DNA of 64,000 bases from the human T2T-CHM13v2.0 reference genome, Homo sapiens, in the NCBI GenBank assembly GCA_009914755.4, contig CP068257.2, positions 256,001 to 320,000 of the forward strand. The letters run 5' to 3'. Shown piece by piece: positions 1-64,000 of the stretch. A program made the translations under genes and the position numbers. Position 1 is the stretch's first letter, and the number at the start of each line of letters is the position of its first letter. The notes under the pieces were generated by a model. It was not told the origin of the DNA, did no database searches, and worked only from the letters and a program-made list of their open reading frames with translations.

Positions 1-190
1 CTCCACATCCTCTCCAGCACCTGTTGTTTCCTGACTTTTTAATGATTGCCATTCTAACTGGTGTGAAATGATATCTCATAGTGGTTTCAATTTGCATTTC
101 TCTGATGGCCAGTGATGATGAGCATTTTTTCATGTGTCTGCCATACATTACTCTTTAGAATCCTGGTGACCAATTCTTTTTCTGGGTGGA
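1..190 (-). mobile_element. L1 (L1PA-like) ORF2 3' portion, antisense fragment continuing beyond the window start
   Basis: Positions 1-140 are the reverse complement of the conserved L1 ORF2 segment (…AAAAAATGCTCATCATCACTGGCCATCAGAGAAATGCAAATCAAAACCAC…GGAAACAACAGGTGCTGGAGAGGATG…); similarity fades after ~190. Confidence 0.7.
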
Positions 191-460
191 AAGTTCATGG
201 AAAGTTCCAGTTTTCTCTCTCTGTTATAATAATGTTCTTTCAGGTAATGGTAGATGACCATATTTAGCTAATTGAATGTCTTATAGTAAGAAACACTATC
301 ACAGAAGTACTTACAAAAAACTAATTGCAGCATAAATATTAATTAGTATTATCAGAGTTATGAAAGACCGAAAGCTCTGTTATAGATCTATTTCCCCATG
401 TACTTTATTGTACTTCATGTTTTTCGTTTTCTTTCTTGGCTTAAGCTCATATTTCATTGA

Positions 461-808
<348 letters not shown>

Positions 809-840
809 CAACATTGAGATTGATTTAAAGAAATTGATTA

Positions 841-1138
841 GGGCTGGGTGTGGTGGTGCACAATGCTTATCTCAACATTTTGGGAGGCAGAAGTGGAAGA
901 TTTTCTTGAGCCCAGGAGCTTGAGACCAGCCTGGGAGGTATAATGAGGCCTTGTCTCTACAAAGATAACAATAAAAACATTAGCATGACATGATGGTATG
1001 CACCTGTAGTTCCAGCTATTCAGGAAGTTGAGGTGGGAAGATTGCTTGAGGTCAGGAGTTTGAGACCACAGTGAGCCATAATCAGGCCCCTGCATTCTAG
1101 CCCTGGGTTGACAGAGTGAGACCCAGTTTCATAAAAAG
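841..1138 (+). mobile_element. Alu SINE
   Basis: gggctgggtgtggtggtgcaca…cctgtagttccagctattcaggaagttgaggtgggaag…cctgggttgacagagtgagaccc plus A-rich tail. Confidence 0.9.
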
Positions 1139-1209
1139 AGATTGATAAGAAACTCTTGATGCAACTCATTATAATTTTAAATGGAAACTAATTCTTGATA
1201 TTACCTTAG

Positions 1210-1294
1210 CAGTGTGTCCCCCAGAAAGTGTCAGAGCCTTTACGTGGACCTTCTCATGAAAACGGAAACAGAATAGTCAATGGAAAAGGAGAAG
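1210..1294 (+). CDS. candidate internal exon (85 nt, open frame QCVPQKVSEPLRGPSHENGNRIVNGKGE) of the ANKRD26-like gene
   Basis: Acceptor ttaccttag|CAG at 1208-1209 and donor GAAG|gtgaga at 1295; one open frame; same strand as downstream exons. Confidence 0.35.
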
Positions 1295-1332
1295 GTGAGA
1301 ACCGTATTTTATTTAAAAAGTCATTTGATGGA

Positions 1333-1648
<316 letters not shown>

Positions 1649-4600
1649 TTAAAATATGAGCACTAATAGAGTTTAATAGCTAAAGAAAATGTCCTATTAA
1701 CTGTATCATAAGTAAAAGAGAAATGAAATGGTGATAAGTGGTGTCTCTAACCAAGGGTCAGCAGTTGATTCTATTGGAAGTACCACTAAAGGAGCTGAGT
1801 TATGAGTTCCATTTTAACATACTCTAAGACCTGAGGCAAGTCAGGAGAGAGGGAAGAAGAAATGAATAAAAGAGAAAGAAAGAATGAGGAGGGCAGAGTG
1901 TACATGGAATAAATAAAAAAAAGTGGATGTATGTAATGGAGGGTAGTAAAGTCAAATTGATCTGTAGAAGAAGGAAGAACAGGGTGTTAGAAATAGGAAG
2001 GAAGATAAAGTGAGCTTCCAGTACCAAAATGTGTCATATAATTACAGTAACATTTTCCTTCTCTTGCTGTCATTCTTGCTACTGGGGAGGCATTAAGGAT
2101 TGAGGTACTTTACCATGCAGACCTGTGTTTTATCTACCATAGATGAACATCACCGTAAATGGTCAGCCATGTATGGCTATAATTTGTTTTTATAGAAAAT
2201 GAAAAGAATAGTGTTGGGTGATTTATTGGGAAGAAATTAATTAGAGAAGCTTTGCCTGATTAAAAGTTCATTAGAAACATTATGGCTTATAACGTAGTAT
2301 TAAATTCAGGGACATAATAGGAAAGAAGTTGAGGCTAGGCCAAAAAGGCCAATTAGGGTAAACCAATATGGAAGCACACCAGTGTAGAACAGGGCATTCA
2401 AATTGTCATGAATTCGTTGAGGAGCTTCTGGAAAGTGCACATTCTGACTCAGCAGGTATTGGAGTCTGCATTTCTCATGAGCACTCAGGTGATGTTTGTG
2501 CTGGTCCTTGGACACAGCTCTGAATAGCAAGGGAATAGCCTTCCTTTAGAGAAATCTGGAAAAAGAACCACTGGAGAGCAATTTAAAAAATAACAGAATC
2601 CAGGGAAAGCTTTAATTTCCTTTTATTTCTGAGCATGATTCTAGCCACAAGGGAAGGAAAATGAGATGAAAAAAGAGAGATTACAGGTGTATACTACTGC
2701 TGAATACAGATGAAAAAAGTGGTCACAATCATCCATAAAAAGCAGTTAGGAAGGGAAGCATCAGGATGACAGTTCTGATAATCATTTTTTCAAAGGAAGA
2801 GGGATGGTGAATGGACACAAAAGGAGGAAAGAAAGACATTTGCTGGGGTCTTGGGAGTTAAAGCCAAGTAAACTTGAGACAACTCACTTCCAGTTGCTTC
2901 AGCATATGCCCAGTCTCACAAAAGAGGTTATTGCTGTGGAGAGTACTGGAGACAGGAGGGAGTGCTAGAGTTGGGGTAAACCACAGCAGCTCATTTCACT
3001 TGATAACTGTCAGGCCTCAGGGAGAGAAGTTTCACTGACATGAGTGAATAAGATATGATTAAGTTGCATATAGATGCTTTGGCGAAATTTTTTTGAGACA
3101 GCCAGTTCTTTGATATGATAGCTGTTTTATAAAAGTCCTTTACAGTGTAAGATAATATACCAAACTTAGTTAATTTTAGAAGTAATCATAAAATTCATTC
3201 CATGAAAACCAAAATTATCATTTTCAATAAATACTGCACTGATTTTGAAATATAAATATGTATTAATATCCAGCAAGTCTGTGGTCATTCAATGTTTTCT
3301 TTTTTGATAAATATTTTGATATCAGAAGCTTATTCGACATGGTTTATTTGATGTGTTTTATGGACCACCTTGCATGAGTGGATCAAGGAGCTCTAATTCA
3401 AGGCCAAATGAGGGGATAGGAGAAATGTAGGTGCTGCAGTAGCCCATGTGATCATGGGAAAAATGAGTACTTTGATTAGCTGTTATTTCATAAGTGTGTA
3501 TCCTAGCTGATCAATGTAGAACCCTTTCTTTGATGAGAGGTGAATCCCACATTCACCTGAACTGTCATCCCAACTGAGTATTTCCTCAGTGACAAGACAA
3601 GGGGAATTTATTTGTGCTGTGCTGGCAGCAATGCCTCTGGTGTGTGGAGCTTTACCTATTAAAGTGTCAGTTTCTGTTTTAACTTCAGAGGCTTGCTGCT
3701 AGTGTTATTACACTGATGATCTGAAGCTTATCAGATGTTCTAATGAGCAAGACTGTGTGTGTAGGTGTATATATAGATGTGTGTATGCGTGCGCTTGTGG
3801 CATCTTTCACTATTACAAATGACGAAAGTAATGATTCATTTATGACTGGTAGACACAGTCTCTTAAAATGGTGATTTTGAGCCTTTTTAGTGTTAAAGTT
3901 TTTAAAACATGATTGCATAGAGGCTACCAACATCATAAGTTGGTTGTTTTTCATTTCAATGCCCTTTTGAAATCTTTAACTACATTGTGATGCCCAGAAA
4001 TAATATGCAGAATTTTTTGTGTCCTAAAATAGTATGTGAGTGGTTATATACTTTATATATCTTTCTACCACTTTCTTTGGTGTGTTTTGTATTATATTTT
4101 CCACTTGTACCCACATTGGTGTGATTATCTCTGGTTTAATTCATTTTACACTGTTCATTGTATTCCCTCATACCACTTTACCACATTTAGTTAGACTCTC
4201 CTGTTGCTGATAAATGAAGAAATAAAAAGAAAAATAATGTCAGTTTAAGAGGGCTTTTCTTTAATCAGTTTGTATCTATTAGCATTTACTATATGAGAGT
4301 TTAAACCTGAAAAGTTCAGAATACAAGCATGCACCACCATATTTTATTAATGCCCTTAGAACTATGACTCATGAGACTTTAGCCTATGAAGTTAGGACAA
4401 TTCATTTCTCTGAAGAAGAATGCTGGGCTGTTCTCAGAAAAGAAAACTGAAAATAGCAAATGATATTGTCTTATTTTACCTCTTGGACATCCTTGAATGA
4501 AACTGCTACTAAAGGGATACTCGGATCAAAATTCAGATCTAATGTTTTGAACAGTATAGTTTGTGAATGTCCAGTGATCATGAGCCCTTGATGGGGAAAT

Positions 4601-4805
4601 GACCTTTCGAGTTTCACTTTTGCATTTTTTGCTCTTTTCGTTGACTTGTCTTGAAAGCTTAAATTCAACTATTTTATTTTTACAGAAATCAGGAATATAA
4701 CTTTTAAAATATATGTCTGTCCTGTCTCACGGTGTTGTGTACTCTTCAGATCTTGTATGAACATAGACTTATATGGGAACAATTAGGTTTTTTGTTTGTT
4801 TGTTT

Positions 4806-5093
4806 GTGTTTTTGAGGCAGAGTCTTGCTCTGTCACCAAGGCTGGAGTGCAGTGGCTCAGTCTTGGCTCATTACCACCTCTGCCTCTCAGGTTCAAGCAA
4901 TTCTCCTGCCTCAGCCCCTAGAGTAGCTGATACTACATGCACGTGCTACCATACCCTGCTAATTTTTCTATTTCTAGTAGAGATGGGGTTTCACCAGGTT
5001 GGCCAGGCTGCTCTTGAACTCCTGACCTCAGGTGATCTGCCCACCTCGGCTTGCCAATGTGCTGGGATTACAGGTGGGAGCCACTGTGCCAGC
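4806..5093 (-). mobile_element. Alu SINE (antisense) preceded by (GTTT)n tail remnant
   Basis: tttgaggcagagtcttgctctgtcaccaaggctggagtgcagtggc … gctgggattacaggtgggagccactgtgccagc. Confidence 0.9.
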
Positions 5094-6862
5094 TACAAAT
5101 AAGATTTTTAAGGCTATTATATTTTATACAATTCTTTGGTCTATGTGAATTCTGAAGGTATTCATGCATTGAGGGAAGATTATCTCAGTTTAATGAAAGC
5201 AGTTTTTAATTTAAAGTATATTCATTAAAATTTTTTTTGAAGTTTTTTTCTCTAGTACACAGAAACACACAATAGTATCATGGGTATTTGACCTTAATGT
5301 GTTTATGCACAAACTTAGTTATTCAAATATTTTCCTATCCCTGAAGAATCTTAATTACTAATAAACAAATTTCTCATGGAAAACAACATATATAACAGAG
5401 ATGGTTGAGTGATTGAAAGTAAACTGTAGTAAATACCAGAAGCTTAGAACAAGTTAAGTAAACTTGTCTGAGTTAATAGCAATTACAAGACTTTTAAAAT
5501 ACATTGGACCACGGGGGAGTAGTGCATTTGTGGGGTAGAGGACAACATGGTACTGCTTCAGTGAAGAAAGAACTATTACACCTTATTACAATTTGTATTA
5601 TTATTTACATTCTAATAAATAAAAACTTTATTTTCAGATATTTTACATCATGTTTCTACTAGTTGAACCATCAATAGTAAGACTTTTCAAAGATTTGGGA
5701 AGTTGTGAGTTGATGATAAATATCTGTATCACCATCAGTGATCAAAAATCAGACAGCAACTACCATAGACTTTGGACATGCGAACTTCATAGTTAAAGAA
5801 AGGATTAATCTTGGAGCTGTGTTTCTATCAAGGAATTACACTCTTCATTACCTGTGTGAATCGCAGTTATTAGAGTAGAAAGAGAGCAAAGAAGGGAAAG
5901 AAGCATAGAAAATTTTATTCTAGATTACCTCGTTTGGCTTCATGCTACCATAGTTCTGACTTTTAAAGAGTCATTTTGTGGTCAAATATACTTTGTGTTC
6001 ACTCCCCTTATGCAGCCTACAACCAAACAGAATGGTTCTTAGCAAGGCATTTGTATTCTTCCCTTAAGGAAAGCAACATATAAATAAGAAAGGGAATGAG
6101 AAGAAAGAGTGATTTCATTGAGGTTGGTATTTAACATAAATTTGAGTGCAGGTACCATGATTATATTTAGAATTTTGTGGCTGGATGGGAAAACCAGCTA
6201 GATGTCTATAGATTTCCTACTCAAACACAATGTGCCTTTGTTTTACTTTTACGTCTCTAATTTAGCAATTATTAGGTACAACTGTATGCAGTGTCACTAA
6301 AAATACCTCCCAAAACCAAATATTAAATAATGTCTATGGCTTTCTGTTTTATAGTGTTGATTTTCCCAATATTAATGGGAACCACTGAGCATTTGCCTTG
6401 TGGTGTCTCCTCAGCTGTATTCACATATTCCATCACCTTTTCTTAATGGATAATCACGCACTATGAGTAAGGGTTTTCAGAAAAGCTGTGTCATTTAAAG
6501 ATAACACAGGAGCATCAAATTTAATTCTGCTAGGACGCCTGGTCTACTGATTAACTGCAGCTAATATGAGGTCTACTTCACATCCAAGTTAAATTCAGTG
6601 CCCTTAATCAGTCATATGATGAGGTCAACAGTAATAAATTATGCAATATTTTTTCACCCACCCCTATAGTTTTAATTTCTTTTTCCCCTTATGTCTGTGT
6701 TTAACATTTTGCTTTGCAAAACATGATGATAATCTTCTAGAGTAGTGAGGACAAGCTATAAATCCAAAGTTTCTTACCTATGCAAATGACTTGTTTGCTC
6801 TATTTTCTCATGAGCTTGGTAGATCCAGGGAACAGAACTTTTAAAACAAAATCCCCATATGT

Positions 6863-7364
<502 letters not shown>

Positions 7365-7630
7365 TTATTCAATAGAAATTCATTCTTATAATGGCCACTG
7401 ATACCTATATCCTAAATATTTCTGAAAACATCTCCTCAGGCCTGCATCATCTTTGCAACATTGCCTTATATTTTATCTTTGTTCATTGATTTATATGCCT
7501 CAGAATTTTATGCTCCTCACAGTATTTAGAGTGAATTATCCCTAATGCAAATAGATCCGTGAATCACTCCTGAATACCTAATGTCTAAGCATCTTAAAGG
7601 TTTATATAAGGATTTCAGAAACTGACTTCT

Positions 7631-7928
7631 GGGTTGGGCACGGTGGCTCATGTCTGTGATCCCAGCACTTTGGGAGGCTGAGGCAAGTGGATCATTTGAG
7701 ATCAGGAGTTCAAGACCAGCCTGGCCAACAAGGTGAAACCCCATCTCTAATAAAATACAAAAATTAGCAGGTGGTAGTGGCACGCGCCTGTAATCTCAGC
7801 TACTCAGGAGGCTGAGGTAGAAGAATTACTTGAACCTGGGAGGCCGGGTTGCAGTGAGCTGAGATCATGCCACTGCCCTCCAGTCTGGGAGACAGAGTAT
7901 AACCTTGTCCCAAAAAAGAAAAGAAAAG
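7631..7928 (+). mobile_element. Alu SINE
   Basis: gggttgggcacggtggctcatgtctgtgatcccagcactttgggaggctgaggc…gccactgccctccagtctgggagacagag plus A-rich tail. Confidence 0.9.
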
Positions 7929-8474
7929 GAAACTGATTTCTGCCCAAATCTCCATCTGTATCCCTTTCCCCATCTGCCTTTTTCTCTGGAATTACTGAGC
8001 TGCTGGTAATGGCCCCCTCACCATTCCTCTTCTGCAGAGAAATACATACGCTCTTGGAGGCTTCTCTTCCTCTCTTGTTGCTGCCTGGCATGTGCTCACC
8101 CTTTCCTGCCCTCTGCCTCGCTTAATCTGGCTAACCTCACTCTCTAAGTCTCAGCTCATGGATGATCTTTAGGAAAGCCATCCCTGACAGCTTCTATTTT
8201 CCTTTCTTATTCCCCAGTGCCTAACACTTAGCAGGAACTCAATAAGTAATTATTTAGCAAAATTAAGACTGCTTATACAAAGATGATTCAAAAGATTATC
8301 CTCTACAGTCTAGCAGCAAAGGGGTCAACATGTAAAGACATGATGTGCAGGTCAGGTGGTAAAGTGACACTAGAAAAATTGACAAGGTACTAAGGGACCC
8401 CAACGAAGCAGACACCTGTGTGTGTGGAGAAAGATACCTAGAATCAAGGAAGATTTCACATAGCATTCTGAGCC

Positions 8475-8767
8475 TTTTTTTTTCCTCTTTTTGGAGACAA
8501 GTTCTTACTCTGTCACCCAGGATTGGAGTGCAATGGCATGATTGAGACTCACTGAAACCTCAGACTCCTGGGCTCGAGGGATCTTCTCATCTAAGCTTCT
8601 TGAGTAGCGGGGACAACAGGAACATATCACCATACGTGTCTAATTTTTTGTAGAGTCAAGGTTACCTATGGTTCCCAGGCTGGTCTTAAACTCTTGGCCT
8701 TGAGCAATTCTCCCATTTTGGCCTTCCAAAGTGCTGGGATTACAGATGTGAGCTATTATGCCCAGCC
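8475..8767 (-). mobile_element. Alu SINE (antisense, diverged; older AluJ/S-like)
   Basis: ttttttttcctctttttggagacaagttcttactctgtcacccaggattggagtgcaatggc … caaagtgctgggattacagatgtgagctattatgcccagcc. Confidence 0.8.
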
Positions 8768-9250
8768 TACTTTCTGAGTCTTAAAAGATGAAAATAAATT
8801 TTTCAGAATAGCAGGGGAAAACATTTGTGATGTAAAAAATGGGGTGCACACTAATTGAGGTATAAACAACAATAATTTTGCAAATTATTAGTAACTGCCA
8901 ACTCAATTAGTGTCTTGTTAAAAAGATACTGTTATGAAGTATAATAAAGCATTACGTTGTATATTTTGACTGTATTTCAAATTTCTGTTTTGTTTCCAAC
9001 AGTTTTGTTGACTTATGTTGGGTGGAACAATTTGTGAGTGACCCTGAGATTTTACATGGCTTGAATCTGGTGATATCTGGTGTCTCCCCAAGTGGTTTGT
9101 TGAAGTTTTGGATAATTAGAAGTATTTCTTACAGAAGTAAATATTTCAGTAAACATTGTTTCATTCAAACTCTCAAAATATAAAATACAAAGAAATGTTA
9201 TTCTTTATTTATTTTTATAAAGATTATAGTCCTTATCTAACTCTTCTTAG

Positions 9251-9355
9251 TTCATTTGAACTAAATCAATGACTTTGTCAACAGAACAAACCTTACCAGT
9301 GGCTTTAGAGGAAGAGCAAGAAAGGTGTGAAAGAAGTGAAAAGAAGCAATCACAG
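9251..9355 (+). pseudogene. candidate exon of the ANKRD26-like gene (…EQTLPVALEEEQERCERSEKKQSQ); the 5' boundary is ambiguous (9251 or 9285)
   Basis: Acceptor ctcttcttag| at 9250 or gtcaacag| at 9284; strong donor CACAG|gtatat at 9356; the first ~20 nt have stops in all frames if 9251 is used. Confidence 0.4.
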
Positions 9356-11424
9356 GTATATGAAAATTTAAGTTCTTGTTTAATATTAGGGTTTTTTTTT
9401 GCTTTACTAACAAAGCATAGTCCAAATGACATGACCTTTCAGACTATACCTTTAGAATCCAATAGATCATAATTTTATATTTAATTTTTAAAACATCTTA
9501 ACCAGTTATGAAACTTAAGATATTCTTACTATCTCTAGTAACTATTAGTTATTCTAGTAATTCTTAGTATCTCTAGTAATTCATAGCTGTATTTACCCTT
9601 AGAATTGAGGCAAGAAATCTTCAGAATTATCTTGCTGTTTTATTTATATAACCTTACTCATAATACACAAGGTAACATGAAGTATTGGGTCATATTACTG
9701 AGGAATAGAAATTATGAACAGTTTAACAACAATGGCCACTGAGTTAAACTAGTGTTAAAGGAGTCATCATTGCCAGTGCTTCAAATGTTGCAGTTTTATA
9801 TTGCTGGTCACCAGTGCCGAGGTTAAAGATTTATTCTGTTTTGTGGTCACCAGTTGACTTCTGTGTCTGTGTTCAGGGAGTGAAAGGGGTCATAAAAGTC
9901 AATGCAGTTGCCTATTAAGAGAATCCTACCTTGCAGAATGGGACCTTTGGTGTCAGGGTGTGAACAATAACTTTATTTCAACATAAATACATAGTAAACA
10001 TTACTGAAATTTAAAAAATCCAAACCCTATCACTACTGGAACTTAAAATATATTAGAAGTGGATATAAGCAGAAATTCTATCTAGATACATAACACTATC
10101 ATAGTATATCATTTGAATTAGAATTTAAAATTTTACTTCTCTTTCTTATTGGTGTTCAGTTTAGCTCTTAATAATTTAGTGTTTGCCTAGTGCTCTAGTT
10201 AATCTTCAGAAATAAACATGCACTGTAGGGGCTCACTCTTTCTGGTATGCTGAGGTAAAGTCTTTGTAAGAGAGGAAGCTTTTATAATACTACCTATCAT
10301 CTTTGAATTCATTTCTGGTAGATTTTACACAAATGCATTAAGTTTAGTCCAAACAGACAGTGAGAGTTCAGCTTGCTGGTTCATGTTTCTGTCCTATGTT
10401 AAGCCAAAGTAAATTATTTTTCACTTTTTAGTTACAATCCCATAATTTAAGAGTAGCAACACATAGATTAAGTTTCACAGTTAAATTTTAATTATTTTCT
10501 AATATTTCTTTGTTTATACATGATTAAAGCTAATTTTAAAACATGCACTCTGACAGAAAAGACATCTGAGAAACAAAACAAGCAAATTTGTTTTCCATTT
10601 TGCACCTGCCCCCCACCAAAAAAAGTCTCAAGAACCAGAACTGGGTAAGAACAGTGATAAAGGGAATCAATCTATATATTCATGACTTTCTTTAAAATTT
10701 ATTACAAACAAGTTCAAGCTGAATATTGGTAAAAGTTCTGAAAACTCCAAAATTACTACTTGCCCTGAGGAAGAGCTCCTACATGGTAACTCTAAAGAGG
10801 GATGAACAAAAAAGGAGTGCCCTCTAGTCTGATGAATCATGTCCCTGATTGTGAGGAGAAAAATGTATCTGGAGGGTCTAGCTCTGTGGCAGTCCAGGCA
10901 GCGCCTGAACAGAGGAAGCCCATGTCAAATGTCTTTTTATTCCATTCACACTCCAGGTCCCTGAAATACACTTACCAGTCATCTTCTAAGCTTCATTTAA
11001 TTTAAAATAAATCAGACTATAAAAATGATAACAAACCAGACACACAGCTTGTTTCTAACACAGATGATGGAAATTTTTGTTATGATATAGAAACTGAAAA
11101 AGTAAGGAACCCAGTAATTATGATTGAAATGAAAGATGATTAAGAGTTTGACATGCAAATGGAAAAATATATAAACCCAAATACCACTAATTGGAAATTA
11201 GGCATTGGTCTCAGTCTAGAGATCCAGATAGCCTTTTTGATTTGTGGTTTACCCACCCCAAAGAAATGAAGCATATGATTCAGATAGAAAGTCACAGTAT
11301 TTCTGCTGCTACAGATACTTATAAAAACAGAAAACCAACACAGTGCTTATTCCAGAAGCCGCTGTATGACAATCCCAGTGTTAATAACTACAAAACCATG
11401 AATCTTGAACTATAAAATGCGGGT

Positions 11425-11585
11425 TATTCTTTGCCACATAGTGAGAGAACATCAAAAATATAGCTAGAAGACTTACAGCAAGATATTTCAAGGTCACCAA
11501 GATATCACATATATACATATGTAACAAACCTGCACATTGTGCACATGTACCAGAACTTAAAGTATAATAATAGTAAAAAGAATGA
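11425..11585 (+). mobile_element. L1 extreme 3' end fragment (sense)
   Basis: …catatgtaacaaacctgcacattgtgcacatgtaccagaacttaaagtataataata matches the L1 3' UTR terminus. Confidence 0.5.
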
Positions 11586-13393
11586 GGTAGGCATGTTACA
11601 AGTAGAGCTCCTGGCTTTGGAGAAACAGAAAGTCCAACTTCAAAAAGACAGAGGTTCACTTGCTGCTTCTTTTTTCTCTTTATCAATTATTTGATTTAGT
11701 CAAATTTTCTATTCAAGAAAATCTCATGTGTACAGTTACAGCGGGGTTTTCTAAATGTGTAATTATGTGTCAAAGTAGATTAGTCCTGCTATCTAAACAA
11801 TGGTTCTGGAGAATGTTCTCATAATGTTTCTTCATTAATCAACCTAAGTCTCACTCTCAGTCTTCCAAGTGGCATATGAGCTGGGAAACTAATTCAGCCA
11901 TATACCACGTGACCTTCTGAATGAGATCAACATAAAGAAATTGCTAAAGAAATAAGCTTTAGATTCTAGATTCTTTTTTCTGTATTCATTTAGAGATGAA
12001 TTACATTTATTTAATGATAGAATGGGAATACAATGGGAGGGAAGCAATGACTGAGACGAGCCACAAAAACACGTCTAGCCTTGAGAGTTGCAATGAATAT
12101 TCCCAGCCAAATGAGTCTGTTTAATGTATTTTCATGCATGCAAGTTCATCTGCTTAGCTCAAACTGTTTGAACTTATAGTTCCATCATGGTTATTTCCAA
12201 TATTTTGAAAACAAATATATACTTCCACATATTTTAAAAAATCACCACTCCAATATTTCTGTTGAATCAGTCCTTACATTATGTTGTTTAATAAAGTATC
12301 ATAAGTTTTGGCATGTGTGATTTTTATCATGTAAGAAGCATAATTTCTTAGATAAAAATTTATCCTTTGATTCTTTAGTAGAAAGTTGAGTTCTGTACAT
12401 TGTGTCCTAAAGATAGACAAAATCTAGAGATTTTCTTCTTCAAAGTAAAAGCAGATGAGGCCTTTTTCCACCCTCTGAGGCGTTAAATTGCTTTGCTCAA
12501 CTTAGACTTTTAATATATCTGACTAATTTGATAAATTTATTTGGTAATTTATGTAATTCAGCAATATGGAATTGTATCATGTTATTTGGTGCCATGAAAT
12601 GCTAGAGAATGCCACCTCAAGAGCTCTCGATGAAACATTTCATATGTCTTTGTTAGTTTGACTCCCATTTTCAGTAGATAATGGGGCTAAAGTAGATAAC
12701 TGTACCGTATGTTTTCCACCTATAAACTTTTCTGATAATTGAATGTGAAATCTGGGAAGCATGTCGTTTTCCAGAATTCTGCACTGGAAACTCAGCAGTT
12801 TCACTCTGCTTCTTGTGTTGTGGCAAACTTTGGTTCCCATAGTTCAGGGAGAACTTTCACTTTTTTGATATCCCAGAATTAAAAAAAAAAAGAGATAAAA
12901 GGCAGTGGGGAAAAGAATAGCTCAGTGTAGAAAAGGGAAAACTTCTTTACTGTTCCTGAAGCCCTACAAGGTCACATCCTCTTAATCTGGCTATTTCATG
13001 TAAAATCCAGGTGGCAATGACAGAAGATATATGTTATGCCTGTGTCTTTTTATTTCTCTGTTTCTGCCAGTCAGATAACATAAATATTTATATCAGATAG
13101 CAAAGAGTGGATGGGAATAAAAGCACAAAATGGAGAAGAGTCCTTTTTGAAATTTTGGAAAATTCTTCTATTCACTCAAACAGAAATGAGCAGACTTGAC
13201 AAAAATTTCAATGATAAAATGATGAGTATCTTATAATTATAATAATTATGTATAATGATAAAATTAAAGTAAGCACAAAATATTTTTATCATTAAAACGG
13301 TGATAGTTAACCTGAATCAAGTGAAAAAATCAGGGAAAAACTTCTTTTTATTGAATAAAATAATAATTATTATTCATATTACTTTTGTTAAAG

Positions 13394-13557
13394 GTCAAAG
13401 AAGGAAATAATACAAACAAAAGTGAAAAAATACAACTATCAGAAAATGTATGTCATAGTACATCTGCTGCTGCTGCTGACAGATTAACCCAACAAAGAAA
13501 TATTGGGAAAATCTATCCTCAGCCTTTTACCAAGAAGCTGAAGGAAGAGCATCATAG
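13394..13557 (+). CDS. exon of the ANKRD26-like gene (VKEGNNTNKSEKIQLSENVCHSTSAAAADRLTQQRNIGKIYPQPFTKKLKEEHH)
   Basis: Acceptor ttgttaaag| at 13392-13393, donor CATAG|gtaagt at 13558; fully open frame; phase-compatible with the next exon. Confidence 0.6.
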
Positions 13558-13579
13558 GTAAGTAAGCCTATAGCAGTGT

Positions 13580-13938
<359 letters not shown>

Positions 13939-15001
13939 TAAACTAATTCAAAATTGGACTAATATTCCTTATGATTAACAAGTTTTATATTTTTACCAGA
14001 GATATTTAGCCCTGCCTGGTAATCAGAAAAGTGCAAATTAACATAAAATAAGATATATTTTGTAAAGTCATGCTGGTATTGAAAAAGTAATTACTACCAT
14101 TGGCAAATGTGAGGAAAAAGGCATTCTCATACACTGTTGGTATATGAAATTGGTAAATTATTTCTGAAGGGTAACTTAGTGCTGTGTATCAAAATTTCAA
14201 ATAACCTGACATCCCTTTAACTCAACAACTCCACTTCTGGGACTAGATTTCACAGGAAAACATAACTTGTGTAAACATACACTTATTAAGGGCATTAATT
14301 ATATATTACACATAATGAACAATAGCTTAATAAATACATAAAATATATGTAATAAGAAGGTGAATTGGATGTATTAAGAAAGAATTATAAAAAGTGTGGG
14401 GTAACAGATGTTAGACCCTTTAGCCTAGTTTTAGTTGACAATCATCTGCAGATATAGTTTGTGTGAGAGACATCTTACTCTGTAAATCATTTGGAGAGAC
14501 ACCTGCAATATTTCATAAAGATGAAAATTTATTTCTAGTGAACTTATACGCTTGTCAATAAATAGTAACTTTAAAAATTTAGTTGATTGTAAATGACCTT
14601 TTCTAATCGGGGAGTAATTATGACTGTGTGATTTGAAAAGGTAATTTTGAAATTCTAACTATACTGAATTATCTCCAGTATCCTTTTTTATAATATATGC
14701 TAGAGTGACTAGTAACAAAAACTTCAGCAGAATATTCTTTCCTTACTACTTTTCAAGTATATGCATTCTTTTGAAGATGTTGAAGTGAGAGATTAAATAT
14801 CTGAGAACTAAAAAGGAAAAATAATTCAGAACACAGAAATTTTATTAGGATGATAAAGAGCATCTGCAGAGGTAGATCACAGGATGAACTCTTTATTTTT
14901 TAACAAAATGAGTTTTAAGATAAATGTCTTTATCTGCAGATGCATCTTAAGATAAGAAAATAAAGAAAAAACAAATGTTAATATGCTGTACAAAAAAATA
15001 G

Positions 15002-15134
15002 AGAAGAATTAGAAAGGAAAGAGAAACAACATAAGAAAGAAGTTGAAGCAAAGCAACTTGAACCAACTGTTCAATCACTAGAGATGAAAACAAAGACTGC
15101 AAGAAATACTCCAAATCAGATAAATCAATCTTTG
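15002..15134 (+). CDS. exon of the ANKRD26-like gene (EELERKEKQHKKEVEAKQLEPTVQSLEMKTKTARNTPNQINQSL)
   Basis: Acceptor aaaaaaatag| at 15000-15001, donor CTTTG|gtaaaa at 15135; open frame; joining to the previous exon gives …EEHH-R-EELERKEK… in frame. Confidence 0.6.
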
Positions 15135-16052
15135 GTAAAAATTCTATATTTTAAACTATTTTATGAAAGTTTCTTCTAATATTCTCTTGATTTAATATAT
15201 AATATTTAGGTCTAAAACAAACCAGAAATGTTATCTCATTTTTAAAAAATGAATGATGCCACTTACAGGTACAATTATTAATATTTATTATAAATCTTGG
15301 CATCCACATAAGATATTATTTTATAACAAAGAGCTTTTGAAAACAATAATATGCCATAGTATATACTTAGTGATAACCTATTGATAAAGATTCTGTTCCC
15401 AGTAAAATTGTTCCTTGTACTTTCCCCTATTTCATATTGATTACTGTACCTAATATTATAAAGAGGAAACAAATTATTGCAATCACAAATAATCTCATGA
15501 TATTCTAAGAAGAGCTCTATAAATTTTATCTTATTTACCATTGGTGTTTTGAAATAAAAGTTTTCTTCCATATGGATATATTTACACCACAGAAGTAACT
15601 GTGATATGTCAGAGAACTAGAAGTAGAGTCAGAAGTCCTGGGGAAAATCCTGTAGCTTGCTTATATTTTTAACATTTCTTTTTCAAAATTGTGATAACTA
15701 GATGAGTTCATCAATGAATGTATATAGGAGTGACTAGTATAATGTCTAGATTTATGATTTAGTAAATGTAATTCTTACGACTGAATATAAAAGTGTTAAA
15801 AGAGTCAAATTGAAATAGAATGTTATCAGCGAAACAGAACTGTAATAACTCTGGGAAATTTTATCTGTCCAAATACGTGTGAACCAAGGTTCTTACTATA
15901 GGGTGGTGTATGGGTTAGATATCAAAGTGGAAATGCAATTTTTTGATATATTTTAATTTAGTCAAATTTGTTAATGCTTTAATTTATGATTTTCAGTTTG
16001 TTGTAATTCAAGGAAAGGCTTTTCCAATTCTGAAATTCTCAAAAATTCTCTG

Positions 16053-16055
<3 letters not shown>

Positions 16056-16102
<47 letters not shown>
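16056..16102. repeat. (TG)23 dinucleotide microsatellite
   Basis: Perfect tgtgtg… run of 47 bp, ~290 bp upstream of the large exon. Confidence 0.95.
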
Positions 16103-16104
<2 letters not shown>

Positions 16105-16396
16105 ACTTTTATAAATTCATTGACTTTAAATAAATTTCTGAACTTTTTGGAATTTATGCTCTATAAGGTTCAAAGTGTTGCTTCAACTTTGTCTCCAGTT
16201 GGATATCCACTTACAGTAACCTTTTTAGTGTATGGATGTGCAGGTTATTCTTTAACTTCAGAGGTAATCACGATATTTTATTGAGTACTAGCTAAAACTT
16301 TCTTTAGTTTTATTTAGGATTTTCATAATCATGAAGAAATGAAAGATCTGATGGATTAAAATTGCATTTTGAATACAGATATTGCTATATTCAGAC

Positions 16397-17163
16397 AGGA
16401 AATGTGCACAATGAAAAATGACAACCTGGAAAAAGAAAATAAATAACTTAAGGAAGTTAAAATTGTTAAAGAAACAAATGCTGTCCTTGAAAAGTATATA
16501 AAACTCAATGAGGAATTGATAACAATAACAGCATTCCGGTATCAACAAGAGCTTAATGATCTCAAAGCTGAGAATACAAGGCTCAGTTCCGGACTGTTGA
16601 AGGAAGAAGAAAGCAACAAAAGACTGGAAGCTGAAACTGAATCTTATCAGTCTAGACTGGCTGCTTCTATAAGTAAACACAGTGAAAGTGTGAAAACAGA
16701 AAGAAACCTAAAACTTGCTTTAGAGAGAACTCAAGATGTTTCCGTACAAGTAAAAATGAGTTCTGATATTTCCGAAGTAGAAGAATGAGTTTCTTACTGA
16801 ACAACTTTCTAAACCACAAATTAAATTCAATACCTTAAAAGATAAGTTCCGTAAGACAAGAGATACTCTCAGAAAAAAGTCATTGGCTTTAGAAACTGTA
16901 CATAACAACCTAAGCCAAACACAGCAGCAAATAAAGGAAATGAAAGAGATGTATGAAAATGCAGAAGCTAAAGAGAATAATTCCACTGGAAAGTGGAGCT
17001 GTGTAGAAGAGAGAATATGTCAACTCCAACATGAAAATCCGTGCATTGAACAGCAACTAGATGATGTTCATCAGAAAGAGTATCATAAAGAGATAATAAC
17101 TAATATCCAAAGAAGCTTTATTGAGAGTGGAAAGACCTCATGCTAGAAGAGAAAAATAAGAAG
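16397..17163 (+). pseudogene. large coiled-coil exon of the ANKRD26-like gene, disabled (in-frame TAA near 16441, TGA at 16786-16788, 1-bp frameshift near 16780-16800)
   Basis: ~770 nt of heptad-rich coding-like sequence in two offset frames (…LKEVKIVKETNAVLEKYIKLNEELITITAFRYQQELNDLKAENTRLSSGLLKEEESNKRLEAETESYQSRLAASISKHSESVKTERNLKLALERTQDVSVQVKMSSDISEVEE* then …LTEQLSKPQIKFNTLKDKFRKTRDTLRKKSLALETVHNNLSQTQQQIKEMKEMYENAEAKENNSTGKWSCVEERICQLQHENPCIEQQLDDVHQKEYHKEIITNIQRSFIESGKTS); donor AAG|gtaatg at 17164; the acceptor is uncertain (16376 or 16396). Confidence 0.6.
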
Positions 17164-18667
17164 GTAATGAATGAATGTGATCATTTAAAAGAAAGTCTCT
17201 TTCAATATGAGAGAGAGAAAGCAGAAAGAGTAGTAAGTATCAAGGAAGATAAATATTTTCAAACTTCTAGAAAGAAAATTTAAACATTTGGTTCTGGATA
17301 CATGTTGAACTTAGTTGAATATAAAAATCAATAGATAAAAAGTGTGTTTACCATACTGTATAATTCCATGTACGTGAAGCATCCAGAAAAGATAAACGTA
17401 TAGGGACAAAAAGTAGATTAATATTTGCAAAGGGCTGGGACTAGAAGCTGGTAGTGACTGCTAATGGGCATGAGGGATCTTGCAGTGATGGAAATGCTGT
17501 AAAGTTGGATTGTAGAGATGGCTGCACAACTCAGTAAATGGACTAAAAATCTTTTAACTTTAAGTTAAAACAGATACATTCTATAGTATGTAAATTATAT
17601 TTCAACAAAGCTGTTTTAATAAAAAAAGGAAAAATGTGTTTACTATATCAGCTTAGAAACATGCCTCATTTCTAGGAAATAAAAGGTAGAGATGAGAGAT
17701 GATTTACTTTGAGAAAAGACATTGTGTCACCTATGAAATTTTATTAGGCACAGAGTCATATTTTAAGATAGATAGTTCTGTACTGCTGAAATAATTTTAA
17801 TGACTTTATGTTGCCACATGTTAAGACCATAATGTAGGTATAAATGGAAATGTTTACACCTGAAATGAGTATTTTCAAATTAAAATTTAATTAAGTGATT
17901 TCCTTCGACACTTAATTCTAGACTTCCCAGATGAACTGAAGTGTATTGCTGTGTCTTGTAATACCTTGCTTTAAGTAGCTTTTTATGTGTTTTTTTTTTG
18001 GTATATCTTTGTTATTATTCATATTAATTTTAAAAATCTGAAAATACTTCAAATTACATATTTTTATGACTATGTAATGTTGTAAAGGCACCTACATGTC
18101 ATAAAATCATAATTTAGAATGAATGTAATAATTAGCAAAACTATGTTTGATTTAGTTTTGCCACTGGTATTTATAGTTTACTTTGACTATTTATATTAAT
18201 AATTAGCTCATAATTTTTATTTCAAGGCTCAATGACTATCGTTGGAATATAATTTTGTTCAGTACAGAGATACTTGTAGCTGCCTGTGATTTATGAGTAA
18301 GGCATTAGATCCCCATTTTCAGACTGAGGGGTGGCAGGCTTCACGTACAGTGGGAATGGAGTAATTACAGGAAGGAGTTGTAGGAGCTTTGAAGTCAGAG
18401 AGGGAGGTAGAGGACTGTTTACCTAGGGCCTCAAAGGCCATTGGAATTTCACTTTTATCCTGAGATAGGAATCTGTTGGAAGGATTTGAAAAGGTGATTG
18501 AATATGTTAGTCACTTTGAGGTTGAGTTGAGCTTCTAAGATGATTGAATGGTGGGATGAACCTGTTGTGTAAGTAAGAGAATACCAATTTGGCAGGGAGT
18601 TAAATATTATTAACATAATTTAATAATAAGGCAATTTATAAAATCAGTAACAAAAATATTTTCTCAG

Positions 18668-18743
18668 GTGGTTGTGAGACAACTTCAACAAGAAGCGGCT
18701 GACAGCCTAAAAAAATTAACTACGTTAGAGTCTCCACTGGAAG
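18668..18743 (+). CDS. exon of the ANKRD26-like gene (VVVRQLQQEAADSLKKLTTLESPLE)
   Basis: Acceptor ttttctcag| at 18666-18667, donor GGAAG|gtatgt at 18744; open frame. Confidence 0.55.
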
Positions 18744-19444
18744 GTATGTCACATTATCACATTAATTTGGATGAGACACAGGCCCCAAAGAAGAAATTAT
18801 TTCAAGTGAAAAGTCAAGTATGTATGGAATTTAACATGTCAACTCTTATTCTGTAGCTAGTTGAGTTTATATAACGTGTTTTAGGATACTAATTTTGGCA
18901 GAAGCTTGATTTTTTAGTTTCATTACAATGAATTATTTCCATTTTACTATCTTTATAATGTACTTATTTTTTTATATTGTGACTTTCATTCTACCATTTT
19001 GAAAAACCATTGCATACCTTTTCTGTTACAATATGTACCCTTGGAAAAGTGGAGAATTATATATCATTCCTCATAGAAAACTGACTTTTTTCCTGTAAAA
19101 ACAGTATTTTTAAGTAATTTTTGTATTGTTCTGATGAGGCAGGCCATATTAAATCAGAGGAGAATATTTCATGGAAAGTTCCAGAAAGTTGTCTTATTTC
19201 TTCACTTTCGTGAATGGACACAGAATCTGTGTCTATTTATTTCACAGATTGCAGGTTAACTTGTACAGAAAGGCCATTATACTATTCTTTGAAATGTGCA
19301 TGTTTTAGGTTAATTTACAAACTATTTGAAAATTTAGGCATTTTCTTTATCTTTAATTTAAAATATACTATAAAACTCTAAAAATATTTAGATTTGATAT
19401 AGCATGTAAGTCAAAAATTGAGAGTTGAGAAAATTATCTTGATC

Positions 19445-20000
19445 CTGCCTTTGGATTTTAAAAACAGTTTCACTGAGATATCATTCACATTTGAGAGAGT
19501 TCAACCATTTAAAATGTACAACTGAGTATCTATTAGTATATTCACAGCATTTTCATCACCCTGAAAAGCAACCCCACATCTCCTAGGCATGACTGCAGCC
19601 TTCCTCCATGTCCCTCCACCTACCCGTGTTGTAGGCAACCACCATCTATCTACTTTTGTCTCCATATATTTACCTGTTCTGTATATTTCGTATACATAGC
19701 GTTATACAATATGTAGTCCTTTGTGACTGGCTTTTTCACTTAGCATAATGCTTTCAGAATTCATGCATGTTTTAGCACACATGAGTAGTTTATTTCTTCT
19801 TATAGTTAAATGATGTACTATTCCATGGCTATACTGGTTTTCCATTCATTCATCAGTTGATGGACCTTTAAGTTAGCTTCCACTTTTTAGCTATTATGAA
19901 CAATGCTGCTGCGAACATTCACTTACAGGTTATTATGTGGACACGGGTTTTTATTTCCCTGCCATTGGACTTTATCCTCAGAGTTAATTGGGCAGATTTC
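19445..20000 (-). mobile_element. L1M-type (old mammalian L1) 3' end, antisense
   Basis: …catcaccctgaaaagcaaccccacatctcctaggc…ttcacttagcataatgctttcagaattcatgcatgtt…ccattcattcatcagttgatggacc… is typical of L1M 3' ends read in reverse. Confidence 0.6.
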
Positions 20001-21061
20001 AGCACTTGTCTTGCTCATGCTATCCTTTCTGCCTTCTCAGTTTCTGTTCATCTAGCCTCATTCACTCAGACGTGGCAGACAATTTATTGTTTTCATGAAG
20101 CTTTCTCTGACTGTTCTCTCGTTGACCTTATGTGTTAGCAATCGTTGTCTAGTCTGTGCAGAAAAACTTAGTCCTTAATTTTACATGGCTTTTATTTTTT
20201 TATGGAAGATAATTTTCTCTCATTATAAATTTGCTTAATGGGGGAATAGTATATAATATGTATGTCACCTATCCTTGCATACATTGAAAATATTTTAGCT
20301 TAGAAGTTTGTAGCATAGAATTCAATACTTCTTTATACCATACCAATTATTTCTTCTTTGAGACCTTGACACAGTAAGGTTTATATTCTAAGTGTATTTT
20401 TAGCAATTAAATATCAAAGCCAACCCAATTAGTCTAATACAGGAGACTCGTTCAATCACATGTTTATGTTTTTCTCTCTATGAAAAAGAATCTAAATTGG
20501 CCTTTTTTCACTATGCAGCAGAACTGTGTTTCTGGACCTCTACCAGTTTGTCAGCTGAGCAGTTCTGGCTGCAGCTTGTCTGTTGACGGATAGCACAGCC
20601 CCTCTATCTGAGTGCTCAGCAGAGTGCTTGTGAAGGCAGCACCACAGCAACAGTTGCTCAGAGCGAACGGATTCAGGAGCCTCAATTTAGCAATAGAGTC
20701 CAGGGTTTTCAGCTCAGTGTCTTTAGCCTGTCTCTGCTGGTCATGTCAGTTATGTTCTATTCAATCCAGGAGGTGCTGTTTACGTTGTAGTACATATATA
20801 GTCACTGCCTAATGAGTCATACAGAGAGAAAAGTAAGTTATAAATTATGTCCCCCATTTGCTGCAACTCTCAGTGGTAAGAATGATTCAGTGCAGCTATA
20901 GGAGAATACTTCCATTGGCATGCCACCTGCCTAACTTACACAATTTTGTTAAGATATGCAATAAAATTATTATGCTAATAGCAAATATTTTATGTAGCTC
21001 ACTATGTTCCACGTAGTCTTCTAAGTGCTTCATGTTAGTCCCAAGTTAAACACCTGGTTTT

Positions 21062-21333
21062 GGAAGGCTGAGGCAGGAGGATCGCTTGAGCCCAGGAGTT
21101 TGAAACCAGCCAGAGCAATATGGTGAGACCCGGTCTCTAAAAAAAAAAAAAAAAAAAAAAATTAAACACTTAGCTGAGGCATGGTGATGCATGCCTATAG
21201 TCCCAGCTACATTGGGAGGCTGTGGTAGGAGGGTCATTTGAGCTTGGAATATTGAGGCTGTAGTGAACGGTGATCAAGCCACTGCACTCCAGGCTGGGTA
21301 ACAGAGGGAGACTCTGTCTCATAAATAAAACAT
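21062..21333 (+). mobile_element. Alu SINE, 5' truncated, with internal poly(A)
   Basis: gaggctgaggcaggaggatcgcttgagcccaggagtttgaaaccagcc…a23…gcatgcctatagtcccagctac…cactgcactccaggctgggtaacagagggagactctgtctc. Confidence 0.8.
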
Positions 21334-21718
21334 TTTCTATAGATTCCCATAAAAGTGAGTTAGACATCAGTCATAGAATTATTAGCCACTTTGATGTCTA
21401 CCTTGGGAGTAAAACATATAATAAGGGGCAGCTTTAAACCATCTCAATCAATAGCCTCCAACTTCTTGAGAAGGTTCTTATTTCATGAACTTCTAAACAA
21501 GAGACTACCTGGATTAAGACATTTGGTGGACACCATTTTGAGATGAAGAATCTTGAGTGAGAAGAAGGGAGATCTCTACTTACTGAAGCTTCCCAATGAC
21601 ATAGTTAAGTGTCCCCCAAAAGAAACTTTAGAACAAGACTTTCATCATGCCACATCTCTATGGAAAAGGAATTTCTTTAAAAGAAAATAAAGGCAAACAA
21701 TTGATAATCTGATTCTCA

Positions 21719-22183
<465 letters not shown>

Positions 22184-22420
22184 TCAAAGTAACATTAATG
22201 AGAACCAACATAAAATAGACAAGATTCACTATCTACAAAAGTAATCTGCACCAATTAGCAATGTATGAGCATGTGGTTGAGAATATTGTCTATAATATGT
22301 GTACTAGAACGAAGAGACCTCAAGAAAATGGTCAGAGCTGGAAATGTAGATTTGGGAATCTAGGTCAAAGTTTTGAGATTTTAGGAGTCCTGAGAGAATT
22401 TAAAAAGAGAATTAGCCACC

Positions 22421-24388
<1,968 letters not shown>

Positions 24389-25115
24389 GCAGAGGGAGCA
24401 TTTGGTCACTGCTCTGCTGAGTACAGCAGGATAAAGTCCTTCATGACCCTTGGACTTTTTTATTGGGATTATTAAAAATCAGATTTCAGTATAAAAAACA
24501 CCATAATTGATGAAAAATAGATTTCTGAATGAGACCATGTGCCATAGAGTCCAATGGAAGGGGAGAAACAGGATAATAGAAAAGCCACAAAAAGTAGACA
24601 AAAGTTGTTTTTATTATAGAAAAAATATACTTTATTTAAAGAGAAATGGTTAAGAGAAAGGGAAAAACTGAAACCTATGGGTGAATACTTAGAATGACAG
24701 TATTTAGCTCAACCTGAAGACAGATGAGGATGAAAAATGTAATGGGAACTAGATAAGAGTTTTTTAAAAATTGTCTTAGTAAGATGTAATTTAAGAAAAC
24801 TTGGAATATCTTAAACTACTAAAGACAATATTTCTAGAGCACCTTTAAAAACTAAAATGTAAATATAACTACTCTTTTTTTTAACTAACCCTTAGTATTT
24901 TGTGTGTAAAAACCCTCATTTGTAACAAACATTTTTGGCAGTTTAAATTTCAGAAAAGATAACGATGAAAATTTGAAACACTTATAGCAGTTTTAAGAAA
25001 AGTGACTATTTTTGAAATCTGCCCTTATTGGCATCAGGTTTACAAAATGCACTTTATACACCTGCCTAAATACATATTACTCATCCACTTATGAGAAATA
25101 ATATTTTTGAGATAA

Positions 25116-25307
<192 letters not shown>

Positions 25308-25519
25308 TAACCACTTATTAATTGATTTAACTCTAATTTTACTTGACTAAAACCTAGATACAAATTCATTTTAAGTTTGCATTTTCATAATTAAATTAAT
25401 TCTATTTTAAAATGTATTTCAGAAACTCACAGCACAACTTTTTAGACATGTGTGTCATGGGGGCAGGAGTCAGCTGAGCTGCTGGGGCAAGGTGAAATTT
25501 TTTTTGAATGCCAAAATAT

Positions 25520-25794
25520 TTTTTTTTTCTTTTTGAGAAAGAGTCTGGCTCTGTTTCCCAGGCTGGAGTGCAATGGCACGGTCTTGGCTCACTGCAACCT
25601 ATGCCTCCAAGCAATTTTCCTGCCTCAGCCTCCTGATTAGCTGGCATTACAGGCATGTGCCACCACGCCCAGCTAATTTTTGTATTTTTAGTAGAGATGG
25701 GGTTTTGCCAAGTTGATCAGGCTGGTCTTGAATTCCTGACCTCGTGATCTGCTGCCTCGGCCTCCCAAAGTGACGTGAGCCACCATGCCCGGCC
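25520..25794 (-). mobile_element. Alu SINE (antisense)
   Basis: tttttttttctttttgagaaagagtctggctctgtttcccaggctggagtgcaatggcacg … cctcggcctcccaaagtgacgtgagccaccatgcccggcc. Confidence 0.9.
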
Positions 25795-26687
25795 ACTTAT
25801 TCTTTCATGATTTTGAAAACAATGACCAAGCCTTGGACATATAATGTCCAGTGCACTCTTCATTATCTAGTTTGAATTTTTATTTCTGAAGATATGTTTT
25901 GCTGTCTGTGGTCATTTTTTCTTCCTTTTGTAGTATCCTCTGCTGCATTCAAATTTCTTAAAGAAGACTTGTTTGTGTCATTCTTTAACATCAAATTTAT
26001 CTTGATATGTAGCTTATATTTTGTTTCTGCTTCTTTTTATTTTAGATATAAAACATATCATGGAAATTTACTCATTGTAGATGAGTACCTCTGTTGTATA
26101 CATGAAGTATACATGTTATTAAACTTGTTTTACATAAATAAATTTCATATATATAAATATATGTATAACTTGAAGAAAAAGTAAAATGAACATTTATGTT
26201 TTGATCACAGATTTTTTTTAAAACAACGGAATCTGTCTTTGAAGCCTTGAACACAGCTACTTTTCTATTTATTTACTGAGCACTTAATTTGGTTTTCTGA
26301 TTCGAATCAACATTTTTCTGTCATTGCCTTTCTCTACATGGTTTTGTGTCTCTTTAATTTTGTTGACATTATGTCAGCAAAGATGTCTAGATCTCTTCTT
26401 CAAAGTCTTTAAATCGTCACACATCTCTCCGCCCCTTTCCTTTTTTCTAAAACTGCCTGTTTCCTTTTTCTCCTCAACTCAGATATTAAAGATGTTTTCT
26501 TCTCTTTTTCTACATTGAAAGATCTCCTTGATGCTTTTGGTGTGTACTTTTTTTTCTCTGATAGACTGTGGTCAATGCATATCAAAATGTATTTTTTGAC
26601 TTTTTCAAACGTATGTGTTTTACTTTTTTATCTTGGTTACTTATCTCTGGGTTATGGCTTATATTTAGTTATAGGTTATTTTACCTA

Positions 26688-27047
<360 letters not shown>

Positions 27048-27272
27048 TTATAATATCACTTTACCTGCCATATATGACATAAAATTGTTCTTCATATTAT
27101 TTATCTAAGATTATAATTTCATATAGAATGCTTTTAAACTATGTTCAGTTGAAACTGAAAGGAACATAGTTTATAGATTTGTTTCCTTGATATGCCATAA
27201 CATATATTTAAACAATTATTAAATATTTACTCTTAAAAATACTTGACTTACTAATTCTGTACATTTCTGCAG

Positions 27273-27920
<648 letters not shown>

Positions 27921-28579
27921 TGGTAATTTTAAATCAGTTTTTGTATTAAAAATCATGCATTTTGGAAAATATTGATAATGGAAAAACCCAAATTCTGCCA
28001 AAATATGTTGAGAAAATAGAGGGTAAATATATCTTTTCAAACTTTAAATGCCTCAGGCTCTTAGTTAATCTTCCCCAGATCTGGGAAGACCTAGAAGGGG
28101 AGAGATTGGGCTACCTTAATGAGGGCCATTTCAATCTCTTGGCCTGCAGCAGCCATTTCAAAATACGTCAAAAAATATATTTGGGGGTAAAATATTTTGA
28201 TTTCCTTCAGCCTCTTCTCTCTGTGATGCTGCACCAGAATCAGATTAGAAAGGAAGCCACATTATAAGTGTTAATAAAACCCATCTGATGAGATTTGATA
28301 GTTTGAAGGGTGTGTTTCCCAGACCCTTTAGATAGAATTTGGGGCCAAAGAAAACAAGGTCTTATTCCTCTGTATAAATCTGTCAGTGCTTTAAGCAGTG
28401 AAAGAAAGATTTTTCATTTAATTTTACAGACTTGAAACTAATGAAAAGGATAGCTTGTAAAATATAAATCTCTTTTTCTATAAAAAGGACATGTTGTTGA
28501 TTCTCTTAGACCTTGAACCCTGGCCAGTGATTTGAAACCAAGCAGTACCTATCTCCGGATCTCTAGTACCAAATTAATT

Positions 28580-30460
28580 CGGGGTGGGGGGGTAACAGCT
28601 TTATTGAGAAATAATGAAAACACCATGCAATTCACTCATTTAAAGTATACAATTCATTAACTTTAGTATTTTCAGAGTTATGCCATCATCATTACAATTA
28701 ATTTTAGAACATTTTCATCACCCTAAAAACAAACCCCACATCATTTAGCCATCTTCACTAGTTTTCCCTTCCTCCCTCAGCCCTAGGGAACCACCCAGCT
28801 TCTTTGTATAGATTTGCCTATAAGCCTCTGAAATAAAAAGCAAGTGGTCTGCTGGGACTGGCTTATTTCACTTAGCATAATTTTTCATGCTGCATCTGTG
28901 CTGTAGCAGGTATAGATGCTGGGCTTTTGCTCCTTAGTTCAGCTACATCTGGGTTCTTCTCTCGTGACCAGGAAAAATTAAGCATGCAGACACATTGAGG
29001 AGGGCAGAATTTATTATGTGAAAGGACAGCTCTCAGCAAAGAGAGGGGTCCTGCAAACAGGTTTCCACCTCACAATTGAATACCAGGAGCACATGAGCTG
29101 AAGCGGCCAGGCTCCTCCTCAGCATAAGGCGTGAATTCCTGGTGACCCCACCCCATCCCCCCACTGCATGTGGGCCTCCGGTCTGCTGCGGGCATGTCCA
29201 GGCAAGACAAGTCCAGCTTCCCTTATCTGCACATAACATCTGGTGAAAACACTTGTGGGGCTGGTTGGAGATTCTCCGGGGACCCTTCCGTATATGCCTA
29301 GGCATTTTGCTGTCTCCTCCTAATACGATATCTGTACTTAATTTCTTCTTATTGCTGAGTAATAATCCATTGTATGGATACATCAAACATTTTATTTATC
29401 CATTCGCCAGGTGATGGGACCTTTGGGTTCTCTCCCACCCAAAGGTGACAGACGTTCTGGTTCTTTACACCTTTTGACTACTATTAATAATGCTGCTGTA
29501 AACATTTATGTATGAGTTTTTGTGCTTGTGTATGTTTTTATTTTTCTGGAGTATATACTTATGACTGGAATTTCTGTGTCATATGGTAACTTTATGCTTA
29601 ACCCTTTAAGGAGCTGCCAGTTTGTTTTCCAAAGTGGCTGCATCACTTTACATTCCCAGCAACATTAGATAAGGGTTTTAATTTCTTTACATTTTTTTCT
29701 AACACTCTTTTTTCTTGAACAAAGATTTTATCCTGTGGTGTGAAGTGATACCACATGTGGTTTTGATTTACATTTTCCTAATGACTAATTACATTAAGCA
29801 TCTATTAATGTGCTTATCCATCTTTATATCTTCTTTGCAGATATATCTATTCAAAATCTTTGACCATTTTTTAAAATTGGCTTATCTTGTTATTTATTAA
29901 TTGCAAGAGTTATTTATATTTCCTCTATATGTAAGTCCCTTATCAGATACACGCTTTTCAAATACTTTCTTCTACTTGGCGTCTTACCTTTTCACTTCTT
30001 CATACTGTCTTCTGAGGCACAGCAGTTTTCAATTTTGAAGTCCATTGAATCCATTTTTCCTTTGGAGTCATAGCTAAGAAAACACTGGCAAATGCAGACA
30101 CAAAGATTTATGCCAGTGTTTTCTTCTGAGGGTTTTATAGTTTTAGCTTTTACAGTTAACTATTTTATTTTGAGTTAATTTTTAAATAAGATATTTGGTC
30201 GAACTTTATTTATTTTTTGCTTATGGATACCCAGTTGTCCCAGAACCATTTGTTGAAAAGACTATTCTTTTCCCATTGTGTTCTTTCGTTAAGTTTGTAT
30301 AAAATCAATTGACTGTAAAAGTGCAAGCTTATTTTTAGATTGTCAATTCTTAGCTTCTTTATGTCTATTCTTATGTCAAGGCCCAATCGAATTGAATGAG
30401 AAGTTTTTTTCAATCATGTTGCATATTACCAGTTGTCTTATGTCATAATAAAAATTAAAT
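28580..30460 (-). mobile_element. L1M-type old L1 3' portion (antisense) with an unclassified ~400-bp insertion at ~28935-29345
   Basis: …tttattgagaaataatgaaaacaccatgcaattcactcatttaaagtatacaattcat…cattttcatcaccctaaaaacaaaccccacatcatttagccatc…ttatttcacttagcataatttttcatg… and downstream L1M ORF2-antisense motifs (ccagttgtcccagaaccatttgttgaaaagactattcttttcccattg). Confidence 0.6.
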
Positions 30461-32084
30461 TTAGTGGAATATCTGTAACTTCACCTTTTGTCTCACAAAG
30501 GAGTCTCTGGCCAGCTTATACCTTACTTCATCTAAGACATGATCAGACGCCAGGCTTACAAGACACATTTAATTTCTTTTTTTCTCCATTCAAGCCTTTA
30601 GTCTCTTTTCCATTGCCTCCCGCTATAGTTATATTTTCAGTAAGTTTTGGTCGCAGGATCTGCTGACATAGTCTAATATTTAGTGCATTATGTTTTACTA
30701 ACTCATTATAATTCATAGAACCTTCCATAGATGTTTACCATCGAGGAAGGAGAAGTTTAAGTCTGAGCCACCAGCTTTCCTCAGTGGAAATCAAGTGAAG
30801 TCATCATCTTGCAGTTTACAGACCCTCTTTCCTCCTGGTAGCTGGTTCTCTTGGGTAGTACTGTGGCTAATCCTTTTCTTAGTGCAGATCTTGCATTCTC
30901 AGAGACCACAGTTCCCTGTATTGACCTCCTTTTACTGAAACAGAGATGCACAGCTCTGCTTTCTAGCTCAGTAGAGGATTCTTGGAAAAAAACGTTTAAC
31001 TCATTCCAAGAAAAAGTCTTAGGAGTGCAGCACTTCAAAATCAGGTAATGTTCAGGCAATTTATCAGAGACACATAGTAGATTAGTATTTTGACTTTCAA
31101 AATTTCGGAGCCAATTTGTGTGCTATAGAGAAGCATTGTGGCATAACATAGAGATGGGATGGTCTTAACTTCTCCATACAAACAAGCTTGGAGTAAGGTA
31201 AAGGAGAAATTGCATTTGATGTCTTAACACTCAAAACACACTATGCTTATTTTACTTCTGTGAAGACTAAAAATCATTCCATAGTCTCCTTATTTGCTCA
31301 TTTAGAAAAGAAAATGAAAATTGAATACTAGGTTGATTAATAAACACTCAAAGCTTCTTCTTTTAGAATTTTAGTTAATTGAAATCAGGTAAATGTCTGA
31401 TTTTGCCTATGTCGCCAAGTATTTCTAGTTGTTTTTCAAATCATACATCTTCTTGCTTCCCAGTCTTATTTCCTAACTTGAGGGAAAAGTGTAAGGAGAC
31501 ATCCTTGCCTTGTTATCAGAGTTCATAATTGAAGGAGTTTTAGGAAAATTCCTCCTCAGCAGCTTATGTCTCTCTCCTGGTTATCTGCTGCTTCTCAATA
31601 ATGTTTGACATCAATAAATAAATCTCAACATTTATTAGATCCTACTTTAAAAGAGACTTTTCTGCTGCATAAGTTATGTTTCCTGTTGTCTCTTTTTAAA
31701 AGTTATTTTTCTAACAATTACCCAGAATCTTGTGGCTTGAAAGAAAAACATTTATTTTGTTCATGAACCTGTGGTTTGGGAAAAACTTGGCCAGGACAGC
31801 TTGTCTCTGCTCCCTTCAGCTTCCCTAGGAACAGCTGATCAGTTGGGGAAATGGAGTCCTCTGAAGCTTTGGTCACCCACTTGTTTGATGGTTGATGCTG
31901 GCCATCGGCTGTAAACTTGGTTGGGACAGGCAGCATGAACACTGACACAGGCACTTTCAGGCTCTCACAATTGGGGCTGGGTTCCAAGGGAAAACAGTCT
32001 GAGATAGGGAAACCACATGGTATCCCTTTCACTACATTCTACTCATTAGAAGGAAGTCAGTAAGGCTGGCCCATATTCTGCTTT

Positions 32085-33960
32085 TTAAATGGGATGAATG
32101 TAGCTTCTCTTTTGTTTTAATTGACACATATATACATAATTATGGGCTATAGAGTGATATTTTTATACATGTATATAGTGTGTAATGATCAAGCTAACTA
32201 GCACATTTACTACTTCAACCATTTTTCATTTCTTTGAATTGTGAACATTCAAAATCTTCTGGCTTTTTAAAAATATACAATAAGTCATAGTTAACCATAT
32301 TCACCCTACAATGCCACAGAACACCAGAACCCACTCCTCTTATCTAACTGTAATTCTGTATCCATTAACCAGCCTCACCTCCCCTACTTCTGTGAGCTTT
32401 TTTTTGTTAAGAGACAGGGTCTTGCTAGTGTAGTCTGGGCTCTGGGCAACTGTAGTCACCCAGACTGGAGACAGTGGTTTGATCATAGTTCACTGCAGCC
32501 TCAAACTCTTGGGCCCATCTGATCCTCACACCTCAGCCTCCTGAGCAGCTGGCATTATGGGCATGCACCATTGCACTTGTCTGATTTTTGACTTTGTAGA
32601 GATATCTCCCTATGTTGCCCAGGGAGCTCTGGAACTTTTGGCCTCAAATGATTCTCTTGCCTTGGTCTTACAAAGAGCTAGGAAATTACAGGCATCAGCC
32701 ATATTGCCCAGCCTTCAATTTTCCTTTAGCTCCCACACATGAGTAAGAATGTGCAGTATTTCTCTTTCTGTGTCTGCACTTAACATAACATCCGTCAGAC
32801 TGATCCACGTGGCCACGAATAATAGGATTTAATTCCTTTATACGGTGAATAGTATTCCACTGTGTTTGTGTGCCACAGTTTTTCGTCCATTCATTTGGTG
32901 ATGGACATGTAGGTTGATTCCATACACAAGCTGTTGTGGATAGTGCTACAGTAAACATATGAGGACAGGTATCCTTTTGATCTATTGTTTTCTTTTCTAT
33001 TGCCTGAATACCCAGTAGTGGGATTGCTGGATCCCTCGGCAGTCCCATTATTAGTTTTTTTGAGAAAACCTCCTGTTGTTCTCTATAGTGGCTGCACTAA
33101 TTTACCTTCCCACCAACAGCATGTAAGAGTTTACTGTTCTCTGGAGCCTCACGAGCATTTGTTATTTTTTTTGTCTTTTCAATGACAGCAATTTATTCAA
33201 ATTGAAGCAAGATTATATCACATTGTAGATTTGATTTGTATTTCCCTGAGGATTAGTGATACTGAGCATTTTAAAATTTATTTATTGGTTATTTGTATTT
33301 CTTTTTCTAAAAAAAAGTATAGTTACATATTTTGCCCAATTTTAAACTCAGATTTTTTTTACTGTGAAGTTGTTTGAGTTTTTTTGTATATTTTGTATAT
33401 TAGTCCCTTATTAGGTGAACAACTTGACAATATTTTCTCCTATTCTACAGGTTTTTTCTTCACTCAGTTGTTTGTTGGACAGAAGCTCTTTAGCTTAATG
33501 TAGTGTCATTTGTCTATGATTTGTTGTTTGCCTATGCTTCTGATGTCTTACCCATAAAAATCTTTGTGCAGACTAATATCCTCAAGCATTTTCCCTATAT
33601 TTACTTAGAGTAGTTTGATAATTTTGGGCCTTACATTTCAGTCTTCAATCGATTCTGAGTTTATGTTGTTATATGGTGTTACATAGGAAGCTAATATCAT
33701 TCTTCTCCATATGGATATTTAGTTTTCCCAGTGTCATTCATTTGAAGAGGCTGTCCTTTCCCCAGCGTATGTTCTTGGCATGTTCGTCCAAAATCAGTTG
33801 GCTGGAAATATGTGGATTTATTTCTGGGTGCCGTATTCTATGGTCTTTACTCCAAGAATCATTACTTCTTAAAATGCAATTCAAATTAGCATGAAACATT
33901 TGCAGTTTAAGGAAAGGCTTATAGCATCAGAATCCTTAATCATAGATTTCATTATTTTGT
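32085..33960 (-). mobile_element. L1 (L1P/L1MA-like) 3' UTR plus ORF2 3' part, antisense, split by an Alu
   Basis: L1 3'UTR antisense (ttttaattgacacatatatacataattatgggctatagagtgatatttttatacatgtatatagtgtgtaatgatcaagctaactagcacatttactacttcaaccatttttcatttctttg) and ORF2 antisense (ttattgcctgaatacccagtagtgggattgctggatc…ctgcactaatttaccttcccaccaacagcatgtaagag). Confidence 0.65.
32396..32712 (-). mobile_element. Alu SINE (antisense, old/diverged) nested in the L1
   Basis: ttttttgttaagagacagggtcttgctagtgtagtctgggctctgg…gcctcctgagcagctggcattatgggcatgcaccattgcac…attacaggcatcagccatattgcccagcc. Confidence 0.85.
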
Positions 33961-33962
33961 GT

Positions 33963-34243
33963 TGTTTTTTGAGATAGGGTCTTTGTCTGTCATCCAGGCA
34001 GAAGTGCAGTGATAATAATTCACTGCAGCCCTGAACTCTGGGTACAAGCCATCCTTTTGCCTCAGTATCCCAACTAGCTGGGTCTACAGGCATGAGCCAC
34101 CATGCCCGGGTAATTAAAAATTTTTTTTTGTAGAGATGGGGGACTCACTATGTTGCTCTGGCTGATCTCAAATTCCTGGCCTCAAGTGATCTTTCTGCCA
34201 CAGCTTTTTAGAGTGCTAGGATTACAGGCATGAGCCACCATGT
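33963..34243 (-). mobile_element. Alu SINE (antisense)
   Basis: ttgttttttgagatagggtctttgtctgtcatccaggcagaagtgcagtgataataattcactgcagcc…gtgctaggattacaggcatgagccaccatgtc. Confidence 0.85.
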
Positions 34244-34594
34244 CTAATATAGAGTGTAATATTATTTTCAAAGTCTTATTCCTAGACCCATTTATTGACT
34301 TTGGCCTAAATAACTCAATATGATATCTCTGAAACTTTTTTTGACATACTGTGGGGAATGATAATGAAGGAAGGGGGTTAGACACTTTTTACTAGGAGAT
34401 AACTTTGTGCCATTTAAGGAGGAACAAAAATGAATTATCGAAAAATAAAAGTAAAATGAAGTACAAAAATTCTGTGGCAAAGATGATGATAGTAAAGAAT
34501 ATATTTTTATGACTCATGGTAGCTTTAACTTTGTTCTTAAAATTCTGAGTAATTTCAGGGTTCACATTTGAAGAATCTGCTGCATTACAGATAA

Positions 34595-35095
<501 letters not shown>

Positions 35096-35559
35096 TAGAA
35101 AAAAATGGTATCTCTTTTTTCTTTTAAATATTTAAATTTCCATTATTATTATAACAAAATCAATCTTTCAGAGTAATGATTCTCATTATGGAGTCATTTG
35201 ATGATTAAGACCAGTTGGCATAGGAAGAAATTGTGATTTAGAAATTATGTGATAATTATGAATTGGTCTTAAGCTACAGTGTTCATTGATCACTTTTTCA
35301 AATTACGAATGGATTCTATTACTTTTTATATGACCAGATTACATTAATACTAGCATAATTATGATTTCAAATTTTTACAAATCAGACTTAATTCTGAATT
35401 CAGTTATTAGTTTTGGTATTGCTGAAATATTTTAACCTTCAGCCTCTTTTTTAACATATTCAAAAATACTCTTTGAATCGCTGACTCAAAATGAAAGGCA
35501 ACAAACATAATAATTAGGTTATAATTGTTTTAAAAGTGTATTCTTTTCCTCTGTTTTAG

Positions 35560-35774
<215 letters not shown>

Positions 35775-37071
35775 TAAGTCAAAACATACACTCATAGAAA
35801 ATGAATTAAGCTCATTAATTTGTTTCAAAAGCATAATTTTTAGTGAGATGGCTTCAGGAGATTAGAAGGAAGTAAACGTTAATTTGACAATGTAATTTTG
35901 AAAAATAATGTTAGTAAATAATCTTACCTTTAAAATGTTAGTCAAAGATAGTTTTAGTCTCTCCTCTCATTTTTTTTTTTTGCTTTTGTATGGCTTTTTT
36001 TCCTGAAAAGTCTCATGTAATTAACCTGATCTGTTAGTTTTCTTCACTAAGTATTTTTGAAGCTTTATAATTAATAAAGTGATCTTGTTATAAAATTACT
36101 TGTCAGAATTTCCCTAAATAGAAATATTAATGTGTTTAATTTACTTTTCTGTAGATCACAACCTAAATGCAAAGTGGTACTGCTACTCTGGGCACAATTG
36201 TTTTTGATTGTGATCTTTAGTATTATCACCAGAGTGTGCCTCAAGAAAGACTATTTGTGTAACATATTCAAGATGTTACAGAAAGGCACCCTTGTGAAAT
36301 AGGGAATAATTATCACAGGAATTTAAAGAAGTGTAATTCACAAAGCGGTTAAAAAATAACACCTTGTTCAGCCTGAAGTGTTGTGTGGAAGGCAGAAAGA
36401 ACATGCCCCACCTCCAGGGCCTTGGTCACAGTGTTGGGGGCTAATTGCCTTCAGAGATGCTTTAGTTCTTTTTGATCACCAACCAGACAATCTAGTTCTC
36501 CCCTAGGAGTTGTTGCTCTGAATTATTCCTCAGTGCCAAATGTTTAATTGGTCCTAGATAATGGGTGAAATGTACAAGAGTGAAATCTAAAACTGGTTTA
36601 CTAAACACAAGTATTCCTAGATTTTTTTTTTGTTCATTTTAGTTTTCTTCACCTACATTAAGGAGTACAACATGATGTTTTGATATAATTATTTCTAGTG
36701 AAGTGGTTCTTATAATCAAGCAAATCAACATATTCATTTTCCCACATTATTACCCTTTAAATACAAGTATTTCTAATGGAATCTTCAGAATCTTACAAGT
36801 AGAGCCATTTTAGAAGGCAGGAAGTTTTACCTGTTGAGCCATACATCACTGATAGCCATTTCTCTTCCCTGTCTACTTTGTTTGAACTGCTTGTTCAGTA
36901 GAAATCACCTTAGAAACAATGGTGCTTCTTTAGAACGATTTTAAAATTATAATTCCTTACAACAGGTATGCTCTTACACATCTTCTGTGTGAAAACACTA
37001 TTTAGTGGGTAATTTGGCTTACTCTCAGGGTAAGTTTTTAAAAACTGCAAGTCATTAAGAATCATTAAGAA

Positions 37072-37545
37072 GCCTGGTCAGTGGGGGGACCTAGTCAGTG
37101 TTGGCCTTATTAGTGTGGCCTGATCAGTTGGAACATAAACAATGAAAAACTGGTTGATGGGGCATATACAGTATATCAGAGGCCTGGTCAGTGTGGGGCC
37201 TTAGTGGCTTGGAGCCTGGTCAGTGAGGGCCTGGTCAGAGGGGGCTCCGTCAGCTAGGGACTCATCCATGGAGAATTGTTCAGTGGGGGGTCGTGTGAGC
37301 AGCAACCTGGTAAATTGTGGTCTTGTCAGTGGGAAACCAGTCTTGTCAGTGGGACCAGGTCAGTGGAAAATTGGTCAGTGTGGTCTGGCCCATGAGACCT
37401 ATCAAATGCGGGCCTGGTTAGGAAGACATGGTCAGTGGGGACTTGATCAGTGGAACCTGGTCAATGGAGGAGTGGTCATTAGGGGTCTCATCACTCATCA
37501 CTGGGAACCTGGTCAGGGGCGATTGGTCAGTACGTGGCCTGCTGG
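37072..37545. repeat. degenerate ~15-18-bp minisatellite (GGSCYTGRTCAGTGG-like), copy A
   Basis: gcctggtcagtggggggacctagtcagtgttggccttattagtgtggcctgatcagttgg … gcctggtcagtgagggcctggtcagagggggctccgtcagctaggg …. Confidence 0.8.
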
Positions 37546-37904
37546 CCACTATGTGACCTTAGGCAGGGGGTTTTTCTGTGTAACCTCCTTGCCTCCATCT
37601 GCAGGGAAGATGAGTCAGGGCACCCAAGAGGGTGGCTGGAAAGAGAAGGTGAGAAGATGTGTTGAATCCAATATTGTTTGGCAGACCTACAACTTTACAA
37701 ATGACCTGTGTTCCACCTAGAGAGGGTCCCAGCCCTCAGCAGTATGCAGTGCCTCTCCTCTGTCTGCATCCCCAGGACCACCATGGGTGGGGAGGGCAGA
37801 GATTGGGGAGCACCTATAGAGGCTCTAATGCTCTAAGGTGACAGTGATGAGGACCTGGGTGCACCCATGAGTGGAGAAGCTAGGCCTGTCCAGAGAAGCA
37901 AGAC

Positions 37905-37980
37905 AAACACACACATACGCACACACACACACACACACACAGGCACACATGCATACACAAACACATTGTATACACACATG
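37905..37980. repeat. imperfect (CA)n microsatellite
   Basis: acacacatacgcacacacacacacacacacaggcacacatgcatacacaaacacattgtatacacacatg. Confidence 0.8.
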
Positions 37981-38935
37981 TCAGTTCAGGGGATAGAGGA
38001 CACTGACTCTGAGCCCTGTTGACCCAAGCAGGCTCCCGTTGTGGTGGGTTGTGTCACCCCACAATGTCACTCTTCCTGAGTACCCATGGCCTCTGTGTTA
38101 TGGAGAAGTTAGAGACACACAGCAGTGTCTGTGAGTAGCTCTGCGTGAAGGACCTTTTTCTAGATGACAGACACATCTCAACACAGCTCACTGATCAGAC
38201 TCAGGTGAGTGGGACCTGCTCTCCTCTCTTCCTCCTGGCTTGGGGACAGTCACTATGAGGTGGGTGGTTTTGGCCTCTGGGCAGCTACTGAGGGTAATCC
38301 CTGAACACTCACCGGGTGCCTCTTCTGTGCTGAGAGTCGTCTCATTCATCCTCATAGCAATTCCATTCTGCATTTTTCTCATCACCCCCATGACCACCCA
38401 GGACAACCCCATCAGGGCCCTGTCACCAGGCCCAGTCCAGCTCCATGATAACCAAGACACAGGTCCAGAGACAACCGTCCTGCATCGTGCCTGCATCTGA
38501 TCCCCCTTGGTGGGTAGTGACCAGCACAACATGGAAGAAGCCAGGGCAGCATGCAGCTCTGCAGCCCCAGATGGCTCCTGGGCCTTGGGAAGTCATTCTT
38601 AAAGGGGAAGCTGGTCATTTTGAGGTCCCTGAAGGGAAGGATGAATGTGCATCCCAACAGCCCTGGAAGCCAGCAGCCAGCGGCATGCCATACATCTTCT
38701 CACCCAACGTGTGTGACAGAGGCCCCCTCCTGGGGCACAAGCCCCATACCTAAAGCATCCTGTCCCAGTCGGACCTCATCTTGAGCCCTGGGAGGGGAGG
38801 GACACCATGGGCCCCCCTGCAGCAGCCAGGATTACCACCCAGGGGACTCGGCCTTCTGTGGCCCTGGCCAGACTTAGAATTTGGCCCAAGATAAGCTTAC
38901 TCAGAGCAACTTCTCAGTACCTGGGGCCTGTGCAT

Positions 38936-39256
38936 GCCAGGCAAGGACAGGCTGGCTCAAAGAGCAACCAGCTACCTCTGCAAGGGTGTGCCAGGAGCAG
39001 GTGGAGCAGTCACCAACCTCACCCAATCAAGGAAACAGGGATGGCCAGGTTCCCACAGTCTGAGTGACCATCACCTGACAGCTGATGGAGTGGAGGCCTG
39101 AGGAAAAGCAGATGGAACTGGGGCTCTACCTCAAGGGCAGAGTAACTGATTTATCCTGACTGGCAGGGAGTGACGTTGGTGGCTGGTCCATCAGCTCCTG
39201 GCACACCATTGCAGAGGTGGCTGGTTGCTCTTTGAGCCAGCTTGGCTTTGCCTGGG
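38936..39256. repeat. near-palindromic inverted repeat: arms ~38936-39025 and ~39170-39256, spacer ~145 bp
   Basis: ggctggctcaaagagcaaccagctacctctgcaagggtgtgccaggagc (+) against ggtggctggttgctctttgagccagcttggc (the reverse complement matches); ORFs on opposite strands encode the shared peptide GWLKEQPATSA.VCQE. Confidence 0.8.
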
Positions 39257-39439
39257 ATGCATAGGAGTCAGTGCAACAAATGTGCTGCAAATGGAGCCAC
39301 ATAGAGGAAAGGAGCAGCAGGCTCAGGAGCGGGGTGTGTGCCACCTTTGGGGCTCCAGTCCAAGCATCGGGGCTTCTACAGCACTGTGGGCTTCTCGGGT
39401 GCCAAGAGGCAGACCACAGGACATCTTGAGGAGGACTCT

Positions 39440-40145
39440 GGTAAGAGCTTCCTTGGGTATGTGGATGATGTCCAGAATGTTGGCCTGGTGTCCCTGAGAC
39501 AGCACTAACAGGTCCATGACTGGGTCCAGGTCCTGCCTGGGCTGATGGGCAAAGAGCTCACTGACAGTGTGGAAGCATCTATTTTGAAGTAGGATCTATG
39601 TTCAAGTGCAGAAAGAGCCCAATCTTGTAGATGAACCACACAGCCAGCTTCTGGGTGCAGGCACAGTGCCACATTTTTTGTCACTTCCTGATGTGCCCCA
39701 CCAGCACTGAAGAGATAGCCTGGAGACAGGGCAAGAGGAAGGCTGAGAAGGATGAGATGGTGAGTGCCAGATTCTTCCTGGCCCTGAGCTCACCCCCAGG
39801 GTGACGCTCAACTTTTAGGAGTGAGAGAGGAAGATTGATGGCTTCAAGTGCTTCACCAAGAAGATGGACAACAGGGCACTCAGCTCAACTTCACAGCCAA
39901 TGAGTGGCGACAGGCTTTGAGAAAGAGAATCAGAAGCCTGACAGTTCTTCTTCAGCCTCAGCCAGGCCTTGAAGCTGGACCAGGCCATCCACATCAGTAT
40001 AGATGCCTTCCACTCTGTCAGTGAGCTCTTTGCCAGTCAGTCCAGGCAGGACCTGGACCCAGCCATGGACCTGTTAGTGCTGTCTCAGGGACACCAGACC
40101 AACATCCTGGACATCATCCACATACACAAGGAAGCTCTTACCAAA
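39440..40145. repeat. inverted duplication: arms ~39440-39583 and ~39997-40145 (about 90% identical), spacer ~410 bp
   Basis: ggtaagagcttccttgggtatgtggatgatgtccagaatgttggcctggtgtccctgagacagcactaacaggtccatgactgggtccaggtcctgcctgg is the reverse complement of 40040-40145; ORFs 39323..39517(-) and 39969..40247(+) share [24 protein letters not shown]. Confidence 0.8.
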
Positions 40146-40721
40146 GTCACGGAGAACAGGCAACATGTGGCAGAAGGGAAGACAGAGGTGCAGAGGCTGA
40201 TGACGTCAGAATCACAGGAACAGGATTTCTTTGGCCACTTTGGCTGAAATTCACCACTTCCATCCAATTCCAGTGAGAGACATGGACTCACAGATGGAGC
40301 ATTTCTTGCAACAAGAGATACTACTTTTTCAAAAAGTCACCCAGGAATTGATAGTGTTGAATGACTCGATACTCGATCGTGGATGGTTTCCAGTTCAAGG
40401 ATACTTTCTACAGCAGAATAATAATACTAGCAAACAGCTAGTACAAGGACGGTTTTGTGCTCAACTGAAATCCAGCTGAATACAGAATTGTACAGGAAAC
40501 AGTTAATATGGTGATAGAATAGAAACAGTAGCAAACGTGAACTAAATCATACTATGAATGCCTAAACTACTGCTGTAACTTTTGGAAAAATGATAATACC
40601 ACTTTATTGCTTTTCGAAGTATGAATATTTTAGTGTATATGCTCTAGACCTCAAACTCTATAAAGAGTCTCAAAGAAGTTGGCTGGATAAAGCCTGCTGT
40701 GGATGTCTTTATATTCAAAGA

Positions 40722-42623
40722 TTGATGATGCAATTTGAATATGTGTCCCCACCAAATCTCATGTTGAATTATATTTCCTAATGTGGAAGTTGGATCCTGG
40801 TATAAGGTGATTGAATTATGAAGGCAAATTTCTCATGAATGGTTCAGCACCATCCCCTTGTACCATCCTTACAATAATGAGTGACTTCTCATGAGATGTG
40901 GTCACTGAAAACTCTATATCACCTCCCTACTCTCCGTGTTTTCCCCTTGCCATGTGAGACAATTGATTCTTTCTTTGCCTTCCATGATTATTGAAAGATT
41001 TCTGAGGCCTAGAAGCAGAAGCACTCTGCTTAGAACCATGAGCCAATTAAACCTCTTTTTCAAAATAAATCATACAGAAAATGGTAAATGAGGACTGGAG
41101 CATTGCTATAAAGATACCTGGAAATGTGCAACCAGCTTTGGAACCAGGTAATGGAAGGAGGTTGGAAGAGTTTGGAGGGCTCAAAAGAAGACAGATAGAT
41201 GAGAAAACTTTTGGACCATCTTAGAGTCTGGTTCAATGGTTGTGACAAAAATCCTGACAGAAAAATGGACAGTGAAGGCCAGGCTGAGGAGGTCTCAGAG
41301 AGAAATAAGAAGCTTTCTGGAAAATGTCTTCCTTTTGGATATGGAAAGCTTACACAATGCCTGTACCATCATTGTACCTTAGAAGCAGTGGCCTTGCTTT
41401 TTATTTCAGAGACTCATAGGCAAAAGAGACTGTAGCCTTGACCCAGAGGAAACTTTGGACTTTGTAACTTTGAGTTAATCCTGAAATGAGTTAAGACTTT
41501 GGGAGACTGCTGGCAAGGCATGATTATATTTTGCAATGTGAGAAGGACATGAGATTCATGGGGTCAAGGACAAAATATACGGTTTTTCTCTATGTCCTTA
41601 CCAAAACTCACGTGGAATTATATTTTGTAATGTTAGAGGCAAGGTCTAGGTTGAAAAAGATTTAGTCATAAAATGGTGCAGGTAGATACTTCACGAATGA
41701 TAAAGGACCATCACCTTGATGCTATCCTCCTGATAATGAGTGAGTTCTCACGAGATCTGGTTGTTTAACAGATCTCATCCTCCTGCTCCTGCTTTAGGAG
41801 ACATCTCATTGTCCCTTGGCTTTCTGATATAATGAGGAGGCTTCCTGATTCCTCCCAGAAACAGAAGACACTATACTTCCTTCACAGCTTGCAGAACCAT
41901 GAGTCAATTACACCTCTTTTATTTACAATAATACAGAAAATTAGAACTGCAGAGAGGAGCTGTGAAATGTCTTCAAGGCCTTTTTCCCTTTGTTTTGGCT
42001 ATTAGCACAGGGCTTCTTTATATGCAAATTTCTGAAATCTTCTTGAATGTTTCCCCTTAAATGGGATTTTTGTTATTGCTACACAGCCAACCTGCTATAC
42101 AGATTTCTGAAAAAGTAGAAGGAGGCTCAGTAGTGGGTAGCAAACAAAGATTGGAAGGGTTTGGAGGGATTAGATTATGACAGGGAGTGGGAGGGAGTGA
42201 TTTAATCATGCATGGGTGGGGGTGGATGTGGAAGGGAAAAAGGGGTGGGTAGGGTGGGAGGGAGTAGACTGGCTGTACGGTGGTGGGAGGGTGGTGGGTA
42301 GTAGGAAGGGAGAGTATCCTGCTGCAGAGGCAGAGTATCATGGAAAATCCCTCCTAGGGAAGTGCACCTGTGGCTTTGCAGGTTTGAGCCCCAATGGCTG
42401 CTCTCAAGGACTGGACTAGTGTTGAGTGCCTGTAGCTTTTCCACACGGAGGGTGCAAGCTGTTGGTGGGTCTATGAATCTGGGGTCTGGAGGGTGGTGGC
42501 CCCCTGCGTGGGGGCTCCAAGTCCATATTTTCCTTCTGCACTGCCCTAGTAGAGGTTTCCCAAGAATGATTCATCTGCAGCAGGCTTCAGCCTGGAAACA
42601 GTGGGAGGTGGGGGTGGGAGGCA
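40722..42623 (+). mobile_element. leading, less rearranged MaLR copy (unit 0): LTR 40722-41065, 5' internal piece, deletion, 3' internal piece, LTR ~41590-41945, then internal start
   Basis: LTR start tgatgatgcaatttgaatatgtgtccccaccaaatctcatgttgaatt and LTR end ccatgagccaattaaacctctttttcaaaataaatcatacag, then internal 5' (…ccagctttggaaccaggtaatggaaggaggttggaagagtttggagggctcaaaagaagacag…). Confidence 0.7.
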
Positions 42624-45600
42624 GATCCTTCACCAATGGTTAGGCAACATCTTCTTGATGCTGTCCTCATGAAAGTGTGTTCTCATGAGATCTGGTTATA
42701 TAACAGGGTGTGGCACCTCTTTCCTCTCTCAGTCTTGCTTCCACCTCTGCCATTTGAATCATCTCATTGCCCCTTGGCCTTCTGGTATGATTGGAAGGCT
42801 TCCTGATCTGATCCTCCCAGAAGCAGAAGCCACTGTGTTTCCTTTACAGCCTGCTGAACCATGAACCAATTAAACCTCTTTTCTCTATGATCATACAGAA
42901 GATTAGTACTATGAAGTGGAGCCATGAAATGCCTTCCAGGCCCTTTCCCCTTTGTCTTGGCAACCAACACTCAGCTTCTTTTCATGCAAATATCTGAATC
43001 CTTCATGAATTATCCCCCTGAAAATGGACTTTTCTGTTTTACCACATTGCCAGGCTGTGATAAAGATAGCTGACAATGTAGAACCAGGTTCAGAAGTGGG
43101 TAAAAGACAGAGGTCAGAAGAGTTGGGAAAGCTTAGAAGACAGCAAGATGAGGAAAATATTGGACCACTATAGAGAATTGTTAAATACTTGTGATAGGAA
43201 GGCTGACAAAAGTGTAAACACTGAAGTCCAGAACTAAAAGGTCTCAGATGAAAATGAGGAATTTCCTATGAACAGGAGCCAAGATTACATTTGATTGGCC
43301 TTAGCAAAGAAGCTGGCTGCACGGGGACCCTGCCCTGGAGATCTGTGAAACTATGAACTTGGGGGTGATGATTTAGGATGTATCTGGTGAAATGAACATC
43401 TAGGCAGCATAGCACAAGAGGTGTCCTGCCTGCATTGAACAGCCTGTGTTCTTATGGGTGACCTAAGAAGTGACTTCAAGTTGGAACTTCAAGTGGAGAT
43501 CTAAAGTTTGGAAAATTTGGAGCCTGGCTAAGTGGTCAAAAAGAAAAGCCGATTTTGAGGGGGAAAATTCAAGAAGGCTTAAGGTATTTGTATAAAAAGG
43601 AACCCAGTGCATAAAGCCAAGATAGTGGGAAACCGGCCATGAAAGCATTTTAGAGATGTCTGCAGCAGCCCTTGCTGTCACAGGCCCTGGGGCCTAGGAG
43701 AAAAGAATGGTTTCCTAGGCCAGTCCCATGGCCCTGCTGCTGTGCTCAACTGCAGGACACTGCTGCCGGCATCCGTGCAGCTCCAGCACCAGCCATGGCT
43801 GAAAGATGCACAGGTACAGCTTGGGTCATTGCTTCAGAGGTGGCTCAAAGTCTTGATGGTTTCCATATAGTGTTAAGCCAGTAGGTGCACAGAGAAAGAG
43901 ATTAGAGGCTTGAGAACTCCCGTCTAGACTCCAGAAGATGTACAGAAAATCCTGGATGTTCAGGAAGAAGCTTTTCCGAGAGGCAGAGCTTCATGGGGAA
44001 CCTCTACTAGGGGAGCAAAGAAGGGACCTATAGGGTTGAAGCCCCCACACAGGAAGGCATCATTCTCTAAACCCCAGATTCATAGACCCACAAACAGCTT
44101 GCACCCTCAGTGTGGAAAAGCTATGGGCACTTAACAACAGCCCTGTCCATGAGAGACAGCCGCAGAGGCTGAACGCTGCAAAGCCACAGGTGCAGATCTG
44201 CCCAAGGCCTTGGGAGCTCAGCCCTCACAGCACTGTGCCATGGATATGGGACAAGAATTCAAAAATGATGATTTTGGAGCTGTAGCATTAAGTGACTGGC
44301 CTGCTGGGTTTTGGACACTTATGTATCCTATGAGTCATCCATTGCCTGTACAATCATTGTACCTTGGAAGTAGTAAACTTGCTTTATAACTCAGTGGCTC
44401 ATGGGCAGAAGGGACTGTAGACTGGTCTCAGATAAGACTCTGGGCTTTGCGCATTTGAGTAAATGCTGGAATGAGTTAAGATTTGAGAGACTCTAGGGAA
44501 GGCATCATTACATTTTGCAATGTGAGAAAGACATGAACTTTGGGGGACCAGAGACAGAATAATATGTTTTGGCTCTCTGTCTCTACCAAAGCTCATGTGG
44601 AATGTTAATGCGAAATGTTAAAGGTGGGAGCTGGTGGAAGGTGATTTAATCATGGTGGAGAGTGGAGGTTGGATGGTTGGGGGCGCTAGGAGGGTGGGGA
44701 TGGTTGGAGGGAATTGGGGGTGGGGATGGTTGGAGGAGATTGTGGTGGGGTTGGGGATGAAAGGCAGGGGTGGGGGTGGATCCTTCACAAATGGTTAAAC
44801 ACCATCTCCTTAATGCTGTCCTTCTGATAGTGAGTTAACTTCATGATTTTGGAGCTGTGAGATTGAATGAACACTGACGTACTGGATTTTGGATGTCCAT
44901 TGGGCCTGTGGTCCCATTTGTCTTATTTTTCTTGGAAATTTCTTCCCTTTGGATTAAGAAAGTTTACCCAGTACCTGTACCATCATTGTACCTTGAAAGA
45001 AACAAACACCCTTTTAACTTCAGGGACTTATAGGTAGAAGAGACTGTAGCCTTGTCTCAGATGAGACTTAGAACTTTTTACATTTGAGTTAATGCAGGAA
45101 GGAGTTAAGCCTTTTGGAAACTTTTGAAAAGACATGATTGTATTTTATTCTGTGAAAAGGATATGAGATCTAGGGGGTCAAGGTCAGCATAATATGATTT
45201 GGCTGTGTGCCCCTGGAAAAACTCATGTGGAATTGTAATCCCAAATCTTGGAGGTGGGGCCTGGTGGGAGATTATTTAATCATGGATGGGAGGGGTAGGG
45301 GTGGAAGAAAAAAGCGGTGGGTAGGGTGGGGAAGAATAGGCTGGCTGTAGGGCGGTGGGAGGGTGATGGATAGTAGGAAGGGGGAGTAGCCTGCTGCAGA
45401 GGCAGAAGCTCATGGAAAACCTCTACCAGGGCAGTGCACCTGTGGCTTTGCAGGCTTTAGCCCCCATGGCTGCTCTCATGGGCTGGGCTAGTGTTGAGAG
45501 CCTATCACTTTTCCATACTGAGGGTGGGAACTGTTGGTAGGTCTATGAATCTGGGATCTCGAGGATGGTGGCCTCCTGCATAGTCAGTCAAAGCCCTTAT

Positions 45601-45701
45601 TTTCCTTCTGCACTGCCATAGTACAGGATTCCCAAGAGCCTCTGCCTCTGCAGCAGGCTTCTGTCTGGAACAGTAGGAGGTGGAGCTGTGTTGGTGGGTT
45701 G
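42624..45701 (+). repeat. MaLR-derived array unit 1 (3078 bp)
   Basis: Bounded by the recurring ggatccttcaccaatggtta landmark; contains internal region 42700-44540, an LTR 5' part with a G-rich insert, the internal 3' tail and a second LTR 5' part with an inverted internal fragment. Confidence 0.75.
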
Positions 45702-48700
45702 GATCCTTCACCAATGGTTAAGCACCATCTTCTTGATGCTGACCTAGTGATAGTGAGTTCTCATGAGATCTGGTTATATAACGGTGTGGCACCTCTTTCC
45801 TCTCTCAGCCTTGCTCCTACTCCTGCCGTATGAAACATTTCATTGTTGTTTTCCTACTGGTGTGATTGGGAGGCTTCCTGAGTCCTCCCAGAAGCAGAAG
45901 CAGAAGCCACTATGCTTTCTTTACAGCCTGCAGAACCATGAGCCAATTAAACCCCTTTTCATTATGATCATACAGAAAATAAAGTACTGCGAAGTGGAGC
46001 TATGAAATATCTTCAGTGACATTTCCCCATCGTCTTGGCTATTAGCACTGGACTTCTTTTTAATGCAAATATCTGAAGCCGTCTTGAAGTTTCCCCCTGA
46101 AAATGGACTTCTTTTTCTTATACGTTGTCAGGCTGCAACAAAGATAGCTGAAAATGTAAAGCAGATTCAGAAGTGGGTAACAGCCAGAGGTTGGAGAGTT
46201 TGGAGAGCTTGAAAGAAGACAGGAAGATGAAAGAAATTTTGGACCATCGTAGGCACTTGTTGAATAGTTGTGATTAAAAGTCTGGCAGAAGGATAGACAG
46301 TGAAGGCCAGGCTTACAAGGTCTCAGATGAAAATGAGGAAATTACTGGGAACAGGAGCCAAGGTTACTTTTGTTTTGCTGTAGCAAAGAACATGGCTGCA
46401 GGGCGACCTTGCCCTCGAGATCTGTGAAACTTTGAACTTGAGGGTGATGATTTAGTGCATATCTGGTGGAATTAACTTCTAGGCAGCATAGCATAAGGGG
46501 GATTCTGTCTGCATCAAACAGCCTGTGCTCTTGTGTGACTGAGGTTATGCGTGACCGAGGAAATGACCTCAAGTTGGAACTTATATTTAAATGACAAGCA
46601 GAGCTCAAAAGTTTAGAACCATTTGCAGCCTGGCCAAGTGGTCAAAAAGAAAAGCTGATTTTCAGGGGGAAAATTCATGAAGGTTCCAGAAATTTGCATA
46701 AAATGGAGGCCAGTGCTAATAGCCAAGACAATGGGGGAAAAAGCCTTGGAGGCATTTCAGAGATGGTTGCAGCAGCCCTTGGTGTCACAGACCCTGGGGC
46801 CTAGGAGAGAAGAATGGTTTCCGGGGCCAGCCCCATGGCCCTGCTGCTGTGTGCAGCCTCAGGATACTGCTGCCTGCATCCCAGCAGCCGCAGCTCCTGC
46901 TCCGACCTTGGCTGAAAGATGCACAGGTACAGATTGCATCACTGCTTCAGAGGGTACAAGCTATAAGGCTTCACGGCTTCCACATAGTCTTAAGCCAGCG
47001 AGTCCATAGAGCACTAGCCCAGAGGCTTCAGAGCCTTCATATAGATTTTGGAAGATGTATGAAAATGCCTGGATGTCCAGACAGAAAGCTGCCAAAAAAG
47101 CAGAGCCTCCTGGGAAACCTCTACTAGGGCAGTGCAGAAGGAAAATATGGGGTTGGAGCCTCCACACTGGAGGCCACCATCATGCAGACCCCAGATTCAT
47201 AGACCCACCAAGAGCTTTGTACCCTCTGTGGGTAAAAACTACAGGCACTCAACACCAGCAAAGCCCATGAGGGCAGCTGTGGGGACTGAAAACTGCAAAG
47301 ACACAGGTGCAGACCTGCCCAAGGCCTTGGGAGTCCAGCCCTCATGCCCTTGTGCCCTGGATGTGGGAGAAGGATTAAAAAAGGATGACTTTGGAGCTGT
47401 AGGTTTGAGTAACTGGCCTGCTGGGTTTTGGATTTTCCTGGGACCTGTAAGTCCCGTTTGTGTTTCGTTGTTCTCTCTGGCAAAAATCTTCCTTTAGGGT
47501 GGGAATTCTTACTCAATGCCTGGACAATCATACCTTGGAAGTAGTTAACTTGCTTTGTATTTCAGAGGCTCAGGAGCAGAAGGGACTGCATCTTTGTCTC
47601 AGATGAGACTTTGGGCTTCAGACATTTAAGTAAATGCTGGAATGAGTTAAGACCTTGGAGGTCTTAGCCAAGACGATGGGGAAAAGTCAATGAAGGCATT
47701 TTCATAGCTTCACTTCACAGTACTAATTTTCTGTATGATCATAACAAAAAGGGGTTTAATTGGCTGATGGTTCTGCAGGCTGTAAAAAAAAGCATAGTGG
47801 CTTGGGGAATGGTAAGTAAGGCATCACTGTATTTTGCAAAGTGAGAAGGACATGAGATTTGGGGAGGCAGGGACAGAATAAGATTCTGCTGTGTGTCCCT
47901 ATGGAAACTCATGTGGAATTGTAATGAGAAGTGTTAAAATTGGGGCCAGGTGGAAGATGATTTAATCATGGAGGGCACTGGGTGTTGGAAGGTGGAGATT
48001 GGGGAGGATGGGTGGATTACGCTGGTGGTGAGGGGTGAAAAGTGGGGGTGGGGGGGATCCCTCACAAATAGTTAAACACCATCTCCTTAATCCTTTCCTC
48101 ATGATGGTGATTCTCGTGATAGTTTTGGAGCTGTGAGATTTAATGGATACTGGCCTCCTGGGTTTTGGACTTGCATTGGCCCTGCGATCCCATTTGTGTT
48201 ATTTTCCTGGCAAACCTCTACCCTTTGGATTGAGAAAACTTACCCAATGCCTGTACCATCATTGTACCTTGAAAGAAAAGAACTCCCTTTTAAATTCCGG
48301 GACTTATAGGCAAAAGGGACTGCAGCCTTTTCTCAGGTGAGACGTGGAACTTTTTACATTCGAGTTAATGCTGAAATGACTAAAGACTTTTGGCAACTTT
48401 TGAAAAGGCATGATTGTATTTTACTCTGTGAGAAGGATATGATATTTGGGGGATCAGGGTCAGAATAATATGGTTTAGCTGTGTGTCCCTACCTAAACTC
48501 ACATGTAATTGTAATCCCGAATGTTGCAGGTGGAGCCTGGTGGGAAGTGATTTATTCATGGATGGGAGAGGGGTGGGGTTGGAAGTAAAAACAGATGGGT
48601 AAGGTGAGGAGGAGTAGGCTGGCTGTAGGGTGGGGTGTAGCAGGAAGGGAGTAGCCTGCCACAGAGGCAGAGGCTCATGGAAAACCTCTACTAAGGCAGT

Positions 48701-48959
48701 GCACCTGTGGCTTTGCAGGGTTTAACACCTGCTGCTGCCCTCATGGGCTGGGCTGGTGTTGAGTGCCTGTAGCTATTCCATACCGGGGGTGTGAGCTGTT
48801 GGTGGGTCTATGACTCTTGGGTCTGGAGGATGGTGGCGTGGGGGCTCCAAGCCCATATTTTCCTTCTGTACTGCCCTAGTAGAGGTTTTCCAAGGGGATC
48901 TGTCTCTGCCTCAGGCTTCTGCTTGGAAACAGTGGGTGGTGGATATGGGGAGGTGGGCG
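45702..48959 (+). repeat. MaLR-derived array unit 2 (3258 bp)
   Basis: Same architecture as unit 1; roughly 10-20% diverged from units 1 and 3 by eye. Confidence 0.75.
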
Positions 48960-51900
48960 GATCCTTCGCCAATAGTTAAGCACAATCTTCTTGATGCTGA
49001 TCTCCTGATAGTGAGCTCTCATGAGATCTAGTTGTATAACAGGATGTCTCACCTCTTTCCTCTCTCTGTCTTGCTTCTACTCCTGCCATATGAAACATTT
49101 CATTGCCGCTTTGCCTTTTGGTATAATTGGGGGGCTTCCTGAGTCCTCCTACAAGCAGAAACCACTATGCTTTCTTTACAGCCTGAAGAACTGTGCGTCA
49201 ATTAGACCTCTTTTCTTTATGTAGATACAGAAAATTAATGCTGTGAAGTTATGAAATGACTTCTAGGCGTTTCCCCCATTCTCTTGGCTATTAGCATTGA
49301 GCTTTTTTCAATGCAAATATTGGAGGCCATCTTGATGTTTCCCCTGATAATGGACTTTTCTTCTTTTACCACATTGCCAGGCTGCAACAAAGATAGCTGA
49401 CAGTGTAGAAGCAGGTTCCAAATTGGGTAGTGGCCAGAGGTTAGAGAGTTTGGAGAGCTTGGAAGAAGACAGGAAGATGAGGGAAAGTTTGGACGATTGC
49501 AGAGACTTGTTAAATAGTTATGATTAAAAGGCTGACAGAGGATGGATACTGAAGGCCAGGCTTGTAAGGTCTCAGATGAAAATGAGGAACTTACTGGGAA
49601 AAGGAGCCAAGGTTTTTCTGTTTTGCCTTAGCAAAGTAATTGGCTACACAGTGACCCTTCCCGGGAGATCTGTGAAGCTGAACGTGAGGGTGATGATTTA
49701 GGGTGTATCTGGTGGAATGAACTTCTAAGCAGCAAAGCTCAAGAGTTGTCCGGCCTACGTCGAACAGCCTGTGCTCCTATGTGTGATGAAAGAAATGACC
49801 ATAAGTTGGAACTTATATTTAAATGAGAAGCAGAGCTTCAACATTTGGAAAATTTGTAATCTGGACAAATGGTCAAAAAGAAAAGCTGATTTTCAGGGGG
49901 AAAATCAAGAAGCCTTCGGATATTTGCATAAAAAGGAGCCCAGTGCTAATAATTCAAGACAATGGGAAAAAGGCCTTGAAGGCGTTTCAGAGACCTTTGT
50001 AGCAGCCCTTGCTGTCACTGGCCCTGGGATTTAGGAGAAAAGAATAGTTTCCTGGCCCAGCCCCATGGCTCCAGTGCTGTGTGCAGCCTCAGGACACTGC
50101 TGCCTGCATCCCTGCAGCTCCCTTTCCAGCTCCAGCCATGGATGAAAGATGCACAGGTACAGCTTGTGTCATGCTTCAGAGGATGCAAGCTCCAAGCCTT
50201 GGTGGCTTCCACATAGTGTTAAGCCAGCAGGTGCATAAAGCACAGGACTAGAAGCTTCAGAGCCTTGTCTGGACTCCAGAGGATATATCAGAAATCCTGA
50301 GTGTCTAGCCAGAAGCTTTTCCAAGAGGCAGAGCCTCATGGTTAACCTCTACTCGGGCAGTACAAAAGGAAAGTATAGGGTTGGAGTCCCCATACAGGGA
50401 GGCACCATTTTCCAGACCCCAGTTTCATAGACTCACCAGCTGCTTGTACCCTTAGTGTTGAAAAGCTACAGGCACTCAACACCAGCCTAGCCAATGAGGG
50501 CAGCTGTAGGGGGAAAATTCTGCAATGCCACAGGTGCAGAGCTGCCCAAGGCCTTGGGATCCCAGCCATCACACCACCCTGTGCTCTGGATGTGGACATA
50601 GATTCCAAAAAGATGATTTGGAGCTGTATGATGGAATGACTGGCCTGCTGGGTTTTTGACTTGCAGGGGATTTGTAAGTCCCGTCTGTGTTTTGTGCTTC
50701 TTTCTGGGAAATTTCTTCTTTTTGGCTTGGAATGCTTACCCAATGCCTGTACAATCATTGTAACTTGGAAGTGGTTAACTTGCTTTGTATTTCAGAGGCT
50801 CAGGCCAGAAGATATGACAGCCTTGTCTCAGAGGAGACTTTGGCCTTTGGACATTTGAGTAAATGCTGGGATGAGTTAAGATTTGGGGGACTCTAGGGAA
50901 GGCATCATTGCATTTTGCAATGTGAGAAAGACCTGAACTTTGGGGGACCAGGGACAGAATAATATGTTTTTGCTCTGTGTCTCTACCAAAACTCATGTAG
51001 AATTTTAATGGGAAATGTTAAAGGTGGGGGCTGGTGGAAGGTGATTTAATTATGGTGAAGAGTGGAAGTTAGATGGTTAGGGGGTTGGGGAGGGTTGGGG
51101 AGATTAAGGGGTGGGGAGGGTAGGGGGGATTGTGGTGGGGTTGGGGGTGAAAGACAGGGGTGGGGGGTGGATCCTTCTCAAATGGACATTTGAGTAAATG
51201 CTGGAATGAGTTCAGACATTGGGGGACTGTAGAGAATGCATCATTGTATTTTGCAGTATGAGAAGGATGTGATCTTGGGGGGCCAAAGGGAGAATAATAT
51301 GATTTGTCTCTGTGTCCCTACCAAAACTCATGTGGAATTATAATGGGGAATGTTAAGTATGGGGCTTGGTAGAAGGTGATTTAATCATGGTAGAGAATGG
51401 GGGTTGGAAGGGGGATGTGGGAGAATGGAGGTTCATGGTGTGGGTGAGGGTGAAACATGGGGATGGGTGGCAGATCCTTCACAAATGGTTAAATACTATC
51501 TCCTGAATGCAGTCTGTGTGATAGTGAGTTCTCATGATAAATGAATGCTGTCCTGCTGGGTTTTGGAGCCAGATTGGGCCTGTGTCCCATTTGTGTTATT
51601 TTTCTGGGAAAACCTTCCCTTTGGTTTGAGAAAGCCTACCCAGTGCCTGTGCCATCATTGTAACTTGAAAGAAAAGAATTGTCTTTTACATTCAGGGACT
51701 CATAGGCAGAAGGGATTGCAGCCTTCTCTTGGATGAGACTTGAACTTACTACATTTGAGTTACTGCTGGAATGAGTTAAGACTTTTTGAAACTTTTGAAA
51801 AGACATGTTTGTATTTTTCTGTGTGAGAAGGACATGAGATGTGGGGGTGTCAGGGTCAGGATAATATGGTTTGGCTGTGTTTCCCTACAAAAACTCATGG

Positions 51901-52371
51901 GGAATTGTATTCCTGACAGTTGTAGGTGGGGCCTGGTGGGAGGTGATTTAATCACAAATGGGAGGTTGGTAGGGGTGGAAGGGAAAACAAATGGGTAGGA
52001 TGGGGAGGAGTAGGCTGGCAGTAGGGTGGTGAGAGTTTCGTGGGCAGTAGTAAGGGGGAGTAGCCTGCTGCAGAGGCAGAGCCTCATGGAAAACCTCTAC
52101 CAGGGCAGTGAACCTATGGCTTTGCAGGGTGTAGCCCCCATGGCTGCCCTCATAGGCTGGGCTGTTGTTGAGTGCCTGTAGCTTTTCCATACTGAGAGTG
52201 CAAGCTGTTGGTGAGTCTATGAATCTGGGGTCTGAGGATGGTAACCTCCTGTGTGGGGCCTCCAAGCCCATATACTTTTTCTGCTCTGCCCTATTAGAGG
52301 TTTTCCTAGTGGCTCTGCCTCTGCCTCAGGCTTCTGCCTGGAAACAGTGAGGGGTGTGGGTGGTAGGGGGC
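48960..52371 (+). repeat. MaLR-derived array unit 3 (3412 bp; carries an extra ~300-bp duplication of the G-rich/LTR segment near 51000-51480)
   Basis: Landmarks at 48960 and 52372; duplicated segments ggtggatccttctcaaatgga (51166) and ggcagatccttcacaaatggttaaatac (51470). Confidence 0.75.
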
Positions 52372-55300
52372 AGAACTTTCACCAATGGTTAGGCAACATC
52401 TTCTTGATACTGACCTTGTGATAGTGAGTTCTCAGGAAATCTGGTTGTATAACAGGGTTATACAACGTGTGGCACCTTTTTCCTCTCTCTGTTTTGTTTC
52501 TACTTCTGCCATATAAAACATCCCATTCCTGCTTGGTTTCTGGTATGATTGGGAGGCTTCCTGAGTCCTCCCAGAAGCAGAAGCCTCTATGATTTATTTA
52601 AAGCTTGCAGAACCATGAGCCAGTTCAACCTCTTTTCTTTCAGATTATATAGAAAAATAATGCTATAAAGTGGAACTATGAAATGCCTTCAAGGCCTTTT
52701 TCCTATTCTCTTGGCAATCAGCACTCAGCTTCTTTTCAGGCAAATATGTGAAGCCTGCATTAATTTTTCTCCTGAAATGGACTTTTCTTCTTTTACCACA
52801 TTGCCAGGCTGTGACAAACGTAGCTGAAAATGTAGAAGCAGGTTGAGAAGTGTGTAATGGCCAGAGGTTGGAGAGTTTGGAGGTCTTGGAAGAAGACAGG
52901 AAGATGAGGAAAAGTTTGGATCAGTGTAGAGACTTGTTAAATAGTTATAATTAAAAAGGTGACAAAAGGATGGACAGTGATCACCAGGCTTAGAAGGTCT
53001 CACATGAAAATGAGGAGCTTGCTGGGAACAGGAGTCAAGGTCACTTCTGTTTTTTCCTTAGCAAAGAATGTTGCTGCACAATGCCCCTAACCTGGAGACC
53101 TGTGAAATTTTGAACATCAGGGTGATAATTTAGAGTGTATTTTGTGGAATGAAATTTTAGGCAGCAAAGCTTAAGAGGTGTCCTGTCTGTTTCGAACAGC
53201 CTGTGGTCCTATATGTGACAAAAGAAATGACCTCAAGGTTAAACTTGTATTTAAATGAGAAGGAGAGCTTAAAAGTTTGCAAAATTTGAAGCCTGGCCAA
53301 GTGGCCAAAAAGAAAAGCTGATTATCAGTGGGAAAGTTCAAAAAGTCTTCAGAAATGTGCATAAAAAGGAGTTCAGTGCTAATAGCCAATACAATGTTAA
53401 AAAGGTCTTGAAGGCATTTCAGAGACTTTTGCAGCAGCCCTTGCTATCACAGGCCCTGAGGCCTGGGAGAAAAGAATGGTTTCCGTCTCCAGCCCCATGG
53501 CCCCGCTGCTATGTCCATCCTCAGGACACTGCTGGCTGCATTCCTGAGGCTCCAACTCCGGCCTTGGGTGAAAGATGCACAGGTACAGCTTGGGTCACTG
53601 CTTCAGAGGGTGCAAGCTGCAAGCCTTGGTGGCTTCCACATAGTGTTAAGCCAGCAGGTGCACAGAGCACAAAACTAGAGGCTGGGGATCCTTTGTCTGG
53701 ACTACAGAGTATGTATGGAAAAACCTTGGTGTCCAGGTGGAAACTTTTCCAAGAGGCAGAGCCTCCTTTACTTAGGCAGTACAGAAGGAACATATACGTT
53801 TGGAACCCCATACAGGGAGGCAGCATTCTGCAAACGCCAGATTCATAGACTCACTAGCAGCTTGCACCCTGATTGTGGAAAAGCTATAGGTACTCCACAA
53901 CAGCCCAGCCCATGAGGGCAACTGGGGAGGTTAGACCCTGCAAAGTCACAGATGCAGACCTGCCCAAGGCCTTGGGATCCCAGGCCTCATACCCTTGTGC
54001 TCTGGATATGGGATCTGGATTCAAGAAAAGTGATTTGGAGCTGTAGGAATCAATGACTGGCCAGTTGGGTTGTTGACTTTTATGGGGTCTGTAAGTCCCA
54101 ACTGTGTTTTGTACTTCTTTCTGGCAAATTTCTTCCTTTTGGCTGGGAATACTTACCCATGCATGTACAATCATTGTACTTTGGAAGTGCTTGCTTTGTA
54201 TTTCAGAGGCTCAGGGGTAGAACATATGGCAGCCTTGTGTCAGAAGAGACTTTGGGCTTTGGACATTTCAGTAAATGCTGGAATGAGTTAAGAGATTGAG
54301 AAACTGTAGAGAAGGCATCATTGAACTTTGCAGTGTGAGAACAACATGAGATATGAGGGCCAGGGTCAGAATAATATGATTTGGCTCTGCATCCCTACCA
54401 AACTCATGTGGAATTGTAATGGGGAATGTTGAAGGTGGGGTCTGGTGGGAGGTGATTTCATAATGGAGAAGCATGGGGTTTGGAGGTAGGGCTGTGGGGA
54501 GAATGGGGGAGATTATTTTGTGGGTGGGAGTGAAAGATGAGGGTGGGGGTGCAGATCCTTCACAAATGGGTAAACACTATCTCCTTAATGCTGTTCACAT
54601 GACAGTGAGTTCTCTTGATGATGTTGGAGCTGTGAGATTGAGTGAATACTGTCCTGATGGGTTTTGGACTTGCATTGGGCCTGTGGGCCCATTTGTGTTA
54701 TTTTTCTGGGAAATCTCTTCCCTTTGGACTGAGAAATCTTACACAATGCCTCTACCATCATTGTACCTTGAAAGAAAAGAACTCCATTTTAAATTCAGAG
54801 ACTCATAGGCAGAAGGGACTGTGGCCTTATCTCAGATGAGACTTTGAATTTTTTACATTCGGAGTGAGTTAAGACTTTTGCAAACTTTTGAAAAGTCATG
54901 ATTGTATTTTGCTCTGTGATAAGGACATGAGATTCTGAAACATCAGGGTCAGAATTATATGGTTTGCCTGTGTGTCCTTATGAAACTCATGTGGAATTAT
55001 AATCCCTAATGTTGAAGCAAGTGACTTAATTATGGACAGGAGATTGGTGGTGATGGAAGGTAAAAGGGATGGGTAAGATTGAGAGGAGTGGGTTGGCTGT
55101 AGGGTGTTTGGAGGGTGGGGGGTAGTAGGAAGGGGGAGTAGCCTGCTGCAGAGGCAAAGCCTCATGGAAAACCTCCACTAGGGAAGTGCACCTGTGGCTT
55201 TGCAGGTTTTAGCCCCTCAGCTGTTCTCCTGGGCTGGGCTGGTATTGAGGGCCTGTAGCTTTTCCACACTAAGGGCGTGAGTTTGTGCGTCTATGAATCT

Positions 55301-55444
55301 GGGATCTGGAGGTTGGTGGCCACCTGTGTGGGGGCTCCAAGCCCATATTTTCTTTCTGTACTTCCATAATAGAGGTTTTCTAAGAGGTTCTGCATCTGAA
55401 GGAGGCTTCTGCCTGGAAACAGTGGGAGTTGGGGGTGTGGGGCG
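52372..55444 (+). repeat. MaLR-derived array unit 4 (3073 bp)
   Basis: Landmarks at 52372 and 55445. Confidence 0.75.
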
Positions 55445-58334
55445 GATCCTTCACCAATGTTTAAGCACCATCTTCTTGATGCTGACTTTGTGATAGTGAG
55501 TTCTCATGAGATCTGCTTGTATAATGCAGCATGACAACTTTTTCCTTTCTCTGTCTTGCTCCTACTCTTGCCATATGAGACATCTCCTTGCCCCTTGACA
55601 TTCTGGTATGATTGGGAGGCTTCCTGTGTTTTGTCAGATGCAGAAGTCATCATGCTTCCTTACAGCCTGCAGAATCATTAACCAATTAAACCTCTTTTCT
55701 TTGTGATCATTGAGAAAATTATGACTGCAAAGTGGATCTATTAAGTGTCTTCAAGGCCTTCTCCCTAACGTCTTGGCAATCAGCACTCAGCTTCTTTTCA
55801 CTCAAGTATCTGAAGCCTCCTTGACTTCTTCCCCAGAAAATGGGCTTGTCTTCCTTTACCACATTGCCAGCCTGCAACAAAGATAGCTGATAATGTAGAA
55901 GCAGGTTCAGAAGGGGGTAGCAGATGGAGTTTGGGAGAGTTTGGCGGACTTCAAAGACAGGGAGATGAGGGAAAGTTTGGATCTTTGTAAAGAATTGTTA
56001 AATACTTGTGATCAGAAGGCTCACAGGAAAATAGACAGTAAGGATCAGATTGAGAAGCTCTGAGATGAAAAGGAGGAACTTACTGCAAACAGGAGCCAAG
56101 GTTACTTTTGTTTTGCTGTAGCAAAGAACGTGGCTGCACAGTGACCCTGCCCTGGAGATCTGTGAAACTTTGAACTTGAGGGTGATGACTTACTGAGTAT
56201 CTGGTGGAATGAACTTCTGGGCAGCAAAGCTCAAGGGGTGTCCTGTCTGTATCAAATAGCCTGTGCCCTTATGTGTGACTGAGGAAATGACATCTGGATG
56301 GGTCTTACATTAAATCAGTCCCAACTCTTATATTATATGAGAAACAGAACTCAAAAATTTGCAGCCTGGCCAAATGGTCAGAAAGAAAAGCTCATTTTCA
56401 GGGGAAAACTGAGGAAGGCTTCAGAAATTTGCATGAAAAGGAGCCCAGTGCTAATAGCCAAGACAATAGGGAAAAGGCCTTGAAGCCATTTCAGAAACCT
56501 TTGCAGCAGCCCTTGCTATCATAGGCTCTGGGGCCTCAGAGAGAAGAATGGTTTCCTGGGCCAGTTCCATGACCCCCCTCTATATGCAGCCTCAGGACAC
56601 TGCTGCCTTCATCCCTGCAGTTCTAGCTCCAGCCATGGCTAAAAGATGCACAGGTACAGCTTGCATCACTGCTTCAGGGGTGCAAGCTTCAAGGCTTGGT
56701 GGCTTCCACATAGTGTTAAGCCAGCAGCTGCACAGAGCACATAACTAGACGCTTGCAAGCCTTTGTCTAGACTCCAGAGTATGTACGGAAAAACCTGGCT
56801 GTTCACACAGAATCTTTTCCGAGGCAGAGCCTCACGGGAAACTTTTACTAGGGCAGTACAGAAGGAGCATTTAGGGCTGGAGTCCCTAAATATGGAGGCA
56901 CCATTCTCCAGACTCCAGATTCATAGACCCACCAACAGCTGGCACCCTTAGTATGGAAATGCTACAGGCACTCAACATCAGCCCAGCCCATGAGGGCAGC
57001 TGCGGGGGATAGACCCTGCACAGCCACAGGTGCAGAGCTGCCCAAGGCCTTGGAAGCCCAGGCATCACACACCTGTGCTCTAGATGTGAGATGTAGATTC
57101 AGAAAAGATGATTTGGAGCTATAGGATTCAATGACTGGCCTGCTGGGTTTTTGACTTGCATGGGGTCTGTAAGTCCTTGTACATTTCAGTAAATGCTGGA
57201 ATGAGTTAAGTCATTGGGGGACAGTAGAGAAGTCATCAGTGTATTTTGCAGTGTGACAAGGATACAAGATTTGGGGAGCAAGAGCCAGAATAATATGATT
57301 TGATTCTGTGTCCCTACCAATGCTCATGTGGAATTGTAGTGGGGAATGTTAAAGGTGGGACCTGGTGGGAGGTGATTTAATCATGGAGAAGAGTGGGTGT
57401 TGGAGGTAGGGGTGTGGGGAGAATGGGAGAGATTATTTTGTGGGTGGGAGTGAAAGATGAGGGTGGGGGGCAGATTCTTCACAAATGAGTAAACATTATC
57501 TCCTTAATGCTGTCCGCACGACAGTGAGTTCTCTTGATGATTTTGGAGCTGTGAGATTGAGTAAATACTGTCCTGCTGGGTTTTGGACTTGCATTTGTGT
57601 TATTTTTCTGGGCAACTTCTTCCCTTTGGATTGAGAAGCCTTACCCAATGACTGTTGTACCTTGAAGGAAAAGAAATCCCTTCTAAATTCAGGGACTCAT
57701 TGGCAGAAGGGACTGTAACCTTGTCTCAGATGAGACTTTGAAATTTTTACATTCGGAATGAGTTAAGACTTTTGGAAACTTTTGAAAAGGCATGATTGTG
57801 TTTTGCTCTGTGAGAAGGACATGAGGTTCTGGGGAATCAGGGTCAGAATAATATGGGTTGGCTGTTGGCTGTGTGTCCCTATAAAACTCATGTGTCATCC
57901 TTAATGTTGGAGGTGGGCCAGGTGGGAAGTGACTTAATCTTGGATGGGAGGGGGTTGGGGTGGAAGGAAAAGGAGGGATAGTGTGGGGAGGAGTAGGTTG
58001 TCAGTAGGGTGGTGTGAGGGTGGGAGTAACCTGCTGCAGAGGCAGAGGCTCATGGGAAACCTCTACTAGGAGAGTGCACCTGTGGCTTTGCAGGGAGTAA
58101 CCCCCACAGCTGCTCTCATGGGCTGGGTTGGTGTTGAGTGCCTGTAGCTTTTCCATACTGAGAGTGTGAGCTGTTGGTGGGCTTATTAATCTGGAGTCTG
58201 GAGGATGGTGGCCTCTTGTGTGGGGGCTCAAAGCCTCTATTCTCCTTCTGCACTGCCATAGTGGAAGTTTCCTAAGAGGTTCTGCCTCTGCAGGAGGCTT
58301 CTGCCTGGAAGCAGTGGGCAGTGGTGTGGTTGGA
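55445..58334 (+). repeat. MaLR-derived array unit 5 (2890 bp); followed by a 168-bp partial unit that ends abruptly at minisatellite copy B
   Basis: Landmarks at 55445 and 58335; the LTR piece …ctcattgccgcttggccttctgatatggttaggagg joins directly to ggcctgatcagtg…. Confidence 0.75.
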
Positions 58335-58502
58335 GAATCCTTCACCATTGGTGAGTCTTCTTGATGCTGATCTCCTGATAGTGAGTTCTCATGTGATCTG
58401 GTTGTCTAACAGGATGTCACACCTCTTTCCCCTCTCTGTCTTGCTCCTACTCCTGCCATATGAAACATCTCATTGCCGCTTGGCCTTCTGATATGGTTAG
58501 GA

Positions 58503-59315
58503 GGGGCCTGATCAGTGTGGGCCTGCTCAGTGGACCTACTCAGCTGGGACTTGTCAGTGAGGCCTATTTAGTGGGGGTGGTCAGCAGGGGTCTGCTTAGA
58601 GCGGGTGTCATTAGAGGGATCTAGTAGTGCATGTCTTGGTGAGTGGGTTGATAGTGGCAGACAAATGTTTGGTGTCTGGTCAGTGCCAACCTGGGCTGTG
58701 GGACTCGGTCAGTGGAGACCTTGTCAGCTGGGGCTTAGTGGTGGCCTTGTCAGATTGGGCTGGGTTACTGGTGACTAGGTCAAGGGGCGCTATTCAGTGG
58801 AGGCCTGGTGACATGGGACCTAGTCAGCAGAGACGCTTATCAGTGGGGCCCTGGTCAGGGCAGGCTTGTCCGTGGAACTTAATCAGTGGGGGCCTGGTCA
58901 GAGAGGACTTGATCAGTGGTGGCTTTTGTAGCACTGGTCTACGGGTTGACCTGGTCAGCGGGGATCTGAGCAGTGCGTGCCTGTTCAGTGGGGCGTAGTC
59001 ATTAGGATCCCAGTCAGGGGCATCTTGTCACCTCAGGCCTGGTTAGCAGGGGCCTGGTCACTGGCTGTCTATTCCCTGCAGGCCTGGTCCGTGGGGCTTC
59101 GTCTGTGGGACCAGAAAATGGGGTCATGATCGGTGGAACCTGATCAGTGAGGCCTTGTCAGTAAGGTCCTCGTCAGTGGAGTCCTGGTCATTGTGGGCCT
59201 GGCAGCGGGAATCTAGTTAGTGAGGCCTGGTGATGGGGCTCTAATCAGTGAGGGTGTGGTCAGGGAGGAAGTGATATGCTGGATCTGGTCACCAGGGACC
59301 TGGTCAGTGGGGGCT
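58503..59315. repeat. degenerate ~15-18-bp minisatellite (GGSCYTGRTCAGTGG-like), copy B, same orientation as copy A
   Basis: …ggcctggtgacatgggacctagtcagcagagacgcttatcagtggggccctggtcagggcaggcttgtccgtggaacttaatcagtgggggcctggtcagagaggacttgatcagtgg…. Confidence 0.8.
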
Positions 59316-59510
59316 GCTGAGTACTGCTGGGAGATGTCAGGGGAAATGCATGTTATCGAGGAGCCTGTGGACAGCTGGGGTGGCCCAGTCGTGTTCAATG
59401 GCCCACTCAAAAGTGGACAAAGCAGGTGTTTTGATGGACCTGGGAGATCTTGCTCAGAGATTCTGACAGGACAAAGGTAAAGGAAGGGCCAGAGTGGTCG
59501 GAGAGATAGT

Positions 59511-60497
59511 CACAGTCTATGGTCTGCACAGGATGGAGGAGGCCAGGGAACAGGCAGGGTGGGCAGCTGGGTTTCAGGGAGAGGCAGGTGCATGCTGGGA
59601 GGTCAGACCCTATGAGGGCTGTGGGGGCGTCAGGTGGTGTGGGCTCCAGGTGCACCCTCAGTGCACTGGGCAGGTCTTGGCCCAGGCTCCCTGGACCTTG
59701 GCCGGGTGATGTGGTCACTTGCTGGGAGACTGTTGTCAGGTGCTGGCCACCCACCCTGGGTAGCACTGTCCCATCTCAGGACTGGACTTCCTCAGATACT
59801 GCAGAGGGCACAGCCTCCAGCCCAGGAGGGGCAGCCCCTTTGTGCAGCCTGAGCTCTCCATGGGCCTGGAGCATCCCCTGCCAGCCCTGCACTCCCTCTT
59901 CTCCCAGTTCCCGCTTTTCCAGGGTCAGCCAGTGGGGAGGTCCCGTCCTCCCTTCCCTATGTGTCTCCTGGGCTGAAACTTGCAGTGCACTGGGACAGGG
60001 ATGAGGCTTCCCTAAGGCCCATTTAGGGAGAGGACTGGCTCCCAGCCTGGCACAGGTCCTCAGCTCTGCCTTGGTAGCCTTAGAATGAGATGGATCAGTC
60101 AGTGCCCTGAAGGTAAAGGTAGAAGACTGTCCCTGCTGTTGGGAGGCTGGTCTAGGGATGGAGGACTTCACAGGTCCTCCCAGTCTGTCAGGCCTGGGCA
60201 GCACTGTCCTGTTTTAGGACTCAGAAAGTCCAGTTCTGGGATGGGATGGTGCTGCCCAGGGAGGGTGGCTAGGGTCTGACAGCATTCCCCCAGGGAGTGA
60301 CCACATCACCCAGCCGGGGTCCAGGAAGCCTGGCCTGAGACCTGCCCTGTGCACTGAGGGTGCACCTGGAGCCCACTCCACCTGATGCCCCCACAGCCCT
60401 CACAGGTCCTGACCTCCCAGCATGCACCTGCCTCTCCCTGAACTCCAGCTGTCCACCCTGCCTGTTCCCTCACGTCCTCCATCCTGTCCAGCAGGAT
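59511..60497. repeat. inverted repeat: arms ~59511-59718 and ~60297-60497 (~90% identical), spacer ~580 bp, GC-rich
   Basis: ORFs 59494..59709(+) and 60306..60527(-) encode near-identical peptides (…EQAGW.AG.QGEAGACWEVR…GCGG.RW.GLQVHPQCTGQV…); the reverse complement of arm 1 aligns to arm 2. Confidence 0.8.
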
Positions 60498-61429
60498 GGG
60501 ATGGGCAGGGGGACAGCCTGTGTGCACATTTCATGGCAAGCAGGAGTGACACACCATCCCTGGGAGGCGCCTTGGTTCCTCCAAAACCCGGCCCCAGAAC
60601 TCTGTCCTTGGGGTGGTTTTACCAAACCCCAAACCCAGAACTGTGGTTGTGGCTCAGGGGTCAGCACCCGCTAGTTCTACAACGTCGCCAAGGACTTTGA
60701 CTGTACATTGTTCTTCTTTCCAATAGTCATTCCAAATATTGTGAGATGCATTGTTTCAGGAAGCCCCTTGCCCTCCTAAAAGCCACCCTACTTCTCTCTA
60801 AGGAGAATGGCCCAGTCCTCTCCCGAGTTCACACAGGTTAGGTGATAGCATTGCTTTTGTGTAAATTACGTAATGCAAAATTTTTTAAATCTTTGCCTTA
60901 ATACTTTTAAATTTTGTTTTATTTTGAATGACTAGCCTTCATGGCCCCCCTTTTTTGTACCCCAACTTGGAGTGTATGAAGGGTTTTGGTCTCCCTGAGA
61001 GTGGCTCGAGGCAGCCAGCGCTTACCTGTACTCTGACTTGAGAAAAGTTGGATAAAAGTGCACACCTTAAAAAAAATTGAATGACGAAGCACTAACAAAA
61101 ACAGTATTCCAGTACAGTGGACAGCTTAGCATTTTGACAATTGGGAATAAAATGCTCATTTCTGAACTGTACAATGTAAGACACAAAAATGAAACACTGG
61201 AAATGGAAATTCAATTATGTCATTATAGACTGGCTACTGCTCTACATGACTGTGACCAAAGTCAGATAGTTGAAAGAGATTTCTTTCCAGAGAACAAGAC
61301 ATGAACAGGTTTATTTACAGAAAACAATGAATTCTCATATATCTAACCTAAAATATAGCAGATTCTTTCCGAATAGGTCTAACATAGACAGTAAAGTTAA
61401 CAGGCTAAAAATTAAGCTCCATCAAAGAA

Positions 61430-62330
61430 GATGAACTCTGAGAGAACAGATGGCGCAGGCCGCCATCTTTCCTGTTCAGGCAACTTAGTCATTCCAGCCT
61501 GAGGGCTTTGGAGAGTATAAACCAACAAGGGGCAGAAGAGATCCCACAGCACAGTATAGCTGCTTTACCAAATCATGGCCAGACTGCTTCTGTAAGCAGG
61601 CCCCTGACCCTGTTGCACGTCACTGGACAGGACCTCCCAACTGGGGCCTCCAGCTACCGCCACCAGCATTCCTTGGCCAATGGAAATTTGAAGTGTTCCT
61701 GGGACAGAGCTCCCAGAGAGAGGGGCAGGCCACCACCTTTGCTGTTTGGGTGACTAGCCGTTCTGGTCTGCGGGCTTTGGAAAGCCCAAGGTGACAAGGG
61801 GTGGAAAAGGAACCTCAGCACAGCACAGCCACACTACAAAAACGTGGCCGGACACTTGTTTAAGTCAGTCCCCGACCACATTTCTAATCAGCAGGTGAAG
61901 CCTTTCAACCAGGGTCTCCAGTTACCTTCACTGCTGTTCTCTGGCCGACAGAGGTTTCAGGCCTCCCTGAGTCAGAGCTCCCAGGGGGAGGACCAGACTG
62001 TTGTCTTTGCTGTTGGGGCAACTCAGCCATTTCAGCCTTAGGGCTTCAGAGTGTCTGAGGCGACCAGGAGTGGAAGTGAACACCCAGCATAGCACAGCTG
62101 CTCTAGAAAAATGTGGCCAGACTTTTTTTTAAGCCAGTCCCTGTTTTTGATCCTCCTGACTAGATAAGACTTCTCAACTTGTCTCCAGTCACATCTTATA
62201 GGTTTGTTCATATTGCAACAAGTTCATACCTCAGTGGCACAGAGCTCCCAGAGGAAGGGACAGGCTATCATCTTCCCTGGAAAATACAAGGCAATTAGGG
62301 ACTGGAGGGGATCCCCAGCATACCACAGCA
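61430..62330 (+). repeat. three tandem ~300-bp units inside the L1 5' UTR
   Basis: Recurring …cagagctcccagagagaggggcaggccaccacctttgctgtttgggtgactagcc… / …cagagctcccagggggaggaccagactgttgtctttgctgttggggcaactcagcc… / …cagagctcccagaggaagggacaggctatcatcttccctgg…. Confidence 0.6.
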
Positions 62331-64000
62331 GCCTGACAGAAAAGTGGCCAGACAGTGTACTTGATGGGCAGGTCCTACTGACCTGGGTCTCCAGCCAGTC
62401 CACCATCGGAGCTATCCAGCCAGTAGCAACTCAGCAATTCCCTGGACAGAGCTTCCAGAGCAAATGAAATTCTCTCTGCCACTGCCTCTGCAGTGGAACT
62501 GCCCTTGCTACCCTCAGAATATCAAGGGAGCAAAGACCCTAAGTGCCATATCGACACCTCCAATAAGCTGCGACTGACCCAATGAATAAGCCAGTCCATC
62601 TCCCACGGGTACCACACACCCCCCACTGCTCATCACCAGAGAGGGAACACTGGCTTGGCCTCACAACACAGACCCTCCATCCTGGGCTGATTACGCTAAG
62701 TGATTGCTAACTCACATCTCTATGGGATGGATCACCCAGGAGACAAGCGGAGTGGTGGAGCAGCAAGTCAGGTGATGTGGAGCCCAGAGGGCAGGGACAG
62801 CTATCTCTCTAGGCTCCACGTGCCCTTGTGAGACACTTTATCTCAGCACTTTAAGAATGCTAAGTTCAGATCAGCCCCATCTCATGTTCAAGATTGCCCA
62901 GCAGAGATCAGGTCCCAGAGTTCCCCTCCTCAAAAAGGGGACTTGCTTAAAAAAGAAGCCTGGCCATGTTTGTGTAAAGCAGCTATGCTGTGCCGGGGGT
63001 TCACTTTTGAGAGAGTTCTCCTCTGAGACCTGATCTCTGCTAGGCAGTCTTGCACATGAGATGGGGCTGGTCTGATCTCAGCACTCCTTAGTCTGCTTGC
63101 CTCTCCCAGGATGCCTGCACATTACCTCTCCATACTGCAGCCCTTTATATGGAAACTTCCTACATCACTTTGCTGTGTGTGTTTACACATGTGGGTTTTG
63201 CTGTACTTGCCCTGACAGCACACGGGAGTGCAGGCCACACCCCAACCCACACCAACTGCCACTGAAGACAGAGCCTTGGTGGGCACAGAACCAAGAACCC
63301 CACCCCTGCCAGCACCTAACCCTTGAGCTAATGCTGTGCAGAGAAAAAGGGACCTTCTTATACCCTGAGTGACCCCTGTTGCTTTGAGGGGCACAGAGAA
63401 GGCACCATGGCCTGCACTGGCCAGCAGCCCACCCTGAACCAACACTACCTCCAGTGCAACACACACACAGCAGGGGACCCCTGGCCCACACCCCAGCTGT
63501 CTTGCCTCCACCACTGGGTGAACGCCCTCAGGGAGGCAGGGAATTTTGCATCCACTAGCATTCTGCCACAGTTGCCACACTTTGGTCCCCTCAGTGCAGT
63601 GGACTCCAAACCTCCAAGAGCCAGAGAACAAAGTTGGGGCCCAAGACAAGTTCCCCAGATGTAAAGAACACAGTCCAGGAATTGGGAGCCGCACATTGGC
63701 CCCCCTAAAATCCTCCAAAAACAAAGCCAGTTAGTTGAATCCACTTTATCCCACAATGAAACTCTCAAGATCATCAAATACAATAAAAGAAAAATACCCT
63801 GTCCGAAGGTCAGCAACCTCAAAGATGGAAGGTGGATAAGCCCATAAAGATGAGAAAGAATCTGTGTGAGAACACTGAAAACTCAAAAAGTCAGAATGCC
63901 TTCTTTCCTCCAAATGACTGTATCAACTCTCCAGCAAGTGTTCAGAACTTGGCTGAGGCTGAGATGTCTGGAATGATACAAGCAGGGTTCAGGATATGCG
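61440..64000 (+). mobile_element. old primate L1 (L1PB/L1MA-class) 5' UTR with the start of ORF1 near 63849; continues beyond the window end
   Basis: The ORF1-start region aagatgagaaagaatctgtgtgagaacactgaaaactcaaaaagtcagaatgccttctttcctccaaatgactgtatcaactctccagcaag…ggctgaggctgagatg is homologous to L1 ORF1 5' ends; a long GC-moderate 5' UTR with internal tandem units lies upstream. Confidence 0.65.

What the first reader, a model, noticed from the sequence alone, without database searches (positions are those of the whole stretch)
40722..58502. Macrosatellite-like array (about 3.1-kb period, at least 5 copies) built from a scrambled THE1/MST MaLR element
The landmark ggatccttcaccaatggtta recurs at 42624, 45702, 48960, 52372, 55445 and 58335. 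A second landmark, gatccttcacaaatggttaaacac, recurs at ~44790, 48060, 51470, 54560 and 57475. Each unit is a rearranged LTR-internal-LTR element of the ERVL-MaLR THE1/MST type: a partial LTR, ~1.6 kb of internal sequence, an LTR 5' part interrupted by a G-rich insert, the last ~350 bp of internal sequence, then another LTR 5' part carrying an inverted internal fragment. Copies differ from each other by an estimated 10-20%, so the amplification is old. The less scrambled copy at 40722-42623 looks like the progenitor end of the array. MaLR elements normally occur as dispersed single copies or solo LTRs. A kilobase-period tandem amplification of a composite unit resembles human macrosatellites, so array length is probably copy-number polymorphic, and the array may be heterochromatic.
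Basis: partly seen in the sequence, partly recalled or inferred. Interest (0 to 1): 0.7.

Follow-up and report, generated by a model that had tools for sequence, protein, structure and literature searches.

The report
Known MaLR "LTR array" megasatellite copy
The region really is a ~17.8-kb tandem array of five-plus ~3.1-kb units built from rearranged MST/THE1-type retrotransposon pieces, but it is an old, decayed member of the "LTR array" megasatellite family already described in the human genome in 2008, so it is ordinary rather than new.

Summary
Window 40723-58511 holds a left MaLR remnant, a truncated early unit (U0), five full units of 2.9-3.4 kb and a partial sixth. All are colinear and all share the same rearrangement junctions.

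Units are 79-82% identical (non-CpG K2P about 0.21). CpG o/e is 0.10. There is no ORF over 143 aa in the ancestral monomer, no conserved island, and no exact in-register run over 43 bp.

The family is already published: Warburton et al. 2008 (PMC2588610) describe "LTR arrays", ~3.5-kb MSTA/THE1/MSTA-int monomers in 25 arrays on 9 chromosomes. Their two family-specific primers each occur once per unit here, mostly exact, with the expected half-unit spacing.

A scan with one primer found 46 contigs in human-associated metagenomes. They match specific window units at up to 97.8% and share the monomer order, the U0/U1 junction and the truncated right end with its flank. So the array was dispersed as a block after its monomers had diverged.

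Its inference of copy-number polymorphism is unsupported for this decayed copy.

Verdict: already known, low interest.

The parts
40723..41312 (+). Left-edge MaLR remnant: a full-length LTR without insert (40723-41101), then internal 5' pieces (about int 8-89 and 164-304).
   Evidence: It is 76% identical to the array LTR consensus and 73% to LTR_b. It carries the only DUX4-type motif in the window.
41313..42622 (+). U0, a truncated, earlier-diverged unit. It comprises internal 3' end plus LTR_b (41577-41928, no G-rich or fold-back insert), an inverted internal fragment (about 41947-42095) and internal 5' up to 42187. It then jumps into LTR position ~75, the G-rich insert and the fold-back of the first full unit.
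   Evidence: It is 79-81% identical to the ancestral monomer and equidistant from modules A and B (79.9% and 79.1%). The 42187 junction is spanned by contigs L001, L010, L020 and L039.
42623..45700 (+). Unit 1 (3078 bp).
   Evidence: Primer 2A site at 43801.
45701..48958 (+). Unit 2 (3258 bp), the exemplar for anatomy: LTR 3' part 45701-45965; inverted internal fragment 46018-46135; internal 46203-47664 and 47802-47878; LTR 5' (module A) 47878-47974; G-rich insert; LTR 101-150 with landmark 2 at 48055; internal 3' (module B) 48118-48465; LTR 5' 48468-48561; G-rich insert; fold-back 48646-48927.
   Evidence: Primer 2B at 45382 and primer 2A at 46914, both exact.
47654..47801 (-). Unit-2-specific 147-bp insertion, an inverted copy of 45904-46041 at 90% identity. 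It is a younger secondary rearrangement.
48959..52371 (+). Unit 3 (3413 bp). It contains an extra A-type sub-repeat (303 extra alignment columns at 51167-51470; internal 3' plus LTR 5' at 51183-51390).
   Evidence: The extra piece is absent from paralogue L007.
52372..55443 (+). Unit 4 (3072 bp).
   Evidence: Primer 2B at 52056 and primer 2A at 53570, both exact.
55444..58334 (+). Unit 5 (2891 bp). It lacks 166 bp of internal sequence at 57177.
   Evidence: Primer 2B at 55134 (exact) and primer 2A at 56641 (1 mismatch).
58335..58511 (+). Partial unit 6. The array ends inside the LTR (about LTR position 285) and abuts a minisatellite.
   Evidence: The boundary is spanned by paralogous contigs L003, L004, L034, L036 and L043.
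58502..59330 (+). Right-flank degenerate ~15-bp minisatellite (GGCCTGGTCAGTGG-like). It is co-duplicated with the array.
37071..37540 (+). Upstream block of the same degenerate minisatellite motif. This is context only, not part of the array.
39969..40479 (+). Sorting-nexin (SNX9/18/33-type) BAR-domain pseudogene fragment just left of the array, with an inverted partial duplicate (39434-39595 against 40148-39987, 91%).
   Evidence: (PF10456, E=9.9e-25).

Best explanation
This is one copy of the published human 'LTR array' megasatellite family (Warburton et al. 2008). It is a relic tandem array whose ~3.1-kb monomer is a mosaic of MST/THE1-class ERVL-MaLR LTR and internal fragments in both orientations.

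Most likely history:
1. MaLR sequence inserted and was rearranged in the genome. An inverted internal fragment replaced the LTR end and the first ~160 bp of internal sequence. The 'internal 3' end + LTR 5' part' module was duplicated (modules A and B).
2. A first duplication gave U0 and a proto-unit.
3. The proto-unit LTR acquired a G-rich expansion and a fold-back copy of internal sequence.
4. The unit was amplified stepwise, by unequal exchange or replication slippage between neighbouring direct repeats, to at least 5 copies. This happened roughly 45-70 Myr ago.
5. The whole block, with both truncated ends and its flanks, was later copied to other loci by segmental duplication.

Since amplification the units in this copy have decayed independently. 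It has no coding capacity and no detectable sequence constraint, and it is too diverged to recombine unequally at any appreciable rate. It is best read as non-functional, with a probably fixed unit number.

Shown: the anatomy, shared junctions, divergence pattern, family membership and paralogues. Inferred: the molecular mechanisms of rearrangement and amplification, the absolute dates, and the lack of function.
For: Ladder and colinearity.

E-values reach 0, with 1.5-kb alignments.

Published description matches: ~3.5-kb monomers of MSTA and THE-1 LTR plus MSTA-int fragments in both orientations, 25 arrays, several with 5 units and 17.0-17.8 kb.

Published family primers: 2A is found at 43801, 46914, 50144 and 53570 (exact) and at 56641 (1 mismatch). 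2B is found at 45382, 52056 and 55134 (exact) and at 42310, 48647 and 58022 (1-2 mismatches). All are on the + strand, at about 1.5 and 1.6-1.9 kb alternating spacing.

Age and decay: non-CpG K2P is 0.196-0.235 between units and 0.10-0.12 to the consensus. CpG o/e is 0.10 and the longest exact in-register run is 27-43 bp.

Stepwise amplification: divergence rises with unit separation (slope 0.009, bootstrap CI 0.0033-0.0144; physical order in the top 3.3% of permutations).

Composite predates amplification: in the ancestral monomer, modules A and B are 82.9% identical, and the inverted and fold-back fragments are 89-90% identical to their in-unit source. Each unit has one A-type and one B-type module.

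U0 is the pre-insertion state.

No constraint or coding: the identity profile is 0.71-0.88, the longest consensus ORF is 143 aa, and it has no Pfam hit.

Dispersal after divergence: 46 contigs from human-associated metagenomes match a specific unit (mean 90.9% in register against 81.8% out of register, maximum 97.75%). They show the same monomer order (L007, L027), the same right end and flank (L034 and others) and the same U0/U1 junction.
Against: No Dfam or RepeatMasker run was possible.

The genomic locus and species of the window are not identified. No contig is ≥99% identical to it, so membership is shown by sequence signatures, not by coordinates.

The observed period is 2.9-3.4 kb against the published '~3.5 kb'. 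This copy lacks the 6-monomer higher-order repeat and the LTR6A insertion of the 13q/18p/21q arrays.

Absence of function, and of copy-number variation, is inferred from sequence decay and not measured.
Confidence: 0.93

Rival explanations
1. It is a live macrosatellite or VNTR. On this view the array still undergoes unequal crossing-over, so its unit number is polymorphic in the population, as at D4Z4, DXZ4 or RS447.
For: It has a kilobase-scale tandem organisation. Warburton et al. inferred ongoing unequal crossing-over in the large higher-order arrays on 13q, 18p and 21q, and saw presence/absence variation on acrocentric chromosomes. Paralogous contigs show unit-scale structural differences (L016, L018; L007 lacks the U3 extra piece).
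Against: Units here are only 79-82% identical. There is no exact in-register run over 43 bp. By established knowledge, this is far below the ~130-300 bp of uninterrupted identity that mammalian homologous recombination needs. The tree is near star-like and the identity profile is uniform with no homogenised tracts. FISH showed no variation on non-acrocentric chromosomes.
Confidence: 0.06
2. It arose as a single-step concatemer. On this view the multimeric, scrambled structure was made at once, by template switching during reverse transcription or by a rolling-circle-type event, and was integrated as an array.
For: The unit phylogeny is nearly star-like. Fold-back and inverted fragments are typical template-switch products.
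Against: In the ancestral monomer the A and B modules were already 17% diverged, and the inverted fragments 10-11% diverged from their source. So the DNA that was amplified was genomic sequence that had already decayed. U0 branches off well before the other units. Divergence increases significantly with physical separation, as expected for stepwise local duplication.
Confidence: 0.05
3. It is a cluster of independent or nested MaLR insertions that only mimics periodicity.
For: MaLRs are abundant and often nested. The left-edge element (40723-41312) may be an independent insertion, being 73-76% identical to the other LTRs.
Against: All composite junctions, including non-canonical ones (truncated LTR to inverted internal fragment; fold-back inside the LTR), recur in the same order in all five units. 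Alignments run colinearly across whole units.
Confidence: 0.01
4. It is an assembly artefact, a mis-assembled repeat.
For: None specific.
Against: Units differ by ~20%, so they assemble uniquely. Independent contigs from other assemblies reproduce multi-unit stretches in the same order (L007 over 8.7 kb, L027 over 5.8 kb).
Confidence: 0.01

Closest known systems
'LTR arrays', the MaLR megasatellite family of Warburton et al. 2008 (BMC Genomics 9:533, PMC2588610)
   Same: The tandem monomers are made entirely of MSTA/THE1 LTR and MSTA-int fragments in both orientations. Both published family primers are present once per unit with half-unit spacing. The array size and unit number (about 17.8 kb, about 5 units) match the small arrays of their Table 3. 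The array has many paralogues and co-duplicated flanks.
   Different: The measured period is 2.9-3.4 kb, not ~3.5 kb. There is no 6-monomer higher-order repeat and no LTR6A insertion, which mark only the 13q11, 18p11.21 and 21q11.2 arrays. The exact locus is not identified. The 4p11 entry is 17,792 bp against about 17,789 bp here, which is a lead only.
Classical human macrosatellites (D4Z4, DXZ4, RS447/USP17, TAF11-like, CT47)
   Same: They have kilobase-scale units in head-to-tail arrays. TAF11-like and RNU2 units also contain LTR fragments.
   Different: By established knowledge, those have near-identical units, are strongly copy-number polymorphic, are often CpG-rich, and often carry a gene per unit. 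Here the units are ~80% identical, CpG o/e is 0.10, and there is no ORF over 143 aa.
Tandem LTR-int-LTR-int-LTR proviral arrays made by unequal recombination between the LTRs of one element
   Same: Direct LTR or internal-3' repeats within the unit are the likely substrates for the amplification. The units are joined through LTR sequence.
   Different: The unit is not LTR plus one internal region (about 1.95 kb for a MaLR). It is a rearranged 3.1-kb mosaic with two LTR-5' modules, an inverted fragment and a fold-back.
Dispersed MSTA/THE1 ERVL-MaLR elements and solo LTRs
   Same: The sequence content is the same.
   Different: The arrangement is tandem and block-duplicated, not single insertions. 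The canonical LTR 3' end, the primer-binding site and the first ~160 bp of internal sequence are missing from every unit.

Membership tests
LTR-array MaLR megasatellite (Warburton 2008) | Head-to-tail array of ~3.5-kb monomers | tested here: met
   There are five full units of 2891-3413 bp plus partial units at both ends, with a colinear ladder.
LTR-array MaLR megasatellite (Warburton 2008) | Monomer composed entirely of MSTA/THE-1 LTR and MSTA-int fragments in both orientations | tested here: met
   essentially the whole unit is tiled by + and - strand matches to MaLR LTR and internal consensus sequences, apart from the G-rich expansions.
LTR-array MaLR megasatellite (Warburton 2008) | Conserved family primer sites 2A/1A and 2B/1B, once per unit, splitting the unit into two halves of ~1.7 kb | tested here: met
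   2A occurs 5 times (4 exact) and 2B occurs 6 times on the + strand (3 exact). Alternating spacings are about 1.5 kb and 1.6-1.9 kb. At most 0.03 matches are expected by chance.
LTR-array MaLR megasatellite (Warburton 2008) | Multiple paralogous arrays embedded in interrelated segmental duplications | tested here: met
   46 contigs match at 79-97.8%. Monomer order, both internal boundaries and the right flank out to 62356 are shared. Their human origin is inferred from the sample type (human skin and other human-associated metagenomes).
LTR-array MaLR megasatellite (Warburton 2008) | Six-monomer higher-order repeat marked by LTR6A (13q, 18p and 21q subset only) | tested here: not met
   the only unit-specific insertions are 147 bp and 303 bp, both of array origin; no pair of units is closer than 82.4%. 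This feature defines a subset, not the family.
LTR-array MaLR megasatellite (Warburton 2008) | Location at one of the listed loci (mostly pericentromeric) | not testable with these tools
   No reference-genome search is available. The size agrees with the 4p11 entry (17,792 bp) within a few bp, and also roughly with 9q22.33 and 8p11.1.
Polymorphic macrosatellite / VNTR | High inter-unit identity maintained by ongoing unequal exchange | tested here: not met
   identity is 79-82%, the longest exact run is ≤43 bp, and the profile is uniform with no homogenised tracts.
Polymorphic macrosatellite / VNTR | Unit number varies between individuals | not testable with these tools
   This needs population long-read assemblies. 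The published FISH survey saw no presence/absence variation on non-acrocentric chromosomes, but FISH cannot count units.
ERVL-MaLR (MST/THE1) retrotransposon sequence | LTR of ~370-420 bp starting TG, a ~1.6-kb non-coding internal region ending in a polypurine tract next to the 3' LTR | tested here: met
   internal positions 164-1689 align over 1.5 kb. The purine-rich end abuts the LTR 5' TGATATGG-like start. The LTR 5' and 3' parts align to an MSTA-like consensus better than to THE1B.
ERVL-MaLR (MST/THE1) retrotransposon sequence | Target-site duplication flanking the insertion | not testable with these tools
   The right end of the array is truncated inside an LTR, so no matching pair of ends exists.

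The most novel reading that the evidence does not exclude
This small array has no higher-order repeat and no LTR6A insertion, and it still carries the pre-insertion U0 copy. It may preserve the founder architecture from which all ~25 human LTR arrays derive, including the large polymorphic acrocentric and pericentromeric ones. It might even be the ancestral locus. If so, the step-by-step birth of a transposon-derived megasatellite could be reconstructed from it. The steps would be rearranged MaLR, first duplication, fold-back insertion, stepwise amplification, and then block dispersal.
Probability: 0.12. Interest if true: 0.3.

Novelty: already known. Interest (0 to 1): 0.12.

Why it matters
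It matters little beyond annotation. The finding independently rediscovers, and dissects in somewhat finer detail, a repeat family published in 2008.

The added detail is: the order of rearrangement events; a pre-insertion relic unit; isolation by distance among units; and evidence that the array was dispersed as a block after its monomers had diverged. These points are useful for anyone studying how transposable elements seed large tandem repeats, or how pericentromeric segmental duplications spread. They do not open a new question.

For genome scanning it is a useful calibration case. A striking kilobase ladder of LTR fragments in a primate genome is likely to be a copy of this family. The two published primer sequences are a quick diagnostic.

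Tried and rejected
1. TRF cannot detect the array because its longest period here is 500. Self-BLAST was used instead.

2. DUX4 platform idea: MaLR LTRs are DUX4 targets (PMC3836709). Rejected.

3. Coding potential: the longest ORF in the reconstructed monomer is 143 aa and has no Pfam match. ORFs in individual units are not conserved. Rejected.

4. Conserved island or recent gene conversion: the identity profile is flat at 0.71-0.88. Rejected.

5. A larger duplication bracketing the array, suggested by the same minisatellite motif at 37.1 and 58.5 kb: the flanks share only short motif matches. Rejected.

6. Higher-order repeat or LTR6A: not present.

7. The genome-contig scan with primer 2A gave 3 hits in bacterial MAGs with no further similarity, which is chance for a 19-mer.

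8. Later literature on the family under other names: searches for macrosatellite+THE1, MaLR+tandem array, LTR arrays+MSTA and MSTA-int+tandem found nothing beyond Warburton 2008. [quoted passage not shown] This could not be tested here because no motif was available.

9. Locus identification: not possible with these tools. No contig was ≥99% identical to the window.


Full report
OBSERVATION.
- Landmark 1 is on the + strand at 42623, 45701, 48959, 52372, 55444 and 58335, with 0-3 mismatches and none expected by chance.
- Landmark 2 is at 44779, 48056, 51473 and 54554. A fifth copy at 57474-57497 carries 4 mismatches.
- A self-BLAST of the window gives the predicted ladder: colinear alignments of 2.1-3.4 kb, and up to 5.4 kb with permissive scoring, at offsets of about 3.1, 3.3, 3.4, 6.4, 6.7, 9.8 and 12.8 kb and 77-80% identity.
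- Cut at landmark 1, the units are 3078, 3258, 3413, 3072 and 2891 bp, followed by a 177-bp partial sixth unit.
- TRF as configured (period ≤500) does not see the array.

ANATOMY. No Dfam or RepeatMasker is available here. I therefore built a 3113-bp majority consensus of the five units. That makes the labels a lead, but the alignments are far beyond chance: 1.5 kb at 71% with E=0, and LTR parts at 74-85%.

Starting at landmark 1, the unit reads:
- LTR positions ~101-367.
- An inverted copy of internal positions ~708-566.
- Internal positions 164-1689, ending at the polypurine tract.
- LTR 3-96 (module A, together with the preceding internal 3' end).
- A G-rich insert.
- LTR ~101-150, which contains landmark 2.
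- Internal 1361-1689 followed by LTR 3-96 (module B).
- A second G-rich insert.
- A fold-back made of internal 1020-1075 (+ strand) followed by internal ~1300-1016 (- strand).
The unit then returns to LTR 101.

The LTR parts fit the MSTA-like consensus better than THE1B. Mapping the whole window shows the same series of junctions in every unit. That excludes independent insertions.

DIVERGENCE AND DECAY.
- Units are 79.2-82.4% identical.
- Non-CpG Kimura distances are 0.196-0.235 between units and 0.10-0.12 to the consensus. CpG observed/expected is 0.10.
- The tree is nearly star-like, but distance rises with physical separation: adjacent 0.202, separation of 3 or more 0.222. The slope is 0.009 per unit, with bootstrap CI 0.0033-0.0144. 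The true order is in the top 3.3% of the 120 possible orders. This favours stepwise local duplication over a single burst.
- Mean K2P of 0.21 gives about 48 Myr at 2.2e-9 per site per year, and 70-88 Myr at slower rates. These dates are inference.
- Identity along the unit is flat (0.71-0.88 in 100-column windows). The only unit-specific insertions are 147 bp (47654-47801) and 303 bp (U3, 51167-51470), both derived from array sequence. The 147-bp one is an inverted copy of 45904-46041 at 90%, hence younger.
- The longest ORF in the reconstructed monomer is 143 aa, with no Pfam match.
- The longest exact in-register match between any two units is 27-43 bp. By established knowledge, mammalian homologous recombination needs roughly 130-300 bp of uninterrupted identity. 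This copy is therefore a poor substrate for unequal crossing-over.

HISTORY BEFORE AMPLIFICATION. In the reconstructed ancestral monomer, modules A and B are only 82.9% identical. The inverted and fold-back fragments are 89-90% identical to their source inside the same unit. Every unit contains one A-type and one B-type module. The mosaic was therefore assembled, and had decayed appreciably in the genome, before it was amplified. This argues against a concatemer produced in one reverse-transcription event.

The left edge has two parts.
- 40723-41312 is a MaLR LTR with no insert plus internal 5' pieces. It is 73-76% identical to the other LTRs and may be a separate element.
- 41313-42622 (U0) runs colinearly through the diagnostic junctions: truncated LTR, inverted internal fragment, then internal 5'. 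It lacks the ~390-bp G-rich plus fold-back insert. It is 79-81% identical to the consensus, against 86-92% for true units. Its module is equidistant from A and B.
U0 is therefore an earlier-diverged, pre-insertion relative.

On the right, the array stops inside an LTR at about 58503-58511. It abuts a degenerate 15-bp minisatellite.

COMPARISON WITH WHAT IS KNOWN. Warburton et al. 2008 (PMC2588610) catalogued human tandem arrays over 10 kb. [quoted passage not shown] MSTA-ints in both orientations'. They report 25 'LTR arrays' on 9 chromosomes covering ~460 kb, embedded in interrelated segmental duplications. Small arrays are listed at 4p11 (17.8 kb, 5 units), 8p11.1 (17.0 kb, 5 units) and 9q22.33 (17.5 kb, 5 units). 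Large arrays on 13q11, 18p11.21 and 21q11.2 have a six-monomer higher-order repeat marked by LTR6A.

Their Methods give the family-specific probe primers. In the window:
- Primer 2A (GAAAGATGCACAGGTACAG) occurs once per unit, four times exact and once with one mismatch.
- Primer 2B (GGGAGTAGCCTGCTGCAGAGG) occurs once per unit on the + strand, three times exact and three times with 1-2 mismatches.
- The spacing splits the unit into two halves, as published.
This is a direct, positive membership test. The window array spans about 17.8 kb with 5.3 units. It has no higher-order repeat and no LTR6A, so it is one of the small arrays. The 4p11 entry (17,792 bp) matches its length within a few bp, but I could not map the window.

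RELATED SEQUENCES. A scan of metagenome contigs for primer 2B returned 46 contigs from human skin and other human-associated metagenomes. I presume these are host DNA. All of them align to the array.
- Best identities run from 78.7% to 97.75%, with a median of 92.4% and none ≥99%.
- Each contig matches a particular window unit far better than the other units: mean 90.9% in register against 81.8% out of register.
- L007 (8.7 kb) follows U1 to U4 at 95-96% and lacks the U3-specific extra piece. L027 follows U1 to U3 at 94.7%.
- L034 crosses the right end and continues to 62356 at 92.3%. L003, L004, L036 and L043 also cross it.
- L001, L010, L020 and L039 cross the U0/U1 junction.
- L016 and L018 show unit-scale rearrangements.
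Hence the monomers had already diverged, and both ends had been fixed, before the block was dispersed. The flanks travel with it, and U0 is not unique to this locus.

The left flank also carries a sorting-nexin BAR-domain pseudogene fragment (PF10456, E=1e-24) with inverted partial duplicates. This is typical of duplicated, pseudogene-rich sequence.

MECHANISM AND FUNCTION. The best-supported reading is a non-functional relic. A genomic mosaic of MaLR pieces was amplified stepwise by unequal exchange or slippage between its own direct repeats. It was then frozen, decayed, and was later copied around by segmental duplication. The rearrangement and amplification mechanisms and the dates are inferred. 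The order of events is shown by the sequence comparisons above.

It applies, if anywhere, to the large higher-order arrays. Heterochromatin status is untested.

A DUX4-binding idea was checked and rejected.

VERDICT. The structural interpretation is correct, while the polymorphism and novelty claims are not. The feature is already known as a member of the published LTR-array family, so interest is low. The most novel reading still open is that this architecture, with its U0 relic, is close to the founder state of the whole family (probability about 0.12).

Noticed in passing
window 22727-24388: There is a 64-bp minisatellite of 26 copies at 97% identity (unit AGAAAGGGATAGGGCTGAAGAACACAGGTCGCTGCATTTAGAAAGGAGGCGGGGTCAGAGGAAT), strongly G/A-skewed, directly next to an Alu-like repeat (22419-22726). 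It is much more homogeneous than the LTR array, so it is a better VNTR candidate.
   Followed up: no
window 37071-37540 and 58502-59330: Two blocks of the same degenerate ~15-bp minisatellite (GGCCTGGTCAGTGG-like) lie 21 kb apart, and the second directly abuts the array's truncated right end. The flanks share nothing else. The right block is co-duplicated with the array in paralogous contigs.
   Followed up: partly
window 38927-40479: A sorting-nexin (SNX9/18/33-type) BAR-domain pseudogene fragment (PF10456, E=9.9e-25) lies immediately left of the array. It has two inverted-repeat pairs: 39434-39595 against 40148-39987 at 91%, and 38927-39022 against 39265-39170 at 87.5%. This indicates a palindromic rearrangement.
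   Followed up: partly
window 47654-47801 (source 45904-46041): A 147-bp inverted duplication is specific to unit 2. It is 90% identical to its source, so it is about half the age of the array amplification.
   Followed up: yes
window 61452-62141: There is a weak ~270-bp-offset tandem duplication (61452-61872 against 61722-62141, 68% identity) in the GC-rich right flank, where GC is 0.50-0.57 across 58-64 kb.
   Followed up: no
loci L001-L046 (metagenome contigs): Forty-six contigs in public human skin and other human-associated metagenome assemblies are copies of the LTR-array family, presumably human host DNA left in the assemblies. None is ≥99% identical to the window. So either this exact locus was not sampled, or the window is from a different haplotype or species.
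   Followed up: partly
L016 and L018 (contigs) relative to window 46.9-54.1 kb: Paralogous arrays differ structurally from the window. L016 jumps from 49455 to 52230, leaving about 2.8 kb missing. L018 contains an inverted 1.8-kb segment. L007 lacks the ~330-bp extra sub-repeat of unit 3.
   Followed up: partly
window 1-36000: The upstream 36 kb is AT-rich (GC 0.28-0.42). It contains many ~300-bp Alu-like repeats that are 70-80% identical to each other (for example at 4786, 6863, 7632, 13587, 21755, 22419 and 26740). An L1 ORF2/3'-like sequence lies at the window start. These indicate a primate source. The L1 and Alu assignments are by eye and from memory.
   Followed up: no

What the first reader, a model, noticed from the sequence alone, without database searches (positions are those of the whole stretch)
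42300..47330. Each MaLR array unit contains its own inverted repeat of ~280 bp (internal-region fragment) separated by ~1.4-1.6 kb
For example, 45400-45690 is the reverse complement of the forward internal segment at 47090-47330; ORFs 45505..45714(-) and 47055..47270(+) share …GGHH..DPRFID.P…. Likewise 42400-42600 against 43960-44230. The same pairing recurs in every unit: 48640-48960 against 50340-50560, 52050-52370 against 53780-54000, 55140-55440 against 56840-57060, and 58030-58330. So the scrambling event that created the unit inserted an inverted internal fragment into the LTR before amplification. Transcription through a unit would give RNA able to fold into a long imperfect hairpin, a possible substrate for endo-siRNA or piRNA-like processing, and the DNA is prone to secondary structure.
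Basis: partly seen in the sequence, partly recalled or inferred. Interest (0 to 1): 0.5.

Follow-up and report, generated by a model that had tools for sequence, protein, structure and literature searches.

The report
Inverted repeats inside a MaLR-derived tandem array
Each ~3.1-kb unit of an old, decayed tandem array built from a rearranged MaLR retrotransposon (most likely on the distal short arm of human chromosome 21) really does carry inverted copies of its own internal region, but they look like neutrally decaying fossils of one ancient rearrangement rather than a maintained hairpin-RNA gene.

Summary
All five complete units between about 42.2 and 57.9 kb have an inverted pair. The arms are 190-245 bp, 72-85% complementary and 1.4-1.6 kb apart. 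A sixth left arm has no partner because the array ends at 58504.

A ~400-bp insert sits in the LTR. It consists of a G-rich tract, a short forward piece of the internal region (F), and then the inverted arm A. All six copies share the same junctions. Two ordinary LTRs at the array's left edge lack the insert. A second, inner inverted pair (B/B') is nested inside A/A'.

Left arms cluster with left arms and right arms with right arms, so the inversion predates the amplification.

In silico, a unit transcript folds into a nested double hairpin. However, nothing indicates the pairing is maintained. Arms from the same unit or copy are no more complementary than arms from different ones, conservation along the unit is flat, and perfect duplex runs are only 14-24 bp.

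Context: the window holds a WaluSat array and matches T2T-CHM13 chr21:256-320 kb. The MaLR array occurs in at least 45 variant copies in human-derived contigs, so it belongs to a segmental-duplication family. One paralogous contig shows an inversion bounded by the arms.

Verdict: an ordinary TE-derived fossil of low interest.

The parts
40725..41310 (+). Ordinary MaLR LTR (40725-41083) plus the first ~210 bp of the internal region. It has no G-rich insert, no arm A and no arm B. Used as the in-window reference.
41313..58504 (+). Tandem array of MaLR-derived composite units. There are 5 full units: 42190-45262, 45263-48542, 48543-51935, 51936-55019 and 55020-57924 (2905-3393 bp each), with partial units at both ends. 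Pairwise identity is 79-82% (K2P 0.20-0.25), the phylogeny is nearly star-like, and CpG o/e is 0.10.
45285..45384 (+). G-rich tract at the 5' end of the LTR insert, shown here for unit 2. Equivalent tracts follow every LTR 5' fragment in the units.
45385..45438 (+). F: a short FORWARD copy of INT ~945-998 that directly abuts arm A, giving the fold-back junction ...GGGCAGTGCA|CCTGTGG... with a 4-bp TGCA overlap. Other copies lie at ~42318-42366, 48656-48703, 52076-52110, 55154-55190 and 58042-58078.
42363..42566 (-). Arm A (inverted INT ~1173->938), unit 1
43990..44194 (+). Arm A' (forward INT), unit 1
45429..45669 (-). Arm A, unit 2
47076..47320 (+). Arm A', unit 2. It carries an L-type patch at 5 of 17 diagnostic sites, either gene conversion from an L arm or retained ancestral states (unresolved).
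48700..48907 (-). Arm A, unit 3
50324..50538 (+). Arm A', unit 3
52103..52342 (-). Arm A, unit 4
53775..53965 (+). Arm A', unit 4
55187..55417 (-). Arm A, unit 5
56817..57034 (+). Arm A', unit 5
58075..58309 (-). Arm A of the truncated sixth unit. It has no partner within its own unit; the nearest complementary arm is 56821-57034 (82%).
46000..46138 (-). Arm B (inverted INT 621->485) inserted at the LTR/INT boundary, unit 2. Other copies lie at 41960-42061, 42925-43057, 49252-49387, 52676-52811 and 55736-55877.
46623..46759 (+). Arm B' (forward INT 485-621), unit 2. Other copies lie at 49870-49992, 53290-53424 and 56359-56493.
46139..47656 (+). Complete forward MaLR internal region of unit 2. 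It is collinear with a THE1-type internal sequence.
47665..47803 (-). E: a younger inverted copy (90% identical) of 45904-46041 (LTR 3' end plus the junction with B). In the window it occurs only at the unit 2/3 boundary.
37070..37540 (+). Left block of the flanking degenerate ~15-bp minisatellite (GGCCTGGTCAGTGG-like)
58505..59330 (+). Right block of the same flanking minisatellite. It begins exactly where the array ends.

Best explanation
This is a neutrally decaying fossil. A MaLR (THE1/MST-type) LTR retrotransposon underwent a complex local rearrangement, and the rearranged composite was later amplified in tandem.

Shown:
- Each unit consists of an LTR 5' part, a G-rich tract, F (forward INT ~945-998), A (inverted INT ~1173->925), the rest of the LTR, B (inverted INT 621->485), a full forward INT, and extra INT-3'/LTR-5' fragments.
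- The two inverted pieces are collinear with each other and are interleaved with collinear forward pieces.
- A/A' and B/B' are equally diverged in the reconstructed ancestral unit (88.3% and 88.6%).
- The inversions predate the amplification.
- The array was later copied en bloc many times as part of a segmental duplication.

Inferred:
- The inverted pieces arose in one replication-based, serial template-switching event (fold-back, MMBIR/FoSTeS-like) using the element's own or a neighbouring internal region as template. The evidence is the fold-back layout, the 4-bp TGCA overlap at the F|A junction and the nearby templates.
- The ~3.1-kb composite was then amplified to about 5.6 copies by unequal exchange, roughly 0.11 substitutions per site ago.
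- Everything has since drifted.

If transcribed, a unit would fold into a nested, mismatch-rich double hairpin. Nothing indicates that this is used. The only detectable 'activity' of the arms is occasional recombination between them, seen as an arm-bounded inversion in one paralogous contig.
For: - Map against in-window reference pieces: the same segment order and orientation in every unit.
- Alignment of six LTR+insert copies with identical junctions, against two uninterrupted LTRs.
- Arm phylogeny: L and R arms form separate clades.
- Consensus unit: A/A' 88.3% over 247 bp, B/B' 88.6% over 140 bp, F/A-end 93% over 57 bp.
- Units are star-like at 79-82% identity.
- Flat conservation at 74-86%, with the arms no better conserved than the rest, and CpG o/e of 0.10.
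- No same-unit excess of complementarity in the window: 72.0% against 70.8%.
- No same-copy excess across 20 non-redundant paralogous copies: 77.8% against a permuted mean of 77.8%, p=0.80.
- A THE1-int sequence recalled from memory aligns collinearly at 74.6% over 1619 columns. Arms A, B and F map to single forward positions in it.
- INT ORFs have no Pfam domain.
- The junction-specific 22-mer is found in 67 host-derived metagenome contigs, giving at least 45 variants. Each is closest to one specific window unit, and the unit order is preserved in contig L013.
- L035 has reciprocal hybrid arms.
Against: - The ancestral arms already differed by ~12%. So either the inversion long preceded the amplification, or the inverted pieces were copied from a different, diverged MaLR copy. 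The latter would weaken a simple self-templated fold-back.
- A 4-bp palindromic overlap is weak evidence for microhomology.
- The MaLR reference sequences came from the window itself and from my memory, not from Dfam or RepeatMasker.
- Transcription, small RNAs, RNA editing and methylation could not be examined, so a function cannot be strictly excluded.
- Evidence from short-read metagenome contigs (the L035 inversion and the L030/L056 mosaics) could include assembly artefacts.
Confidence: 0.8

Rival explanations
1. The inverted repeats make the array a functional hairpin-RNA locus. Transcripts through a unit fold into long dsRNA that is processed into endo-siRNAs or piRNA-like RNAs, or serves as an ADAR or MDA5 substrate, and selection keeps the structure.
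For: - Arm duplexes are far more stable than shuffled controls.
- Global MFE folds of ~2.1-kb unit RNAs pair A with A' (149-202 pairs) on both strands, and B with B' (94-108 pairs).
- The array is multi-copy in the genome, so the transcript dose could be high.
- Hairpin-derived endo-siRNAs from retrotransposon inverted repeats are known in mouse oocytes and Drosophila (PMC10317233, PMC11239679).
Against: - There is no excess complementarity between arms of the same unit or copy.
- The arms are no more conserved than the rest of the unit.
- Complementarity is 72-85%, with longest perfect runs of 14-24 bp.
- Mammalian somatic Dicer processes long hairpins with single-stranded overhangs poorly (PMC6391682).
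- CpG o/e of 0.10 suggests long-term germline methylation.
- No expression data are available here.
Confidence: 0.05
2. The inverted internal fragments are remnants of a second MaLR copy that lay or inserted in the opposite orientation. They were reduced by deletions and interleaved with the first copy by ordinary breakage and repair, rather than produced by one template-switching event.
For: - A/A' and B/B' were already ~12% diverged in the reconstructed ancestral unit, as expected if the source was a different, older copy.
- F and A share a variant (GCTGCAG) that the forward INT of the units lacks.
- The unit contains several extra INT-3'/LTR-5' fragments, so more than one MaLR copy or partial duplicate was present at the locus.
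Against: - No inverted LTR sequence accompanies the inverted INT pieces.
- The F|A junction is a fold-back, with forward and inverted copies of overlapping INT coordinates joined at a 4-bp overlap. Retrotransposition cannot produce that.
- A and B are collinear and equally diverged, which fits a single event.
Confidence: 0.13
3. The pattern is an artefact: either chance similarity or a misassembly of a difficult acrocentric region.
For: The region is highly repetitive and lies in a part of the genome that was assembled only recently.
Against: - E-values and shuffle controls exclude chance.
- The same F|A junction and the same unit architecture are seen in 67 independent short-read contigs from many samples.
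Confidence: 0.02

Closest known systems
TE-derived 'composite' tandem arrays and macrosatellites of the T2T-CHM13 repeat catalogue (Hoyt et al., bioRxiv 10.1101/2021.07.12.451456)
   Same: The repeating unit is built from several TE pieces plus a simple-repeat tract, it is arranged head to tail, and it lies in segmentally duplicated acrocentric or pericentromeric sequence next to WaluSat.
   Different: The units are only 79-82% identical, so this is an old array that has not been homogenised, whereas catalogued composite arrays have high identity within the array. None of the 19 named composites is MaLR-based. This unit also carries nested internal inverted repeats.
Hairpin-RNA / endo-siRNA loci formed by inverted repeats of retrotransposons or genes (mouse oocyte endo-siRNA loci; Drosophila hpRNAs, PMC10317233)
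   Same: It has inverted copies of one sequence a few hundred bp long on one strand, separated by a spacer, and is predicted to fold into long dsRNA.
   Different: The arms are 72-85% complementary with perfect runs of at most 24 bp. There is no evidence that pairing is maintained. No small-RNA evidence is available. Primates are not known to have the oocyte Dicer isoform that makes mouse hairpins productive (my own knowledge; context in PMC6391682 and PMC11239679).
Inverted Alu pairs (IRAlus) as sources of dsRNA and of rearrangements (PMC7668262, PMC10164571)
   Same: It is a diverged TE-derived inverted repeat with a kb-scale spacer. Its arm identity is at the ~75% threshold studied for Alu-IRs. 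Occasional arm-to-arm recombination is plausible (L035).
   Different: The arms derive from one element's internal region through local rearrangement, not from two independent insertions. They are also replicated in every unit of a tandem array.
Fold-back / template-switch inverted duplications (MMBIR/FoSTeS-type complex rearrangements; small-scale analogue in PMC8604942)
   Same: A forward piece abuts an inverted piece of overlapping source coordinates, with a spacer and a short junctional overlap. There are several interleaved collinear segments, and the templates lie within ~1.5 kb.
   Different: This is an ancient, fixed event inferred from sequence only. The ~12% ancestral arm divergence is not expected immediately after a self-templated event.

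Membership tests
MaLR (ERVL-MaLR, THE1/MST group) derived sequence | An LTR of ~350-450 bp flanking a ~1.5-1.6-kb internal region | tested here: met
   The LTR is 359 bp (40725-41083). The forward internal region is ~1586 bp (46139-47656 plus 47804-47871), followed by an LTR 5' end.
MaLR (ERVL-MaLR, THE1/MST group) derived sequence | Sequence homology to the family consensus | tested here: met
   THE1-int recalled from memory aligns collinearly to the unit consensus 876-2439 at 74.6% over 1619 columns, E=0. The LTR 3' half aligns at 77% over 214 columns. Caveat: the reference is from my memory, not Dfam, so the subfamily (THE1 versus MSTA-D) is unresolved.
MaLR (ERVL-MaLR, THE1/MST group) derived sequence | The internal region lacks recognisable retroviral gag/pol/env domains | tested here: met
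   ORFs in the internal region gave no Pfam family at or above its curated cut-off.
MaLR (ERVL-MaLR, THE1/MST group) derived sequence | Target-site duplication flanking the element | not tested
   The right end of the original element has been lost in the array, so no TSD comparison was attempted.
T2T-type composite tandem array | A repeating unit made of three or more repeat components, arranged head to tail | tested here: met
   The unit contains LTR pieces, INT pieces in both orientations and a G-rich tract. There are about 5.6 tandem units.
T2T-type composite tandem array | High identity between units (recent or homogenised array) and an entry in the catalogue | tested here: not met
   Units are 79-82% identical. 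No MaLR-based composite is among the 19 listed.
Hairpin-RNA / endo-siRNA locus | An inverted repeat able to form long intramolecular dsRNA | tested here: met
   MFE folds pair A/A' (149-202 pairs) and B/B' (94-108 pairs). Duplex energy is about 20 sd or more below the mean of the shuffled controls. The duplex is imperfect, at 72-85% complementarity.
Hairpin-RNA / endo-siRNA locus | Evolutionary maintenance of arm complementarity | tested here: not met
   In the window, same-unit identity is 72.0% against 70.8% cross-unit. Across 20 paralogous copies, same-copy identity is 77.8% against a permuted mean of 77.8%, p=0.80. Conservation is flat.
Hairpin-RNA / endo-siRNA locus | Transcription across both arms, and 21-23-nt (or piRNA-sized) reads from the arms | not testable with these tools
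Fold-back / template-switch rearrangement | Forward and inverted copies of overlapping source coordinates joined directly, with the template nearby | tested here: met
   F (INT ~945-998, forward) abuts A (INT 1173->~925, inverted) in all six copies. The source INT lies 1.4-1.6 kb away.
Fold-back / template-switch rearrangement | Microhomology at the junctions | tested here: inconclusive
   There is a 4-bp TGCA overlap at F|A in the consensus. It is short and palindromic. The other junctions are blurred by divergence and by the G-rich tract.
WaluSat-bearing segmental duplication (genomic context) | A 64-bp WaluSat monomer array adjacent to an Alu | tested here: met
   The TRF consensus of 22727-24388 (26 copies) is 64/64 identical to the published WaluSat consensus and 62/64 to the FISH probe. 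An Alu at 22419-22704 abuts it. The length and offset match the listed chr21:278726-280387 array.

The most novel reading that the evidence does not exclude
The array family, which is dispersed by segmental duplication over acrocentric and pericentromeric regions (at least 45 junction variants seen), is transcribed from MaLR LTR promoters in germline or early embryo. Its nested A/A' and B/B' hairpins would then act as a collective source of long dsRNA (an ADAR, Dicer or MDA5 substrate). In addition or instead, the inverted arms would drive recurrent inversions and exchanges that contribute to structural heterogeneity of acrocentric short arms.
Probability: 0.07. Interest if true: 0.5.

Novelty: new member of a known kind. 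Interest (0 to 1): 0.2.

Why it matters
Mostly it does not. The finding is a well-behaved example of how one complex rearrangement inside a retrotransposon can be frozen, amplified in tandem and then spread by segmental duplication.

It has modest value in three respects:
- It gives a dated order of events (inversion, then tandem amplification, then en-bloc duplication) in a region of the human genome that was sequenced only recently.
- It offers a natural series of paralogous inverted repeats at ~77-88% identity and ~1.4-kb spacing. One of them apparently recombined arm-to-arm, which is relevant to how diverged, widely spaced inverted repeats behave in vivo.
- It marks a repeat architecture that could confuse read mapping and assembly on acrocentric short arms.

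Tried and rejected
- Rfam scan of the whole window: no family matched.
- Alu, B1, B2 and THE1B LTR consensus sequences from memory. The Alus established a primate origin. The THE1B LTR gave only weak hits because the array's LTRs are very diverged.
- Search for an independent MaLR copy elsewhere in the window: none exists outside the array apart from the edge element.
- Idea that the G-rich tract at the insertion point is a G-quadruplex hotspot that triggered the rearrangement. Only two canonical G4 motif clusters occur in the array, so I dropped it.
- Idea that the window is from a non-human ape, because no contig exceeded 98.6% identity over whole arms. This was superseded by the exact WaluSat coordinate match to CHM13 chr21 and by contig segments 97-100% identical to window units.
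- Test of whether the L-type patch in arm R2 is gene conversion. Singleton counts and typing of paralogs left it unresolved.
- Looked for the flanking minisatellite among named T2T satellites. 'erinome' shares only a 10-mer core, so I do not equate the two.
- Tried to list catalogue entries inside chr21:256-320 kb by text search: no matches, because of the table format.
- The protein homology, structure prediction and covariance-model tools were not used, because nothing here is a credible protein or structured-RNA gene.
Full report

Yes. A self-comparison of 38-64 kb on both strands and the repeat finder show a tandem array from about 41.3 to 58.5 kb. Its units are 2.9-3.4 kb long and 79-82% identical.

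- 42363-42566 / 43990-44194 (80.5%)
- 45429-45669 / 47076-47320 (77.1%)
- 48700-48907 / 50324-50538 (77.7%)
- 52103-52290 / 53775-53965 (76.6%)
- 55187-55400 / 56817-57034 (75.7%)

A sixth left arm at 58075-58309 has no partner, because the array ends at 58504. This is far beyond chance. Bit scores are 135-187. RNA duplex energies are -267 to -330 kcal/mol, against -111 to -135 for dinucleotide shuffles.

The arms are 190-245 bp rather than ~280. The shared peptide motif is real, but it is simply the same DNA in the same frame. These ORFs have no Pfam domain.

**2. What is it?**

The window is primate DNA with many Alus. The left edge of the array keeps an ordinary element: a 359-bp LTR (40725-41083) followed by the start of an internal region. 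Using that LTR and the uninterrupted forward internal region of unit 2 (INT, 1586 bp) as references, every unit maps to the same layout:
- [INT 3' end + LTR 5' part + G-rich tract]
- [INT 3' end + LTR 5' part + G-rich tract + F + A + rest of LTR]
- [B]
- [complete forward INT]

F is a 37-54-bp FORWARD copy of INT ~945-998. A is INT ~1173->925 inverted. B is INT 621->485 inverted, sitting at the LTR/INT boundary.

The six copies of the LTR+insert region align collinearly with identical junctions. The two LTRs at the left edge run straight through the insertion point without the ~400-bp insert.

A THE1-type internal sequence that I wrote from memory aligns collinearly with the unit consensus at 74.6% over 1619 columns. 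In that reference, the segments corresponding to A, B and F each occur once, in forward orientation. So the forward INT is the canonical part and A, B and F are extra copies. The insert is a fold-back (F then A) behind a G-rich tract. A second inverted pair B/B' is nested inside A/A' in the order A..B..B'..A'. A third inverted piece, E (47665-47803), is 90% identical to 45904-46041. It occurs at only one unit boundary in the window and is clearly younger.

**3. Order of events**

Left arms cluster with left arms and right arms with right arms, so the inversion predates the amplification.

In the majority-rule consensus of the five units, A/A' are 88.3% identical over 247 bp, B/B' 88.6% over 140 bp, and F/A-end 93% over 57 bp. 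The equal divergence of A/A' and B/B', and the fact that the two inverted pieces are collinear with each other while the forward pieces between them are also collinear, fit a single complex event.

The F|A junction (...GGGCAGTGCA|CCTGTGG...) has a 4-bp TGCA overlap between the two source strands. I therefore favour serial template switching during replication or repair (fold-back, MMBIR/FoSTeS-like). This is an inference. The ~12% arm divergence already present in the ancestral unit means either a long wait before amplification or a different MaLR copy as the source.

The units are nearly star-like (K2P 0.20-0.25), which indicates one burst of amplification.

**4. Does it do anything?**

In MFE folds of ~2.1-kb single-unit RNAs, A pairs with A' (149-202 pairs) on both strands in all five units. 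B pairs with B' (94-108 pairs), and the local F-A stem is outcompeted.

Every test for maintenance is negative:
- In the window, arms of the same unit are no more complementary than arms of different units: 72.0% against 70.8%.
- Across 20 non-redundant paralogous copies recovered from public contigs, same-copy complementarity is 77.8% against a permuted mean of 77.8%, p=0.80.
- Between-unit conservation is flat at 74-86%, and the arms are not better conserved than the rest.
- The longest perfect duplex runs are 14-24 bp.
- CpG o/e is 0.10, as expected for long-methylated junk.

Mammalian somatic Dicer handles long hairpins with single-stranded tails poorly (PMC6391682). Small RNAs, RNA editing and transcription cannot be examined with these tools.

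On the 'structure-prone DNA' claim: in the yeast Alu-IR system, instability in duplex DNA disappears at ~75% arm identity and falls steeply with spacer length. In long single-stranded regions, however, arms of at least 75% identity up to 30 kb apart still interact (PMC10164571). The present arms, at ~77% identity and 1.4-1.6 kb apart, sit at that limit.

**5. Context found on the way**

The 64-bp array at 22727-24388 (26 copies) is WaluSat. Its consensus is 64/64 identical to the published one and 62/64 to the FISH probe, and an Alu abuts it, as described for AluSx3-WaluSat. The paper's table lists 'chr21 278726-280387, 1661 bp'. Subtracting 256,000 (4 x 64,000) gives window position 22727. 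So the window is very probably T2T-CHM13 v1.0 chr21:256,001-320,000 on the distal short arm.

A junction-specific 22-mer (F|A) found 67 host-derived metagenome contigs. These hold 66 near-complete F+A copies in at least 45 variant clusters. Each is closest to one specific window unit at 82-98.6% identity and only 80-90% identical to its next-closest unit. The unit order is preserved in contig L013. Hence the whole array was duplicated en bloc many times after its units had diverged.

An SNX9/18/33-type BAR-domain pseudogene fragment and a degenerate 15-bp minisatellite on both sides of the array belong to the same duplicated neighbourhood. None of the 19 named T2T composite elements is MaLR-based.

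**6. Do the arms ever interact?**

Contig L035 has a standard unit followed by the block between A' and the next A in inverted orientation. Its two bounding arms are reciprocal L/R hybrids with the switch in the same interval (RRRRRRRRRR|LLLRL and LLLLL-LL|RRRRR). The two arms share only a 21-bp exact run, which lies outside that interval, so a de Bruijn path-switch chimera is unlikely. This looks like a real crossover between the inverted arms in one paralog, but it needs long-read confirmation.

In the window itself, arm R2 carries L-type states at 5 of 17 diagnostic sites. Whether that reflects gene conversion or retained ancestral states is unresolved.

Contigs L030 and L056 are mosaics: 97-100% identical to one window unit, then switching to another unit type. 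That fits unit-level unequal exchange among paralogs or haplotypes, or else assembly mosaics.

**7. Verdict**

The origin interpretation is supported and refined. The functional speculation is unsupported, though not strictly excluded. This is an ordinary TE-derived fossil: a new, uncatalogued example of a known kind (a TE-derived composite tandem array with internal inverted repeats), sitting in a segmental-duplication family of the acrocentric short arms. Interest is low, at 0.2.

Noticed in passing
window 22419-24388: There is an Alu (22419-22704) directly followed by a 64-bp x 26-copy array (97% matches). The array's consensus is 64/64 identical to the published WaluSat monomer. Its length and offset match the catalogued CHM13 v1.0 chr21:278726-280387 array, which places the window at chr21:256,001-320,000 on the distal p-arm.
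   Followed up: yes
L001-L067 (metagenome contigs, many labelled human skin metagenome): The F|A junction 22-mer occurs in 67 host-derived contigs, which form at least 45 distinct variants. Each is closest to one particular window unit, so the whole MaLR array belongs to a multi-copy segmental-duplication family. No contig is more than 98.6% identical over a whole arm region, although segments reach 97-100%.
   Followed up: partly
L035:1-5251 (compare window 47076-48907): In this paralogous contig the block between arm A' of one unit and arm A of the next is inverted, and the two bounding arms are reciprocal L/R hybrids. This is the signature of an arm-to-arm crossover. An assembly chimera is unlikely but not excluded.
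   Followed up: partly
window 47076-47320: The right arm of unit 2 carries left-arm-type bases at 5 of 17 diagnostic sites, in a cluster, and six paralogous copies share the patch. It may be gene conversion between the inverted arms, or retention of ancestral states.
   Followed up: partly
window 37070-37540 and 58505-59330: The same degenerate ~15-bp minisatellite (GGCCTGGTCAGTGG-like) lies in the same orientation on both sides of the region containing the array: 17 matches against 0.4 expected. The right block starts exactly at the array's end. It shares only a GGGGCCTGGT core with the T2T 'erinome' satellite, which that paper often lists as 'two arrays separated by MSTA'.
   Followed up: partly
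window 39434-39595 / 39987-40148 and 39942-40232: There is an inverted pair (163 bp, 91%) within a pseudogene-like fragment. The fragment's translation matches the BAR domain of sorting nexins 9/18/33 (Pfam PF10456, E=1.4e-14), and 3'UTR-like sequence runs from it up to the MaLR LTR. It is probably one of the SNX18-like pseudogenes of pericentromeric and acrocentric duplications.
   Followed up: partly
window 59524-59795 / 60220-60491: This is the longest inverted repeat in the right part of the window: 272 nt, 86% complementary, with 424 nt between the arms. It lies in GC-rich sequence and is not an Alu by BLAST. Its nature was not examined.
   Followed up: no
window 47665-47803: A younger inverted duplicate (90% identical) of 45904-46041 is inserted in the INT 3' end at the unit 2/3 boundary only. 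It is also present in paralogous contigs (L035, L045), so it predates at least part of the segmental spread.
   Followed up: partly
L030, L056 (compare window 45300-47450 and 48640-50890): These contigs are mosaics: 97-100% identical to one window unit, then switching abruptly to another unit type. This suggests unit-level unequal exchange among paralogous arrays or haplotypes, or assembly mosaics.
   Followed up: partly
window 44655-44780, 45285-45384, 51077-51131 and equivalents: G-rich tracts (GGGTGG/GGATGG-like, partly with a 26-bp period) follow every LTR 5' fragment inside the units but are absent from the two edge LTRs. Only two clusters (42234, 51080) meet a canonical G4 motif.
   Followed up: partly
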